A stretch of DNA of 64,000 nucleotides, from the NCBI GenBank assembly GCA_028826165.1, contig JAPDFW010000125.1, forward strand, positions 372,001 to 436,000, read 5' to 3'. This DNA comes from Anaeramoeba ignava BMAN. Taxonomy: Eukaryota; Protista; Anaeramoebae. The position numbers and the translations under genes were made by a program. Positions 1 through 64,000 of the stretch are shown here, piece after piece; the first letter of the stretch is position 1, and each line of letters starts with the position of its first letter. Under the pieces are notes generated by a model. It saw nothing but the letters and a program-made list of their open reading frames with translations. It made no database searches and was not told where the DNA came from.

Positions 1-1305
1 TTGATTTAAATATTAATTTAAATATTAATTTAAAAATTGATTTAGATTTAAAAATTGATTTAAAAATTGATTTAAAAATTGATTTAAATATTAATTTAAA
101 TATTAATTTAAATATTAATTTAAATATTAATTTAAAAATTGATTTAGATTTAGATATTAATTTAAAAAATTAATTTAAATATTGATTTAAATATTAATTT
201 AAATATTAATTTAAATATTGATTTAAAAATTGATTTAGATTTAAATATTGATTTTAAATATTAATTTAAAAATTGATTTAGATTTAAAAATTGATTTAAA
301 TATTAATTTAAATATTAATTTAAAAATTGATTTAAATATTAATTTAAATATTAATTTAAATATTAATTTAAAAATTGATTTAGATTTAAAAATTGATTTA
401 GATTTAAAAATTGATTTAGATATTAATTTAAATATTAATTTAAATATTGATTTAAATATTAATTTAAATATTGATTTAAATATTGATTTAAAAATTGATT
501 TAAATATTAATTTAAATATTAATTTAAATATTAATTTAAAAATTGATTTAGATTTAAAAATTGATTTAAAAATTGATTTAAAAATTGATTTTAAATATTA
601 ATTTAAATATTAATTTAAATATTAATTTAAATATTAATTTAAAAATTGATTTAGATTTAGATATTAATTTAAAAATTAATTTAAATATTGATTTTAAATA
701 TTAATTTAAATATTAATTTAAATATTGATTTAAAAATTGATTTAGATTTAAATATTGATTTAAAATATTAATTTAAAAATTGATTTAGATTTAAAAATTG
801 ATTTAAATATTAATTTAAATATTAATTTAAATATTAATTTAAAAATTGATTTAGATTTAAAAATTGATTTAGATTTAAATATTAATTTAAATATTAATTT
901 AAATATTAATTTAAATATTAATTTAAATATTAATTTAAAAATTGATTTAGATTTAAAAATTGATTTAGATTTAAATATTAATTTAAATATTGATTTAAAA
1001 ATTGATTTTAAATATTAATTTAAATATTAATTTGAATATTAATTTAAAAATTGATTTAGATTTAAAAATTGATTTAGATTTAAAAATTGATTTAAAAATT
1101 GATTTAAAAATTGATTTAAAAATTGATTTAAATATTAATTCAAATATTAATTTAAATATTAATTTAAATATTAATTTAAATATTAATTTAAATATTAATT
1201 CAAATATTAATTTAAATATTAATTTAAATATTAATTTAAATATTAATTTAAATATTAATTTAAATATTAATTTAAATATTAATTTAGATTTAAAAATTGA
1301 TTTAG
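1..1305. repeat. AT-rich tandem repeat (TTAAATATTAAT / TTAAAAATTGAT / TTAGAT units), probably intronic
   Basis: 12- and 6-bp units are visible directly. It lies downstream of a minus-strand GT donor at 1356. Confidence 0.9.
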
Positions 1306-1356
1306 AAAATTGGGGAAAAATTCGAAAAAAATAATAATAAAATTATTTTCTTTTAC

Positions 1357-1633
1357 CAAGAAGAAGACGAAGTGTTTTTTCTTGACTATTATTAGATTCT
1401 AAATAAACTCGATAAACTAAATCAATTGGATGTTTTGAACCTAATGATTTATAAATTTCATAAATGATTTTAAAATCTATGAGAGGAAGAGATTCCTGAA
1501 TTTTTTGAATAGCTTTCTTTTCTTTTGGTGAACAGCTCTCTAAAATTATTAAATTAAAAAATTATTAAATTAAATTAAAAAATTATAATTAATATATCTT
1601 ACCAAAAATATCAGGATCTAAAACATCTTGCAT
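1357..1633 (-). CDS. 5' exons of an unknown protein that continues off the window (possible CUE-like helical segment)
   Basis: ATG at 1633; exon 1603-1633; GTAAGA..TTAG intron 1540-1602; exon 1357-1539. The splice gives MQDVLDPDIFESCSPKEKKAIQKIQESLPLIDFKIIYEIYKSLG...VYLESNNSQEKTLRLLL, followed by a GTAAAA donor. Confidence 0.6.
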
Positions 1634-2030
1634 TAGAAATTTTTAAAAGAAAAGTAAAAAAAAGTAAAAAAGAAAAAGAAAAAAAAGAAGAAAAAAAGTA
1701 AAAGTAAAAGCAAAAAAGGAAATTTTTTTTTTAATTTAGAAGAATAAAGAAAAGAAAAAAAAAATGAAAAAATTAAAATAAAAAATAAATTAAAAGAAAA
1801 AAAAAAAAATTTTTCTCTTTTTCTTTTTCTTTTTTTATTTAAATTAAAAAATTAAAAAAATTTTTTTTTTTTTTTCATTTTTTTCATTTTTTTTTTATTT
1901 GTAAGAGAAAAATAAAATAAAATAAAATAAAATAAAATAAAATAATAAAAATAAAAATAATTTTATAATAAATTTATAATAAAAAATAAAAGAAAAAAAA
2001 TAATAAAAAAGCATTTAGAGGAAGACAAAA

Positions 2031-2444
2031 ATGTCAGATAATGCTGAAAAAACTGAAGTTGTTGAAACAGAAGATGAACAAACACAAATAATTGAAGATT
2101 TAAAAGAAGTATTAAAACATGCGCAAATCAACGACATAATTCTTCGAGGATTAAACCAAAGCGTAAAAACAATTTTTGCAGGCCAAGCAGCACTTTGCGT
2201 ACTTGCTAATGATTGTGATGATAAGAAGTATGTTCAAGTTGTTCAAAACTTGTGCAAGGAAGCAAAAGTTCCTCTCTTTAGAGCACCTACTAGATCTGAC
2301 TTGGGTCAATGGGTCGGTTTGTGCAAGTTTGATGATGAAGATACTCCTGTTAAGATTATTAAGACTTCTTGTGTGGTTGTCAAGAAATCTCATTCTCCTT
2401 CAGAAAAGTTAAATTCCGTTTTATCTCATTTTAAAACAGATTAA
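2031..2444 (+). CDS. RPS12: 40S ribosomal protein S12 (eS12, L7Ae fold)
   Basis: Motifs LKEVLK, RGL..., ALCVLANDCD...Y...V..LC, LGQWVGLCK.D and SCVVVK; 137 aa. Confidence 0.95.
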   Translation: MSDNAEKTEVVETEDEQTQIIEDLKEVLKHAQINDIILRGLNQSVKTIFAGQAALCVLANDCDDKKYVQVVQNLCKEAKVPLFRAPTRSDLGQWVGLCKFDDEDTPVKIIKTSCVVVKKSHSPSEKLNSVLSHFKTD

Positions 2445-2686
2445 AAAAACCAAACAGAATAATTTTCTCTTTCTCATTTCATTTCCGTTTTTTTTTTTTT
2501 AAATTTCCAAAAAATTTTTTCACCTTTTTTTCTTTAAAAAAAAATTTCTTTGGTTTCTTTTAATAATTCTTCAGTTTCTGTTGACAACCAAATCAAAACA
2601 AATTTGATTTAATGATTTTTTTTTTCATTAAATCATTTGGAAATAAAAGCAATAGAAACATCAAAAAAAAAATAATCATAAAAATT

Positions 2687-5600
2687 TTATTTTAAAAAAA
2701 ATTCAGAACAAGAAATATAAATCAATAAATTAACTCGAGTTGAAATTACTTCATTGCAAACAAATTCAAATCTTGTTTCTTCAATTTGATCATCTTGGAA
2801 TTTAATCCAAATTTTCTTTCTCCAATCTCGATAATATCCACACCATCCACTTGTTCTTAAATCCTTTCTATATTGACAAATAACACAATGAAGCAAATAG
2901 GGATCATCCATGTTTTGATTTGTTGATTTAATCTTCATTTTAGTTCACTTCTTGAATTTTCCAATTCATTAATCTTTTTTGATCGTAAATTGTTCTCATT
3001 TTGGATAATTTTAAATATTTGTTCAACATTTTGTGTTTTTGAAGTTTTGGATTCCTCTTGCAAATATTTTTGGTTTAAATAGGAAAGTGTCAAATCAAAC
3101 GAAGAATCCAATGGAATATCCGAAGAACAGATTTTTTCAAAGTGCAAAATCTCGTCTTCAATCTTTTTGAGTTGCTCTTTGTAATTTGATTCAAGATCTA
3201 ACGATTCCTGAATCTCATCTTTATTTTTGGGTAAATATCTCCCAAGATAGATCGTTTCATCAAGCATAAATTGTGGAATTGGTTTTTTTGAATAAATAGT
3301 CAAAATTTGTGGTATTTTAATAATTTGTTTTTCTATTCTTTGTTTTGTTTTCGAAACTAAAAAATTTTCCAAAATTTCGTAAATATTCTTCTTTTCTTCA
3401 GAAGAAATAGAAAATACACTTTGGATTAAATTGAAATCCTCTTCCTTTTCAATATAATCTTGATCATTGAGGAATTTTTTGTGAATAAGTTTTCCTTCAA
3501 AAAAAGAAGAAATGGAATGAAATTGCTCGCATTCGGAAGTGTATTTAAGAAGTTTTTTAAGAAATAAATTGTTGAATAAATATATTCCAATATTTTTTCC
3601 AATGAATTTATCATATATCATTGGATTTAATTGATTTACAAGCTTTGAGTCAAAGTTTCCAAGAGAAAATTGTTGAAAATTTTGTTTGAGTTTATCTGTC
3701 AAAATGAGAATATTTCAAATATTATTTCAAATATTATTTCAAATATTATTTCAAATATTATTTCAAATATTATTTCAAATATTATTTCAAATATTATTTC
3801 AAATATTATTTCAAATATTATTTCAAATATTCTTTCAAATATTATTTCAAATATTATTTCAAATATTCTTTCAAATATTCTTTTAAATATTATTTCAAAT
3901 ATTCTTTCAAATATTATTTCAAATATTATTTCAAATATTATTTCAAATATTCTTTCAAATATTATTTCAAATATTCTTTCAAATATTCTTTCAAATATTA
4001 TTTCAAATATTATTTCAAATATTATTTCAAATATTATTTCAAATATTCTTTCAAATATTATTTCAAATATTATTTCAAATATTATTTCAAATATTCTTTT
4101 AAATATTCTTTTCAAATATTATTTCAAATATTCTTTTAAAAATTCTTTCAAATATTATTTCAAAAATTATTTCAAATATTATTTCAAATATTATTTCAAA
4201 TATTATTTCAAATATTATTTCAAATATTATTTCAAATATTATTTCAAATATTATTTCAAATATTATTTCAAAATATTATTTCAAATATTATTTTCAAATA
4301 TTGTTTCAAAAATATTATTTTCAAATATTATTTCCAAATATTATTTCAAATATTCTTTTCAAATATTATTTTCAAATATTATTTCAAATATTATTCTTTT
4401 CAAATATTATTTTCAAATATTCTTTTCAAATATTATTTCAAATATTATTTCAAATATTATTTCAAATATTCTTTTTAAATATTATTTTCAAATATTCTTT
4501 TTAAATATTCTTTTAAATATTATTTCAAATATTCTTTTAAATATTATTTTAAATATTATTTTAAATATTATTTCAAATATTATTTCAAATATTATTTCAA
4601 ATATTATTTCAAATATTATTTCAAATATTCTTTCAAATATTATTTCAAATATTCTTTCAAATATTATTTCAAATATTATTTCAAATATTCTTTTTCAAAT
4701 ATTATTTCAAATATTCTTTTAAATATTATTTCAAATATTCTTTTAAATATTATTTCAAATATTATTTCAAATATTCTTTCAAATATTATTTCAAATATTA
4801 TTTCAAATATTATTTCAAATATTCTTTCAAATATTATTTCAAATATTATTTCAAATATTCTTTTAAATATTATTTCAAATATTCTTTTTAAATATTATTT
4901 CAAATATTCTTTTAAATATTATTTCAAATATTATTTCAAATATTCTTTCAAATATTATTTCGAATATTATTTCAAATATTATTTCAAATATTAAGATCTA
5001 CAAAAGAAAAAGAAAAATCTTGATTTTGTTTTGATTTTTACAAATGAATGGATTTCCTGAACTATTACTATCCATTACAAAATTATAAATTTCAGGAATA
5101 TAAAAATAACTAAGAAGCAAACAAACTATATTTGATAAACTTTCTTTTTTCTGTGAAAGATGTGATGAAATTGTATTTTTAATAGCATTTACAGATGTTT
5201 CCAAAACCTAAATTTTTTTGATGAAAATGAAAAAATTTCTTTCTTTCTTTCTTTTGATTATTTTAATTACATTTGATGTATTTGGGATTGGATCTTGAAT
5301 TTGTTGAGTTTTTGAAATTAAAACATCTATTTATTATTGAAAAATTATTATCAAAATTTAAGAGGCTATTTTATTATTAAATTTTATTATTGAATTGAAT
5401 TAAATTAACTTGAAAATCTTTTCTTATTTCTACTTCTTGCATTCGTTTTTGGTTTTTTAACATTATATTGTGTTTTATCTTAAAAAAAATTTTATTAATT
5501 TTTAATTTTAATTTTGATTTTAATTTTGATTTTGATTTACTTTGATGAGAAAATTGTAAATTTTCATTTACAGGATCTTAACAAAGAATAAATAATAAAA

Positions 5601-5790
5601 ATTGAATTAATTAAGAAAATTAGAAACTTTTAATTTGGGAAATGAATAAATTTTTTCTTCATTTCACTTTACTTGTGAGATAATTTATTACTAAATTTGG
5701 ATCTCTGAAATGTTTAAGTGCATTTTTGGCTCTTTCTGGATCAAATCCCATTGAAATTAGGTTATCAAGTGTTGCAAATTGATTAGCCAT
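2687..5790 (-). CDS. UBA + USP-fold protein (USP25/28-like architecture), probably catalytically inactive; multi-exon, with one frameshift at ~2937
   Basis: ATG at 5790 with UBA (LISMGFDPERAKNALK...NLVINYL). GT-AG exons ~5673-5790, 5541-5576, 5434-5478, 5271-5326, 5042-5207, then 2687-3695. USP-like segments IPQILTI, FMLDETIYLGRY, a coiled-coil insert, and PYLLHCVI...WIKFQDDQI...LLIY. Confidence 0.65.
3710..4992. repeat. 12-bp tandem repeat (TCAAATATTATT) filling intron 3696-5041
   Basis: Repeat seen directly. Minus-strand GT at 5041 and CAG at 3696 join NPFI-Y-KLKQNF in frame. Confidence 0.9.
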
Positions 5791-5894
5791 AAAAGTATTT
5801 CCTTTTCTTTTTTTTTTTAGAATTGAGGAAGGAAAAAAATGATTTATTGAATTTGAAAAAAATTTTTTAATTTTTGAAACGAAAAAGAAAAGAA

Positions 5895-7654
5895 TTAAAA
5901 AATCAAACACTTTTCATTTTGATTATTAAATTTCCTAATTAATAAATGAAATAAATTTGGATTTGTTTGATTTAATTGAAAATAATCAATTCCAATTTTA
6001 ATTTCATTAATTATTTCTGTGTAATTTTAATTCCTTCTTTAATTTGATTTGAATAAATCCAATATTCAAATATTTGAAATGATTTATTACTTAATTCACT
6101 ATAATCTGTAACTTTATTAGAAGTATCTTCAGTTACAGATAAAAACATTCCTCGATATAATTCACTTCTCATTATTAATATTAATTTAGGAAATTTATAT
6201 TTCTTTTCTTTTCTTTCAATTATAAAATCTTTTTCATTTTCAATTAAATAAATTCTTTTCATTGTTTCTTCAATTTTTTCATTGGAATTTATAATTTCTT
6301 TAATTTCAGAATATAATTTTTGGCTTGTTTTTTTATTTGAATAAATCATTTTAAATATTTGATTTGATTCTTTAATTGATTTTTTTGAAATAATTTCTTC
6401 AAGTTTTCCAATTTGATTTTCATTTTTTAATCTATATCTCAATATTAATTTATGAGCTTCAATTATTTCTCCATTTTTGGTTTTAAATGAAATATCACAA
6501 AATTCTTTTCTTTCAAATAATTTTATCAAATCTTCTTCAAGATTAGATAAAGGATAAGAACAAAGAAATGATTTATCAAATCCACAAAAAATATGATAAT
6601 TAGAAATATCAAAAATTAATTTAGGAAGTTCAATTTGAATTGGAATTCGTTGATATTCTATATCTCCATTTCCTAATTGACCAGAATCATTATTTCCAAA
6701 TCCTATCATTTTCCCATTTGATGTTAAAATCAAAGTATGTTCATTTCCAACAGAAAAATCAAGAATATTATCATTTCCATTTTCAAATAAAGATGGGAAG
6801 ATTTCAGTAAATTCATAAGTAATTTCCTCTTCATCTACTTTGCCAAGTCCATTATATCCATCTTCTCCACATGAATAAAGTCTTCTTTTTCGATTTTCAT
6901 CTTCAATCAACATTACTGAATGTAATGATCCACATTGAATATCAATTATTTTGCCTTTTGGAATATTTTGGATTTTGGTTAATTTAAATATAGATAAATC
7001 TCCATTTGTTGTTCCTAATCCAAGTTGACCCCAAAAATTATATCCACAACAAAATAATTGCTGATTTGAATTTAAAAGAAAAACAACATCAGCATTATTT
7101 CCTGAAAATATTTTAGAAACATTTTTCATCATTAAAATTGGTTTTTGTGTTTTTTTAAGTGTTTCAGATTCTAAACCAAGTTGACCAAATTTATTTGAGC
7201 CAATTCCATAAGCATTTTGATTTGAAGTTAATAAATAAATTGAACGAGCAGAGCAAATAACATATTTAACGATTCTATCTTTTCTATCTTCAATTAATGA
7301 TGAAATATTGATAAATTCATTTGGATTTTTTGGATTGATATTTTTTCCTTTGGCAAATACATTTCCTTCTTTTGTTAAAATAGCTTCATTTTGACGACCA
7401 ACAGTTACTTTTTGAATATTTTCAATTTGGATTTTTTCAGGATTTTGTTTTGAATATTCTATTGCTTTTCCATTTTTAAAAAGGAAAATTGTTGCAAAAG
7501 AATTTGATGAAATTTGTTTAATTTGTTTTTCATTTTCATTTTCATTTTCATTTTCAAATTCAAATTTAAATTGAATTGGTTTTGTTATTTTATCTTGTTC
7601 GTTTTTGATAAATTTTGGATTTTGATTTGAACCAAAAAATAAAATTTCATTCAT
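5895..7654 (-). CDS. RCC1-repeat + tandem BTB protein (paralogue 0), 1-bp frameshift at ~6018
   Basis: RCC1 repeats (G.N..GQLG, VG..HTLILT) and BTB motifs (FCDISF...AHKLIL, LIMRSELYRGMF). Homology to the paralogues continues past the stop at 6011 to TAA at 5895. Confidence 0.85.
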
Positions 7655-7758
7655 TTATAAAAAGAAAAAAAATGATTTTTGATTTTTCATTTTTTTCAAT
7701 AAAAATTTTTATTGAAATTAAAATCAAAATTAAAATTAAAATCAAAATCGAAAACTGT

Positions 7759-8097
7759 TTAAAATTGTTTTGAAAAAGATTTGGGATAAAAATCAAGTAA
7801 ATATGATCCTAAAATTGAATTTGAATTTAATTGATAAAAATCTTTTAAACCAATATATTCTTCAATATTTTCTTTTGTTAATTTTGTTTCATCAATTTTA
7901 TCATTATAAAGAAAATAAATTAATTGATTTATTGTTTCAAATGATTTTTCTGAATAAACATGAACTTGGTTTGATGAATCATTAACACTTAAAAACATTC
8001 CTTTAAATAATTCACTTCTTATTTGTAATATTAATTTATGAACTTTAATTTCTTTTTCTTCAACAATTATTGTAAAATCTTTAGTTTCATTTTTCAT
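7759..8097 (-). CDS. Duplicated BTB module (third BTB copy or remnant) after the ANK-BTB gene
   Basis: About 7770-8092 is a near-identical direct copy of ~8222-8543. It is one base out of frame with ORF 8087-10318. Confidence 0.6.
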   Translation of the reverse strand: MKNETKDFTIIVEEKEIKVHKLILQIRSELFKGMFLSVNDSSNQVHVYSEKSFETINQLIYFLYNDKIDETKLTKENIEEYIGLKDFYQLNSNSILGSYLLDFYPKSFSKQF

Positions 8098-10318
8098 GTG
8101 ATTTGAGTTTGTGGGAATGAGAACGATCAGAGGATTTCTGTTTGGGTTTGGATTTGGGTTTGGATTTTGCTTTTCCTTTTTTTGGGTTATCTTGATTCAA
8201 TTCAGTTTTTTTTAAATTTTTTGAAAAAGATTTGGAATAAAAATCAAGTAAATATGATCCTAAAATTGAATTTGAATTTAATTGATAAAAATCTTTTAAA
8301 TCAATATATTCTTTAATATTTTCTTTTGTTAATTTTGTTTCATCAATTTTATCATTATAAAGAAAATAAATTAATTGATTTATTGTTTCAAATGATTTTT
8401 TTGAATAATCATGAACTTGATTTGATGGATCATTAACACTTAAAAACATTCCTTTAAATAATTCACTTCTTATTTGTAATATTAATTTATGAACTTTAAT
8501 TTCTTTTTCTTCAACAATTATTGTAAAATCTTTAGTTTCATTTTGTTGATAAAATTGTTCAAAATCTTTTAATATTCCTTTTATTCCTTCTTTTTCTTTA
8601 ATCCAATTTATATCAAATCCTGTTTGTTTAAATAAATCATAAATTAATCCTTTTTTAAATTCTTCATTTTTATTTTTAATTTGATTTAAAATTAATTCTT
8701 GTTCTTTTTTTTTATTTTCAATTTCAATTTTATTTGAAAATAAAAATTGAGAATTTGGATCAATTTCTGTTTTGTTTTGAATAAATTTGTGATTAAATTT
8801 TTCAATAAATTTATCAAAATCAATAAATCCTGTATAAAGAAAATTTAATGCAAATTGAATAATTTCTTTTGGTTTTCTTCTGCAAATATTGATAAATCTT
8901 GTTAAAATTTTTTGATTATTATTAAATCTTATTAATAAAATTTGTTTATGAGCTTTGATTATTTTACTTTCACTACTTTTAATTTCAATATCTTTAAATT
9001 CATTTGATTTCAAAAAATTGTTTAAATCATCATTAAATGAATAAATTTTTGGAAATAAATCAATTATTTCTTGATTAATTCTTTTTCTTTTTAATTGAAA
9101 GATATTCAAATCTCTCATTAATAAAATTTTAATTTCATTTGGATATTTATTTTTCAAAGCAATATGTAAAGGTATTTCTTTTTCTTTGTTTTTTGAATTA
9201 ATATTAGAACCTTTGGAAATTAATAATTTAATAATTTCATTTGAATATTTTTTTTTCAAAGCAATATGTAAAGGTATTTTATTTTGATTATTTTTTGAAT
9301 TAATATCAGAACCTTTGGAAATTAATAATTCAATAATTTCATTTGGATAATTATTTTTCAAAGCAATATATAAAGGTATTTCATTCCAATAATTTTTTGA
9401 ATTAATATCAGAACCTTTTTCAATTAATAATTCAATAATTTCATTTGGATTTTTATTTTCCAAAGCAATATGTAAAGGTATTTCATTCCATTTATTTTTT
9501 GAATTAATATCAGAATCTTTGGAAATTAATAATTCAATAATTTCATTTGGATAATTATTTTCCAAAGCAATATATAAAGGTGTTTCATTTTGATTATTTT
9601 TTGAATTAATATTAGAACCTTTGGAAATTAATAATTTAATAATTTCATTTGGATATTTATTTTTCAAAGCAATATGTAAAGGTATTTTATTTTGATTATT
9701 TTTTGAATTAATATTAGAACCTTTGGAAATTAATAATTTAATAATTTCATTTGGATATTTATTTTTCAAAGCAATATATAAAGGTATTTTATTTTGATTA
9801 TTTTTTAAATTAATATCAGAACCTTTGGAAATTAATAATTCAATAATTTCATTTGAATATTTATTTTCCAAAGCAATATGTAAAGGTATTTCTTTTTCTT
9901 TGTTTTTTGAATTAATATCAGAATCTTTGGAAATTAATAATTCAATAATTTCATTTGGATATTTATTTTTCCAAGCAATATATAAAGGTGTTTCATTCCA
10001 ATAATTTTTTGAATTAATATCAGAACCTTTGGAAATTAATAATTTAATAATTTCATTTGTATTTTTATTTTTCAAAGCAATATGTAAAGGTATTTCATTC
10101 CATTTGTTTTTTGAATTAATATTAGAACCTTTGGAAATTAATAATTCAATAATTTCTTTTGGATAAAAATTCATAAGAGCTGAATGTAATGAAATGTTCT
10201 TATTTTTATTAGATCCTTTATCAATAAGTTTTTGAATAATTTCGTTTTTTGATTTATTTTCAAAAGCATAATTTAAAAAAGGTTTATTTTGTTTTTCAAA
10301 TTGTTTTGTTGTTTTCAA
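8087..10318 (-). CDS. Ankyrin-repeat + tandem BTB protein (5' end unresolved)
   Basis: About 11 near-identical 33-aa repeats (IPLHIALKNKYPNEIIKLLISKGSNINSKN), then two BTB domains (FKDIEI...AHKQIL; KDFTIIVEEKEIKVHKLILQIRSELFKGMF). There is no ATG at the ORF start. Confidence 0.85.
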   Translation of the reverse strand: MKTTKQFEKQNKPFLNYAFENKSKNEIIQKLIDKGSNKNKNISLHSALMNFYPKEIIELLISKGSNINSKNKWNEIPLHIALKNKNTNEIIKLLISKGSDINSKNYWNETPLYIAWKNKYPNEIIELLISKDSDINSKNKEKEIPLHIALENKYSNEIIELLISKGSDINLKNNQNKIPLYIALKNKYPNEIIKLLISKGSNINSKNNQNKIPLHIALKNKYPNEIIKLLISKGSNINSKNNQNETPLYIALENNYPNEIIELLISKDSDINSKNKWNEIPLHIALENKNPNEIIELLIEKGSDINSKNYWNEIPLYIALKNNYPNEIIELLISKGSDINSKNNQNKIPLHIALKKKYSNEIIKLLISKGSNINSKNKEKEIPLHIALKNKYPNEIKILLMRDLNIFQLKRKRINQEIIDLFPKIYSFNDDLNNFLKSNEFKDIEIKSSESKIIKAHKQILLIRFNNNQKILTRFINICRRKPKEIIQFALNFLYTGFIDFDKFIEKFNHKFIQNKTEIDPNSQFLFSNKIEIENKKKEQELILNQIKNKNEEFKKGLIYDLFKQTGFDINWIKEKEGIKGILKDFEQFYQQNETKDFTIIVEEKEIKVHKLILQIRSELFKGMFLSVNDPSNQVHDYSKKSFETINQLIYFLYNDKIDETKLTKENIKEYIDLKDFYQLNSNSILGSYLLDFYSKSFSKNLKKTELNQDNPKKGKAKSKPKSKPKQKSSDRSHSHKLKSHEK

Positions 10319-10529
10319 AGTTGAAATTGAATTAAAAAATTGGATGATATTTGTTTTAATTGCTTTATAAATTTGTTCTAATTGATTTATGTTTTGAATT
10401 TGAATTTGATTTTGATTTTGATTTTAATCTGATTTTGATTTTGATTTTGATTTTTGATTTTGATTTTCTTTATTTTTGATTTTAATTTTGATTTTGAATT
10501 TGAATTTGAATTTGAATTTGAATTTTGAT

Positions 10530-11900
10530 AATTATTTTTCAAAGCAATATAAAAGGTATTTCATTCATTTGTTTTTTGATTCTGAATCTGAATTTTGATT
10601 TAATAATTCAATTTTGATTTTTGATATTTATTTTTGACAATATGATATTGAATTTGATTTGTTTTTGAATTAATTTTAGAATTTTTGAATTTAAATTTAA
10701 ATTTGGATATTTATTTTTATGTAAAAAATTTCATTTGAATTTAATTTTGATAAAAATTCATAAGAGCTGAATGTAATGAAATCTGATTTTTATCAATTTA
10801 AATTTTTTCTTTTTTAAGTTTTTGAATTTCTTTTTGATTTTTCAAAAAGAATTTAAAATTTTTTATTTTTGTTTTTGATTTTGTTTTTGTTATTTTTAAA
10901 TTTGAAATTGAATCAAAAATTTATCATTTTTTGTTTTAATTGATTTATGTTTTGAATTTGAATTTGTTTGATTTTGATTTTTATTCAAAGAAGATCTGAA
11001 TTTTGATATGGAGTTAAAATTGATTTGCAGATGTAATTTGAAAGGAATTTTGATTCTCCAAAATGAATCAAAGCAAAGGTCTAAGTAATTCAACATCAGG
11101 AACAATATAATATTGATTATCTTTTTGATAAATATATTTTGATAAAACAAACTTGAATGATTCTAATCTGATTTTGACAGAAATATTAGGATTTTTTGTA
11201 AAATAAATTCCTCTTCCAAAAACGTTATGAAATATGAATTTTGCATCAAATTCTGATTTACAATTTTGATCAACTTTTGTTTTGATTCTGTTTTTCATTT
11301 TTGAAGAACATATTTAAATCTTGTTTCCAAAAATGATTTTCAAGAATTTTGATATACTTTTGATTTTTGAGGTTTAGTTTGATTTTTTGAACTTTCCAAA
11401 TATTTTCAATCATAAATTCTTTGAATTTGTTGCATTTTAGTTTATATTTTTGGGAATTTGATTTATAATTATCATATTTTCCTTTATCATCAAAATAAAA
11501 TCTGCTTTTATTTTTGGACCACATTTATGTTGATTTTGCAATTTAAATCTTTACAATTCCATTTTTCAAATTTACAATTTTTCTTTTCGGTTTTTCTTAT
11601 TGGAATTTTAAATCCAAAATTTTGAATTTGATTTTATTTTGATTTTGAATTTGATTTTATGTTTGATTTTTTCTTTTTTGATTTTGATTTTGGTTTTATC
11701 ATAATCATCAACTGAATCAATTGTTTTTAAATTTTCATTTTTCTATCTTTTAAATTTGAATTTGGATTTGATTTTGAATTTGCAATTTGATTTTAATTTT
11801 TTGCAGTATCAAGATATTTGCATCTAAGAAATTGATGAGGATTTTTACAAGTTTTAAAAAATTTTGATTTTAAAAATGCCAACATAATCCATTTTTTTAC
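10530..11900 (-). pseudogene. Degenerate or poorly resolved coding region: decayed ankyrin-gene copy plus PARP/ART-like fragments
   Basis: 10530-10960 contains scrambled matches to 10060-10400 (e.g. AAAAATTCATAAGAGCTGAATGTAATGAAAT). Broken ORFs carry IENIWKVQ, FGRGIYFTKNPNIS and YYIVPDVELLRPL. Confidence 0.4.
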
Positions 11901-12070
11901 AAAATTTTGATTTTTTATTTTGGTGGATAATGAATTTTTTGTTCTTTGATTTTGTTTTTGAATTTTTTTTTGATTTTGATTTTGATCAAAAATTCTTTTT
12001 CAAATTTGCTATTTTGATTTTTTAAAAAGATTTAAATTAGAAAAATATTATTCAAATTATTTTTATTATC

Positions 12071-12829
12071 TTACAAATTTTTGGAATTTGAATTTGATTT
12101 TGATTTTGATTTTGATTTTGATTTTGATTTTGATTTTGATTTTGATTTTGATTTTGATTTTGATTTTGATTTTGATTTTGATTTTGATTTTGAATTTGAA
12201 TTTGATTTGAATTTGAATTTAAATTTGAATATGAATTTGAATTTGAATCTGAATCTGATTTTGATTTTGAATTTGAATTTGAATTTGATTTTGAATTTGA
12301 TTTTGATTTTGATTTTGATTTTGATATTGATATTGATTTTGATTTTGATTTTGATTTTAATTTTGATTTTTGATTTTGATTTTGATTTTGATTTTGATTT
12401 TGAATTTGATTTTGATTTTGATTTTGATTTTGATTTTGATTTTGATTTTGATTTTGATTTTGATTTTGATTTTGATTTTGATTTTGAATTTGATTTTGAT
12501 ATTGATTTTGATTTTGATTTTGATTTTGATATTGATTTTGATTTTGATTTTGATTTTGATTTTAATTTTGATGTATTAAATAGATCTGAATCTGATTTTG
12601 ATATTGATTTTGATATTGATTTTGATTTTGAATTTGATTTTGATTTTGATTTTGATATTGATTTTAATTTTGATGTATTAAATAGATCTGAATTTGATTT
12701 TGAATTTGATTTTGAATTTGATGTATTAAATGGATCTGATTCTATTTCTGATTCTTTTTGTGTTTCAGGTTCTGAATTAAAATTTGAAGGAGGTTTTTGT
12801 GAATTTGAATTTGAATTGTTTGTGTTCAT
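12071..12829 (-). CDS. Possible N-terminal low-complexity (S/K-rich) start of the degenerate gene above
   Basis: ATG at 12829 preceded by TTTCATTT motifs. A unique N-terminus (MNTNNSNSNSQKPPSNFNSEPETQKE) runs into a (GATTTT)n microsatellite. Confidence 0.35.
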   Translation of the reverse strand: MNTNNSNSNSQKPPSNFNSEPETQKESEIESDPFNTSNSKSNSKSNSDLFNTSKLKSISKSKSKSNSKSKSISKSISKSDSDLFNTSKLKSKSKSKSKSISKSKSKSKSISKSNSKSKSKSKSKSKSKSKSKSKSKSKSKSNSKSKSKSKSKSKIKIKIKIKIKININIKIKIKIKIKFKIKFKFKFKIKIRFRFKFKFIFKFKFKFKSNSNSKSKSKSKSKSKSKSKSKSKSKSKSKSKSKSKSNSNSKNL

Positions 12830-12990
12830 GTTTTTTACGTTAAATTTAATTTGTTAATTGATTTGAAAAATGAAAAAAATGAAAAAAATGAAAAAATGGA
12901 AAAAAAACATTTTTGATAATTTCCTCTTTTTATTTTTCCTCTTTTTATTTTTCCTTTTTTTATTTTTTTCATTTTTTTTCTTTTTCAAAA

Positions 12991-14805
12991 ATGAATGAAA
13001 TTTTATTTTTTGGTCAAAATCACTCATCAAAACTTATCAAAAATAAACCAATTAAAATAACAAAACCAATTCAATTTAAATTTGAAAATGAAAATGAAAA
13101 TGAAAATGAAAAACAAATTAAACAAATTTCATCAAATTCTTTTGCAACAATTTTCCTTTTTGAAAATGGAAAAGCAATAGAATATTCAAATGAAAATCCT
13201 TCAAAAATCCAAATTGAAAATATTCAAAAAGTAACTGTTGGTTTTCAAAATGAAGCTATTTTAACAATAGAAGGAAATGTATTTGCCAAAGGAAATATTA
13301 TCAATCCAAAAAATCCAAATGAATTTATCAATATTTCATCATTAATTGAAGATAAAAATGATAGAATAATTGAAGATATTATTTGCGGAGGCACTTCAAT
13401 TTACTTATTAACTTCAAATCAAAATGCTTATGGAATTGGTTTTAATCACTCCTGTCAACTTGGTTTTGATTGTAAAACACTTAAAGAAACACAAAAACCA
13501 ATTTTAATGATGAAAAATGTTTCTAAAATATTTTCAGGAAATTCTTCAAATCATATTTTCATTTTGAATTTAAATCAAGAATTATTTGGATGTGGAAGAA
13601 ATGAGCATCGTCAACTTGGATTAGGAAAATCAAGAAAAGAATCACAAATCCCAAAATTAACCAAAGTCCAAAATATTCCAAAAGGCAAAATAATTGATAT
13701 TCAATTAGCAAATTCCTTTTCAATAATGATGATTGAAAATGAAGATGAAGAACAAAAAAGAAAACTTTATTCATGTGGAGCTTATGTGTATAATGGACTT
13801 AATCAATATGTTTATGAATTTACTGAAATCAAATCATATTTATTTGAAAATGATAATATTCTTGATTTTTCTGTTGGATTTACTCATACTTTACTTTTAA
13901 CTTCCAATTCAAAATTAATAGTATTTGGAGATAATGCATTTGGTCAATTAGGAACTGGAGATACAGAAACGAAATCAATTCCAATTCAAATTGAACTTCC
14001 TAAATTAAGATTTAATGAAAATATTTCTAATTATCATGTACTTTGTGGATATGAAAAATCATTTCTTTATTATTCTCCTTCTTTTTCCAATCTTGAAGAA
14101 GATTTGATAAAACTATTTAGAAGAAAAGAATTTTGCAATATTTCATTTAAAACCAAAAATGGAGAAATAATTGAAGCTCATAAATTAATATTGAAATATA
14201 GATTAAGAGATGAAAATGAAATTGAAAAACTTCAAGAAATTATTTCAAAAAAATCAATTAAAGAATCAAATCAAATATTTGAAATGATTTATTCAAATAA
14301 TTCCAAAATAAATCCAAAATTATATTCTGAAATTAAAGAAATTATAAATTCAAATGAAAAAATTGAAGAAACAATGAAAAGAATTTATTTAAATGAAAAT
14401 GAAAAAGAAAATGAAAAAGATTTTATAATTGAAAGAAAAGAAAAACAATATAAATTTCCTAAATTAATATTAATAATGAGAAGTGAATTATATCGAGGAA
14501 TGTTTTTATCTGTAACAGAAGATAAATCAAATAAAGTTACAGATTATAGTGAATTAAGTAATAAATCATTTCAAATATTTGAATATTGGATTTATTCAAA
14601 TCAAATTAAAGATGAAATTGAAATTACACAAGAAATCATTAATGAAATTAAAACAGGAATTGATTATTTTCAATTAAATCAAACAAATCCAAATTTATTT
14701 GATTTATTAATTAACAAATTTCAAATCAAAATCAAAATGGGTTCAAAATCAAAATCAAAATTAAAATTTAAACTTAAATCAAAACGAATATTCAATTCAG
14801 ATTAA
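12991..14805 (+). CDS. RCC1-repeat + tandem BTB protein (paralogue 1)
   Basis: The true ATG at 12991 (MNEILFFG) is shared with the paralogues. RCC1 repeats are followed by two BTB domains. Confidence 0.9.
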   Translation: MNEILFFGQNHSSKLIKNKPIKITKPIQFKFENENENENEKQIKQISSNSFATIFLFENGKAIEYSNENPSKIQIENIQKVTVGFQNEAILTIEGNVFAKGNIINPKNPNEFINISSLIEDKNDRIIEDIICGGTSIYLLTSNQNAYGIGFNHSCQLGFDCKTLKETQKPILMMKNVSKIFSGNSSNHIFILNLNQELFGCGRNEHRQLGLGKSRKESQIPKLTKVQNIPKGKIIDIQLANSFSIMMIENEDEEQKRKLYSCGAYVYNGLNQYVYEFTEIKSYLFENDNILDFSVGFTHTLLLTSNSKLIVFGDNAFGQLGTGDTETKSIPIQIELPKLRFNENISNYHVLCGYEKSFLYYSPSFSNLEEDLIKLFRRKEFCNISFKTKNGEIIEAHKLILKYRLRDENEIEKLQEIISKKSIKESNQIFEMIYSNNSKINPKLYSEIKEIINSNEKIEETMKRIYLNENEKENEKDFIIERKEKQYKFPKLILIMRSELYRGMFLSVTEDKSNKVTDYSELSNKSFQIFEYWIYSNQIKDEIEITQEIINEIKTGIDYFQLNQTNPNLFDLLINKFQIKIKMGSKSKSKLKFKLKSKRIFNSD

Positions 14806-15290
14806 AATTTAAAATTAAAATTAAAATTAAAATTAAAATTAAAATTAAAATTAAAATTAAAATTAAAATTAAAATTAAAATTAAAATTAAAATTAAAAAT
14901 TAAAATTAAAATAAAATCAAAATTTAAATTTAAAATTAAAATTAAAATTAAAATTAAAATCAAAATTAAAATTAAAATTAAAATTAAAAATTAAAATTAA
15001 AATTAAAATTAAAATCAAAATTAAAATTAAAATCAAATTTAAAATTAAATTTAAAATTAAAATCAAAATTAAAATTAAAATTAAATTTAAAATTAAAATT
15101 AAAATTAAAACTAAAATTAAAATCAAAATTAAAATTAAAATTAAAATTAAAATTAAAATTTAAATTAAAATTAAAATTTAAATTAAAATTAAAATCAAAA
15201 ATTAAATTTAAAATTAAAATTAAAATTTAAATCAAAATCAAAATTAAAATTAAAATTAAAATTAAAATCAAAATTAAAAATCAAAATCAA
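14803..15290. repeat. (AAAATT)n microsatellite spacer
   Basis: Hexamer array between paralogues 1 and 2. Confidence 0.9.
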
Positions 15291-15331
15291 AATTTCAAAA
15301 ATCATTTTTTCATTTTTTTTCTTTTTCAAAA

Positions 15332-17125
15332 ATGAATGAAATTATATTTTTTGGTTTAAATAAAAAACCAAAACTTTTCAAAAATGAACCAGATAAAATA
15401 ACAAAACCAATTCAATTTAAATTTGGAAATGAAAATGAAAATGAAAATGAAAATGAAAATGAAAATGAAAAACAAATTAAACAAATTTCAACAGGAAGTT
15501 TTTCAACAATTTTCCTTTTTAAAAATGGAAAAGCAATAGAATATTTAAGAAAAAATGATTCAAATCAAAAACCTCAAAAAATCCAAATTGAAGAAAATAT
15601 TCAAAAAGTAACTGTTGGCGATGAAAATGAAGCTATTTTAACAAAAGAAGGAAATGTATTTGCCAAAGGAGAAGATATTAATCCAAATAATCCAAAAGAA
15701 TTTATCAATATTTCATCATTAATTGAAGATACAAATGATAGAGTAATTGAAGATATTGTTTCTGGATATAATTCAATTTACTTATTAACTTCAAATCAAA
15801 ATGCTTATGGAATTGGTTTTAATCATTATGGCCAACTTGGTTTTGATTCTCAAACACTTGAAAAAACAGAAAAACCAATTTTAATGATGAAAAATGTTTC
15901 TAAAATATTTTCAGGAAATGACTCAGGTTCATTTTTTCTTTTAAATTTAAATGAAGAATTATTTGGATGTGGATATAATTTTTATGTTCAACTTGGATTA
16001 GGAAATTCAAGAAAAGAAGAATGGAAAATCCAAAAATTAACCAAAATACAAAATATTCCAAAAGGTAAAATAATTGATATTCAATGTGGATGGGCTCATT
16101 CAATAATGTTAATTGAAAATGAAAATGAAAATGAAAATCCAAAAAGAAAACTTTATTCATGTGGATATTCCTCATTTAATGGACTTGGCAAAAATGAAAA
16201 TACTTGTGAATTTACTGAAATCAAATCATCTTTATTTGAAAATGATGATGATATTCTTGATTTTTCTGTTGGAAATAAACATACTTTGATTTTAACTTCC
16301 AATTCAAAATTAATTGGATTTGGAGATAATTTTTATGGTCAATTAGGAACTGGAGATACAAAAACGAAATTAATTCCAATTCAAATTGAACTTCCTAAAT
16401 TAAGATTTAATGAAAATATTTCTAATTATCATATTTCTTGTGGATATGAAAAATCATTTCTTTATTCTCCTCTTTCTTTTTCCAATCTTGAAGAAGATTT
16501 GATAAAATTATTTAGAAGAAAAGAATTTTGTAATATTTCATTTAAAACCAAAAATGGAGAAATAATTGAAGCTCATAAATTAATATTGAAATATAGATTA
16601 AAAGATGAAAATGAAATTGAAAAACTTCAAGAAATTATTTCAAAAAAATCAATTAAAGAATCAAATCAAATATTTGAAATGATTTATTCAAATAATTCCA
16701 ATATAAATCCAAAATTATATTCTGAAATTAAAGAAATTATAAATTCAAATGAAAAAATAGAAGAAACAATTAAAAGAATTTATTTAAATGAAAATGAAAA
16801 TGAAAAAGATTTTATAATTGAAAGAAAAGAAAAACAATATAAATTTCCTAAATTAATATTAATAATGAGAAGTGAATTATATCGAGGAATGTTTTTATCT
16901 GTAACTGAAGATAAATCTAATAAAGTTACAGATTATAGTGAATTAAGTAATAAATCATTTCAAATATTTGAATATTGGATTTATTCAAATCAAATTAAAG
17001 ATGAAATTCAAATTACACAAGAAATAATTAATGAAATTCAAATTGGAATTGATTATTTTCAATTAAATCAAACAAATCCAAATTTAATTGATTTATTAAT
17101 TAACAAATTTAATAATCAAAATTAA
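15332..17125 (+). CDS. RCC1-repeat + tandem BTB protein (paralogue 2)
   Basis: 597-aa intronless ORF, collinear with its neighbours. Confidence 0.9.
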   Translation: MNEIIFFGLNKKPKLFKNEPDKITKPIQFKFGNENENENENENENEKQIKQISTGSFSTIFLFKNGKAIEYLRKNDSNQKPQKIQIEENIQKVTVGDENEAILTKEGNVFAKGEDINPNNPKEFINISSLIEDTNDRVIEDIVSGYNSIYLLTSNQNAYGIGFNHYGQLGFDSQTLEKTEKPILMMKNVSKIFSGNDSGSFFLLNLNEELFGCGYNFYVQLGLGNSRKEEWKIQKLTKIQNIPKGKIIDIQCGWAHSIMLIENENENENPKRKLYSCGYSSFNGLGKNENTCEFTEIKSSLFENDDDILDFSVGNKHTLILTSNSKLIGFGDNFYGQLGTGDTKTKLIPIQIELPKLRFNENISNYHISCGYEKSFLYSPLSFSNLEEDLIKLFRRKEFCNISFKTKNGEIIEAHKLILKYRLKDENEIEKLQEIISKKSIKESNQIFEMIYSNNSNINPKLYSEIKEIINSNEKIEETIKRIYLNENENEKDFIIERKEKQYKFPKLILIMRSELYRGMFLSVTEDKSNKVTDYSELSNKSFQIFEYWIYSNQIKDEIQITQEIINEIQIGIDYFQLNQTNPNLIDLLINKFNNQN

Positions 17126-17500
17126 AATCAAAATTAAAATTAAAATTAAAATTAAAATTAAAATTAAAATCAAAATTAAAATTAAAATTATAATTAAAAT
17201 TAAAATTAAAATTAAAATTAAAATTAAAATTAAAATTAAAATTAAAATTAAAATTAAAATTTAAATTTAATAATCAAAATTAAAATCAAAATTAAAATTA
17301 AAATTAAAATTAAAATTAAAATTAAAATTAAAATTAAAATCAAAATTAAAATTAAAATTAAAATTAAAATCAAAATTAAAATTAAAATTAAAATTAAAAT
17401 TAAAATTAAAATTAAAATCAAAATCAAAATTAAAATTAAAATTAAAATTAAAATTAAAATTAAAGTCAAAATTAAAATTAAAATTAAAATTAAAAATCAA
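17120..17500. repeat. (AAAATT)n microsatellite spacer
   Basis: Hexamer array between paralogues 2 and 3. Confidence 0.9.
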
Positions 17501-17547
17501 AATCAAAATTTCAAAAATCATTTTTTCATTTTTTTTCTTTTTCAAAA

Positions 17548-19362
17548 ATGAATGATTGTTTATTTTTTGGTTTAAATTATTCACCAAAAATTATCAAAAA
17601 TGAACCATATAAAATAAAAAAACCAATTCAATTTAAATTTGAAAATGAAAATGAAAATGAAAATGAAAATGAAAAACAAATTAAACAAATTTCATCAGGT
17701 TATTCTGGAACAATTTTCCTTTTTAAAAATGGAAAAGCAATAGAATATTTAAATGACGAAAATGATCCAAATCAAAATCCTTCAAAAATCCAAATTGAAG
17801 AAAATATTCAAAAAGTAACTGTTGGTTATCAAAATGAAGCTATTTTAACAAAAGAAGGAAATGTATTTGCAAAAGGAAAAGATATTAATCCAAATAATCC
17901 AAAAGAATTTATCAATATTTCATCATTAATTGAAGATACAAATGATAGAATAATTAAAGATGTTGTTTCTGGATATAATTCAATTTACTTATTAACTTCA
18001 AATCAAAATGCTTATGGAATTGGTTTTAATGAATATGGTCAACTTGGTTTAGATTTTGAAACACTTGAAAAAACACAAAAACCAATTTTAATGATGAAAA
18101 ATGTTTCTAAAATATTTTCAGGAAATTCTTCAGATTGTGTTTTTCTTTTAAATTCAAATCAAGAATTATTTGGATGTGGATTAAATAGATATGGACAAAT
18201 TGGATTAGGAGAATCAAGAAGAAATGAAACAAGAATCCAAAAATTAACCAAAATCCAAAATATTCCAAAAGGTAAAATAATTGATATTAAATGTGGAAGT
18301 TATCATTCAATAATGTTGATTGAAAATGAAATTGAAAATGAAATTGAAAATCAAAATCCAAAAAGAAAACTTTATTCATGTGGATATTCCTCATTTAATG
18401 GACTTGGCAAAATATATCAAGATACTTATGAATTTACTGAAATCAAATCATATTTATTTGAAAATGATAATATTATTGATTTTTCTGTTGGAAATAGACA
18501 TACTTTAATCTTAACTTCCAATTCAAAATTAATTGGATTTGGAGATAATTATTATGGTCAATTAGGAACTGGAGATACAGAAACAAAATTAATTCCAATT
18601 CAAATTGAACTTCCTAAATTAAGATTTAATGAAGATATTTCTAATTATCATGTACTTTGTGGATATGAAAGAACATTTCTTTATTATTCTCTTTCTTTTT
18701 CCAATCTTGAAGAAGATTTGATAAAATTATTTGAAAGAAAAGAATTTTGTGATATTTCATTTAAAACCAAAAATGGAGAAATAATTGAAGCTCATAAATT
18801 AATATTGAAATATAGATTAAATCAAAATCAAAATCAAAATGAAATTGAAAAACTTCAAGAAATTATTTCAAAAAAATCAATTAAAGAATCAAATCAAATA
18901 TTTGAAATGATTTATTTAAATAGAATAATAAATCCAAAATTATATTCTGAAATTAAAGAAATTATAAATTCAATTGAAAAAATTGAAGAAACAATGAAAA
19001 GAATTTATTTAAATGAAAATGAAAAAGATTTTATAATTGAAAGAAAAGAAAAGAAATATAAATTTCCTAAATTAATATTAATAATGAGAAGTGAATTATA
19101 TCGAGGAATGTTTTTATCTGTAACAGAAGATAAATCTAATAAAGTTAAAGATTATAGTGAATTAAGTAATAAATCATTCCAAATATTTGAATATTGGATT
19201 TATTCAAATCAAATTAAAGATGAAATTGAAATTACACAAGAAATAATTGATGAACTTCAAATTGGAATTGATTATTTTCAATTAAATCAAACATATCCAA
19301 ATTTATTTGATTTATTAATTAGGAAATTTAATAATCAAAATCAAAATCAAAATCAAAATTAA
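17548..19362 (+). CDS. RCC1-repeat + tandem BTB protein (paralogue 3)
   Basis: 604-aa intronless ORF, collinear with its neighbours. Confidence 0.9.
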   Translation: MNDCLFFGLNYSPKIIKNEPYKIKKPIQFKFENENENENENEKQIKQISSGYSGTIFLFKNGKAIEYLNDENDPNQNPSKIQIEENIQKVTVGYQNEAILTKEGNVFAKGKDINPNNPKEFINISSLIEDTNDRIIKDVVSGYNSIYLLTSNQNAYGIGFNEYGQLGLDFETLEKTQKPILMMKNVSKIFSGNSSDCVFLLNSNQELFGCGLNRYGQIGLGESRRNETRIQKLTKIQNIPKGKIIDIKCGSYHSIMLIENEIENEIENQNPKRKLYSCGYSSFNGLGKIYQDTYEFTEIKSYLFENDNIIDFSVGNRHTLILTSNSKLIGFGDNYYGQLGTGDTETKLIPIQIELPKLRFNEDISNYHVLCGYERTFLYYSLSFSNLEEDLIKLFERKEFCDISFKTKNGEIIEAHKLILKYRLNQNQNQNEIEKLQEIISKKSIKESNQIFEMIYLNRIINPKLYSEIKEIINSIEKIEETMKRIYLNENEKDFIIERKEKKYKFPKLILIMRSELYRGMFLSVTEDKSNKVKDYSELSNKSFQIFEYWIYSNQIKDEIEITQEIIDELQIGIDYFQLNQTYPNLFDLLIRKFNNQNQNQNQN

Positions 19363-19770
19363 AATTAAAATTAAAATTAAAATCAAATTTAAAATTAAAA
19401 TTAAAATTAAAATTAAAATTAAAATTAAAATCAAAATTAAAATTAAAATTAAAATTAAAATTAAAATCAAAATTAAAATTAAAATTAAAATTAAAATTAA
19501 AATTAAAATTAAAATTAAAATTAAAATTAAAATTAAAATTAAAATTAAAATTAAAATTAATAAAAATTAAAATTAAAATTAAAAATTAAAATTAAAATTA
19601 AAATTAAAATTAAAATTAAAATTAAAATTAAAATTAAAATTAAAATTAAAATTAAAATTAATATTAAAATTAAAAATTAAAATTAAAATTAAAATTAAAA
19701 TTAAAATTAAAATTAAAATTAAAATTAAAATTAAAATTAAAAATCAAAATCAAAATTAAAATTAAAATCA
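19335..19770. repeat. (AAAATT)n microsatellite
   Basis: Hexamer array after paralogue 3. Confidence 0.9.
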
Positions 19771-19826
19771 AAAAAATTTTTTCATTTTTTTCTTTCATTT
19801 TTTTTTTAAATTTTTTTTTCTTTCAA

Positions 19827-21119
19827 ATGGCACAACTTGGAGTAACCAAGTCAAAAGCACTTAAACTTCTTATAGTTGGAGATTCAAATGTAGGAAAAAG
19901 TTGTATTTTAATGAAATTTTGTGATTCTAGTTTCACAACAGAACATGATACAACAATAGGAGTTGATTTCCGATTTACAGATATAAAAATTGACAACGAA
20001 CCAATTAAATTACAAATAGTAAAAACAAAAAACCAAAATAACCATTATTTAAAAAGAAATGAATTAAAAAAAATTTACAAATTAAAATTAAAATTAAAAT
20101 TAAAATCAAAATTAAAATTAAAATTAAAATTAAAATTAAAATTAAAATTAAAATTAAAATTAAAATTAAAATTAAAATTAAAATTAAAATTAAAATCAAA
20201 ATTAAAATTAAAATTAAAAATTAAAATTAAAATTAAAATTAAAATTAAAATTAAAATTAAAATTAAAATTAAAATTAAAATTAAATTTAAAATTAAAATT
20301 AAAATTAAAATTAAAATTAAAATTAAAATTAAAATTAAAATTAAAATTAAAATTAAAATTAAAATTAAAATTAAAATTAAAATTAAAATTAAAATCAAAA
20401 TCAAAATTAAAATCAAAATCAAAATCAAAATTAAAATTAAAATTAAAATTAAAATATTTTTTTTGATTGGAAAATTTTTAAATAAAGTGGGATACTGCAG
20501 GTAATTTATAGTTCTTTTGCAAATTATTCGATCTCAAAAATCCATTATTCAAAAATTTTTTTTTTCTTATTTTAGGACAAGAAAAATTTCGATCAATTAC
20601 AAATACTTATTATCGAAATTCTGATGGAATTATGATTGTTTATGATGTTACAAGTCAATATAGTTTTAATCGTTTAGATGGTTGGTTTTCAGAAATTTTG
20701 GCTTCTGCTCCAAAAGGTACTAAAATTGTTCTTGTTGGAAATAAATGTGATCTTGAGGATGAACGTGTTATTTCTTTTGAAGAAGGAGAGGTTATTATTT
20801 CAATTTGATTCAAAATATTAAATATTTATTCAAAATATTAAATATTGAATATAAATATTAATTAATTAGGAATTTGCTAAACAACAATCTTGTCCTTTTT
20901 TTGAATTAAGTGCTAAAAGTGGATTTAATATTTCAAATTCTTTTCATTGTTTATCAAAACTTGCTTTAGAAAAGTAAAAATATTTATATTATTTATATTA
21001 AATTTATATTTTAATATTTTTATATTTTTATATAAAATAGTCAAAAACAAAAAAAAACTCCAAATTTTCCTTCTGTTATTGATCCAGATAAAACACAAAA
21101 AAAATCTAAATGTTGTTAA
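19827..21119 (+). CDS. Rab GTPase (Rab1/Rab8-like), 5 exons
   Basis: Exons 19827-20018, 20488-20500, 20576-20790, 20870-20973, 21041-21119. Motifs GDSNVGKS, TIGVDF, KLQI|WDTAG|QEKFRSIT, GNKCD, SAK and a C-terminal CC prenylation site. Confidence 0.92.
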
Positions 21120-21579
21120 AAAACAATTTTTTTAAACATTCCTTTCTTCTTTTCTTCTTTTTTTTTTTTTTTTTTTTTTGATTTATATTATTTTTAAAAA
21201 GAAAACAAATTTTAATAAATTGTTTTTTTTTTTCTTTTCTTTTAATTTCTTGAATTAATTTTTAATTGAAAAAATAAAATTAAAAAATTTTTAAATTTTT
21301 GAAGTAAATTTCAAAGTGTAAATACACTTTTTATTATCCAAAAAAAAAAAAAAAAAGTAAAAGTAAAAGAGGAATGATAATGAAAAAAGTAAATGGAAAA
21401 TGAAATGAAAAAAGAAAAAGAAAAAGAAAAAGAAAAATTCGATTAAATTCGATTAAATTGAATTAAAGAGAGAAAATCGAATTTTTCATTTGAAGTTCTT
21501 TTTTTTTAAATATAAAAAAAAAAAAGAACTTCCTTATTATTTTTGGAATTATTTCTCATTTGGTTTTGTATTTTTGATT

Positions 21580-24500
21580 TTAATTTTGATTTTGATTTTG
21601 GAATGGATTGTTGATATTTAAGTTATGGTTATTTGGGTTTGGATTTGATGATAGTTTATTTGGTTGCATAATATTTGGAGAGAGATTATGATTGGTTTGC
21701 TGAGGATTCTGAGAATCAAGAAAAGAGCGATCTTTGGGTTCTCTAAATTGGTTCATAAAGAAAGGATTGATTTGGAAATTATTTATATTATGGGAATCTT
21801 GAGAAATATTTTCCAAATAATTTTGTTGTTTTTGTTGAGGTTTTTGATCTTTTTCCATCGTAATTGGATAATGATGATAAACGGGAATTTGGGTGTTGAT
21901 TGGGTTTCTGAATCTAATTATATTTTCTGTGATTGGGTTTGATGTTGTTGTGTTATTTTGGTGATTGCTATTTCTATTTGAAGTAAGAGGATTTGCGCTG
22001 TTTTCATTTGGATTATGTTGGAAATTCAAGTTGGAGTTTTCAAAAGTTGTAAAAGGAAATTTTGGTTTTGATTGGGGTTGTCTTTCTTTCTGGAAAAGTG
22101 ATGAAGTGCTTTTTGAATGTGCCTTTTCTTGCGGTCTTGATAGGAACAAGTTGAAGTTTGATTCGAATGGAATTGTGTTTGGTTTATTTATATTTTCTTC
22201 TTGGGAATCCATGTATGTGCTTATTTGTGGAGAAATTGGATCATGGAAATTCGAAGAAAATGAACTTTTTTGTTTGGGGAACAACTCCGATTCCGATTTG
22301 GATCGTGGACTTTTTTGTGTTCTTGGGAATGTTAATGGCGAAGGTTGGTCGAAATGATTTGATGTTTTTTTGTATGGATTGAAAAAAAACTTCCCAGTGT
22401 TATTTGTGAAAGAGGGAACTGTTGTTTGAACATTTGATAATTGTGGGAAGTGCGGTTGTGAAAAAGGTCTTTGTTCTTCCATATAAAATTGATTTTTCTC
22501 TTGTTTTGGGTTTGGTGAAAGACTTGGCGCAAGTCCTGTATCCGAATAATTATTAAATCTTTTGAATTTTGATGGCGAAACCGGATTTGTTATTAGAATA
22601 GGGTTTTGTGGTTCTTTGGGTTGTGTATGTTGTTGTAAAAATGTTCCAAATTTTATTGGACTTGAATGAGATAAAATTTTGGATGTTTCTATTGAATCGT
22701 TTATTTGGGAATTTAAGTTTGATAAATTGTTTTCAGATCGCATTTTATTTTGATTCTCAGAATCATTCATTTTTGTTAGTATATTATTTTGTTCAATTTT
22801 GGCTTCATTTTTTTGTAAATTTGGTGTTAAATCATTTTGTAATATTTGATTTTGTTCTTCTTGTTCTTCTTGTTTTTCTTTTTCTTGATGTTTCATATTT
22901 GTAATATTTGGGATATTTATACTATTTGTATTAGCAATTGCAATTGCATTAGCATTAGCATTTGCGTTAGCGTTAGCATTTGCATTAGCATTTGCATTTG
23001 CATTTGTGTTTATATTAATATTTGTGTTTATGTTCTTGTATGTATTTTGATTATTTTTATCATTTTTGTTTTCATGTTCATTTTGAATTTCATTTTGAAT
23101 TTCATTTTCAATTTCATTTTCATTTTCAATTTCATTTTCAATTTCATTTTCATTTTCAATTTCATTTTCATTTATTTGTTTATTTTCTTTTATTTGTATA
23201 TCCATTTTTATGATATTATTTTTCATTTCTTCGAGTTTATGGTTGTTGACATCATCTTTTTGATTTGGGAAATTGTTTGTGTCAATATTTATATTTTGAT
23301 TGTTATTGTTTCCATGTCTATTTTGTGTTGGAGATTTCTGGGGTTTTGGAGAAGTTGATTTGTGTTTTTGTTTTTGTTTTTGTTGTTTTTGTTTTTGGTT
23401 TTGATTTTGATTTGGTTTTTGTTTTTGTTGATTTTTTAGATTATTTTCTGGGATTGTATTTGGTTTTGGTGAATTTTCTAATTCACTAAGAGTTTTAGTT
23501 TCGATATTTTGTGGATTGTTATTGATTGGCTCTTTTTGGTGGTTTGTATTTTTTTTATCGTTCTTTTTTTTGGATTTTGACTGTTGTTTGGGTTTTTGCT
23601 TGGTTTTGGTTTTTGTTGTTTTCTTTTTTGATTGTGCTTTTGGGGTTTCTTTTGGTTTAGAATTTGATTGTTGTTTTGTGAGATCTTCAAGTAAAGATCC
23701 ATTTTTCCATTCATTTGATTTAGAATTTGTTAGTCTATTATATTTATTTTTCTTGATTTGGCCTGCTTTCCGAGAATTTGATATTGTTTCTTTGTCTGAT
23801 GGTTGGCCCGTTTTACGAGAGTTTGTGCTCTCGCGGTTTTTGCGATTTGGGTTATTTTTATTTATGTTATTGTCTTGATCGTCAACTGATTTTTTTGTTT
23901 GGGCCTCATTTGTTTTATTTTCATTTGAAGTATTTTCATCCTTATTTTTTTTTTGGAACGGGGCTGATCTGGAGAGTGAATGATAAACTGGACGAGTAGA
24001 ACGCGCTCGATTATATATTGGAGCTTCACCAAAGTTAAACGCACTTTAAATATAAAATAAATATAAAATATAAAATATAAATAAAATATATAAATTTTTA
24101 ATATAAATTTTTAAAAGAATTGTTGATATATTTATATTTACACATTTCCGACTTCATCCAATATTAAAACTGTATCATCATATTTATGCAAATACAAGCA
24201 ATCAGGATTTGTGCAAGAAATTCCATTTAGAAAATATATACAAAACTTTGTAGTTCCGTAAGAAGCACGTATTACTTTTCCATCGATTTCTCGATGATTA
24301 ACATCATCAATACAATCTTTTGCATCTTCTGGTTCAACGAATGTTATATAAGCGCTTGCTGTTAGATCGTCATCTTTAAAAAAAATAAAAATTAAATAAA
24401 TAAAATTTAAAATTTAAAATTTAAAATTTACTATCTCTATCATAAGAAGAAAGATCATTCAGATCCATTGAAATTGGTTTTTTTGTTCTGTTGTTGAATA

Positions 24501-25814
24501 TTTTTTTGCCAAGAACAATCTTTTCAATTTTTCCATATTTTCCAAAATATTTTTCAGATGAAAGAATCTGGATTTTCGAAAATGGAAATGATTAAAAAAA
24601 ATTTAAGTTTTTTTTTTATCGAATGAAGTGAATAATTAAAATCAATTATAATCGAATTTTGAATAATCAAGAGAAAAATAATGATTTAATAATTTTACTT
24701 CAGTTTTGGCAATATTTAAAGGTATTCCAATTAAGTAAACTAAGTTTTGTTGGATCACTTTTGCGTTTGATAAGAAGTGTCTGTTATGTTTAATAAAATC
24801 CATATTTATTGGATGTCGAAATCTTGATCTTTCTTGATGTTTTTGGGGTTGCTCATTTCTATATTTTTAAATTTTTTTTTAAATTTTTTTTAATTTTTAT
24901 TTGAATTTGATTTTGAAATTGAATTTGAATTTGAATTTGAATTTGAATTTGAATTTGAATTTGAATTTGAATTTGAATTTTTAATTGAAATTTTTAATTT
25001 GAATTTGAAATTGAATTTGAATTTGAAATTGAATTTGAAATTGAAATTGAATTTGTTTTATTTTTGTTTTATTTTTGTTTTTGTTTTTGAATTTGAATTT
25101 GTAATTGAATTTGAATTTGAATTTTTAATTGAATTTGAAATTGAATTTGAATTTGAAATTGAATTTGAATTGAAATTTGAATTTGAATTTGAATTTGAAT
25201 TTGAAATTGAATTTGAATTTGAATTTGAATTTGAATTTGAATTTGAATTTGTTTTATTTTTGTTTTATTTTTGTTTTTGAATTTGAAATTGAATTTATTT
25301 TTGTTTTTTGTTTTGAAATTGAAATTTGTTTTTTTTTTTTTTTTGTTGTTTTTTGTTTTTTTGTTGAATTGTTTTTGTTTTGTTGTTTTATTTTTGTTTT
25401 GTTGTTTTGTTTTGTTGTGTTTTGTTGTTTTGTTGTGTATTTGGTCTAATCAAACTAAAAAAAATTAAAAAAAAAAAAAAAGACTTACTGTATTTGCTCT
25501 TTTGATGTTCGTGTTGATTTTTGTTTTTTGTGAGTTTGATTTAATGGTTTTTTGCATTTAGGGCATTTTTGATGCTTTTCTGCACATTTTGAGCATATCT
25601 TGTTTTTGAAAAAGAAAAAAAAAAGAAAAGAAAAGAAAAGTTGTTGATAAAATTATTAATAAATTTTTTAATTTTTTAATTTTGCTTTTTTAATTGAAAT
25701 TCTTATTTATAATTTTTTTTTATTAAGTTTTACTTTATTTCCGCACGAACATTCAATTAAATCTTGCTTCTTTTTTGATTTGCAAATAGAACAAATTTGT
25801 TCTTTTGTTGTCAT
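21580..25814 (-). CDS. CNOT4: CCR4-NOT subunit 4 / Not4 E3 ligase (C4C4 RING, RRM, CCCH, long disordered tail), multi-exon
   Basis: ATG at 25814. RING: CSIC...CSCGNK|ICSKC...CPKC. RRM/CCCH: LSNAKVIQQNLVYLIG, YFGKYGKIEKIV, SAYITF, IRASYGTTKFC..FL....CTNPDCLYLH. The last exon 21580-24043 is in frame with the 548-aa ORF. Confidence 0.88.
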
Positions 25815-26360
25815 TTAAAATATTTTTTTTTTTATAAAAAAAAATAGAAAGAAAATAAAAAAGAAAAAAAAGAAATAAAATTTGGTTTTTTGATTGCTTT
25901 GAAGTTTTGTTGTTTTTTCTTTAAAAAAAAAAAGAAAAAGAAAAAGAAAAGAAAAGGAAAAGTAAAATGAAAAAAAAATAAAAAAATGAAAAAATGAAAA
26001 AATGAAAAAATAAAAGCAAAAAAAAAAAAAAATTTTAATTTAAAAAAATAAAAAAAAAATCTTTTTCTTTTTTTTCCTTTTATTTTTCTATTAAAATTTA
26101 ATAAATAAAATGAAATGACGTTACTAGATCAACAGTTTTCTTCAATTTTTATAAAAGAAAATTATTTAATTTAAATTTAATTAAAAAAAAATTTTTTTTT
26201 CTCCTTTTATTTTTTTTTTATTTTTTTTCTCCTTTTTAATTTTTTAATTTAAATTTTTTTTTTTTTTTCATTTTTTTTTTATTTTTCTTATTTCTTATTT
26301 CTTATTTAAATTTTATTTGTTTGTTTTTTTTTTTTCAATTATCTTTTTAATTATTTTTTA

Positions 26361-29300
26361 ATGGAGTAATTTATATAAAAAAAAAAGCAAAAAACAATTT
26401 TAAAACAATTTAAAACAATTTAAAACAAATTTAAAACAATTTAAAACAAATTTAAAACAATTTAAAACAATTTAAAACAATTTAAAACTATTTAAAACTA
26501 TTTAAAACTATTTAAAACAATTTAAAACTATTTAAAACAATTTAAAACAATTTAAAACAATTTAAAACAATTTAAAAACAATTTAAAACAATTTAAAACT
26601 ATTTAAAAATTATTTAAAATTATTTAAAACAATTTAAAACTATTTAAAACAATTTAAAAACAATTTAAAACAATTTAAAACAATTTAAAACAATTTAAAA
26701 CAATTTAAAACAATTTAAAACAATTTAAAACAATTTAAAACAATTTTAAAACAATTTAAAAATTATTTAAAACAATTTAAAACTATTTCAAAATTATTTA
26801 AAACAATTTAAAACTAATTTAAAATTATTTAAAACAATTTAAAACAATTTAAAACTATTTAAAACTATTTAAAAACAATTTAAAACTATTTAAAACAATT
26901 TAAAACAATTTAAAACTATTTAAAACTATTTAAAACAATTTAAAACTATTTAAAACAATTTAAAACTATTTAAAACAATTTAAAACAATTTAAAACAATT
27001 TAAAACTATTTAAAACAATTTAAAACAATTTAAAACAATTTAAAACAATTTAAAACAATTTAAAACAATTTAAAAATTAAAAAAATTTAAAACTATTTAA
27101 AACAATTTAAAACTATTTAAAAACAATTTAAAACAATTTAAAACAATTTAAAACAATTTAAAACAATTTAAAACAATTTAAAACAATTTAAAACAATTTA
27201 AAAATTATTTAAAACAATTTAAAACAATTTAAAACAATTTAAAACAATTTAAAACAATTTAAAACAATTTAAAACAATTTAAAACAATTTAAAACAATTT
27301 AAAACTATTTAAAACAATTTAAAACAATTTAAAACAATTTAAAACAATTTAAAACAATTTAAAAACAATTTAAAACAATTTAAAAACAATTTAAAACAAT
27401 TTAAAACAATTTAAAAACTATTTAAAACAATTTAAAACAATTTAAAACAATTTAAAACAATTTAAAAACAATTTAAAACAATTTAAAACAATTTAAAACA
27501 ATTTAAAACAATTTAAAACAATTTAAAACAATTTAAAACAATTTAAAACAATTTAAAACAATTTAAAACAATTTAAAACAATTTAAAACAATTTAAAACA
27601 ATTTAAAACAATTTAAAAACAATTTAAAACAATTTAAAACAATTTAAAATTATTTAAAAATTCAAAAATCTAAAAATCTAAAAATTTAAAAATTCAAAAA
27701 TTTAAAAATTATTTAAAAATTATTTCAAAATTTCTTATTAATATCAATCTTTTTACATTTTCTTCCAAAAAAAAGTTTCAATTCAGTCTTTTATTATCAA
27801 TCACAATTAAAAAATTGTTATCCAATCAATTTTGGAGGAAATGAAAAAAGTCTATCAAACATTTCACAGAAAAGATTCAAGAACAAATTATTTGAACCAT
27901 ACTCAACATTTCCGTTTATGGATTCGGAAATAGGAATGATATATAAGAAATACGAGGAAAAAACAAGTAAAATTGAGATAATTTTAGCATCAATTCAGAT
28001 TCTTGTTTCAAAATTTGTTTACACAGAATCACCAGTGTCTTTGGCAGTATCTTTGCAAAACAACTCGTTTAATCTGCATGAAATATGTGTTACAGAAACC
28101 AATCCAATTCCAATCACAATCGAAAACCGCCATGAAATTGAAACACTTGAAAAAATGCTTGAAAAATTTAACGACAAAACAAAAGAGATCCAAAAAATTT
28201 CTCATTTATTTTCGCAGTTAGTTTTCGATTACGAATCAAATTACTCAGTTTCCAAGCTTGACTTCCCGTTCAGAATACTCGTTGTTTATGACGAGCCAGA
28301 AGTGATTGAGAAATTATCCGAAAGTTCAGTCATTTTAAGACATTTCAAAAAGGATTTCCAGTTCTCAAGAAACACAGAACAATCAGAAGACATTCAGCAA
28401 CAGAAGAAGGATCTTGTTGCCTTTTATTCCAACCAATTTCCTGCAAAACAGTATTTCGATTTGATTTTTGCTTTTGTTGACGAGGAGAAAATCAATCCGT
28501 CAAACAAAAGACCGTTTTATTTCAGCACAATTCTTTATAACAACCTCAAATTCGAAGACAGTTTTATCGGCAATCTCCATTTCTATTTGTCAAAACTTCT
28601 GGAGAACATTTCAAACCAGATGAAAAACAACACATCCATTTTGGTCTCCTCATTGGATCGAATTGAAGACTACGAAAAACAGAACATTCTTCGCAAATGG
28701 AACGGCAAAGGCGAAGAAATCATTGCAAAATCAGAAAAGGTGTCCCAAGTCGGGATTCCGTTGATATTCCGGAAAATAGTGAAGGAGCGCAAGGAGTCCA
28801 TTGCAATCCGCTCTGACACAGCAAACATTTCGTTTATTGCGCTTGAAAACGCGTCGAATTTATTTGCGGCATATCTCCAGCAGAACTTGAAAATGCAGCC
28901 AGGCACCTTTGTCGGCGTTGCAATGAAACATTCAGTAAACACGATCATCGCGCTTCTTGCCATTTTGAAAATTGGATGTGGATATCTGCCGCTGGATAAC
29001 GGACTGAGCAAAAAATTATCTGCCAAAATTGTCAAGGCATCAAACACTAAGTTTGTTTTCACCGACGAGCAGAGTCTTGACAAGTTTTTTGAAATCAGGA
29101 TCCAACTCAAACCACATTTGGTCGAGGTTGTTGATCTTTCGCGGCAGAATTTCGACGACATTCTGCAAGAATGCAAAGAGAAAAACTTGCAAAAATCAAA
29201 AATCAAGGTGACTGGAAGAAACTACATGGTGATGCTGTATTCTTTCATCCGCAGCCACAAACCGCAATTCTTCATGGTTTCCCATTCGAGCATCATTCTC

Positions 29301-32300
29301 AAGTCGCTTTCAATAAACCCGCCAATTAACATGTGCAATATCACATTACTCCATTCATCGCTCGCTTCTCATCAATCACTTATAGAGTTATGGGGCACAA
29401 TCATTAACGCGGGACGGATCATTATATCCGAATCCACAAACGTTTTCTCGCCCAACTTCGCGTCGTTGGCGCAGAGACACTCAATAAAAGTTGTTTTTCT
29501 TTCGTCTTATTTATTCCAGCAAATTGTTGATAATCACGTCAACAATCCCTATTTGAGAGAGAAGCGCAAGGATCGCAATGCAAAGAGCCTCAAAGACTCT
29601 GATGACGCTCATTCCGAAAACAATTTCCCATTTAGCATTCTGGAACTGCTTGTTTTATACGGCGAACCCATCGAGTACAATTTAATGGACAAGTTTTTCA
29701 AGCTGAATTTACTTCCCGAAAAAATTGTTTTTACTTTCGCTCTCACGGAAGTATCGTCAATCTGCACGAATCTTGTGATATGGGATCGCAAGACGTTATT
29801 CCAGACAAAGCAAAAGATCGCGCATTCCCAATCCGACGAAAGCATGCAAGCGGAAAAGGAAAATGGACCAACCGACGAGATAGTGCAGCAAACAAATCTT
29901 GTGAACAACGCAAATATACGCTACTACATCAACGAGTACAAGACCAGCACAAACTATTTCCCGTTGGGAACGCCATCAAACGACTGCAGAATATATGTTT
30001 TGAATAAAAAACTCGAGCTCGCACCGATTGGCTCGGTTGGCTCAATATTCATTTCAAGTCGCACTTTGTCTGCCCCTGTCCCGATTGTCGAGAAAAAAAA
30101 GGAATTGCAAACTCAATCCCCAAAACAAGTCCAACCACAAAGACAACTGCCAAAATCATTTGTCCCGAATCCGTTCCAAGATGTTGATTCGGGAAAATTT
30201 CTCATCAACACAGAAGTCAAAGGAAGTATTGTTTCTTCAGGAAACCTTGAATTTATGGAATACTCAGATCCAAGAGAAATCAAGCTCACATACTCAAACG
30301 GAGACTTGGTCAGTATTTCTGTGATTGAAAGTGTACTCAAGAAAAACTACAAAATCTCCCAAGTTTCTGTTGTCGCAAGAGATCTTCATTTATATAACAG
30401 AAAAAGATTGATTGCGTACGTTGTTCCAAACACAAAAAAACCGATCACAGTTGATGAGCTTCGCAGATCTGTTCAGGAACATCTCCCGAGCCAAAATGTC
30501 CCTGACATCTTTGTTGTTGTCGACGAGACAGACAGCAGTAAAACCGATTCCAATGGTGTTCTTGATCGGATGAAGATCATTCGACACTACGAAATGATGA
30601 ACTCTGAGAAGAAGCGTAAAATTCGGGATCGCTTCTCACGCACCAAGAGCGAAGAAATCACGAAGTATCCGCGAAACCCAACAGAAGAGTTTCTGTGTCA
30701 GGTGTTTGCAAGTGTTTTGGACTACGAACAGGTTGGGATTGATGACAACTTCTTCTCGCTCGGCGGCAACGAAATAGCAGCAAATCGTATTGCTCTCAAA
30801 TGCATTGACGCAGGTTTCCAAGTTTCTGTTGAGAAAATTATCAAATTCCCTGTGATTTGCGATCTCTCTGAATATATTATCGAAACAATGAATTTTTTCC
30901 AGACAAATTTGGCGTTATCAGCAAACCAGAAATGGTTTTCTCAGCAGAAATTCGGTAATGTGAACCAATCGAGTCGCGCGATTTTTGTGCGGTTCAACAG
31001 CTCTACAAACATTGAAACACTGAGAAAAGCATACTTTATGATTCTGAAACAACACGAAATTTTCTCTATAAAATTCCCTAATTTAAAACCAGCAATTTCG
31101 CCAATTTCTCAAGAAAATAAGAAAAAAATAAAGCAAATGTTCACCATCACACGCTTTGATCACAAAAGCACATCCCCTTCAGAAATTGTCAAGCAGTGCC
31201 TGCAGATCCAACAGACACTGGACATTGCAAAGGGTCCTTTAGTGAAATTTGTAATTTTTGTGGATCAAAGTCTCGAGAATAGCGACGATGCCGTGAAGGA
31301 CAAAAATGATGCGCAATTTATCTTGAGTAGCGATAACACAGACACCCTTGATGATATCCAAGACAGCGACGAAGACACCAAGCCTCAAAACCACATGTTC
31401 TCGATGTTTCTTTTCCACAACTTGATCATTGACACAAATTCCATCCGGACTTTCCTGGAAAATCTTCACCAGAATTACACAAACATCTCAACAATGAAAA
31501 AGAAAATATACCGCAATTTGCAGCCTTCCTTCTCGTCTTACTACGAGTGGATCAACGAGGAAACCAACCTCGAAATCTCGACAAACGCCTACGAGTTCTG
31601 GAAGAAGACTGCGCAGAAAAAACCGAATTATGTCAAGCCACTTCCAAAGGATTTTTCAACACCAATCGACAACCTTTATGAGTATTCAAGCAACATCAAG
31701 GTCTCGTTTGACTACGAGAAGTCGCATCTGCTCTACGTTAAAACAGCGCAAAAAAACCAATACGAATTCACGGATATCCTGATGACAGCCGTTGCTCTCG
31801 CTCTTCATGATTGGACAACAAGTATTTATAATTTTATTCATTTGATCGAGTTTCCAAAAAACGTTCCCGAAAAATTTCGCAAATTGGTCTGTCCCAAGGA
31901 GAACAGAATTCCTGTGCTGATTGGGTTCACACAACCGAACGTTACGGCAGATCTTGTCAAGTCGCTCGCGCTTGTTAAGCAGCAATTGACAGAATTCCGC
32001 GAGAATATCCACCAATACAAAAGATTGATGTACTACAACACATTAAATCTTCCAAACGTAGCGGAAACATTTGAGGATTTAATTCAATACGACACAGTCG
32101 TAAACCCAAAGGAAAAACAAACCCCTCTCAGACGCCAATCGTCTGTCAAAGACCAAATCAAACGCACAGAAAGCAAATCCAAGGATACTGAGATTCTCAA
32201 ATCTCCGCTCGGTTTTGAAGTCCCTGATCACGATATCCATCCCATAGAGCTCGAATCTGATTCTCTAAGCGATGACGGAAAAGAAGGCCGCGAAAGGTCC

Positions 32301-34988
32301 CAGTCAAACAGACACGGAAATGCAGACGACGACACAATCTCACAGGAAATTTCCTCCGATGAAGACGATTCCCGTCTCAAAATGCCCGATAATTACCAGG
32401 CAGAATTACAAACTCTTGAGGAATCCGAAATCGGATTCACTTTTCTCGGAGATCTTGAGTTTAAGTCCTTCCCTCTTGGATCGGTATCTATTGACAAAGT
32501 CACCGATCTCAAACGCATCAGAAAACTCAACAATGAAAAATCAGCAATGCCTTATTCTGTCGAGATCATAAGCTACATTCAGGATGAGTGCATCTATCTC
32601 AAGATCGTCTACAACAAGAAAATGTACAAACCAGACACCATCAAGAACTTCTCGCGCAAAGTGATGAAGATTCTTCTGAAATTATCCAAAAAACTTGGTG
32701 AAACAATCCCCACTTTACCTCCACAAGAAAATACAAACGAAAACAAAGAAAATGTGCCAAAGGGAAGATTGACTGTAGATTTTCCGTTGGCAAAGAACCT
32801 CACAAACGCAAGCATTCAAGAACTATTTGATGAAAACAACTCCATCGAGAACATTGTAACTCCTCTTCAACTTCACCAAGAAATGCTGCGATTCTTTCTG
32901 CGAAAAGATCAGATAGTCAAACGGCACTTGTGCCAACAACTCATGCTCCCGTTTTTCACGACCAAGATCGATACGCAACTTTTCCAAAAAGCATGCTCAA
33001 CATTCATCAACAACTGCACGTTTCTCAAATCATATTTTATTCGCAATCCCACAAAACAATCCAATATTCTCCAAGTTGTGCAGAACCAAGTTGAAATCCC
33101 GTTCAAATTCTCGAGCTTCGCAAAAGAAAGCGAGCCAATGAAGGAGCTAAGCATCAGCAAGCTTCTCAGCGCCGAGCAACAGAAGCAATTCAAATTCTCT
33201 CATCCTCCCTTGTTTAGTATCACACTCACAAAAGTTGCCGCACACGACTCAATCAATGAGTATTTGCTTACCTTTTCTTTCGAACCATTCATGCTCGATT
33301 CTCGCTCAATTCCTTTGCTTATTCGCGGCATTTTCTATCAATATTTATCCTATTATTATTCATTTAACGCATTCGATCCAAATCCTGAGAACGAAAATTC
33401 CCAACCGCAAATCCCCAAAGACGCGCCAAAAAATCTTGACAGTTCACTCAAAATGCATTCAAAAAGTTCGTTCTTAAACTTTCTCAAAGCAGAGCAAGCC
33501 ATTCCAATCACAACCGTGAAGAAATTTTTCCAATCAATGCTTCATGGGATTGATTTCTCATTTCCAATGATTCAATCTCGTTCATCAGAGCAAGAAAATT
33601 CAATTGAAAAACCACAAGAAAACGAACAAACCCAAAAAGATGATTTTATCATTCTCGATCAAAAACAAGACTCTCAAAAACTGGGTGTTTGCACGCAAAT
33701 ACTGGATCGAATACTCAATACTCCATCAACATTACTCGAGAAAAAGAACACCACTGATGTTGATGTCAACGGACAGATTCTTTTCGACAACGTCAAGTTC
33801 AAAGAACTGAATCATGTGATCACATCTCTCGAATACCACACAATCAACGAAACACTCCGCTCAAACAGCATCAATCTCAACGCGTTCCTTCATTTTGCTT
33901 GGGCATTTACCTTGTACTCAGTCACTCACAAATCAACACTCTATTTTGGCACAGAAGCCACAGGAAGAATCCCTGAGGCTGGACAAGGCAACGAGCTCAC
34001 AGTCGGGATGTTCAGCAAGATCCTCCCGTTCAAGATTGTTCTTCAAAAGGATATCAAATTGTTCAGTCTTCTTCAGCACATCCAGTTGAATCTTGTCAGA
34101 ATCAATGAGTACCACAAAGCAACAACAACCAAAATTCGTCGCTGGATGGAATTGGGAAGGAAATACAATCTCTTCTCAGGCGGTGTCATCATCTACGATT
34201 CAATGCATTCGCCAGAAGAGATTTGCCGTTTAAAGGATCTTGGGAATGACAGCTACGATTTGCAACTTGATTTTTCAGAAAATTTCCCAAAAGCAAAAAT
34301 TGCCTTTTCAAACATAAAAATCCGAAGAGCGTTCCAGTTCCCGCTGTCATTGATAATAGATCCCTCTTGCGACGAATTGATGGTGCGGATTGTCTACGAC
34401 GAAGACAAATTCCCCAAATCACTTGTCGCCAAACTATTCAATAATTACATCAAAATAATCACAACAATCGGATTAAAACACAAAAATTTTTTCAACGAAA
34501 TCAATTACTTCATCGAAGAACTTATTGTCAAGGACATCAACAAGGATCTTTATGCCAATGAAAAACCCAAGAAAAGAAGAGTCAAGAACAAAGCAAATCT
34601 CGCTCAATTCAATCCTGATCACGTTTTCAAAATGGGGTTTCTTACTCAACAAAGAATTGCCCCTTCAAAATCAAAATGGAAAAAAAGATGGTTCGTTCTT
34701 AAAAATGACAACAGATTGTATTACTTTAAGACACGAAACTCTCCTCATCTATGCGGTGTTATTCAACTTACAAATGCCTCCATTGAACCTCTTTCTGATT
34801 CAAAAAAGAAAAACTGTTTCCAAATTAAAGACGATCAACAAACTCACTTGATTTCTGCTGAATCTTCTGATTTAATGAGAGATTGGATTAAGGAAATCAA
34901 AAATATTTTAACTAGGCAAGACAACGATGAAGATGATGAAGATTATGATGATGATGATTATCAGGAATTCGAAGAATTTTCAGATTAA
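26361..34988 (+). CDS. Degenerate NRPS-like protein (partial C - A - T - E - C) fused to a C-terminal PH domain and acidic tail, ~2,405 aa
   Basis: A domain: ALLAILKIGCGYLPLD, RIYVLNKKLELAPIGSVG, KRLIAYVV. Carrier domain: PRNPTEE.LC.VFA.VL...QVGIDDNFFSLGG. E domain: LSANQKWF, QQTLDIAKGPLVK. Second C domain: AWAFTL...FGTEATGR...VGMF..ILP. PH domain: KMGFL...KWKKRWFVL...LYYFK...MRDWIKEI. Putative 5-nt first exon ATGGA (26361-26365) and intron 26366-27775 in frame with the 27918 ORF. Confidence 0.85.
26393..27660. repeat. 10-bp tandem repeat (AAACAATTTA) filling the first intron of the NRPS-like gene
   Basis: More than 100 copies with CAA/CTA/TTA variants, between GTAATT at 26366 and AAG at 27775. 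Confidence 0.9.
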
Positions 34989-35147
34989 AAAATTTTTTTT
35001 CTTTTTTCTTCTCTTTTCTTTTCTTTTTTTTTCAATCATTTTTATGATTTTGATGTAATGTTGATTTCATTTTTAAAATCAACAATCTTTACTATTTTTT
35101 TGATAACCAAAAAAAAAAATAATTTATTTTTTTTTCTCACGAAAATC

Positions 35148-35735
35148 ATGGGAAGGAGTATTTTCATTTCGAAAATCCCGCCCACCCTTTCGATCGCCAT
35201 CATTTACGAACTCTTATCTGAATACACACCCAGACAGGGCTACATAAGAGGCTCATACGGATTTATCAAAGTCAACAACCACGAGGAAGTGATTAAGAAA
35301 TACTCAAAAATCTGGCTACATGAAGGACCAATAACAATGGAGATCGCCACGGGCAAAAGAAAAGGGAAAAAAAATAACGGTCACAAAAAACAAAGAAAGA
35401 GGAGAAAGAGAAGTTATAAAAAAAAAGACAAGAAGAAAGGAGACACCACAGAAAGAAACAGCACAACGAAAGCAACAGCACTACACCCCGACCAGATAGA
35501 CAAGCAAGAAGGAGGAGTACACAAACATACCAATAAACAGGGAACAGAAGAAGTCAACAACACCAACAAGGAACCTATAAAAAGAAAAATACAAAACATG
35601 AAGAACCCACTACAAAAACCCCTCATCATTCAAGGGGAAAACCAAAAAACGAAGAACAGTATAAGACACATCGCTAACGAAATTGCAGAAACATGGACCA
35701 GAGAGACACCACACTTCAAAATAAAAGATAAATGA
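35148..35735 (+). CDS. LINE ORF1, RRM-like RNA-binding protein with a basic tract
   Basis: RNP2-like SIFISKIP and RNP1-like GSYGFIKV, then a K/R-rich region. ATG at 35148. Confidence 0.75.
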   Translation: MGRSIFISKIPPTLSIAIIYELLSEYTPRQGYIRGSYGFIKVNNHEEVIKKYSKIWLHEGPITMEIATGKRKGKKNNGHKKQRKRRKRSYKKKDKKKGDTTERNSTTKATALHPDQIDKQEGGVHKHTNKQGTEEVNNTNKEPIKRKIQNMKNPLQKPLIIQGENQKTKNSIRHIANEIAETWTRETPHFKIKDK

Positions 35736-35742
35736 ACAAGAT

Positions 35743-38700
35743 ATGAAAGCCTTTATCCAAAAATCTCTAAGCTACTCATACCTATTAACATACGGAACAT
35801 ACCTGAAACAAAACACAAAAAAAGAGCAACTGGAACTCTTCGAACACATGAGAACAGAACTGGAAAGACATCACATAGAAATAGACACAAAAACCAAAAA
35901 GACAGTCAAATATAACAGCAGCCAAGAATATATAAACCTCCAGGAAGGAAAAATTCTCAACAGCCACCACAAAATAAAAATACAAAAAACCAACATTGGC
36001 ATGCTCGAAATAGCCAATGCGCTGGACAAAAACATCAATGGAAGAGTAGTAAAGAAAGGCAAAAATCTAATCGAGATATGGGACAACAAAAAATCAATAG
36101 ATGCAACATTCAAAAAACTGGAAAGGAAAAAAACCTTAATTAAAAAAGGAACAAGAATAACAAGAATAGACACCCAAAACAACTCCACAGAAACGATACG
36201 AGGTTCAAGCTCACAGATCAGCAAGTACTTCATAAAAGTAGCATCATGGAATATAAACGGATTAATACAAAAGGACAAAGAAAAAGAAATAGAAGCTACA
36301 CTCCTAAAGCACGGCATAGATGTGGCTCTGATCCAAGAGACACACATGAAAAAAAAAAAATACTTCCAATACTACAACACTATCCTAAAACCTAGCTATG
36401 GTACACTAGGACCACAAGGAGGACTAAACATACTATACAAAAAATTCTACAAACCCATAGTACAAGAGATAGAAAACGAAGATAAAGACATTCAGATAAT
36501 CAAAATAGCGGACCTACACCTAGTGAACATCTATAAAAGGCACGATCGAGCAGAGGATATCATCCAACAACTACAAAACGTATTGGACCAGTACGGCCGT
36601 GAAAAAACGATTATAGCGGGAGACTTCAATATGACCGCAAAAACACTACAAGAAAAACTCAAACTTGGAGAATTCAAAAGAATCCGGAACAAAAACTACT
36701 CAAGGAATAACAGAAATATAGATCACCTCCTGACAACAGCACAAACGAGAAGTTACTCTCGCACAATCAGATCTGAGCTATCGGACCACAATTGCATCTA
36801 CAACATATGTGAGATCAAAGCAAATGCTGAATTCAAAACCAAAGCCCACATCACAGACTCAAGGAAATTTCAACGGCAATTTGTAAACTGTGTGCAAAAA
36901 GACAACTTTAAAATCAAAGAAACCACAATGAAAAAACTAGAAAGAAAATGGGAAACAAAAAGTAGAATTACAATCACTAACAAAGTACCCAAAGCAATTC
37001 AAGAGATAATCGCACAGCTACAACTAGATCCGAACAAAAAATATAAACTAGCACAGCAGATCAAAAAACAATTCAATAATATGCTCCAATCTACAAACAT
37101 AGACCAACAAATAGAACACAATGAATGGAAAACAATAAAAAAAATTAGAGGCACAAACAAAACTATCCAAACACAAAACAAAAGACTCGAAGAAGAATTC
37201 AGCAAACTCATAGATGGAACCAACATAAGGCCAGACCCCCAAACTCTCCACCAAATCACCCAACTACCGAACCCTCTCCCACCACCCCAAGAACCCCAAC
37301 AAATACAGATCCCGAGAAGCGAAGAATACATCACAATCCAACTAATCCAAAACACGATCACCAAAATGGCAAACAAAGCGGTGAGAGGATTCGACAAAAT
37401 CGAGAACTACAAAAACACACAGAAGGAAGTGGATGAAGAATATGAAGCACTACTAAATACACTAAGACTAGCATTTCTCAATTGGAGAGACAACCCAACA
37501 GAAGCACAACTTAAATATATTAAGGCAAACAACAAAATTTTCATCCACAAAGGAGGCGAAACATGGCCGGCCGCAAACTACCGCCCAATAGCAATCAGTA
37601 ACGCACTCCCCAGAATCTTCCTGAAAATAATTTACTCCAACCTCGAACAGGAATGGGACAAAATAGCAAAGACACAATACGGCTTCAGGAAGCTAGTAGA
37701 CACGAGAATTGCAACGATAGACCTCCTGGAAAAGTACAACACAATGGATTCCCCAACCATCATGACACTAGACATAACCAAATGCTTCGACAACGTTAAC
37801 CATCAGCTAATAAGGGAAACCATCAAGAAATTTGTGGACCACAAACCAACCCAGGAATTTCTAATTCAATACTATGCAGGAGATGGATACGGAACTTTCC
37901 AGGGAGACCCACTGTCGCCTATTATATTTGCATTCACAAGCCACTACCTAATTGGGGAACTGGAAAAGACAACGGCACACACCCAAATGTTTGCCGACGA
38001 CGTAATCATGCTCCTCCAGGAATCAATCGATGAAACGAAAACCAAAAAAGTACACGAACTGATTGCAATATACCGTCAATTCGGTCTAAAGATAAACGAA
38101 TCCAAGACCATCATCACTAAGAACCTCAACGAGGTAAAATACCTAGGAATCCATCTAGAAAGAACCACTCACATCAAAAACAACCTACAAAAAGCAAACG
38201 CGACCTTTGAGAAATACATATACATCTTTACAAATCCCACACTCTCGAACGCAGTCAAACTGCAAATTTACGAAGCGATGATTCTCGCGCAAACATACTA
38301 CGGTACGGAAATATTCAACATAACACCAGAAGACATCAAGAAAATAGACACACAAATCAACTCACATTTATGCCAACTCCTGAGAATCAACCGACACTCC
38401 CCCACCTTGATCTATCGAACAGATGCCAAAATTTGGAGTGCCTACTATACCATAAACAAAAGGAAATGGAAACTCCAACAAAAACTTCGAAAACTAGGAC
38501 ACCCACTGGCAGAGAACCTCAAGTTCACTCCAGAAAACAACAAACAAGATGAAATATGGAAAACAAGGAACCAAAACCAACTCAAACTTCTCATCTCAAA
38601 ATCAATCAAAGAACAGATCCAAAATTCAGAATCCAAAAAAACAAAAAAATACTATAATATGATAAAAGATGCAACCCACTTAGAAAGACAAAAATACCTA

Positions 38701-39015
38701 AAATGGAACTCATCAACAACACTCCTCAAAATCAGAATGAGATCAAACGGCCTAAACGGTTATAGCTACAGATGGAATAAGAACAACCAAAACAAAACTC
38801 CTGACTGTCCCTTCTGTGACGGAAACAAAGAAAATCTAAAACACGCCTTACTCAAATGCCCTCAATACGATCAGATCAGACCCCAAAAAATTCGGAACGA
38901 AAGAGACCTCAAAGTGATCATAAACAAAGCAACCACAGAACAAGAATCCTTCAACACACTAACCCAATTTATGAATGAAATAATGAAAGAGAGAGCGAAG
39001 AGGGTTGGCCAATAA
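35743..39015 (+). CDS. LINE ORF2: AP endonuclease, reverse transcriptase, CCHC zinc knuckle
   Basis: APE: SWNINGL, IQETH, AGDFN, IDH, SDH. RT: NYRPIA, QYGFR, LDITKCFDNV, QGDPLSP, FADD, GLKINESKT, YLG. Knuckle: CPFC-x8-H-x4-C. Confidence 0.95.
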   Translation: MKAFIQKSLSYSYLLTYGTYLKQNTKKEQLELFEHMRTELERHHIEIDTKTKKTVKYNSSQEYINLQEGKILNSHHKIKIQKTNIGMLEIANALDKNINGRVVKKGKNLIEIWDNKKSIDATFKKLERKKTLIKKGTRITRIDTQNNSTETIRGSSSQISKYFIKVASWNINGLIQKDKEKEIEATLLKHGIDVALIQETHMKKKKYFQYYNTILKPSYGTLGPQGGLNILYKKFYKPIVQEIENEDKDIQIIKIADLHLVNIYKRHDRAEDIIQQLQNVLDQYGREKTIIAGDFNMTAKTLQEKLKLGEFKRIRNKNYSRNNRNIDHLLTTAQTRSYSRTIRSELSDHNCIYNICEIKANAEFKTKAHITDSRKFQRQFVNCVQKDNFKIKETTMKKLERKWETKSRITITNKVPKAIQEIIAQLQLDPNKKYKLAQQIKKQFNNMLQSTNIDQQIEHNEWKTIKKIRGTNKTIQTQNKRLEEEFSKLIDGTNIRPDPQTLHQITQLPNPLPPPQEPQQIQIPRSEEYITIQLIQNTITKMANKAVRGFDKIENYKNTQKEVDEEYEALLNTLRLAFLNWRDNPTEAQLKYIKANNKIFIHKGGETWPAANYRPIAISNALPRIFLKIIYSNLEQEWDKIAKTQYGFRKLVDTRIATIDLLEKYNTMDSPTIMTLDITKCFDNVNHQLIRETIKKFVDHKPTQEFLIQYYAGDGYGTFQGDPLSPIIFAFTSHYLIGELEKTTAHTQMFADDVIMLLQESIDETKTKKVHELIAIYRQFGLKINESKTIITKNLNEVKYLGIHLERTTHIKNNLQKANATFEKYIYIFTNPTLSNAVKLQIYEAMILAQTYYGTEIFNITPEDIKKIDTQINSHLCQLLRINRHSPTLIYRTDAKIWSAYYTINKRKWKLQQKLRKLGHPLAENLKFTPENNKQDEIWKTRNQNQLKLLISKSIKEQIQNSESKKTKKYYNMIKDATHLERQKYLKWNSSTTLLKIRMRSNGLNGYSYRWNKNNQNKTPDCPFCDGNKENLKHALLKCPQYDQIRPQKIRNERDLKVIINKATTEQESFNTLTQFMNEIMKERAKRVGQ

Positions 39016-39208
39016 AAAAAAAAAATATAAAAAAAAAAAAAAGCCAACACCATTCAAAAAAAAAAAAAAAAAAAAAAAAATAATTTTCGATCCAAAAAAA
39101 ATTAAATAATTTTTCAAATTAAATTAATAAAAAAATAACAACAAAAACAAAATATTTTTTTTTCTCATTTATTTTTTTTCATTTTTTTCATTTTTTTTAT
39201 TTATTAAA

Positions 39209-40967
39209 ATGCAAAAAGAAGAACAAGAACAAGAACAAAAAGAAGAACAAGAACAAGAACAAGAACAAAATTATTTAACTGAAGACCAAATTCCATTAAT
39301 TAATCCTCAAAATTTACCTCAAAAATTTTCTAAAAAACCAACACATTTTTATTTTGAAATTCCAGAAAGATTTACTAATTTTTTTCGGAAATTTGATTTA
39401 GCAATAATTGATTTTTGTCAAAGATTTGATTCTAAATTTATTTTTTCCATTTCCTATTTTATAACTTGTAAAATGACAATAAATTTTATCATTTTTTTTT
39501 TCATATTCAATTTACATTCTTTTTCAGTTTTAACTTCAATTGAAATTGGATTATCTCTTCCTTTTATATTTTTTATTTTTCGTCTTGATGGGATTGCAAT
39601 TGAATTTAGTTATTTAATGTTACTTTATTCTTTTATTTCTCAAATTCCCAAACGATTTCTTTGGAGATCAAGACCTTGGATGGTTGGAGATGCAAAAAAA
39701 GCAAGTTTTTTAATTTTTGTTTTTAAAAAAAAAGTCAAAAAAAAATTTTTCCCTAATTCCAAAAAAAAAAAATTTTTTTCTTTTAAAAACAATTAAAAGG
39801 TTAGAAAAGATTTAACCTCTTCTTTTCCTTCTCGTGCTGTTTCAGGTGCTGTTGTTTATGGATTTCTTTTAAATTATATAACTGAATATTTTAAGGAAGA
39901 TGATCAATTAAAAATTTCTTGGATATTTATTATTGTTGTAATTTTTCTTGTGTTATGGGCATCATTTTCAAGAGTAATTTATATAAAAATTTAATATAAA
40001 ATTTAATATAAAATTAATATAATTTAATTTTTAGATTAATTTTGGTGTTCATTATCCATCTGGTACATTTAAATCCAAAATAAATTTTAAATCAAAATTA
40101 AATTTAAATCAAAATATAAATCAAAATAATTTTAAAATCAAAATATAAATTAAAATAAATTTAAATCAAAATTAAATTTAAATCAAAATAATTTCAAATC
40201 AAAATAAATTTAAATCAAAATAAATTTAAATCAAAATAAATTTAAAATCAAAATAAATTTATTTAGATTGTATTTTTGGTGCAATTCAAGGTTTAATTAT
40301 TTGTGCTGCTGGTTATGGTATTTATAGAAGCGATAATTTTGGTTGTTCTTCGTGTTCTACAAATGATTGTTATGCTCAAAAAAATTCAAATCATGTAATT
40401 GATTGGTATCATTTAAAAAGAGCTCATTGGTTAACATTTTTTGTTTCAACAATAGCTTGTTTTATAATAACATTAATTGCCATTTCAAAACCATTAGAAT
40501 TTTGGGTAAAATGCCAATATGTTTTTGGGTAAAATAAATTTTAAATCAAAATAAATTTAAAAAACAAAAAAGTGGAACAAAAATTGGAACAAAAAAAAAT
40601 TTTCATTTTTATTTTTGTTTTTATTTAGTCAACTCTTTCCAGTTTTAACATTCCATTTTACTTTTCTTTGCAAAGAAGGATTTCCTGGTTATGGAAATTC
40701 TTTATCAAATAATGGACATAATTTTCTTTGGTATTCTATTGTTATTTGCATTATTTCTATTCCAATTCAATTTGTAAGTTTAAATTTGGAATGAAAAAAA
40801 ATAAAATCCAATTTTCTTTTTTCTAATTAAAAAATCTTTTCTTTTCTTTTCTTTAGATTATTGGTCATAAATTAAAAAAAGGATATAAAACATTTCTTTC
40901 TTTCATAATTTTATTTTGTTTTAATTTTCTTGTGATTTTTCTTTATAGGGGTTTATTAACCCGATAA
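39209..40967 (+). CDS. PAP2-superfamily membrane lipid phosphatase-like protein, multi-exon
   Basis: Spliced motifs C1 KRFLWRSRP, C2 SFPSRA and C3 SR|INFGVHYPS|D; several hydrophobic helices; stop at 40965-40967. Confidence 0.75.
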
Positions 40968-41028
40968 AAATATAAAGATCAAAATAAAAATCAAAATCAA
41001 AATAAAAGTTTCAATAATAATTTTTCAA

Positions 41029-43276
41029 TTAATTCATCGAATCAGAATCTAAATCAAATTCAATTATTTTAATCCCTAAAAGAAAAAAAAATTTAATTTT
41101 AATTTTAATATTAATATTTTCTTTTTAAAAAAAAGATTTACATCCTAAAACTTTTTTGGAAAGTTTTTTTTGAGATTTTGAATAAAAATCAAAATATAAA
41201 ATTTCAAATAAGCATTTTGTTTCTTCAAGTTTTTTCAAAGAAAAAGAGGATTTAGAATTTATCCATTCAAAATGTGCTTTTTCAAACTAAAATTATAAAT
41301 TATAAATTATAAATTAAATTTTGTTTTGTTTTGTTTTTTTTTACTAAAGAAACTGATCTTTCATAAATTAATTTTGAAGCAGAATCAATTTTTTCTTCAT
41401 TTTTTTGGAAAATTTTTAGTTTAATAATTGTTTTAAGTTTTTCGATCTTTTTGAATATTTCCAAGTAAAGATTTATCATTGGTTTTACTATTAAAAATAT
41501 TTATAATTTTTTTAATTTTGGAATTTTGGAATTTTGGAATTTTTTTTTTGAATTTTTTAAAACCTTCTTCTTTTTTTAAAATTTCGGGAAAATTTTTTTG
41601 AGTTTCAGATATTGAAAATTTTAAATAATTTGCAGCAAATAAATATAAAACAAGAGCTTTATATGAATTATTTAAACAAATCTATTTTAAATAATCAAAA
41701 AAGGAGATTAATTTAATTTAATTTAATTTAATTATTTAATTATTTAATTATTTAATCACTTCATTTGCGAACGATTGAAGATAAATTATTCTTGTTTGAA
41801 TTTCTTGAATTTTTTCTTTGAAATTATCTTGGTTTATTATTGGTAAAATTTCTTTAGCTTCTTTATTTCTCTAAATTATTTTTTGGATTAAAAATTTTCG
41901 ATTTAAATTAAATTAAATTAAATTAAATTAAATTAAATTAAATTTGATAACAAACTCCAGCAAGAAATGAATTTTTTTTGACTTCATTAATTCCAATTCT
42001 TAATTTTGGATCTGTAACTAATAAACCCTTAATTAAATCTCTACATGATTGAGGAACATTCACCTAATAAGCAAAAAACAATTTTAATTTGAATTTTAAT
42101 TTTAATTTTAATTTTAATTTTAATTTTAATTTTAATTTTAATTTTAATTTTAATTTTAATTTGAATATTGAATTTGAATTTGAATTTTAATTTTAATTTG
42201 AATTTGAATATTTAATTTGAATTTGAATATTGAATTTATAAATGAATTTGAATTTATAAATGAATTTGAATTTGAACATTTAATTTTTCTGGAAGACTTT
42301 TTTGGGTTTTTTGTTTGAAAATTTTTTTCAACTCTTGAAATGTTAGTGCAATAAAAGGAGGGTCTCCAGTAATAACTTGATAATAAATCGCACCTAAACT
42401 CCATAAATCAGCTTTATAAGTATATTTTCCAGACAAAACCTGAATTAAAATAAAGAAGAAAAAATAATAAGTAAAATAAAATGGAAAAAGCTAAATCTCT
42501 CTATTTCTTTTACTTCTGGAGCCATATATAAAGGTGTTCCACAAATTGTCATTGCTAAATCTTTTGGATCCAACAAATTGGTTTCTTGAAGTTCTCGAGC
42601 AAAACCAAAATCTGCTAATTTTATAATATATCCAAATGGTGAACCTGTTTTTTCTTTTAATAAAATATTTTCAGGTTTTAAATCACGATGCATCATTGAT
42701 TTTTCAAATAAATGATTTAATGATTTGACTTTTTAAATTAAAAATTTTTTAAAACGATTTAAATTGAATTTTTAAATTGAATTTTTAAATTGAATTTTTA
42801 AATTGAATTTTTAAATTAAATTATTTCTACAAATTCCTTTAAAAATATATTGAATTTCTTGAAGTGTTAATGGATTTGATTTTTTTCTTTCTTCTAAAAA
42901 GGTTCCAAGATTTCCTTTATCACAAAATTCCATAACAAGATAAATTTTTTCAGCCTTTTTAATTTTAAATTTTTAATTTTAATTTTAATTTTAAATTTTT
43001 AATTCTAAATTTTAATTTTTAATCTACTTTTTCATAATCTTTAGGTTCAACAAAAAATAATTCAACTGCATTTTCATGTTTAATTGATTGCATAACTTCA
43101 ATTTCTCGAAATATTTTTTCAGGTGGAATTGTTGTTGATTTTAAATCAATTTCTTTTACTGCACAAATTTTATCTGTATCTATAATTTCTCCTTTATAAA
43201 CAATTGCAAAACTTCCTTTTCCAATTATTCTAGAAGTTTTAAATTTATTTCCTTTTGGATATTTTTGAGATGACAT
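41029..43276 (-). CDS. ATG1: ATG1/ULK-like Ser/Thr kinase, multi-exon
   Basis: GKGSFAIVYKG, AVKEI, IYLVMEFCDKGNL, HRDLKPENILL, IKLADFGFAR, TICGTPLYMAPE, KADLWSLG. A helical C-terminal region contains KALVLYL (tandem-MIT-like). Confidence 0.8.
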
Positions 43277-43354
43277 TTGAAAATAATAACAATAACGAAA
43301 GAAAAGAAAAAGGAAAAAAAGGAAAAAAATGAAAAATAAAAAAGGAAAAAAAAT

Positions 43355-45615
43355 TATTAATAAAAAATGGAATAAATTTATTAATAAAAAATAGAATAAA
43401 TTTATTAATAAAAAATATAATAAATTTATTAATAAAAAATGGAATAAATTTATTAATAAAAAATATAATAAATTTATTAATAAAAAATAGAATAAATTTA
43501 TTAATAAAAAAGTGGAATAAATTTATTAATAAAAAAGTGGAATAAATTTATTAATAAAAATGGAATAAATTTATTAATAAAAAAGTGGAATAAATTTATT
43601 AATAAAAAAGTGGAATAAATTTATTAATAAAAATATAATAAATTTATTAAAAAAATGGAATAAATTTATTAATAATAAATATAATAAATTTATTAATAAA
43701 AAAAGTGGAATAAATTTATTAATAAAAAAGTGGAATAAATTTATTAATAAAAAAGTGGAATAAATTTATTAATAAAAATATAATAAATTTATTAATAAAT
43801 AAATAGAATAAATTTATTAATAATAAATAGAATAAATTTATTAATAAAAATGTAATAAATTTATTAATAAAAATATAATAAAATTATTAATAATAAAATG
43901 AAATAAATTTATAAATAAAAATATAATAAATTTATTAATAAATAAATGGAATAAATTTATTAATAATAAATGGGAATAAATTTATTAATAAAAAATGGAA
44001 TAAATTTATTAATAAAAATGGAATAAATTTATTAATAAAAATATAATAAATTTATTAATAAAAATGGAATAAATTTATTAATAAAAAAAGTAATAAATTT
44101 ATTAATAAAAATAGAATAAATTTATTAATAAAAAATAGAATAAATTTATTAATAAAAATAGAATAAAATTATTAATAAAAAATGGAATAAAATTATTAAT
44201 AAAAAAGTGAAATAAATTTATTAATAAAATTATTAATAAAATTTATTATTAAAAAAATATATAATAAATTTATTAATAAAAATATAATAAATTTATTAAT
44301 AAAAATATAATAAATTTATTAATAAAAATAAAATAAATTTATTAATAAAAAATAAAATAAATTTATTAATAAAAAAGTGGAATAAATTTATTAATAAAAA
44401 TGGAATAAATTTATTAATAAAAATGGAATAAATTTATTAATAAAAATGGAATAAATTTTTATTAATAAAAATAGAATAAATTTATTAATAAAAATATTAA
44501 AATAGAATAAATTTATTAATAAAAAATATAATAAATTTATTAATAAAAATAAAATAAATTTTAATAAAAAAAATAAAATAAATTTATTAATAAAAAATAG
44601 AATAAATTTATTAATAAAAATAGAATAAATTTATTAATAAAAATGGAATAAATTTATTAATAAAAAATATAATAAATTTATTAATAAAAATGGAATAAAA
44701 TAAATTTATTAATAAAAATAGAATAAATTTATTAATAAAAATATAATAAATTTATTAATAAAAATGGAATAAATTTATTAATAAAAAGTGGAATAAATTT
44801 ATTAATAAAAAAAATATAATAAATTTATTAATAAAAAATAATAAATTTATTAATAAAAATAATAAATTTATTAATAAAAATAAAATAAATTTATTAATAA
44901 AAATGGAATAAATTTATTAATAAAAATGGAATAAATTTATTAATAAAAAATAGAATAAATTTATTAATAAAAATAAAATAAATTTATTATTAAAAAAATA
45001 GAATAAATTTATTAATAAAAAGTGGAATAAATTTATTAATAAAAATGGAATAAATTTATTAAAAAAATAAATATTAAATTTATTTAATAAAAATAGAATA
45101 AATTTATTAATAAAAATAGAATAAATTTATTAATAAAAATGGAATAAATTTATTAATAAAAATGGAATAAATTTATTAATAAAAATGGAATAAATTTATT
45201 AATAAAAATATGGAATAAATTTATTAATAAAAAGTGGAATAAATTTATTAATAAAAATATAATAAATTTATTAATAAAAATAAAATAAATTTATTAATAA
45301 AAATAAAATAAATTTATTAATAAAAATAAAATAAATTTATTAATAAAAAATATAATAAATTTATTAATAAAAAGTGGAATAAATTTATTAATAAAAAAGG
45401 AAAAAAAATTATTAATAAAAAGTGGAATAAATTTATTAATAAAAAAGTGGAATAAATTTATTAATAAAAAATAGAATAAATTTATTAATAAAAAATAGAA
45501 TAAAATTTATTAATAAAAAATAGAATAAATTTATTAATAAAAAATGGAATAAATTTATTAATAAAAAATGGAATAAATTTATTAATAAAAAATGAAATAA
45601 ATTTATTAATAAAAA
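43355..45615. repeat. ~20-22-bp minisatellite with the palindromic core AATAAATTTATT
   Basis: About 100 units of AATAAATTTATTAATAAAAA(A)T(GG/AG/AT), intergenic between ATG1 and U1. Confidence 0.9.
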
Positions 45616-45635
45616 GAAAATTAAAACAAAAATAA

Positions 45636-45803
45636 ATGGGTCAGCGAAAGAAAACGCTAGACCCACATGGCACACAAATTTCGCGTTCACTGAAAGCATT
45701 TTTGCCAAGTGTAAAGAAGACTACTCCTTTCGTGCAATAGGAATTGATTTATCTTCCTAGTCGCAATCGGCTTGATTGATTTACGACAACGCAAGGTAAG
45801 TAC
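45636..45803 (-). ncRNA. U1: U1 spliceosomal snRNA
   Basis: Minus strand begins GUACUUACCU. Helix H is UUGCGUU/AACGCGA. SL1 present; SL2 loop AUUGCAC (U1A site); SL3 present; Sm site AAUUUGUG; 3' hairpin UGGGUCUAGCG...CGCUGACCCA. About 168 nt. Confidence 0.93.
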
Positions 45804-45947
45804 TAATTTAAAAATAAAAAAAATATTTTATAAAATAAAAATAATAAAATTTTTTTTAATTATGGAAAAAAATTTCTTTTTCATTTTTTCATTTTTTATT
45901 TTTTCATTTTTCATTTTTCATTTTTTCATTTTAATTTGAAAAAGAAA

Positions 45948-48900
45948 ATGAATCCACAAGAATTTCAACAATTTGAACAATTACTTCATACTCTAACAAT
46001 CCCAAATAACAAAGAAAGACAAGAAGCAGAAGATTATTATCATTCTCTTTTCCAAAAAAATGCTGATCTTTGTGGACTCTATCTTGTTTCAATGCTACAA
46101 TCCTCAAGCATTAAAGTAGCCTTTATAAACCTTCTTTTATTCATAATAACTAAACAATTTACTTACTTAATTTTATCAGGTCAAAATGCTATCAATGATT
46201 TTATTAAGGCAATCAATTGTGTCAAAAACACAAAACGCTTGGAAAATATTTTCATTAGAAACAAAACAAAAAATCAAATCAAAACTTCTTGAAGAGGTTC
46301 AAACGCAGCCGCAAGTTGTTAAGAAGAAAGTCGCAAATTGTATTGCGGCTATCGGCAAAATTGAGCTTGGAAAAGGTATTGAAAAATCAAATTCAAACCA
46401 CCTTTTAAATAACCAAGAAACGGTGTTTGAATTTCGCAGGAAAATGGAATGAATTATTGCAATTAACAACCCAATTGATTGAGTCTTCAGACCCTGAAAA
46501 TGTTGAGAATGGATTGTATTTAATTCAGCAATTGTCTTTGACTTCAGGAAAAATTCTTGCGAAAGAAAAGGAGAGTTTGTATGAAATATTCAGTAAATTG
46601 ATTGACAAGTCTTACAAGATCTCGATTCGTTATTCTACTTTAAAAGCTGTTGCTTCTTATGTTTTAATTTTATCAAATGAAGATAATATTCCTTTTAGAA
46701 AACTAATTCCTGAAATGATTGAAGTTATTAATGAATTTTTGAAAAATGGTGATGATGATCTTGTTTCTGATTGTCTTCAAGAATTGATAGAAACTGCTGA
46801 ATTAGCTTCAAAGTTTTTTAGGGAGCATACAGAAATGGTTATTTCTTTATCAGGATTTATTATACATGAAACAGAAGTTGAAACAGATATCCTTTAATCA
46901 ATAAAAATTATAAAATATATAAAATTATAAAATTATAAAAAATATATATATAAAATATATATAAAATATATAAAATATATATAAAATATATATAAAATAT
47001 ATAAAATATATAAAATATATATAAAATATATATAAAATATATATAAAATATATATAAAATATATATAAAATATATATAAAATATATAAAAAAAATATAAA
47101 AAAATATAAAAAAAATATATAAAAAATATATATAAAATATATATAAAATATATATAAAATATATATAAAATATAATAAAATATATATAAAATATATATAA
47201 AATATATATAAAATATATATAAAATATATATAAAATATATATAAAATATATATAAAATATATAAAATATATATAAAAAAATATAAAAAATATATAAAATA
47301 TTTAAAATATATAAAATACATATTTCTATTATAATCGTTTCCCCTTGATATATAAACACGAATTAAAAATATTGCAATGGAATTAATTACTATTATAGCT
47401 GAAAAATTAACAGGTGTAATAAAGAAATCACAAAATTTCTTTGAAACAGCAATTACAAGTGCATTATATCTTATTATTCAAGAAGCAGATGAAGAACTGG
47501 ATGAATTATTTGTAAATAATAAAAAATATTTTTAAATATCTTATATAAATATTTTTAAATATCTTATATAAATATTTTATATATAAAATATAAAAAGCTC
47601 TCAGATAAATCTTTGGAAACTCATGTCTCATACGGTGAAAATACTCTCGATAGACTCTCTCTTATTCTGGGAGGAAAAAACATTCTCCCAACTTTACTCA
47701 AACATCTCGAAAACTTTCTCAACGATCAAACAAACTGGAAAAAACGATACTCAGGATTACTTTCGATATGCTCAATAGGAGAAGGAGCAAAAGAAACAAT
47801 TGAAGAAAGATTAGAAGAATTTGTTCAGACAATAATTCCGTTTTTTCAAGACGAGCAACCGCAAGTAAGATATGCAGCAGTGAAGACAATCGGACAGATG
47901 TGCAGCGATTTCAATCCACAACTCCAATTGATTTTCCACGAACCAATTATAACGGCAATTTCGGGAATGCTTGACGAAGTGGAATATCCGTTTTTACAAG
48001 CACATGCTTGCGCAGCTCTTGTTAATTTTTGCTCAGAAACACCATCAGAAATTGTGGAACCTTATGTGGACACTTTGCTAAAGAAACTTGCAGATATTCT
48101 TCTTAATTCAAAAACAATGGCAAAAGAACAAAGTATGACAGCTATAGCGGCACTTGCATCATCCACAAAAACAGCGTTCACAAAATACTATGACGAGCTT
48201 ATTCCGTATCTTCTGAACATGATGACAACCCTGACGGAAAACCAATACAACCATTTGAAAGGCCGAGCTTTGGAATGCATTACTCTTATTGGATGTGCTG
48301 TTGAGCCAGAGAAGTTCGAAAACGACGCTGCTCAAATAATTGAGTTGATGCTTGAGTTGAACAGTCAGAAGCTTGAGGCTGGAGACCGGCTGAGATATTA
48401 TCTATTACTGGCATGGGGCCGTGTTTGCGGGGCAATGGGTGCAAAATTTGTGCCGTATCTTGATAAAGCGCTGCCGATATTGTATTCCTCCGCAGACAAG
48501 GAAATTGCGATTGAATCGCTTTATGACGGGGAAATAGAGGAAACAATGGGAGGAATGAATGATGGAAAAGCGCTGAAGGATTACACATCATTCATGCTCG
48601 ACGGAAAAACGGTTGGGATGAGAACTTCGGATATCCAGGAAAAAGCAACATCTGTTGAAATTTTAATGATTTTTGCAAGCGAACTGTCACACAACTTGAT
48701 CCCATATGTACAGCAAATAGCAGACATCGTGATCCCCCTTGTGCTTTATTATATCGACGAGGATGTGCGGACATACGCGGCAATGTGCGTGGGAGAACTT
48801 GTCAAATGCTATGCCTCCGCGTTTGAAAACGGAATGGATAAAGAATACCAAATTTCGCGAGAAATTTTTACAAATTTTTTCCAGGTTGTTCTAGAAAACC

Positions 48901-49937
48901 TATCGCAAGCGGCGGTTCAAGAACCAACAACAGACGTTCTATTTGTGCAAGTCCAAAGCATCAAAGAGGGTCTTGAGTCCGCTAAAAATTATGTAGATAG
49001 CTCATCAATCGAGGCATTTTTGGAGGTCTTTCCCCAGATAATCGAGGCTTCCGAAGAGCGGAAACAGATGCTTTTTGTTGACGAACAAGACGATGATTTC
49101 TGCGAGGAAACATCCGAATTTCTAGAGGAGCAAAAAGACGATGAGGATGACCTTATTCTTGTCTTGACAAGATGCATCACCCCGCTTGTCAAATATCACC
49201 GCGCAAAGTTTCTTCCGTTCTTCAAGAAGCATCTTCTCCCCGTCTTCGAGCAATATATCAATCCTGAGTTCTCCGACTATCACAAGCAGGTTTCCTTGTG
49301 TGTTTTCGATGAGATTGTCGAGTTTGGTGGATCTTCAATATTCACGTTTTATTGGAAAAAATTCGGACAATATTGCATGCAATACGCCCTGTCTGAACAT
49401 GCAGGTTTGCGGCAATCGGCCGTCTATGGACTTGGTGTATGCGCTCAAATGGGCGGCGCTTCTTTTGCTCCTTTTGCTCAAAAAGCTCTTGATATCCTTC
49501 ATTCTGCTGTTGAAAATCAAGACGCTAAAATTGATGATATGGAATTTGCTACTGAAAATGCTATTTCTGCTATTGCTAAAATTTGCAAATTCCAATCCAC
49601 AAACGTTGATCTTAACCGTTCCCTTCCTCTTTGGCTTTCCTATCTCCCAGTTCTTATTGATAAAGAAGAATCTATTGTTACTTATTCTTTGTTGTGCTCC
49701 TTTATTGAGGAAAATAACCCCTTTCTTTTGGGTAATCAAAACCAAAATATCCCCCAAATTTTGAGAATTTTTTGTTCTGTTATTGAAACTGATTTGATCA
49801 ACAAGGAAATTTCGCAACGAATCGCAAATATTCTCTCCCAAATCAAATCGCAATTCTCTCAACAACAACTCGAAGAAATTCTCAATTCTGTTGGTCCAAA
49901 AGATTTTTACCAAATTCTTCTTCCTTTTTTTAAATAG
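45948..49937 (+). CDS. IPO5: Importin-5 / karyopherin beta-3 (Pse1/Kap121-like), 5 exons
   Basis: Exons 45948-46115, 46180-46375, 46440-46886, 47360-47511, 47598-49937. HEAT motifs LDRLS..LGGK, VRYAA...IGQM.SDF, AHACAALVNF, LKGRALECITLIG.AV, RQSAVYGLG, ATENAISAIAKI. Confidence 0.9.
46887..47359 (+). other. U12-type (minor) AT-AC spliceosomal intron
   Basis: 5' splice site ATATCCTTT; branch site TTCCCCTTGAT with the A about 11 nt from the end; 3' splice site CAC. Removal restores the frame (ETEVET-G-IKNIAMELI). Confidence 0.9.
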
Positions 49938-50123
49938 ATAAAATCAATAAAATTAAAATCAATAAAATAAAATTAAAATTAAAAAGATTTTTTTTTTGGA
50001 AAATCTAAAATTCAAAATTTCATTTTTTCCTTTTTTTTCCTTTTTTATTTTTTTATTTTTTTATTTTTTAAAAAAAACTTACAATTATTTAATTATTATA
50101 AAAAAAAATATTATAAATACAAA

Positions 50124-53100
50124 ATGAGTTTAAAAATTGATAATTTCCAAAAATTCATTGAAAAATGTGAAAAAAACCAACGCAACTTAATTTCATACAA
50201 TCTAAAAAATCGGATCAAATCAAACGAACAATTTAATTTACTAATTGGAGCATTAAAGAAAAATCACACACTCAGAGAAATAGGGCTATCATCGAATGCA
50301 TTTGACGACAGCCAAATAACAAATTTCTCACAAGTTTTATTTGTGAACAAATCACTGCAAAGATTGCATTTAGATAACAATCAAATTGGGGACAAAGGGA
50401 TGGAGGCGCTAGCAAAAAGCCTGAAAATGAACCATTCGATCACGCATTTGAATCTGCGTTTGAATAGGATAACGGAAAAGGGCGCAAAGCATTTGGCAGA
50501 TGTGCTCCTCGGCAACAAAACACTCACTCACATCTCTTTGCGTTATAACTCAATTGGAGACAAAGGAGTTAACTACCTGTCAAAATCACTGGGAAAGGAA
50601 AGCGGCGTTAAAGTCCTCTTTCTTAGCTTCACCAAAATAACTTCAAAGGGAGCAAAAAATATTTCTCAGGCTCTCAAATCAAATCATTCCCTTGAAACGC
50701 TGTCGTTGCAATCCAACAAAATTGGCGACAACGGAATGAAAAAACTTGCTGACGTTTTAATCAAAAACGAAACTTTGTTTTCTTTAAATATTTCAAATAA
50801 CGGAATCACAAATAAGGGCGCAAATTTCTTGGCAAATTTGATTGCGCAAAATAAATCAATTACAGACCTCAAAGTCGGACAGAATCTATTCGACTCGAGA
50901 GGCGTACAAGTTATATTTCAAGCTTTACAAAAAAACAAAACAATACAGAATATCAACTGCCTCCGTGTCGATATCAACAGCACAGCAATGAACTCCCTTG
51001 TCTCCTGCTTGGAAACAAACACTACACTTTCCACTCTTGTGATTTCTGGCTGCGCCTTCACAATTTCGGATATCGAGATTTTTTCCCACGTTTTGGAAAA
51101 AAACTCAACTTTGAAAACATTGAAAATTTCGCATAACAAAATAACTTGTTCTGGCGCGGCTCATCTCATCAAGGCAATGATAACCAACAAGGGAATCACC
51201 GAGCTTGATCTGTCCCACAACCTCATCGCAATAGACGGATCCCAGCAGTTTGCGGATCTATTGACACAAAATAAATCATTGCTCAACCTCAATTTGGAGG
51301 CAAATCAAATCGGTCCTGCTGGTGTTTTGTTTATTTCAGAGGGACTCAAAAAGAACTACTGGCTCACACAGCTAAATTTGAACTCAAATAAACTTTTGGA
51401 TGCAGGCATTGAAATTCTTAGTGAAGCTATTTCTGTTAATAATTCCCTTGAAATTCTTAAAATATCAAATAATTTGATCACCGAAAAAGGTGGTTTGCAT
51501 TTATCTCATGCTCTTGAAAATAATACTTGTCTTACTGAACTTAGTATTTATAATAATTCTCTTGATTCAAATGGATTGATTTTAGTTTTTGATGCTTTGA
51601 AAAAGAATAAAACTTTAAGGATTTTGAAAATTACTAGAAATCGAGCTAAATCATCAGATGAAAAAATTTTATCAAATTTACTAGCTTTGAATTCAACACT
51701 TACATTTTTGAAAACAGATCCAGAGTTACATTCTCGATATGTGAAAGCGAAATTAAAACGGAATAAAGTTTGTTTATTAATTTAATATTAATTTAATATT
51801 TATTTATTTAATATTTATTTAATATTTATTTAATATTTATTTAATATTTATTATTTATTTAATATTTATTTAATATTTATTTAATATTTATTTAATATTT
51901 ATTTAATATTTATTTAATATTTATTTAATATTGATTTAATATTTATTTAATATTTATTTAATATTTATTTAATAATAATTTAATTAATTATTTAATAATA
52001 ATTTAATTAATATTTAATATTGATTTAATATTTATTTAATATTTATTTAATATTTATTTAATAATTTAATATTGATTTAATATTTATTTAATATTTATTT
52101 AATAATTATTTAATATTTATTTAATAATTTAATATTTATTTAATATTTATTTAATATTTATTTAATATTGATTTAATATTGATTTAATATTTATTTAATT
52201 ATTTAATATTTATTTAATATTTATTTAATATTTATTTAATATTTATTTAATATTGATTTAATATTTAATATTTATTTAATATTTATTATTTATTGATTTA
52301 ATATTTATTTAATAATTTAATATTGATTTAATATTTATTAATTTAATATTTATTATTTAATATTTATTTAATATTGATTTAATATTTATTTAATATTTTT
52401 ATAATACTTATTTAATATTTATTTAATATTTAATATTGATTTAATATTTATTTAATATTTATTTAATATTTATTTAATATTTATTTAATATTTATTTAAT
52501 ATTTATTTAATATTGATTTAATATTTATTTATAATATTGATTTAATATTTATTTAATAATAATTTAATATTTATTTAATATTGATTTAATATTTATTTAA
52601 TATTGATTTAATATTTATTTAATATTTATTTATAATATTGATTTAATATTGATTTAATATTTATTTAATATTTATTTAATAATTTAATATTTATTTAATA
52701 ATTTAATATTTATTTAATAATTTAATATTTATTTAATATTAATTTAATATTTATTTAATATTTATTTAATATTGATTTAATATTTATTTAATATTTATTT
52801 AATATTTAATATTTATTTAATAATTATTTAATATTGATTTAATATTGATTTAATATTTATTTAATATTAATTTAATATTTATTTAATATTTATTTAGTAT
52901 TTATTTAATATTTATTTATAATATTTAATATTGATTTAATAATATAATATTTATTTAATATTTATTTAATATTTAATATTTATTTATAATATTTAATATT
53001 GATTTAATAATATAATATTTATTTAATATTTATTTAATATTTAATATTTATTTAGTATTTATTTAATATTAATTTAATATTTATTTAATATTGATTTAAT

Positions 53101-54159
53101 ATTGATTTAATATTTATTTAATATTTATTTAATATTTATTTAATATTTATTTAATATTTATTATTTATTTAATATTTATTTAATATTGATTTAATATTGA
53201 TTTAATATTTATTTAATATTGATTTAATATTGATTTAATATTGATTTAATATTTATTTAATATTTATTTAATATTGATTTAATATTGATTTAATATTTAT
53301 TTAATATTGATTTAATATTTATTTAATATTTATTTAATATTTATTTAATATTTATTATTTAATATTGATTTAATATTGATTTAATATTTATTCAATATTT
53401 ATTTAATATTTATTTATAATATTTATTTAATATTTAATATTTATTATTTATTTAATATTGATTTAATATTGATTTAATATTTAGCACTTCCAAGGCTCGT
53501 TCGTTCAAGATTTCCTCGCTTTATTCGAAAGAAAAGAAGAATCTGATATAGAATTCAAATTCCCAGATGAAACTATCAAAGCTCATACAATTATTCTTCG
53601 TTCTAGAATAGGCTACGAATACAAAAGATTACCACTCATTTTATTAAAACAAACAAAACAAGCAAGAAATAATTTTTTCGTTTGGGTTTATACTGGATAT
53701 TTAATAGATGAAACACATTCAGGAAAAAAAGACTTACATCAAATACTATCACAATTAGGAATCAAAAACCAATTCAAATATAAACAACAAAAATCAGGAC
53801 TAATAAGGGATTTCCAAGCTTTATATGAAGATGAAGAATCTAAAGACTTCACAATCATTGTTGAAAATAAGGAAATCAAAACTCATAGAATTATTTTATT
53901 TGCTAGAAGTGAATTGTATAGAGGAATGTTCTTGAATGTAAATGATGATTCAAATAGAGTTAATGATTATAGTGGAAAATGTTATGAAACTGTTAAAACT
54001 TTGGTCAAGTTTTTATATGTTAATGAACTTGATCCTGATTTACCTGAAAATATTATTCAAGAATTAGTTGATGCTCAAGATTATTATCAACTAAATATTA
54101 AATCAACTCTTCCATTTAAATTAAGGAATTTAGAAAAATTGAATTTAAAAGATTTATGA
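50124..54159 (+). CDS. LRR (ribonuclease-inhibitor/NLRC3-like 28-aa repeats) + tandem BTB protein, 2 exons
   Basis: Exon 50124-51767, intron GTTTGT..TTAG 51768-53484 (phase 0), exon 53485-54159 (HFQGSFVQDFLALFERKEESDIEF...AHTIIL; KDFTIIVENKEIKTHRIILFARSELYRGMF). Confidence 0.85.
51780..53482. repeat. 11-bp tandem repeat (TTAATATTTAT / TTAATATTGAT) filling the LRR-BTB intron
   Basis: Seen directly. Confidence 0.9.
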
Positions 54160-54614
54160 AAGGAAAATGTTTCATCAATTTTTCTTTTTTTCTTTTTTTT
54201 CTTTTTCTTTTTTGGAATAAAAATAAAAATATTTTTTTTTTTTTTTTGAATTTTTTGAATTTTCATTTTTTTTATTGGAACATTTAGGTTATGTTATTGA
54301 TAAATAATAAAAATATTTTTTTTTTTTTTAAATAAAAAAAAAATTTTTATCTCATTTCAATAAACAAAATCATTGTTTCCATAAATTAAAACTCCAAATT
54401 ATAAAGAATATAAAAAAAAAAACACATAAAATCCAATAAAAAACCCATTTTATATTTTTCATTCCATTTGGAGAAATTAAATTAAATTAATTAAATAAAT
54501 TATTTTTTTTAATTCAAATCAATTATAAAAAAAAAATAAAATTTTTTTTCATTTTTTTTTTTCATTTTTTTTTTCTTAAATTATAAAAATATTGGAAATT
54601 AAAATTAACGTTTA

Positions 54615-57377
54615 ATGTCTGACATTCTTTCCTTAACTCATGAAGGAGAAGAAGGAGTATTTGGAGAATCACTACTTGCGAGACAAATACAATTAAAATT
54701 AACAAAGACAGGACTTGGACCACCTGATCTTTGTCATGTCACAAAAACCGAGTCATACAACCGCAAAAAGAAAACCAAAGCAAATCAAAAAGCGCATAAA
54801 GTGGTTGGATTTTATCACTACGTTATTGGAGTCGACACCTCAAATATTTCATCTATTGCTAAATATCTTAATTTGTTGTTGAGATCCCAAGAAAATGCAG
54901 GTTTTCTCAAGAAAAAATGGTCCGTTGTTTCTTGTTCTTATTATTCTTTTAACGCCTTTTCTAAACTCGATCTTCATATCCATTTTACTCTCCCAAATAA
55001 GCTCCAATTCTTCTTTATTGATAGAAATGGTTCCTGCATTGATGCAGAACCTCATATTACAAATATTGTTTCTAGTTCTTCAAATACAAAACTTAATCAT
55101 TTGGAAAATTCTGAAAAAAATAATTCTCATTCTCAAAGAAGAGATTCAAGAAATAAAAAATTTGAAAGGAATCAAATGAAAAGTTTTAGTGGAAATGAAA
55201 TGAATAATTTAAATGGAAATTCGAATGGAAATGAAAATTCAAATGAAAATCAAAATGAAAATTTAAATTCAAATCAAAATGAAAATCAAAATTTAAATTC
55301 AAATCAAAATGAAAATATTAAAAATAATAATAATATTAATAATATTATCATCATTGATAATATTAATCCAAATCAGCAAAAAAAAGAAGCAACAATTTGG
55401 GATGAAACTTTCATCTCTTCATTTTTTCGCAAAGTTATAGCCCAATATATAAACGCATACACAAAAATCCCAATAATACATATTGTAGAAAATCAGATCG
55501 ATAATGACAATGAAAACCAGTTATTTAATTTACTAGCAGCGGTATTCTGGAAAGGGAAAAAACTGGGATGTTCGCAATCACGAATCATCCCGTCAAATGC
55601 ATATAATTTCTACATCAAATTGACTCAAAAATATCTTTTTGGACAATATCGATTCACATTTGCAATCAAATTTTTCTCGCAATTTCTGGAACAAGAACCA
55701 GAAGTCGCAATACCAATTAGCAAGGCGTATTTAAAGCTTAAGGATGTCAAAAACGCATTGCTTGTTTTGATGAACGGATACAACCGAAAAATTAGTTCGG
55801 TTCCGTTGATATCCCAGCTGATCAAAACGCTTCTTGTTTCAAACAAGATCGCAAAGGCAGTCAAACTGGCAAGACATCTAACTTCAATTGTGCCTTTTTA
55901 TCCGAAACCGTATTTGCTCCTGGCAAAAGCGTATTTGAAACAGAAAAATTTCCACAGCGTTCTTGTGAACATCAACAGCATCCCTTTCCAGACAAACAAT
56001 GCTTGCTCTCGAAACTCAATTATTTGTCTCGATGGAATGTTCCCAACACCATCAAGAATAACAATCCCAAATCTTCCCAAATTCAGGTCAAATTTCGAGC
56101 ATCTTTTCTCGCAAAGCTTCGAGGATATGGACTTCCTCAAAAGATCGGGAAAGATCCCCGAAATCAAAGAGAAAATCAAATCGAAATTCTCAGACTTGCC
56201 GAGCTTGGCGCTCAAAAATTCCCTCGAAAAGAAAATTTACAAAATTTTGATCGACTTCTCAAATGAATACGGCTGGGAGCGAATGATGGAATCCCGTGTC
56301 GAGGTTTTCCAGAAAAACATCCGCAGCTTGGTCGGCAACAAAAAGAAAAAAAGGGTTCCTTTTGGTGAAGGAATAGAATACGACTTTGGAAACTTGGCAG
56401 AAATTACGCCAAACGAAAAGAATGAACTTGTTGAAGTTATTGAAGAAAACGAGAGGAAATTGCTTCAAAAAGCAAAAAACACAAAAAATACAGATCTGCA
56501 ATATCTCAAAACGCACCAAATTCTCGAGAAAAAATTTGCAGATAAAAAAAATAAATTGAGCCAAAAATCAAATTTAAACAACCAGAAAAACGAGCTCAAA
56601 CAAAATCAAAACATGGATGAAATACTATCCACTTTAACATCTCCAGAAATTTCTTTTTCCAAGAATTTCTGGAAGGAAAATGCAATTGAAGCAAATTTTG
56701 CTGATGACTCAAGTGAATATCTTTGGGAAAACACAAAAAAAGTGGATCAAGAAAAGGCATCTCAAAGAATATCGAAATTAAGAAGCGCTCCAGAAACCCA
56801 AATAAAGCCTTATTATGTTAGAATTGAATACCAAAAATGGTTGGACACTTTGATTCAATATTTATATCTTGATTTGAAGTGTTTCAACACCTATCTTAAA
56901 AATGAAGAAAAGGCAAAAAAAGATAGTGACAATGAATCCGAAATCGAAAAATATTCTTATATGGATTACGATTTGATAGGCGATTTGGCAAGCAAACTAA
57001 GAAGCTTTCGTATTGCAAAAAATTGCTATATTTTAGCAATCCAATTCTCAGGAAATCGGATCAAAAAAGTTAATCGCAAAATTTGCTTGAAATTGCTGGA
57101 AATGAATATCAAAAGAGGCACTTTAAATGAGGTTTTGGTCACTTCTAATCGCCTACTTTATTATCTTGACAAGAAAATAATTCCTTATGAAGAAGAGTTT
57201 TTGTTTAAAAATACAATTTCAAAATGTATATTTAAACTTATTTTTAGAAATGGTTTGATTTCTTTGAATAGTTTCATTTCAAAAAGATTTAATGAAAAAG
57301 ATAACAAAATTCATCCAAAATTAAAGGAATTGATTGAAAAAGCTAAAAAGTTACAAATTGATGGAATTGAAAGATAA
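54615..57377 (+). CDS. ChAPs family (Chs5-Arf1-binding, exomer cargo adaptor) protein A
   Basis: GLGPPDLCHV.K, G.YHYVIGVDTS...IA.YL, SFNAFSKLDL, WDETFISS, TPR-like core with INSIP, W..TL...LY.DL. Confidence 0.8.
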   Translation: MSDILSLTHEGEEGVFGESLLARQIQLKLTKTGLGPPDLCHVTKTESYNRKKKTKANQKAHKVVGFYHYVIGVDTSNISSIAKYLNLLLRSQENAGFLKKKWSVVSCSYYSFNAFSKLDLHIHFTLPNKLQFFFIDRNGSCIDAEPHITNIVSSSSNTKLNHLENSEKNNSHSQRRDSRNKKFERNQMKSFSGNEMNNLNGNSNGNENSNENQNENLNSNQNENQNLNSNQNENIKNNNNINNIIIIDNINPNQQKKEATIWDETFISSFFRKVIAQYINAYTKIPIIHIVENQIDNDNENQLFNLLAAVFWKGKKLGCSQSRIIPSNAYNFYIKLTQKYLFGQYRFTFAIKFFSQFLEQEPEVAIPISKAYLKLKDVKNALLVLMNGYNRKISSVPLISQLIKTLLVSNKIAKAVKLARHLTSIVPFYPKPYLLLAKAYLKQKNFHSVLVNINSIPFQTNNACSRNSIICLDGMFPTPSRITIPNLPKFRSNFEHLFSQSFEDMDFLKRSGKIPEIKEKIKSKFSDLPSLALKNSLEKKIYKILIDFSNEYGWERMMESRVEVFQKNIRSLVGNKKKKRVPFGEGIEYDFGNLAEITPNEKNELVEVIEENERKLLQKAKNTKNTDLQYLKTHQILEKKFADKKNKLSQKSNLNNQKNELKQNQNMDEILSTLTSPEISFSKNFWKENAIEANFADDSSEYLWENTKKVDQEKASQRISKLRSAPETQIKPYYVRIEYQKWLDTLIQYLYLDLKCFNTYLKNEEKAKKDSDNESEIEKYSYMDYDLIGDLASKLRSFRIAKNCYILAIQFSGNRIKKVNRKICLKLLEMNIKRGTLNEVLVTSNRLLYYLDKKIIPYEEEFLFKNTISKCIFKLIFRNGLISLNSFISKRFNEKDNKIHPKLKELIEKAKKLQIDGIER

Positions 57378-57561
57378 AAAGGGAAAACTTTGTTCATTCA
57401 TTAACCCATTCATGAATTGATTTTAATTTTTAATTTTTAATTTTTAATTTTTAATTTTTAATGGAAATCATTAATAAATTTTAGCAAAAAGAAAAAGAGT
57501 GAAAAATTTTTTTTTATCATTTTTTTTTTTCATTTTCTCTTCTTAAATTTATGTTAAAAAG

Positions 57562-59580
57562 ATGAATAATAAAAATAATAACAATAAAGATAACAATAAT
57601 AATAAAGATAATAATAATAATAAGTATAATATTGTTGTCGATCAACTATTTTGCCAAATTTCTTCGCAAGAAAAACAAAAACATAAAGCGCAATTAATTC
57701 AAAACTTCAGTGATTTATTAAAAGAAAATTCGAATTTTTCAGATTTTATTATTTTTGCAAGTCAAGATTCAACAATTTTAAAATGTCATAAATCAATTCT
57801 CAGTTGCCGATCAAAATTCTTCTATCGTCTTTTCAAACGTAAAAGAATCAATTCAATACATTTCCCTGAAATTTCTGTTGAAATGATGATGTCTATTCTT
57901 GAATTTATTTACTCTTCTAAAATTCTCTTCAAAAAATCCCAAATTATTGATTTCTGGAAACTTTCAATTAAATTTGAATTGGATTCACTTACAAATACAA
58001 TTGAAAAGCAACTCGAGAAAAATATCGATAAAGATAATGTTCTTCATATTTATTCTCAATTATGCTCTGAAAAACCAAATAAATTGAGAGTAAAATGTGT
58101 TAATTTTATTCGGAATAATTTTGATTATTTTATTCAAAATTCATTCATTTTCTGTTTCACTCAATTTCAAATGATGGAATTAATTCAAGATATTCTTACA
58201 GATTCCAAATTTACAAAATATTTTGAAATGGTTCAATTAATAGGGAATTGGGTTGAAAAAAGATATCTTTTTTTTGATCCACAAATTTTAACAAATCAAA
58301 ATCAAAATCAAAATCAAAATCAAAATGAAAATCAAAATCAAAATGAAAATGAAAATGAAAATTCAAATGAAAATCAAAATCAAAATTCAAATGAAAATCA
58401 AAATCAAAATCAAAATCAAAATCAAAATCAAAATCAAAATCAAAATCAAAATCAAAATCAAAATCAAAATCAAAATCAAAATCAAAATCAAAATCAAAAT
58501 CAAAATCAAAATCAAAATCAAAATCAAAATCAAAATCAAAATCAAAATCAGTATTTAAATCAATATCAAAATCAATTTTTACAATTAATTCAAAAAATCC
58601 CTCTAAAAAATATCTCACAAGAACAACTCCAAAAAATAATTGATTTGCCAAATTTACCCAAAATAATTCTTCTCCAAATGATGAAACAACAAATAAAACA
58701 AACCCATCAGAAAAATCAAAATTTGGAATTGATGAAAAAAACATATGAACAACAATCAATCGAAAAAGAAACCAAAATGCAAAATAAAATTGAAGAATTA
58801 ACAAAAAACTTTCTTGATCGAGAAAAAAAATTGATGAAAGAAATCAAACAAAAAAATGCTGAAATTCAAAATCTAAAAACTGAAAAACAAAAAAAGCAGA
58901 AGAAAACTATAACAAATTTAATAGCAGAACCCAAAAATTTGATAAAAAAATCAAAATCACGAGAATATTTGAATAAAAAATTGGGGAAAACATGTTTTGC
59001 AAAATCAAAAATAATAAGAGATATAGCATCATATGAATATTTAAAAGAATGGATCAACAACAAAGAATTAATGGAAAGAATGAAAATGGGGTTTTCAGCT
59101 TCAGTTCACGGATTTTCATCCGAAATATTTCATGAAAAATGTGATAATAAAGGAGAAACACTTGTTTTAATAAAAACAAAACAAGATTTTATTTTTGGAG
59201 GTTTTACTTCCGTTGGATTTATCTCTGATCCTTCAAAATGGGTAACAATAAGTTCAGAAAAAACATTTGGATTCTATCAAGATGACTTAGCCTTCATTTT
59301 CACATTGAAAAATCCACAAAATACAAAACCAGAAAAATTTTCCCGAAATGGAAAAACTGGAACCTATTCAATCCAATATCAATTTAAAGATTGTGGCCCT
59401 ATTTTTGGAGGTGGAATTGGTTCCGATATCGGAATAGTTAATGACTTGAAAAAAGGTTGGTCTGATTTTGGTACAAATTTTAAAATTCCTCAAAATCTTG
59501 AATATCCATCTGAAAATGCAAAGAACTTCTTAGCTGGTGGTGAATCTTGGAGTATTCAAGAATTGGAAGTTTATTTTTAA
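57562..59580 (+). CDS. BTB-BACK, poly-QN, coiled coil, TLDc domain protein
   Basis: BTB: FSDF...CHKSILSCRSKFF...ILEFIYS. TLDc: HGFSSEIFHEKCDNKGETLVLIKT...IFGGFT...AFIFTL...GPIFG...ELEVYF. Confidence 0.88.
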   Translation: MNNKNNNNKDNNNNKDNNNNKYNIVVDQLFCQISSQEKQKHKAQLIQNFSDLLKENSNFSDFIIFASQDSTILKCHKSILSCRSKFFYRLFKRKRINSIHFPEISVEMMMSILEFIYSSKILFKKSQIIDFWKLSIKFELDSLTNTIEKQLEKNIDKDNVLHIYSQLCSEKPNKLRVKCVNFIRNNFDYFIQNSFIFCFTQFQMMELIQDILTDSKFTKYFEMVQLIGNWVEKRYLFFDPQILTNQNQNQNQNQNENQNQNENENENSNENQNQNSNENQNQNQNQNQNQNQNQNQNQNQNQNQNQNQNQNQNQNQNQNQNQNQNQNQNQYLNQYQNQFLQLIQKIPLKNISQEQLQKIIDLPNLPKIILLQMMKQQIKQTHQKNQNLELMKKTYEQQSIEKETKMQNKIEELTKNFLDREKKLMKEIKQKNAEIQNLKTEKQKKQKKTITNLIAEPKNLIKKSKSREYLNKKLGKTCFAKSKIIRDIASYEYLKEWINNKELMERMKMGFSASVHGFSSEIFHEKCDNKGETLVLIKTKQDFIFGGFTSVGFISDPSKWVTISSEKTFGFYQDDLAFIFTLKNPQNTKPEKFSRNGKTGTYSIQYQFKDCGPIFGGGIGSDIGIVNDLKKGWSDFGTNFKIPQNLEYPSENAKNFLAGGESWSIQELEVYF

Positions 59581-60042
59581 AAAAAAAGTGGAATAAATTT
59601 TCTTTCTTTTTTTCTTTTTTTTCAATTTTTTTTTTCATTTTTTTTTTTTTAAATTTATAAAAGAAAGATATAGATGTTTTTTTTCTAATGATGATATCGG
59701 CATTTGTCTTATAATTTAATTAGAAATTTTATTTTGATTAAATTTTATGCTGAAAAAACACCAGCTACCAAAATAAAATTCTGAAGAAAAATAACATCTC
59801 TAAATAAATAAAACAAATATAAAAATTAAAAAATTAAAAAAAAATTTTTTTTCTTTTATTTTTTTTTTTTCATTTTTCTTTTTATAATTAAACAAACAGA
59901 AATTTAATTTAAATTAAATTTACAAATTATAATTACTTTTATAATTACTTTTATAATTATTTTTATAATTATTTTTATAATTATTGCTTTTTTATAATTA
60001 TTGCTTTTTTATAATTATTGCTTTTTTTGGAATTTGGAAATA

Positions 60043-62808
60043 ATGAGTCAATCACTATCTTTTACACATGAATGTGAAGAACAAAATCTTGGAGAAGGAC
60101 TTTTATCAAGACAAATACAATTAAAAATAACCAAATTTGGGTTTGGACCGCCAGATTTTTGTCATGTTATGAAAACCAGATTAAATTTTAAAAATCAATC
60201 AAAAAAAAAATCAAAACCAAATGTTGTTTTTGGATTTTATCATACTGTTATTGGTGTGGATACTTCAAATATTGCTTCAATTGCTAGTTATTTTGGTAGA
60301 TTATTAAGTTCTCAAGAAAATCCTTCAAAAAATAAAGAGAAATGGGTTATTATTTCTGGTACTTTTTGTTCTTATAATCCTTTTTCAAAATTGGATCTTC
60401 ATGTTCAATTTTCTCTTCCTGGAAACTTAATTTATTATTTTGTTGATGAAAATGGTTATAAATTGGATTTAAAAGAAAATTTTTCACCTAAATTTGGATT
60501 AATATCTTCTCCATTAATAAAAATAAATAAGAAGAAAAAGAAGAATAGTTTATTCAAAGAAAAAAATCAAAATCAAAAAAAAAATAATGAAAATCAAGAA
60601 AAAAATCAAAATCAAAATCAAAATCAAAATGAAAATCAAAATAAAAATCAAAATCAAAATCAAAATGAAAATCAAAATCAAAATGAAAATCAAAATCAAA
60701 ACCAAAATCAAAATCAAAATGAAAATCAAAATCAAAATCAAAATCAAAATCAAAACCAAAATCAAATTGAAAATCAAAATCAAAATCAAAATCAAAATCA
60801 AAATCAAAATCAAAATCAAAATCAAAATCAAAATCAAAATGAAAATCAAAATCAAGAAAAAAATCAAAATCAAAATCAAATTGAAAATCAAAATAAAAAT
60901 CAAATTGAAGAAAAAAATATTGAAAATCAGGATAATACTAAAGATACAGATAAAAATCTATGGAATGAAACTTATATCTCCTCTCTTTTTAGATCCATTC
61001 ATGCTCATCAAATTAATATCTATGATCAAATTCCAATTATTAATGTTGTTGATGATATTTTTCACACAGAAAATGAAACTTATTTGTTCAAACTATTTAA
61101 AATATTTTTTTGGAAAGGAAAAAAACTTGGATGTTCTAAACCAAGAAACCTTGTATCAAATACAAATAACTATTTTGTGGAATGTTTAGTAAATTATTTT
61201 TCTTGGAATTTCAAATTTACAAAAGGAATTAATTTATTCCAAGAATTTCTTGAAGAAGATCCCGAAATAGCAGTTCCTTTAAGTAAATTGTATCGAAAAA
61301 TCAAAGAATATAACAAAGCATTAAAAGTTCTTATTGAAAGTTATAACATTATACCTAATTCAATACCTTTATTGTCGATACTAATTAAAACATTGATCAA
61401 ATTGAATAAGAATAACAAGGCTTTCAAATTGGCATCCCATTTAGTATCTGTTGCGCCATATTTCCCAAAGGCATATATTCTTCTTGCAAAGGCGCAATTA
61501 AGGGAGAAGGACTATTCGGGAGTTTTTATGAGTTTGAACAATATTCCTTTTCATACAAACAATAATAATTCAACACCTTATTCAAAAATGGATTTACTCA
61601 CAATGTTTCCAAAACCAGAAAGAGTTATATTCCCAAACACTCCAAAACACAAAGTAAACAAAGATTTTCTTCAGGCCAAATTTTCTCAAAACAACAAAAA
61701 TAACAAAATAAAAAATGATAACCAAAAAGATGATAACAAAGAAATTTCAGAACTTCCAAGCAGGAAACTTGAAAATTCGCTTGAGAAAAATATTTATAGA
61801 ATATTGATTGCTTTTTCAATAAATTATGGATGGGAAAAAATGATGCAATGCAGAATTAATGTTTTTGAAAGAAACAATTATAATCTTTATTCAATTAAAA
61901 AACATCACAAAAAATCACATTTTGGAGAAAAAATTATTTATAAACCTGATGAAATCCCGAAATATGAATTATTCGAAAATAATAATGAAAATAATAATAA
62001 TGAAAATAATAATAATGAAAATAATGAAAATAATAATAATGAAAATAATAATGAAAATAATGAAAATAATAATAATAATAATTTTGCAGAAAAATATTGG
62101 CAAATTCATGAATTGGATTTTGATTGTGATATTTCAAGTCAAACTGAAAATGAATCGGGAAATGAGAAACAAAATAAAAATTCTAAACTAAAATATCTTC
62201 GAATGAATATCCAAGATAAATTCCCAGCGCCATTAACACAAATCATTTCCGATAACTCTAAAATCAACTATCAACAGTGGTTGGATAATTTGATTCAATT
62301 TCTTTATTATGATTTGAAGTATTTTAATAATTTTTTATTAGAAGAAGAAAAAGCCAAACAAAAACCAGATTTTTTAAAAGAAAAATATTCATATCAAGAA
62401 CTTGAATTAATAGGAGATTTAGCATATAGATTAAAGAATTTTCGGGCTTCAAAAAATTGCTATTTGCTAAATATTCAAATAACTGGAAATAAAGTTAAAA
62501 AAAAGAATCTTCAAGTATTTACTAAGTTGATGAAATTAAATCTTAAACGTGGATTAATGGCTGATGTGATTATAATTGCAAATCGCATTTTATTTTTTTT
62601 AAGTAGCAAAATACTTTCATTTGAAGAAGAATTTCAAGCTAAAAATGCTATTAGATTTTGTGTTTTTAAATTGATTTTTCAATATGGTTTTTCTCCTATA
62701 GATTTTTTTATTCAACAAAGATTTAACAAAGATCAACCAATTCATCCAAATTTTAATTTATTACTCCAAGAAGCAAAGAAAAAGAATATTGATGGTTCAA
62801 ATCGTTAA
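60043..62808 (+). CDS. ChAPs family (exomer) protein B, paralogue of 54615-57377
   Basis: ATG at 60043; GFGPPDFCHV.K, GFYHTVIGVDTS, YNPFSKLDL; collinear with protein A through to the IDG..R terminus. Confidence 0.8.
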   Translation: MSQSLSFTHECEEQNLGEGLLSRQIQLKITKFGFGPPDFCHVMKTRLNFKNQSKKKSKPNVVFGFYHTVIGVDTSNIASIASYFGRLLSSQENPSKNKEKWVIISGTFCSYNPFSKLDLHVQFSLPGNLIYYFVDENGYKLDLKENFSPKFGLISSPLIKINKKKKKNSLFKEKNQNQKKNNENQEKNQNQNQNQNENQNKNQNQNQNENQNQNENQNQNQNQNQNENQNQNQNQNQNQNQIENQNQNQNQNQNQNQNQNQNQNQNENQNQEKNQNQNQIENQNKNQIEEKNIENQDNTKDTDKNLWNETYISSLFRSIHAHQINIYDQIPIINVVDDIFHTENETYLFKLFKIFFWKGKKLGCSKPRNLVSNTNNYFVECLVNYFSWNFKFTKGINLFQEFLEEDPEIAVPLSKLYRKIKEYNKALKVLIESYNIIPNSIPLLSILIKTLIKLNKNNKAFKLASHLVSVAPYFPKAYILLAKAQLREKDYSGVFMSLNNIPFHTNNNNSTPYSKMDLLTMFPKPERVIFPNTPKHKVNKDFLQAKFSQNNKNNKIKNDNQKDDNKEISELPSRKLENSLEKNIYRILIAFSINYGWEKMMQCRINVFERNNYNLYSIKKHHKKSHFGEKIIYKPDEIPKYELFENNNENNNNENNNNENNENNNNENNNENNENNNNNNFAEKYWQIHELDFDCDISSQTENESGNEKQNKNSKLKYLRMNIQDKFPAPLTQIISDNSKINYQQWLDNLIQFLYYDLKYFNNFLLEEEKAKQKPDFLKEKYSYQELELIGDLAYRLKNFRASKNCYLLNIQITGNKVKKKNLQVFTKLMKLNLKRGLMADVIIIANRILFFLSSKILSFEEEFQAKNAIRFCVFKLIFQYGFSPIDFFIQQRFNKDQPIHPNFNLLLQEAKKKNIDGSNR

Positions 62809-62884
62809 AGTTCTTTTCTCTTTTTTCTCTTTTTTCTTTCAAAAATTTAAAATTCATTTTTTTTCTTCTTCTTTTTTTTTTTAA

Positions 62885-63706
62885 ATGAAATATTTTCAAT
62901 TTCTTTTCTTTTTTATATTTCTTTTTTTAATAATAAAATCTAATGAATTCCAAAATGAAATACATAAACATCCACCTGTAGTTTTTGTAGATGATTCCGA
63001 TTTAGAATTTGAAACAAATTCAAATTCAAATTCAAATTCAAATTCAAATTCAAATTCAAATTCAAAAAAATGTGAATTTGAAACTTTAATTCAAAAATTC
63101 AAAGAAAAAGAAAAAGAAAAAGAAAAAGGAAAAGATTCGAATTATTTTTTAACATTTTTACTTCATCTTTTTTTGATTATTTTAACTTTTTCTTTTTTCT
63201 TCCGTTTTTTCCGTTGTAAAAATCAAATTTCAAATTTCAAATTTAATTTCAAATTTCAAGGAAAACTTTTACTAAATTATTTAATTTTTCTTTAATTTTT
63301 TTTAGTGAAAATTCCTTTTGCTTCTTTTTTATTTTTTGTTTCTATTACTATTTTATTGATAACAATTATTTTTCTTTATCAACAAGAAATTTTAGTTCAA
63401 AGGCTTTGTAAAAAAGATTTTGAAAATTATTATAATAAATTTTGTGTTGTAAAAGAAAAACAAAAAGAGGATGAAAAGATTTGCCAAAAAATATCTTATT
63501 CTATTTATTCAAATTTCCCTTATTTAACGACTGTTTTGGAAACAATTAGAAATGATTTTTATTTTAGTTTTCAAAAAGCATTTCCTGATGGTTCAATTAA
63601 TTCTTTTAAAGGATTAGAATTTTTATTGAAAGAATTAAATTTATCCTCAATTATTTTCTTATTTAGTTCAATTTTTTCTCTTTTTTTTATTTTTATTTTC
63701 ATTTAA
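62885..63706 (+). CDS. Signal-peptide and multi-TM hypothetical membrane protein, 2 exons
   Basis: Hydrophobic N-terminus. Intron GTAAAA..TTAG 63216-63305 joins the two ORFs in frame. About 3 TM segments with a Cys-containing loop. Confidence 0.6.
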
Positions 63707-63724
63707 TTTTCATTTAATTTTGAA

Positions 63725-64000
63725 TTAAAATAAATATTAAATATTGATTTAAATATTGATTTAATTTAATTTAATTTGAATATTGATTTGAATATTGATT
63801 TGATTTAATTTGAATATTGATTTGAATATTGATTTAATTTGAATATTGATTTGATTTAATTTGATTTGATTTAATTTGATTTGATTTAATTTGAATATTG
63901 ATTTGAATATTGATTTGAATATTGATTTGATTTGATTTAATTTGAATATTGATTTGAATATTGATTTGATTTAATTTGAATATTGATTTAATTTGATTTG
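63725..64000. repeat. AT-rich tandem repeat (TTGAATATTGAT / TTGAT / TTAAT)
   Basis: Seen directly; runs off the window. Confidence 0.85.

Follow-up and report, generated by a model that had tools for sequence, protein, structure and literature searches.

Gene M0811_02855 (KAJ5067667.1) of Anaeramoeba ignava BMAN, which encodes a protein of 2405 aa, most likely specifies a repurposed non-enzyme rather than a peptide synthetase, since its sequence has lost the catalytic residues of an NRPS module and has gained a fusion to a eukaryotic PH domain. The gene is transcribed and under purifying selection, which, together with the motif losses, supports an original prediction, made from the letters of the DNA, of a retained, non-enzymatic NRPS-PH protein; each refuting condition that was checked favored this prediction. 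Searches and a tree likewise agree with the bacterial-type module proposed there, as the A-T-E-C domains are of bacterial NRPS type. The window analyzed here is 64,000 nucleotides long (contig JAPDFW010000125.1, positions 372,001 to 436,000 of the forward strand), and coordinates are those of the window. A 5-nt coding exon 1 is followed by a 1.4-kb intron and a 7.2-kb exon 2 encoding half-C, A, T, E, DCL-type C and PH domains, laid out as follows:

26361..26365, + strand: coding part of exon 1 (ATG GA), from the NCBI protein N-terminus Met-Asp-Phe and the X3 contig
26366..27775, + strand: phase-2 intron, GT..AG, 1410 nt, from the spliced contig of run X3
27776..34988, + strand: exon 2, 2403 codons plus stop, in the frame of the NCBI protein
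27777..28700, + strand: condensation domain, C-terminal lobe only (profile alignment)
28770..30578, + strand: pseudo-adenylation domain (Pfam, alignment, fold comparison)
30690..30878, + strand: carrier (T) domain (Pfam, alignment)
30915..32717, + strand: pseudo-epimerization domain (alignment, tree)
32835..34547, + strand: pseudo-condensation domain, DCL type (alignment, tree, predicted model)
34563..34592, + strand: polybasic patch KPKKRRVKNK in the linker before PH (sequence)
34623..34907, + strand: PH domain (Pfam 1e-19, PDB matches)
34920..34985, + strand: acidic C-terminal tail ending EFEEFSD, in this paralog only (sequence)

The NCBI protein is exactly Met-Asp plus the exon-2 frame, whose open part runs from 27918 to 34988 (+) and gives 2356 aa when counted from the first in-frame ATG. 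A contig from run X3 departs from the genome at 27776 and resumes with sequence ending at 26365, so that 26366-27775 is a spliced intron. The loose end of this contig before 27776 is 63 nt long (the 30 letters shown match 26336-26365), and the 5' leader ahead of the exon-1 coding part spans 58 nt or more. The intron is filled with a 10-11-nt tandem repeat (about 26390-27660); its position is identical in paralogs C101 and C114 and is implied for C68 by the C68 transcript. Both the predicted start at 26361 and the uninterrupted ORF of more than 7 kb are thus borne out, the former by the spliced contig and the NCBI Met-Asp start, the latter by the open exon. Expression is evident from the spliced contig and from EukProt transcript P0001, which carries A-T-E-C-PH within one ORF, and the NRPS and PH parts are joined on single contigs from both DNA and RNA-like runs. 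A LINE adjoins the gene directly downstream. Alleles of M0811_02855 differ at 15 silent and 5 replacement sites (p=2e-4 against the transition-site expectation), with pN/pS of 0.09-0.17, and dN/dS between C101 and C114 is 0.14 overall and 0.07-0.28 across every domain, rather than near 1.

Homology to C, A, T and E domains in the order of an NRPS module is clear from Pfam (Condensation, 6.6e-47; AMP-binding, 2.5e-27; AMP-binding_C and PP-binding above cut-off; PH, 1e-19), and the proposed order half C-A-T-E-C agrees with both these matches and an alignment to bacterial A-T-E-C modules, which was used to set the motif columns. The N-terminal half-C lacks the N-lobe and HHxxxDG. Within the A domain, the A3 loop, A7 Asp, A8 Arg and A10 Lys are all replaced: the A3 phosphate-binding loop (S/T)(S/T)G(S/T)TGxPK reads YSFIRSHKPQ at 29238, the (S/T)GD position of A7 reads INTEV at 30204, A8 reads EYSD, and A10 reads NGV at 30552, leaving no catalytic Lys. 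A5 reads FALTE at 29736, and inserts interrupt the domain at about 29532 and 29787. The carrier reads GGNE at 30762, with Glu (30771-30773) instead of the phosphopantetheine Ser. In the E domain, HNLIID at 31416 has lost the second His and IEFPKN at 31845 the Glu of EGHGRE, and acidic inserts lie at about 31269 (38 aa) and 32043 (114 aa). The DCL domain reads EPFMLDS at 33282, with Pro for the second His of HHxxxDG and the structural Asp retained. All motifs were found at the predicted positions and each aligns to the column of its canonical counterpart. The prediction that every key motif is altered holds for A3, A7, A10, the carrier Ser and the His of the E and C domains, but not for the Thr and Glu of A5 or the Asp of both HHxxxD motifs, which are kept. 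Residues of A3, A7 and A8 bind the phosphates and ribose of ATP and drive adenylation (PMC10510592), while some C domains function without the second His (PMC10510592); taken together, the motifs suggest that activity is absent. The models that were predicted (A core and DCL-PH) indicate that an NRPS-like fold is nonetheless kept: the A core matches NRPS A domains with Z of about 30 and rmsd of 3-4 Å in a model whose pLDDT is only 61, and DCL-PH (pLDDT 80.6) has a TM of 0.83 to the SrfA-C C domain.

The protein has neither a release domain nor an intact start domain. The terminal C groups with DCL domains in a tree that contained no X-domain, and a DCL domain normally precedes an A domain; PH therefore occupies the place of the next A domain, and not that of TE/R as originally supposed. 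The PH fold matches cytohesin, PLEKHA6 and DAPP1 in the PDB. PH domains of the phosphoinositide-binding Grp1/cytohesin type carry a beta1 Lys and a beta2 (K/R)-x-R. The beta2 K-x-R is present in all six paralogs and the beta1 Lys in C68, C8, C101 and C59; with Gln in M0811_02855 and Glu in C114 at this position, high-affinity phosphoinositide binding by these two is not assured. The acidic tail was correctly predicted in M0811_02855 but is absent from the other paralogs.

The family comprises six A. ignava paralogs (M0811_02855, C68, C101, C114, C8 and C59) that group together as a single clade in trees of the A, E and C domains and descend from a single NRPS-PH fusion. Their PH domains are mutual best matches in the genome over their full length (49-69%, against at most 44% for others) and are the most conserved domain of the family, with 21 of 98 columns invariant compared to about 8% in A and DCL; the half-C is the least conserved (4/158). 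None of the six retains A3 Lys, A7 Asp, A8 Arg, the E-domain Glu or the second His of the DCL motif, which is Pro or Ser throughout. A10 Lys is aligned in C101, C114 and possibly C8, and the second His of the E domain is kept in C114 only. The carrier reads GGDS in C68 and C59, GGNS in C101 and C114, GGNH in C8 and GGNE in M0811_02855; with Ser kept in four of six paralogs, its predicted loss is real but gene-specific and not a feature of the family. Overall, catalytic positions are kept at 28/113 (25%) against 474/967 (49%) of other conserved positions, a difference whose Fisher p of 7.5e-7 is overstated because the paralogs are related.

We consider it probable that M0811_02855 is a membrane-recruited pseudoenzyme acting as a scaffold or adaptor, in which PH brings a folded NRPS platform for host proteins to a membrane. 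An internal segment (C-lobe, A, T, E, DCL) of a multi-module NRPS from bacteria would have entered the Anaeramoeba lineage and been fused once to a host PH domain. The fused gene would then have acquired its 5' intron, lost the capacity to adenylate, epimerize and condense, and given rise by duplication to the six genes. PH, with the basic patch in M0811_02855, could direct the protein to an anionic or phosphoinositide membrane, where the folded NRPS domains may offer host proteins a large, articulated platform to bind, like the dead X-domain in glycopeptide NRPSs. Lateral origin, lipid binding and a scaffold role are what we infer from this evidence, as is the choice of scaffold over sensor. 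The retained whole-module order, T included, seems more than a simple scaffold needs.

A sensor is an unlikely alternative, in which the dead A pocket or the E/C tunnel binds an amino acid, amine, bacterial peptide or acyl-thioester, and native movements of A-core, A-sub and T signal to a membrane-bound complex, perhaps at symbiosomes or food vacuoles. The A8 hinge region and A-sub are retained, six divergent paralogs could span different ligands, and three of nine specificity-code positions (239 Ile, 301 Tyr and 330 Ser) are invariant in all six at 24-36% identity, against a background of 8%. This enrichment is weak (about p=0.03 by our own estimate), and Tyr 301, which is Gly, Ala or Ser in bacteria, could merely fill the pocket and stabilize the core. 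Position 235 is Glu in five paralogs, but His (for Asp235) in M0811_02855. That all six proteins are receptors made from a captured bacterial NRPS module, whose remodeled pocket detects bacterial metabolites or peptides and whose domain movements signal at a phosphoinositide membrane (the symbiosome, for example), is similarly doubtful. The carriers themselves bear on an improbable third reading, that of a membrane-anchored carrier whose T is primed by a host transferase and loaded in trans, with the dead domains docking or shielding the cargo. In its favor, T is well conserved (15/75 invariant; dN/dS 0.08), and the genome encodes one phosphopantetheinyl transferase, two intact-motif C-A-T-C-A-T-R loci and one more carrier-bearing gene; this transferase is Sfp/AASDHPPT-like, and the carriers with GGDS (C68, C59) or GGNS (C101, C114) could still be primed. 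Against this, Ser has been lost twice among six paralogs and so is dispensable, no active domain lies downstream in cis, and the reading is inapplicable to M0811_02855, which with its Glu, like C8 with its His, would be a non-loadable regulatory or decoy member.

New chemistry on the old fold, for instance acyl transfer to lipid by E or DCL with a rebuilt site and PH at the membrane, would fit two observations: His-less C-fold enzymes exist (PMC10510592), and in all paralogs but one the C-site motif has given way to a family motif, E-[PS]-F-x-x-D, and not to random residues. C8 lacks the motif Glu, family-specific invariant residues are few and scattered, and the paralog alignment (A1) contains neither an invariant His nor any catalytic motif of cyclization domains; we regard this reading as quite implausible. 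Least credible is a decaying NRPS or assembly chimera, which long branches, two frame breaks in C59 as assembled and the LINE downstream of M0811_02855 might suggest, but which is largely refuted by the 7.2-kb open exon, the splicing, the transcripts that contain both NRPS and PH, a pN/pS far under 1 and an identical fusion at six loci.

The genome paper lists the locus and four paralogs as NRPSs in its antiSMASH table of A. ignava BMAN (PMC11550330, Supplementary Data 7): region 7.1 (378,361-426,988) is M0811_02855 plus 20 kb per side, and regions 27.1, 57.1, 69.1 and 105.1 match C68, C101, C114 and C8. The locus is catalogued, but only as "NRPS" or "hypothetical protein", and such regions are treated as synthetases whose products possibly shape symbiont colonization (PMC11550330). 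Of the seven regions that antiSMASH types as NRPS, five hold dead PH fusions, which by their sequence would be unable to make peptides by known chemistry; among these regions, only the C-A-T-C-A-T-R pair is predicted to do so. Descent from this intact NRPS was considered and rejected as unsupported: a simple-model tree joined the A domains but the join was gone under a mixture model (quick tree), both are FYMINK-rich, and E and DCL domains are missing from the intact enzyme. In keeping with the prediction, literature searches for NRPS combined with PH or with pseudoenzymes revealed no account of either the dead sites or the PH fusion. Word-based protein searches found no family member outside A. 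ignava, and in a 50%-representative library only A. ignava proteins matched across DCL-PH. Metagenome contigs held 31 PH-only loci (none with NRPS sequence nearby), prokaryote genomes gave no family member but a single PH exon, on a contig evidently of eukaryotic origin, and the ESM Atlas gave plain bacterial C domains only. As these insensitive searches missed known paralogs (C8, C59 and, in one, M0811_02855), they are weak evidence of absence outside A. ignava.

Compared with the bacterial A-T-E/DCL modules of TycA-TycB, GrsA and PvdL E2-C3, the family is alike in domain order, E-to-DCL linker and folds at 18-25% identity, and its E and DCL domains fall in the bacterial E and DCL clades. In contrast, M0811_02855 has all catalytic centers altered, a half-C start, a PH end, an intron and loop inserts. 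Dead single domains inside working NRPSs are known. The X-domain of glycopeptide NRPSs (Tcp12, PDB 4TX2/4TX3), an inactive terminal C-fold from another C class that binds P450s, is a protein-recruiting platform (PMC10510592), but here the whole module is dead with no assembly line in cis, so the likeness is one of analogy only. Inactive Ax domains (PyrG, Dol15D-M2) have a broken A3 and a probable structural role, and that of Dol15D carries Glu235 (PMC10510592, PMC13643306); they share their module with an active adenylating domain, a partner that M0811_02855 lacks. Also already known are PH-bearing pseudoenzymes. PRIP/PLCL and MTMR5/MTMR13 are scaffolds and membrane-associated regulators that combine PH with a dead enzyme core. 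In those proteins the core is a native eukaryotic lipid enzyme, with active paralogs that it can regulate, unlike the bacterial secondary-metabolism module of M0811_02855. No report was found of an entire A-T-E-C module that has been retained in dead form as a fusion with a eukaryotic domain for membrane targeting. M0811_02855 would clearly illustrate how a secondary-metabolism enzyme gained by lateral transfer can be converted into a part of the cell's own machinery, and the six paralogs, which differ in whether they keep the carrier Ser and the PH Lys, provide a natural comparison set.

The gene under study, M0811_02855, holds a 2356-codon open frame in the window (27918-34988, forward strand). 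Its Pfam matches above cut-off were Condensation, AMP-binding, AMP-binding_C, PP-binding and PH, with exons searched and aligned separately, not as a joined spliced model. The closest solved structures were TycA, DhbF, McyB and other bacterial NRPSs for the body of the protein and cytohesin PH domains for its C-terminal end. A profile built from 16 bacterial A-T-E-C modules, aligned along the protein, puts its start at a condensation domain's C-terminal lobe and shows a typical E-to-DCL linker. From 27776 on, a contig from RNA-like run X3 agrees with the genome; further upstream it carries on with letters ending at 26365, so that the sequence in between is a spliced intron:

Up to 26365, forward strand: coding part of exon 1, ATG GA only (X3 contig)
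26366-27775, forward strand: intron 1, GT..AG (X3 spliced contig)

The spliced product (2405 aa) is NCBI KAJ5067667.1, annotated "hypothetical protein" of Anaeramoeba ignava. Intron 1 is nearly all 10-11-nt tandem repeat (26390-27660; 1.3 kb, upstream of the main frame); paralogs on contigs C68 and C114 carry different AT-rich repeats at the same intron.

M0811_02855 is an expressed, selected and folded protein without known NRPS chemistry. A EukProt transcriptome protein spans its last 1920 residues, from A3 to PH, as one ORF with six substitutions, confirming, alongside the spliced X3 contig, that the gene is transcribed. The PH and NRPS regions are linked by that same ORF, and an X1 DNA contig starting at 27718 and 7295 letters long would extend beyond the stop codon. 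Run X4, from another study, gave a single contig covering the gene; over 5.7 kb it shows 20 differences, which include five of the six EukProt substitutions (the sixth lies outside the stretch compared); X4 and EukProt therefore represent one source. Relative to the genome, 15 of these differences are synonymous and five replace a residue, giving a pN/pS of 0.09, or 0.17 with transitions only (p = 2e-4). All 20 are transitions, within 28391-33318. Between paralogs C101 and C114, dN/dS is 0.14 overall and 0.07 to 0.28 by domain, so that neither comparison is near 1.

Five further genes of the same build occur in the genome, named here by their contigs (C68, C8, C101, C114 and C59), with identities of 24-36% among paralogs (C101 versus C114, 71%). 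The intron after ATG GA is common to M0811_02855, C101 and C114, and the C68 transcript starts alike. Since the six form one clade in each of the A, E and C domain trees and their PH domains are mutual best matches among about 30 in the genome, the NRPS-PH fusion arose once, earlier than the duplications. The trees assign the E-like domain to the bacterial E domains and the final condensation domain to the DCL group. What normally comes after a DCL domain is an A domain; the PH therefore takes the place of the next module, standing for its A domain, and not, as originally predicted, of a TE/R terminus. As assembled, the reading frame of C59 is broken twice within the A domain (sequence stretch L015:3380-3660), with no obvious intron, reflecting either an assembly error or a pseudogene, and it is not in the antiSMASH table of the genome paper. 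Transcript protein P0104 (EukProt a347219_194), with a C101-like start and an end as in C114, is probably a chimeric assembly.

All seven altered motifs of the original prediction were found at the positions claimed, and its reading of a dead module was supported by motifs, transcription and selection, with three corrections. M0811_02855 keeps 3 of 19 positions chosen beforehand as catalytic or ligand-binding; the six paralogs together keep 28/113 such positions, compared to 474/967 other positions conserved in bacteria. None of the six retains the A3 Lys, A7 Asp, A8 Arg, the Glu of EGHGRE in the E domain or the DCL motif's second His. PMC10510592 reviews what A3, A7, A8, A10 and the His motifs do, and cautions that some C domains are active without the second His. 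Both HHxxxD motifs keep their structural Asp in every paralog. Despite an A10 Lys, C101 and C114 should not bind ATP productively without A3 and A7, judging from sequence. In fold-level comparisons, the predicted A core scores Z of about 30 against NRPS A domains (a modest model, pLDDT 61) and the DCL-PH model (pLDDT 80.6) has a TM of 0.83 to the SrfA-C condensation domain; the predicted structures thus remain NRPS-like at fold level, which would still allow for substitute catalytic residues at other places in the fold. We consider it very probable that M0811_02855 is not a working NRPS.

The best conserved domain of the family is the PH, and every paralog has K-x-R in beta2; in place of the beta1 Lys, M0811_02855 has Gln and C114 has Glu. 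M0811_02855 has an extra basic patch before the PH and the acidic tail originally described, which is specific to this gene and not a family trait; we take an E-F-x-x-F in the tail as a candidate likeness to adaptin-ear-binding motifs.

The explanation we favor, and think probable, is that the PH domain would recruit M0811_02855 to an anionic membrane, where the dead NRPS module would act as a binding platform. A ligand sensor, putting the old pocket and domain movements to use, seems unlikely. Without exception, the A pockets of the six paralogs have Ile at 239, Tyr at 301 and Ser at 330, and five of the six have Glu at 235, a pattern that would fit a remodelled or a filled pocket alike. Less likely again is that the family forms a carrier system, with loading in trans confined to the paralogs that have the Ser and M0811_02855 serving as a decoy. 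The predicted loss of the carrier Ser holds for M0811_02855 (Glu; His in C8) but not for the family, which keeps it as GGDS in C68 and C59 and GGNS in C101 and C114; the genome encodes one Sfp/AASDHPPT-like transferase. New chemistry within the C fold is improbable. Decay or misassembly is scarcely credible for a transcribed single ORF under selection.

Genes around M0811_02855 in the window are eukaryotic (RCC1-BTB, ankyrin-BTB, importin, ChAPs), so the contig is not from a symbiont. The RCC1-BTB array, with one ankyrin-BTB gene, occupies 6011-19362, and a similar array lies near C59. GC3 is 0.46 in 27918-34988 and 0.45 in C68, 0.05-0.08 in the RCC1-BTB neighbors and 0.31-0.38 in importin and ChAPs. 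A retroelement begins within about 150 nt of the M0811_02855 stop:

35058-39080, forward strand: intact non-LTR retroelement; ORF1 225 aa; ORF2 1090 aa with endonuclease, RT and zinc finger; A-rich tail

A genome search found no second full-length close copy. The X3 contig has 5408 letters beyond 33600 and would end at ~39008, and the element may therefore be read through from M0811_02855.

Other NRPS-related loci were noted in the genome:

L016:2280-8330 with L018:377-2392 (contig C99), and L017 (contig C47): near-identical C-A-T-C-A-T-R NRPS pair, intact motifs, intron
G000:C97:216314-216472: extra carrier domain in a 1209-codon frame, position matching antiSMASH NRPS-like region 53.1

GC3 of the intact pair is 0.15; both loci are near contig ends, and in the assembly the C47 frame stops about 180 codons too soon. 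OZ219972.1, titled a Stappiaceae MAG, has a cytohesin-like PH exon surrounded by microsatellites (L061:5911-6216); it looks eukaryotic and is probably host contamination.

According to the genome paper (PMC11550330), several non-ribosomal peptide synthases are encoded in Anaeramoeba genomes, and their products might have a bearing on the choice of bacteria that settle in the symbiosome. The original prediction knew of no described NRPS-PH pseudoenzyme; the locus is already listed in that paper, as a supposed NRPS, antiSMASH region 7.1 (378,361-426,988), which is M0811_02855 (C115:398,361-406,988) plus 20 kb either side. Regions 27.1, 57.1, 69.1 and 105.1 likewise fit C68, C101, C114 and C8, and regions 55.1 and 140.1 are the two intact C-A-T-C-A-T-R loci. 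"Pleckstrin" does not occur in the main text of that paper, we found no NRPS-PH fusion described in the literature, and sequence searches, which also missed known paralogs, found no family members beyond A. ignava. Working NRPS enzymes are known to contain dead domains that have structural or recruiting roles, such as the X-domain (PMC10510592) and the likewise dead Ax domains of PyrG and Dol15D (PMC10510592, PMC13643306). What is new here is a pseudoenzyme that spans an entire NRPS module and carries a eukaryotic membrane-targeting domain, found in a single species so far.
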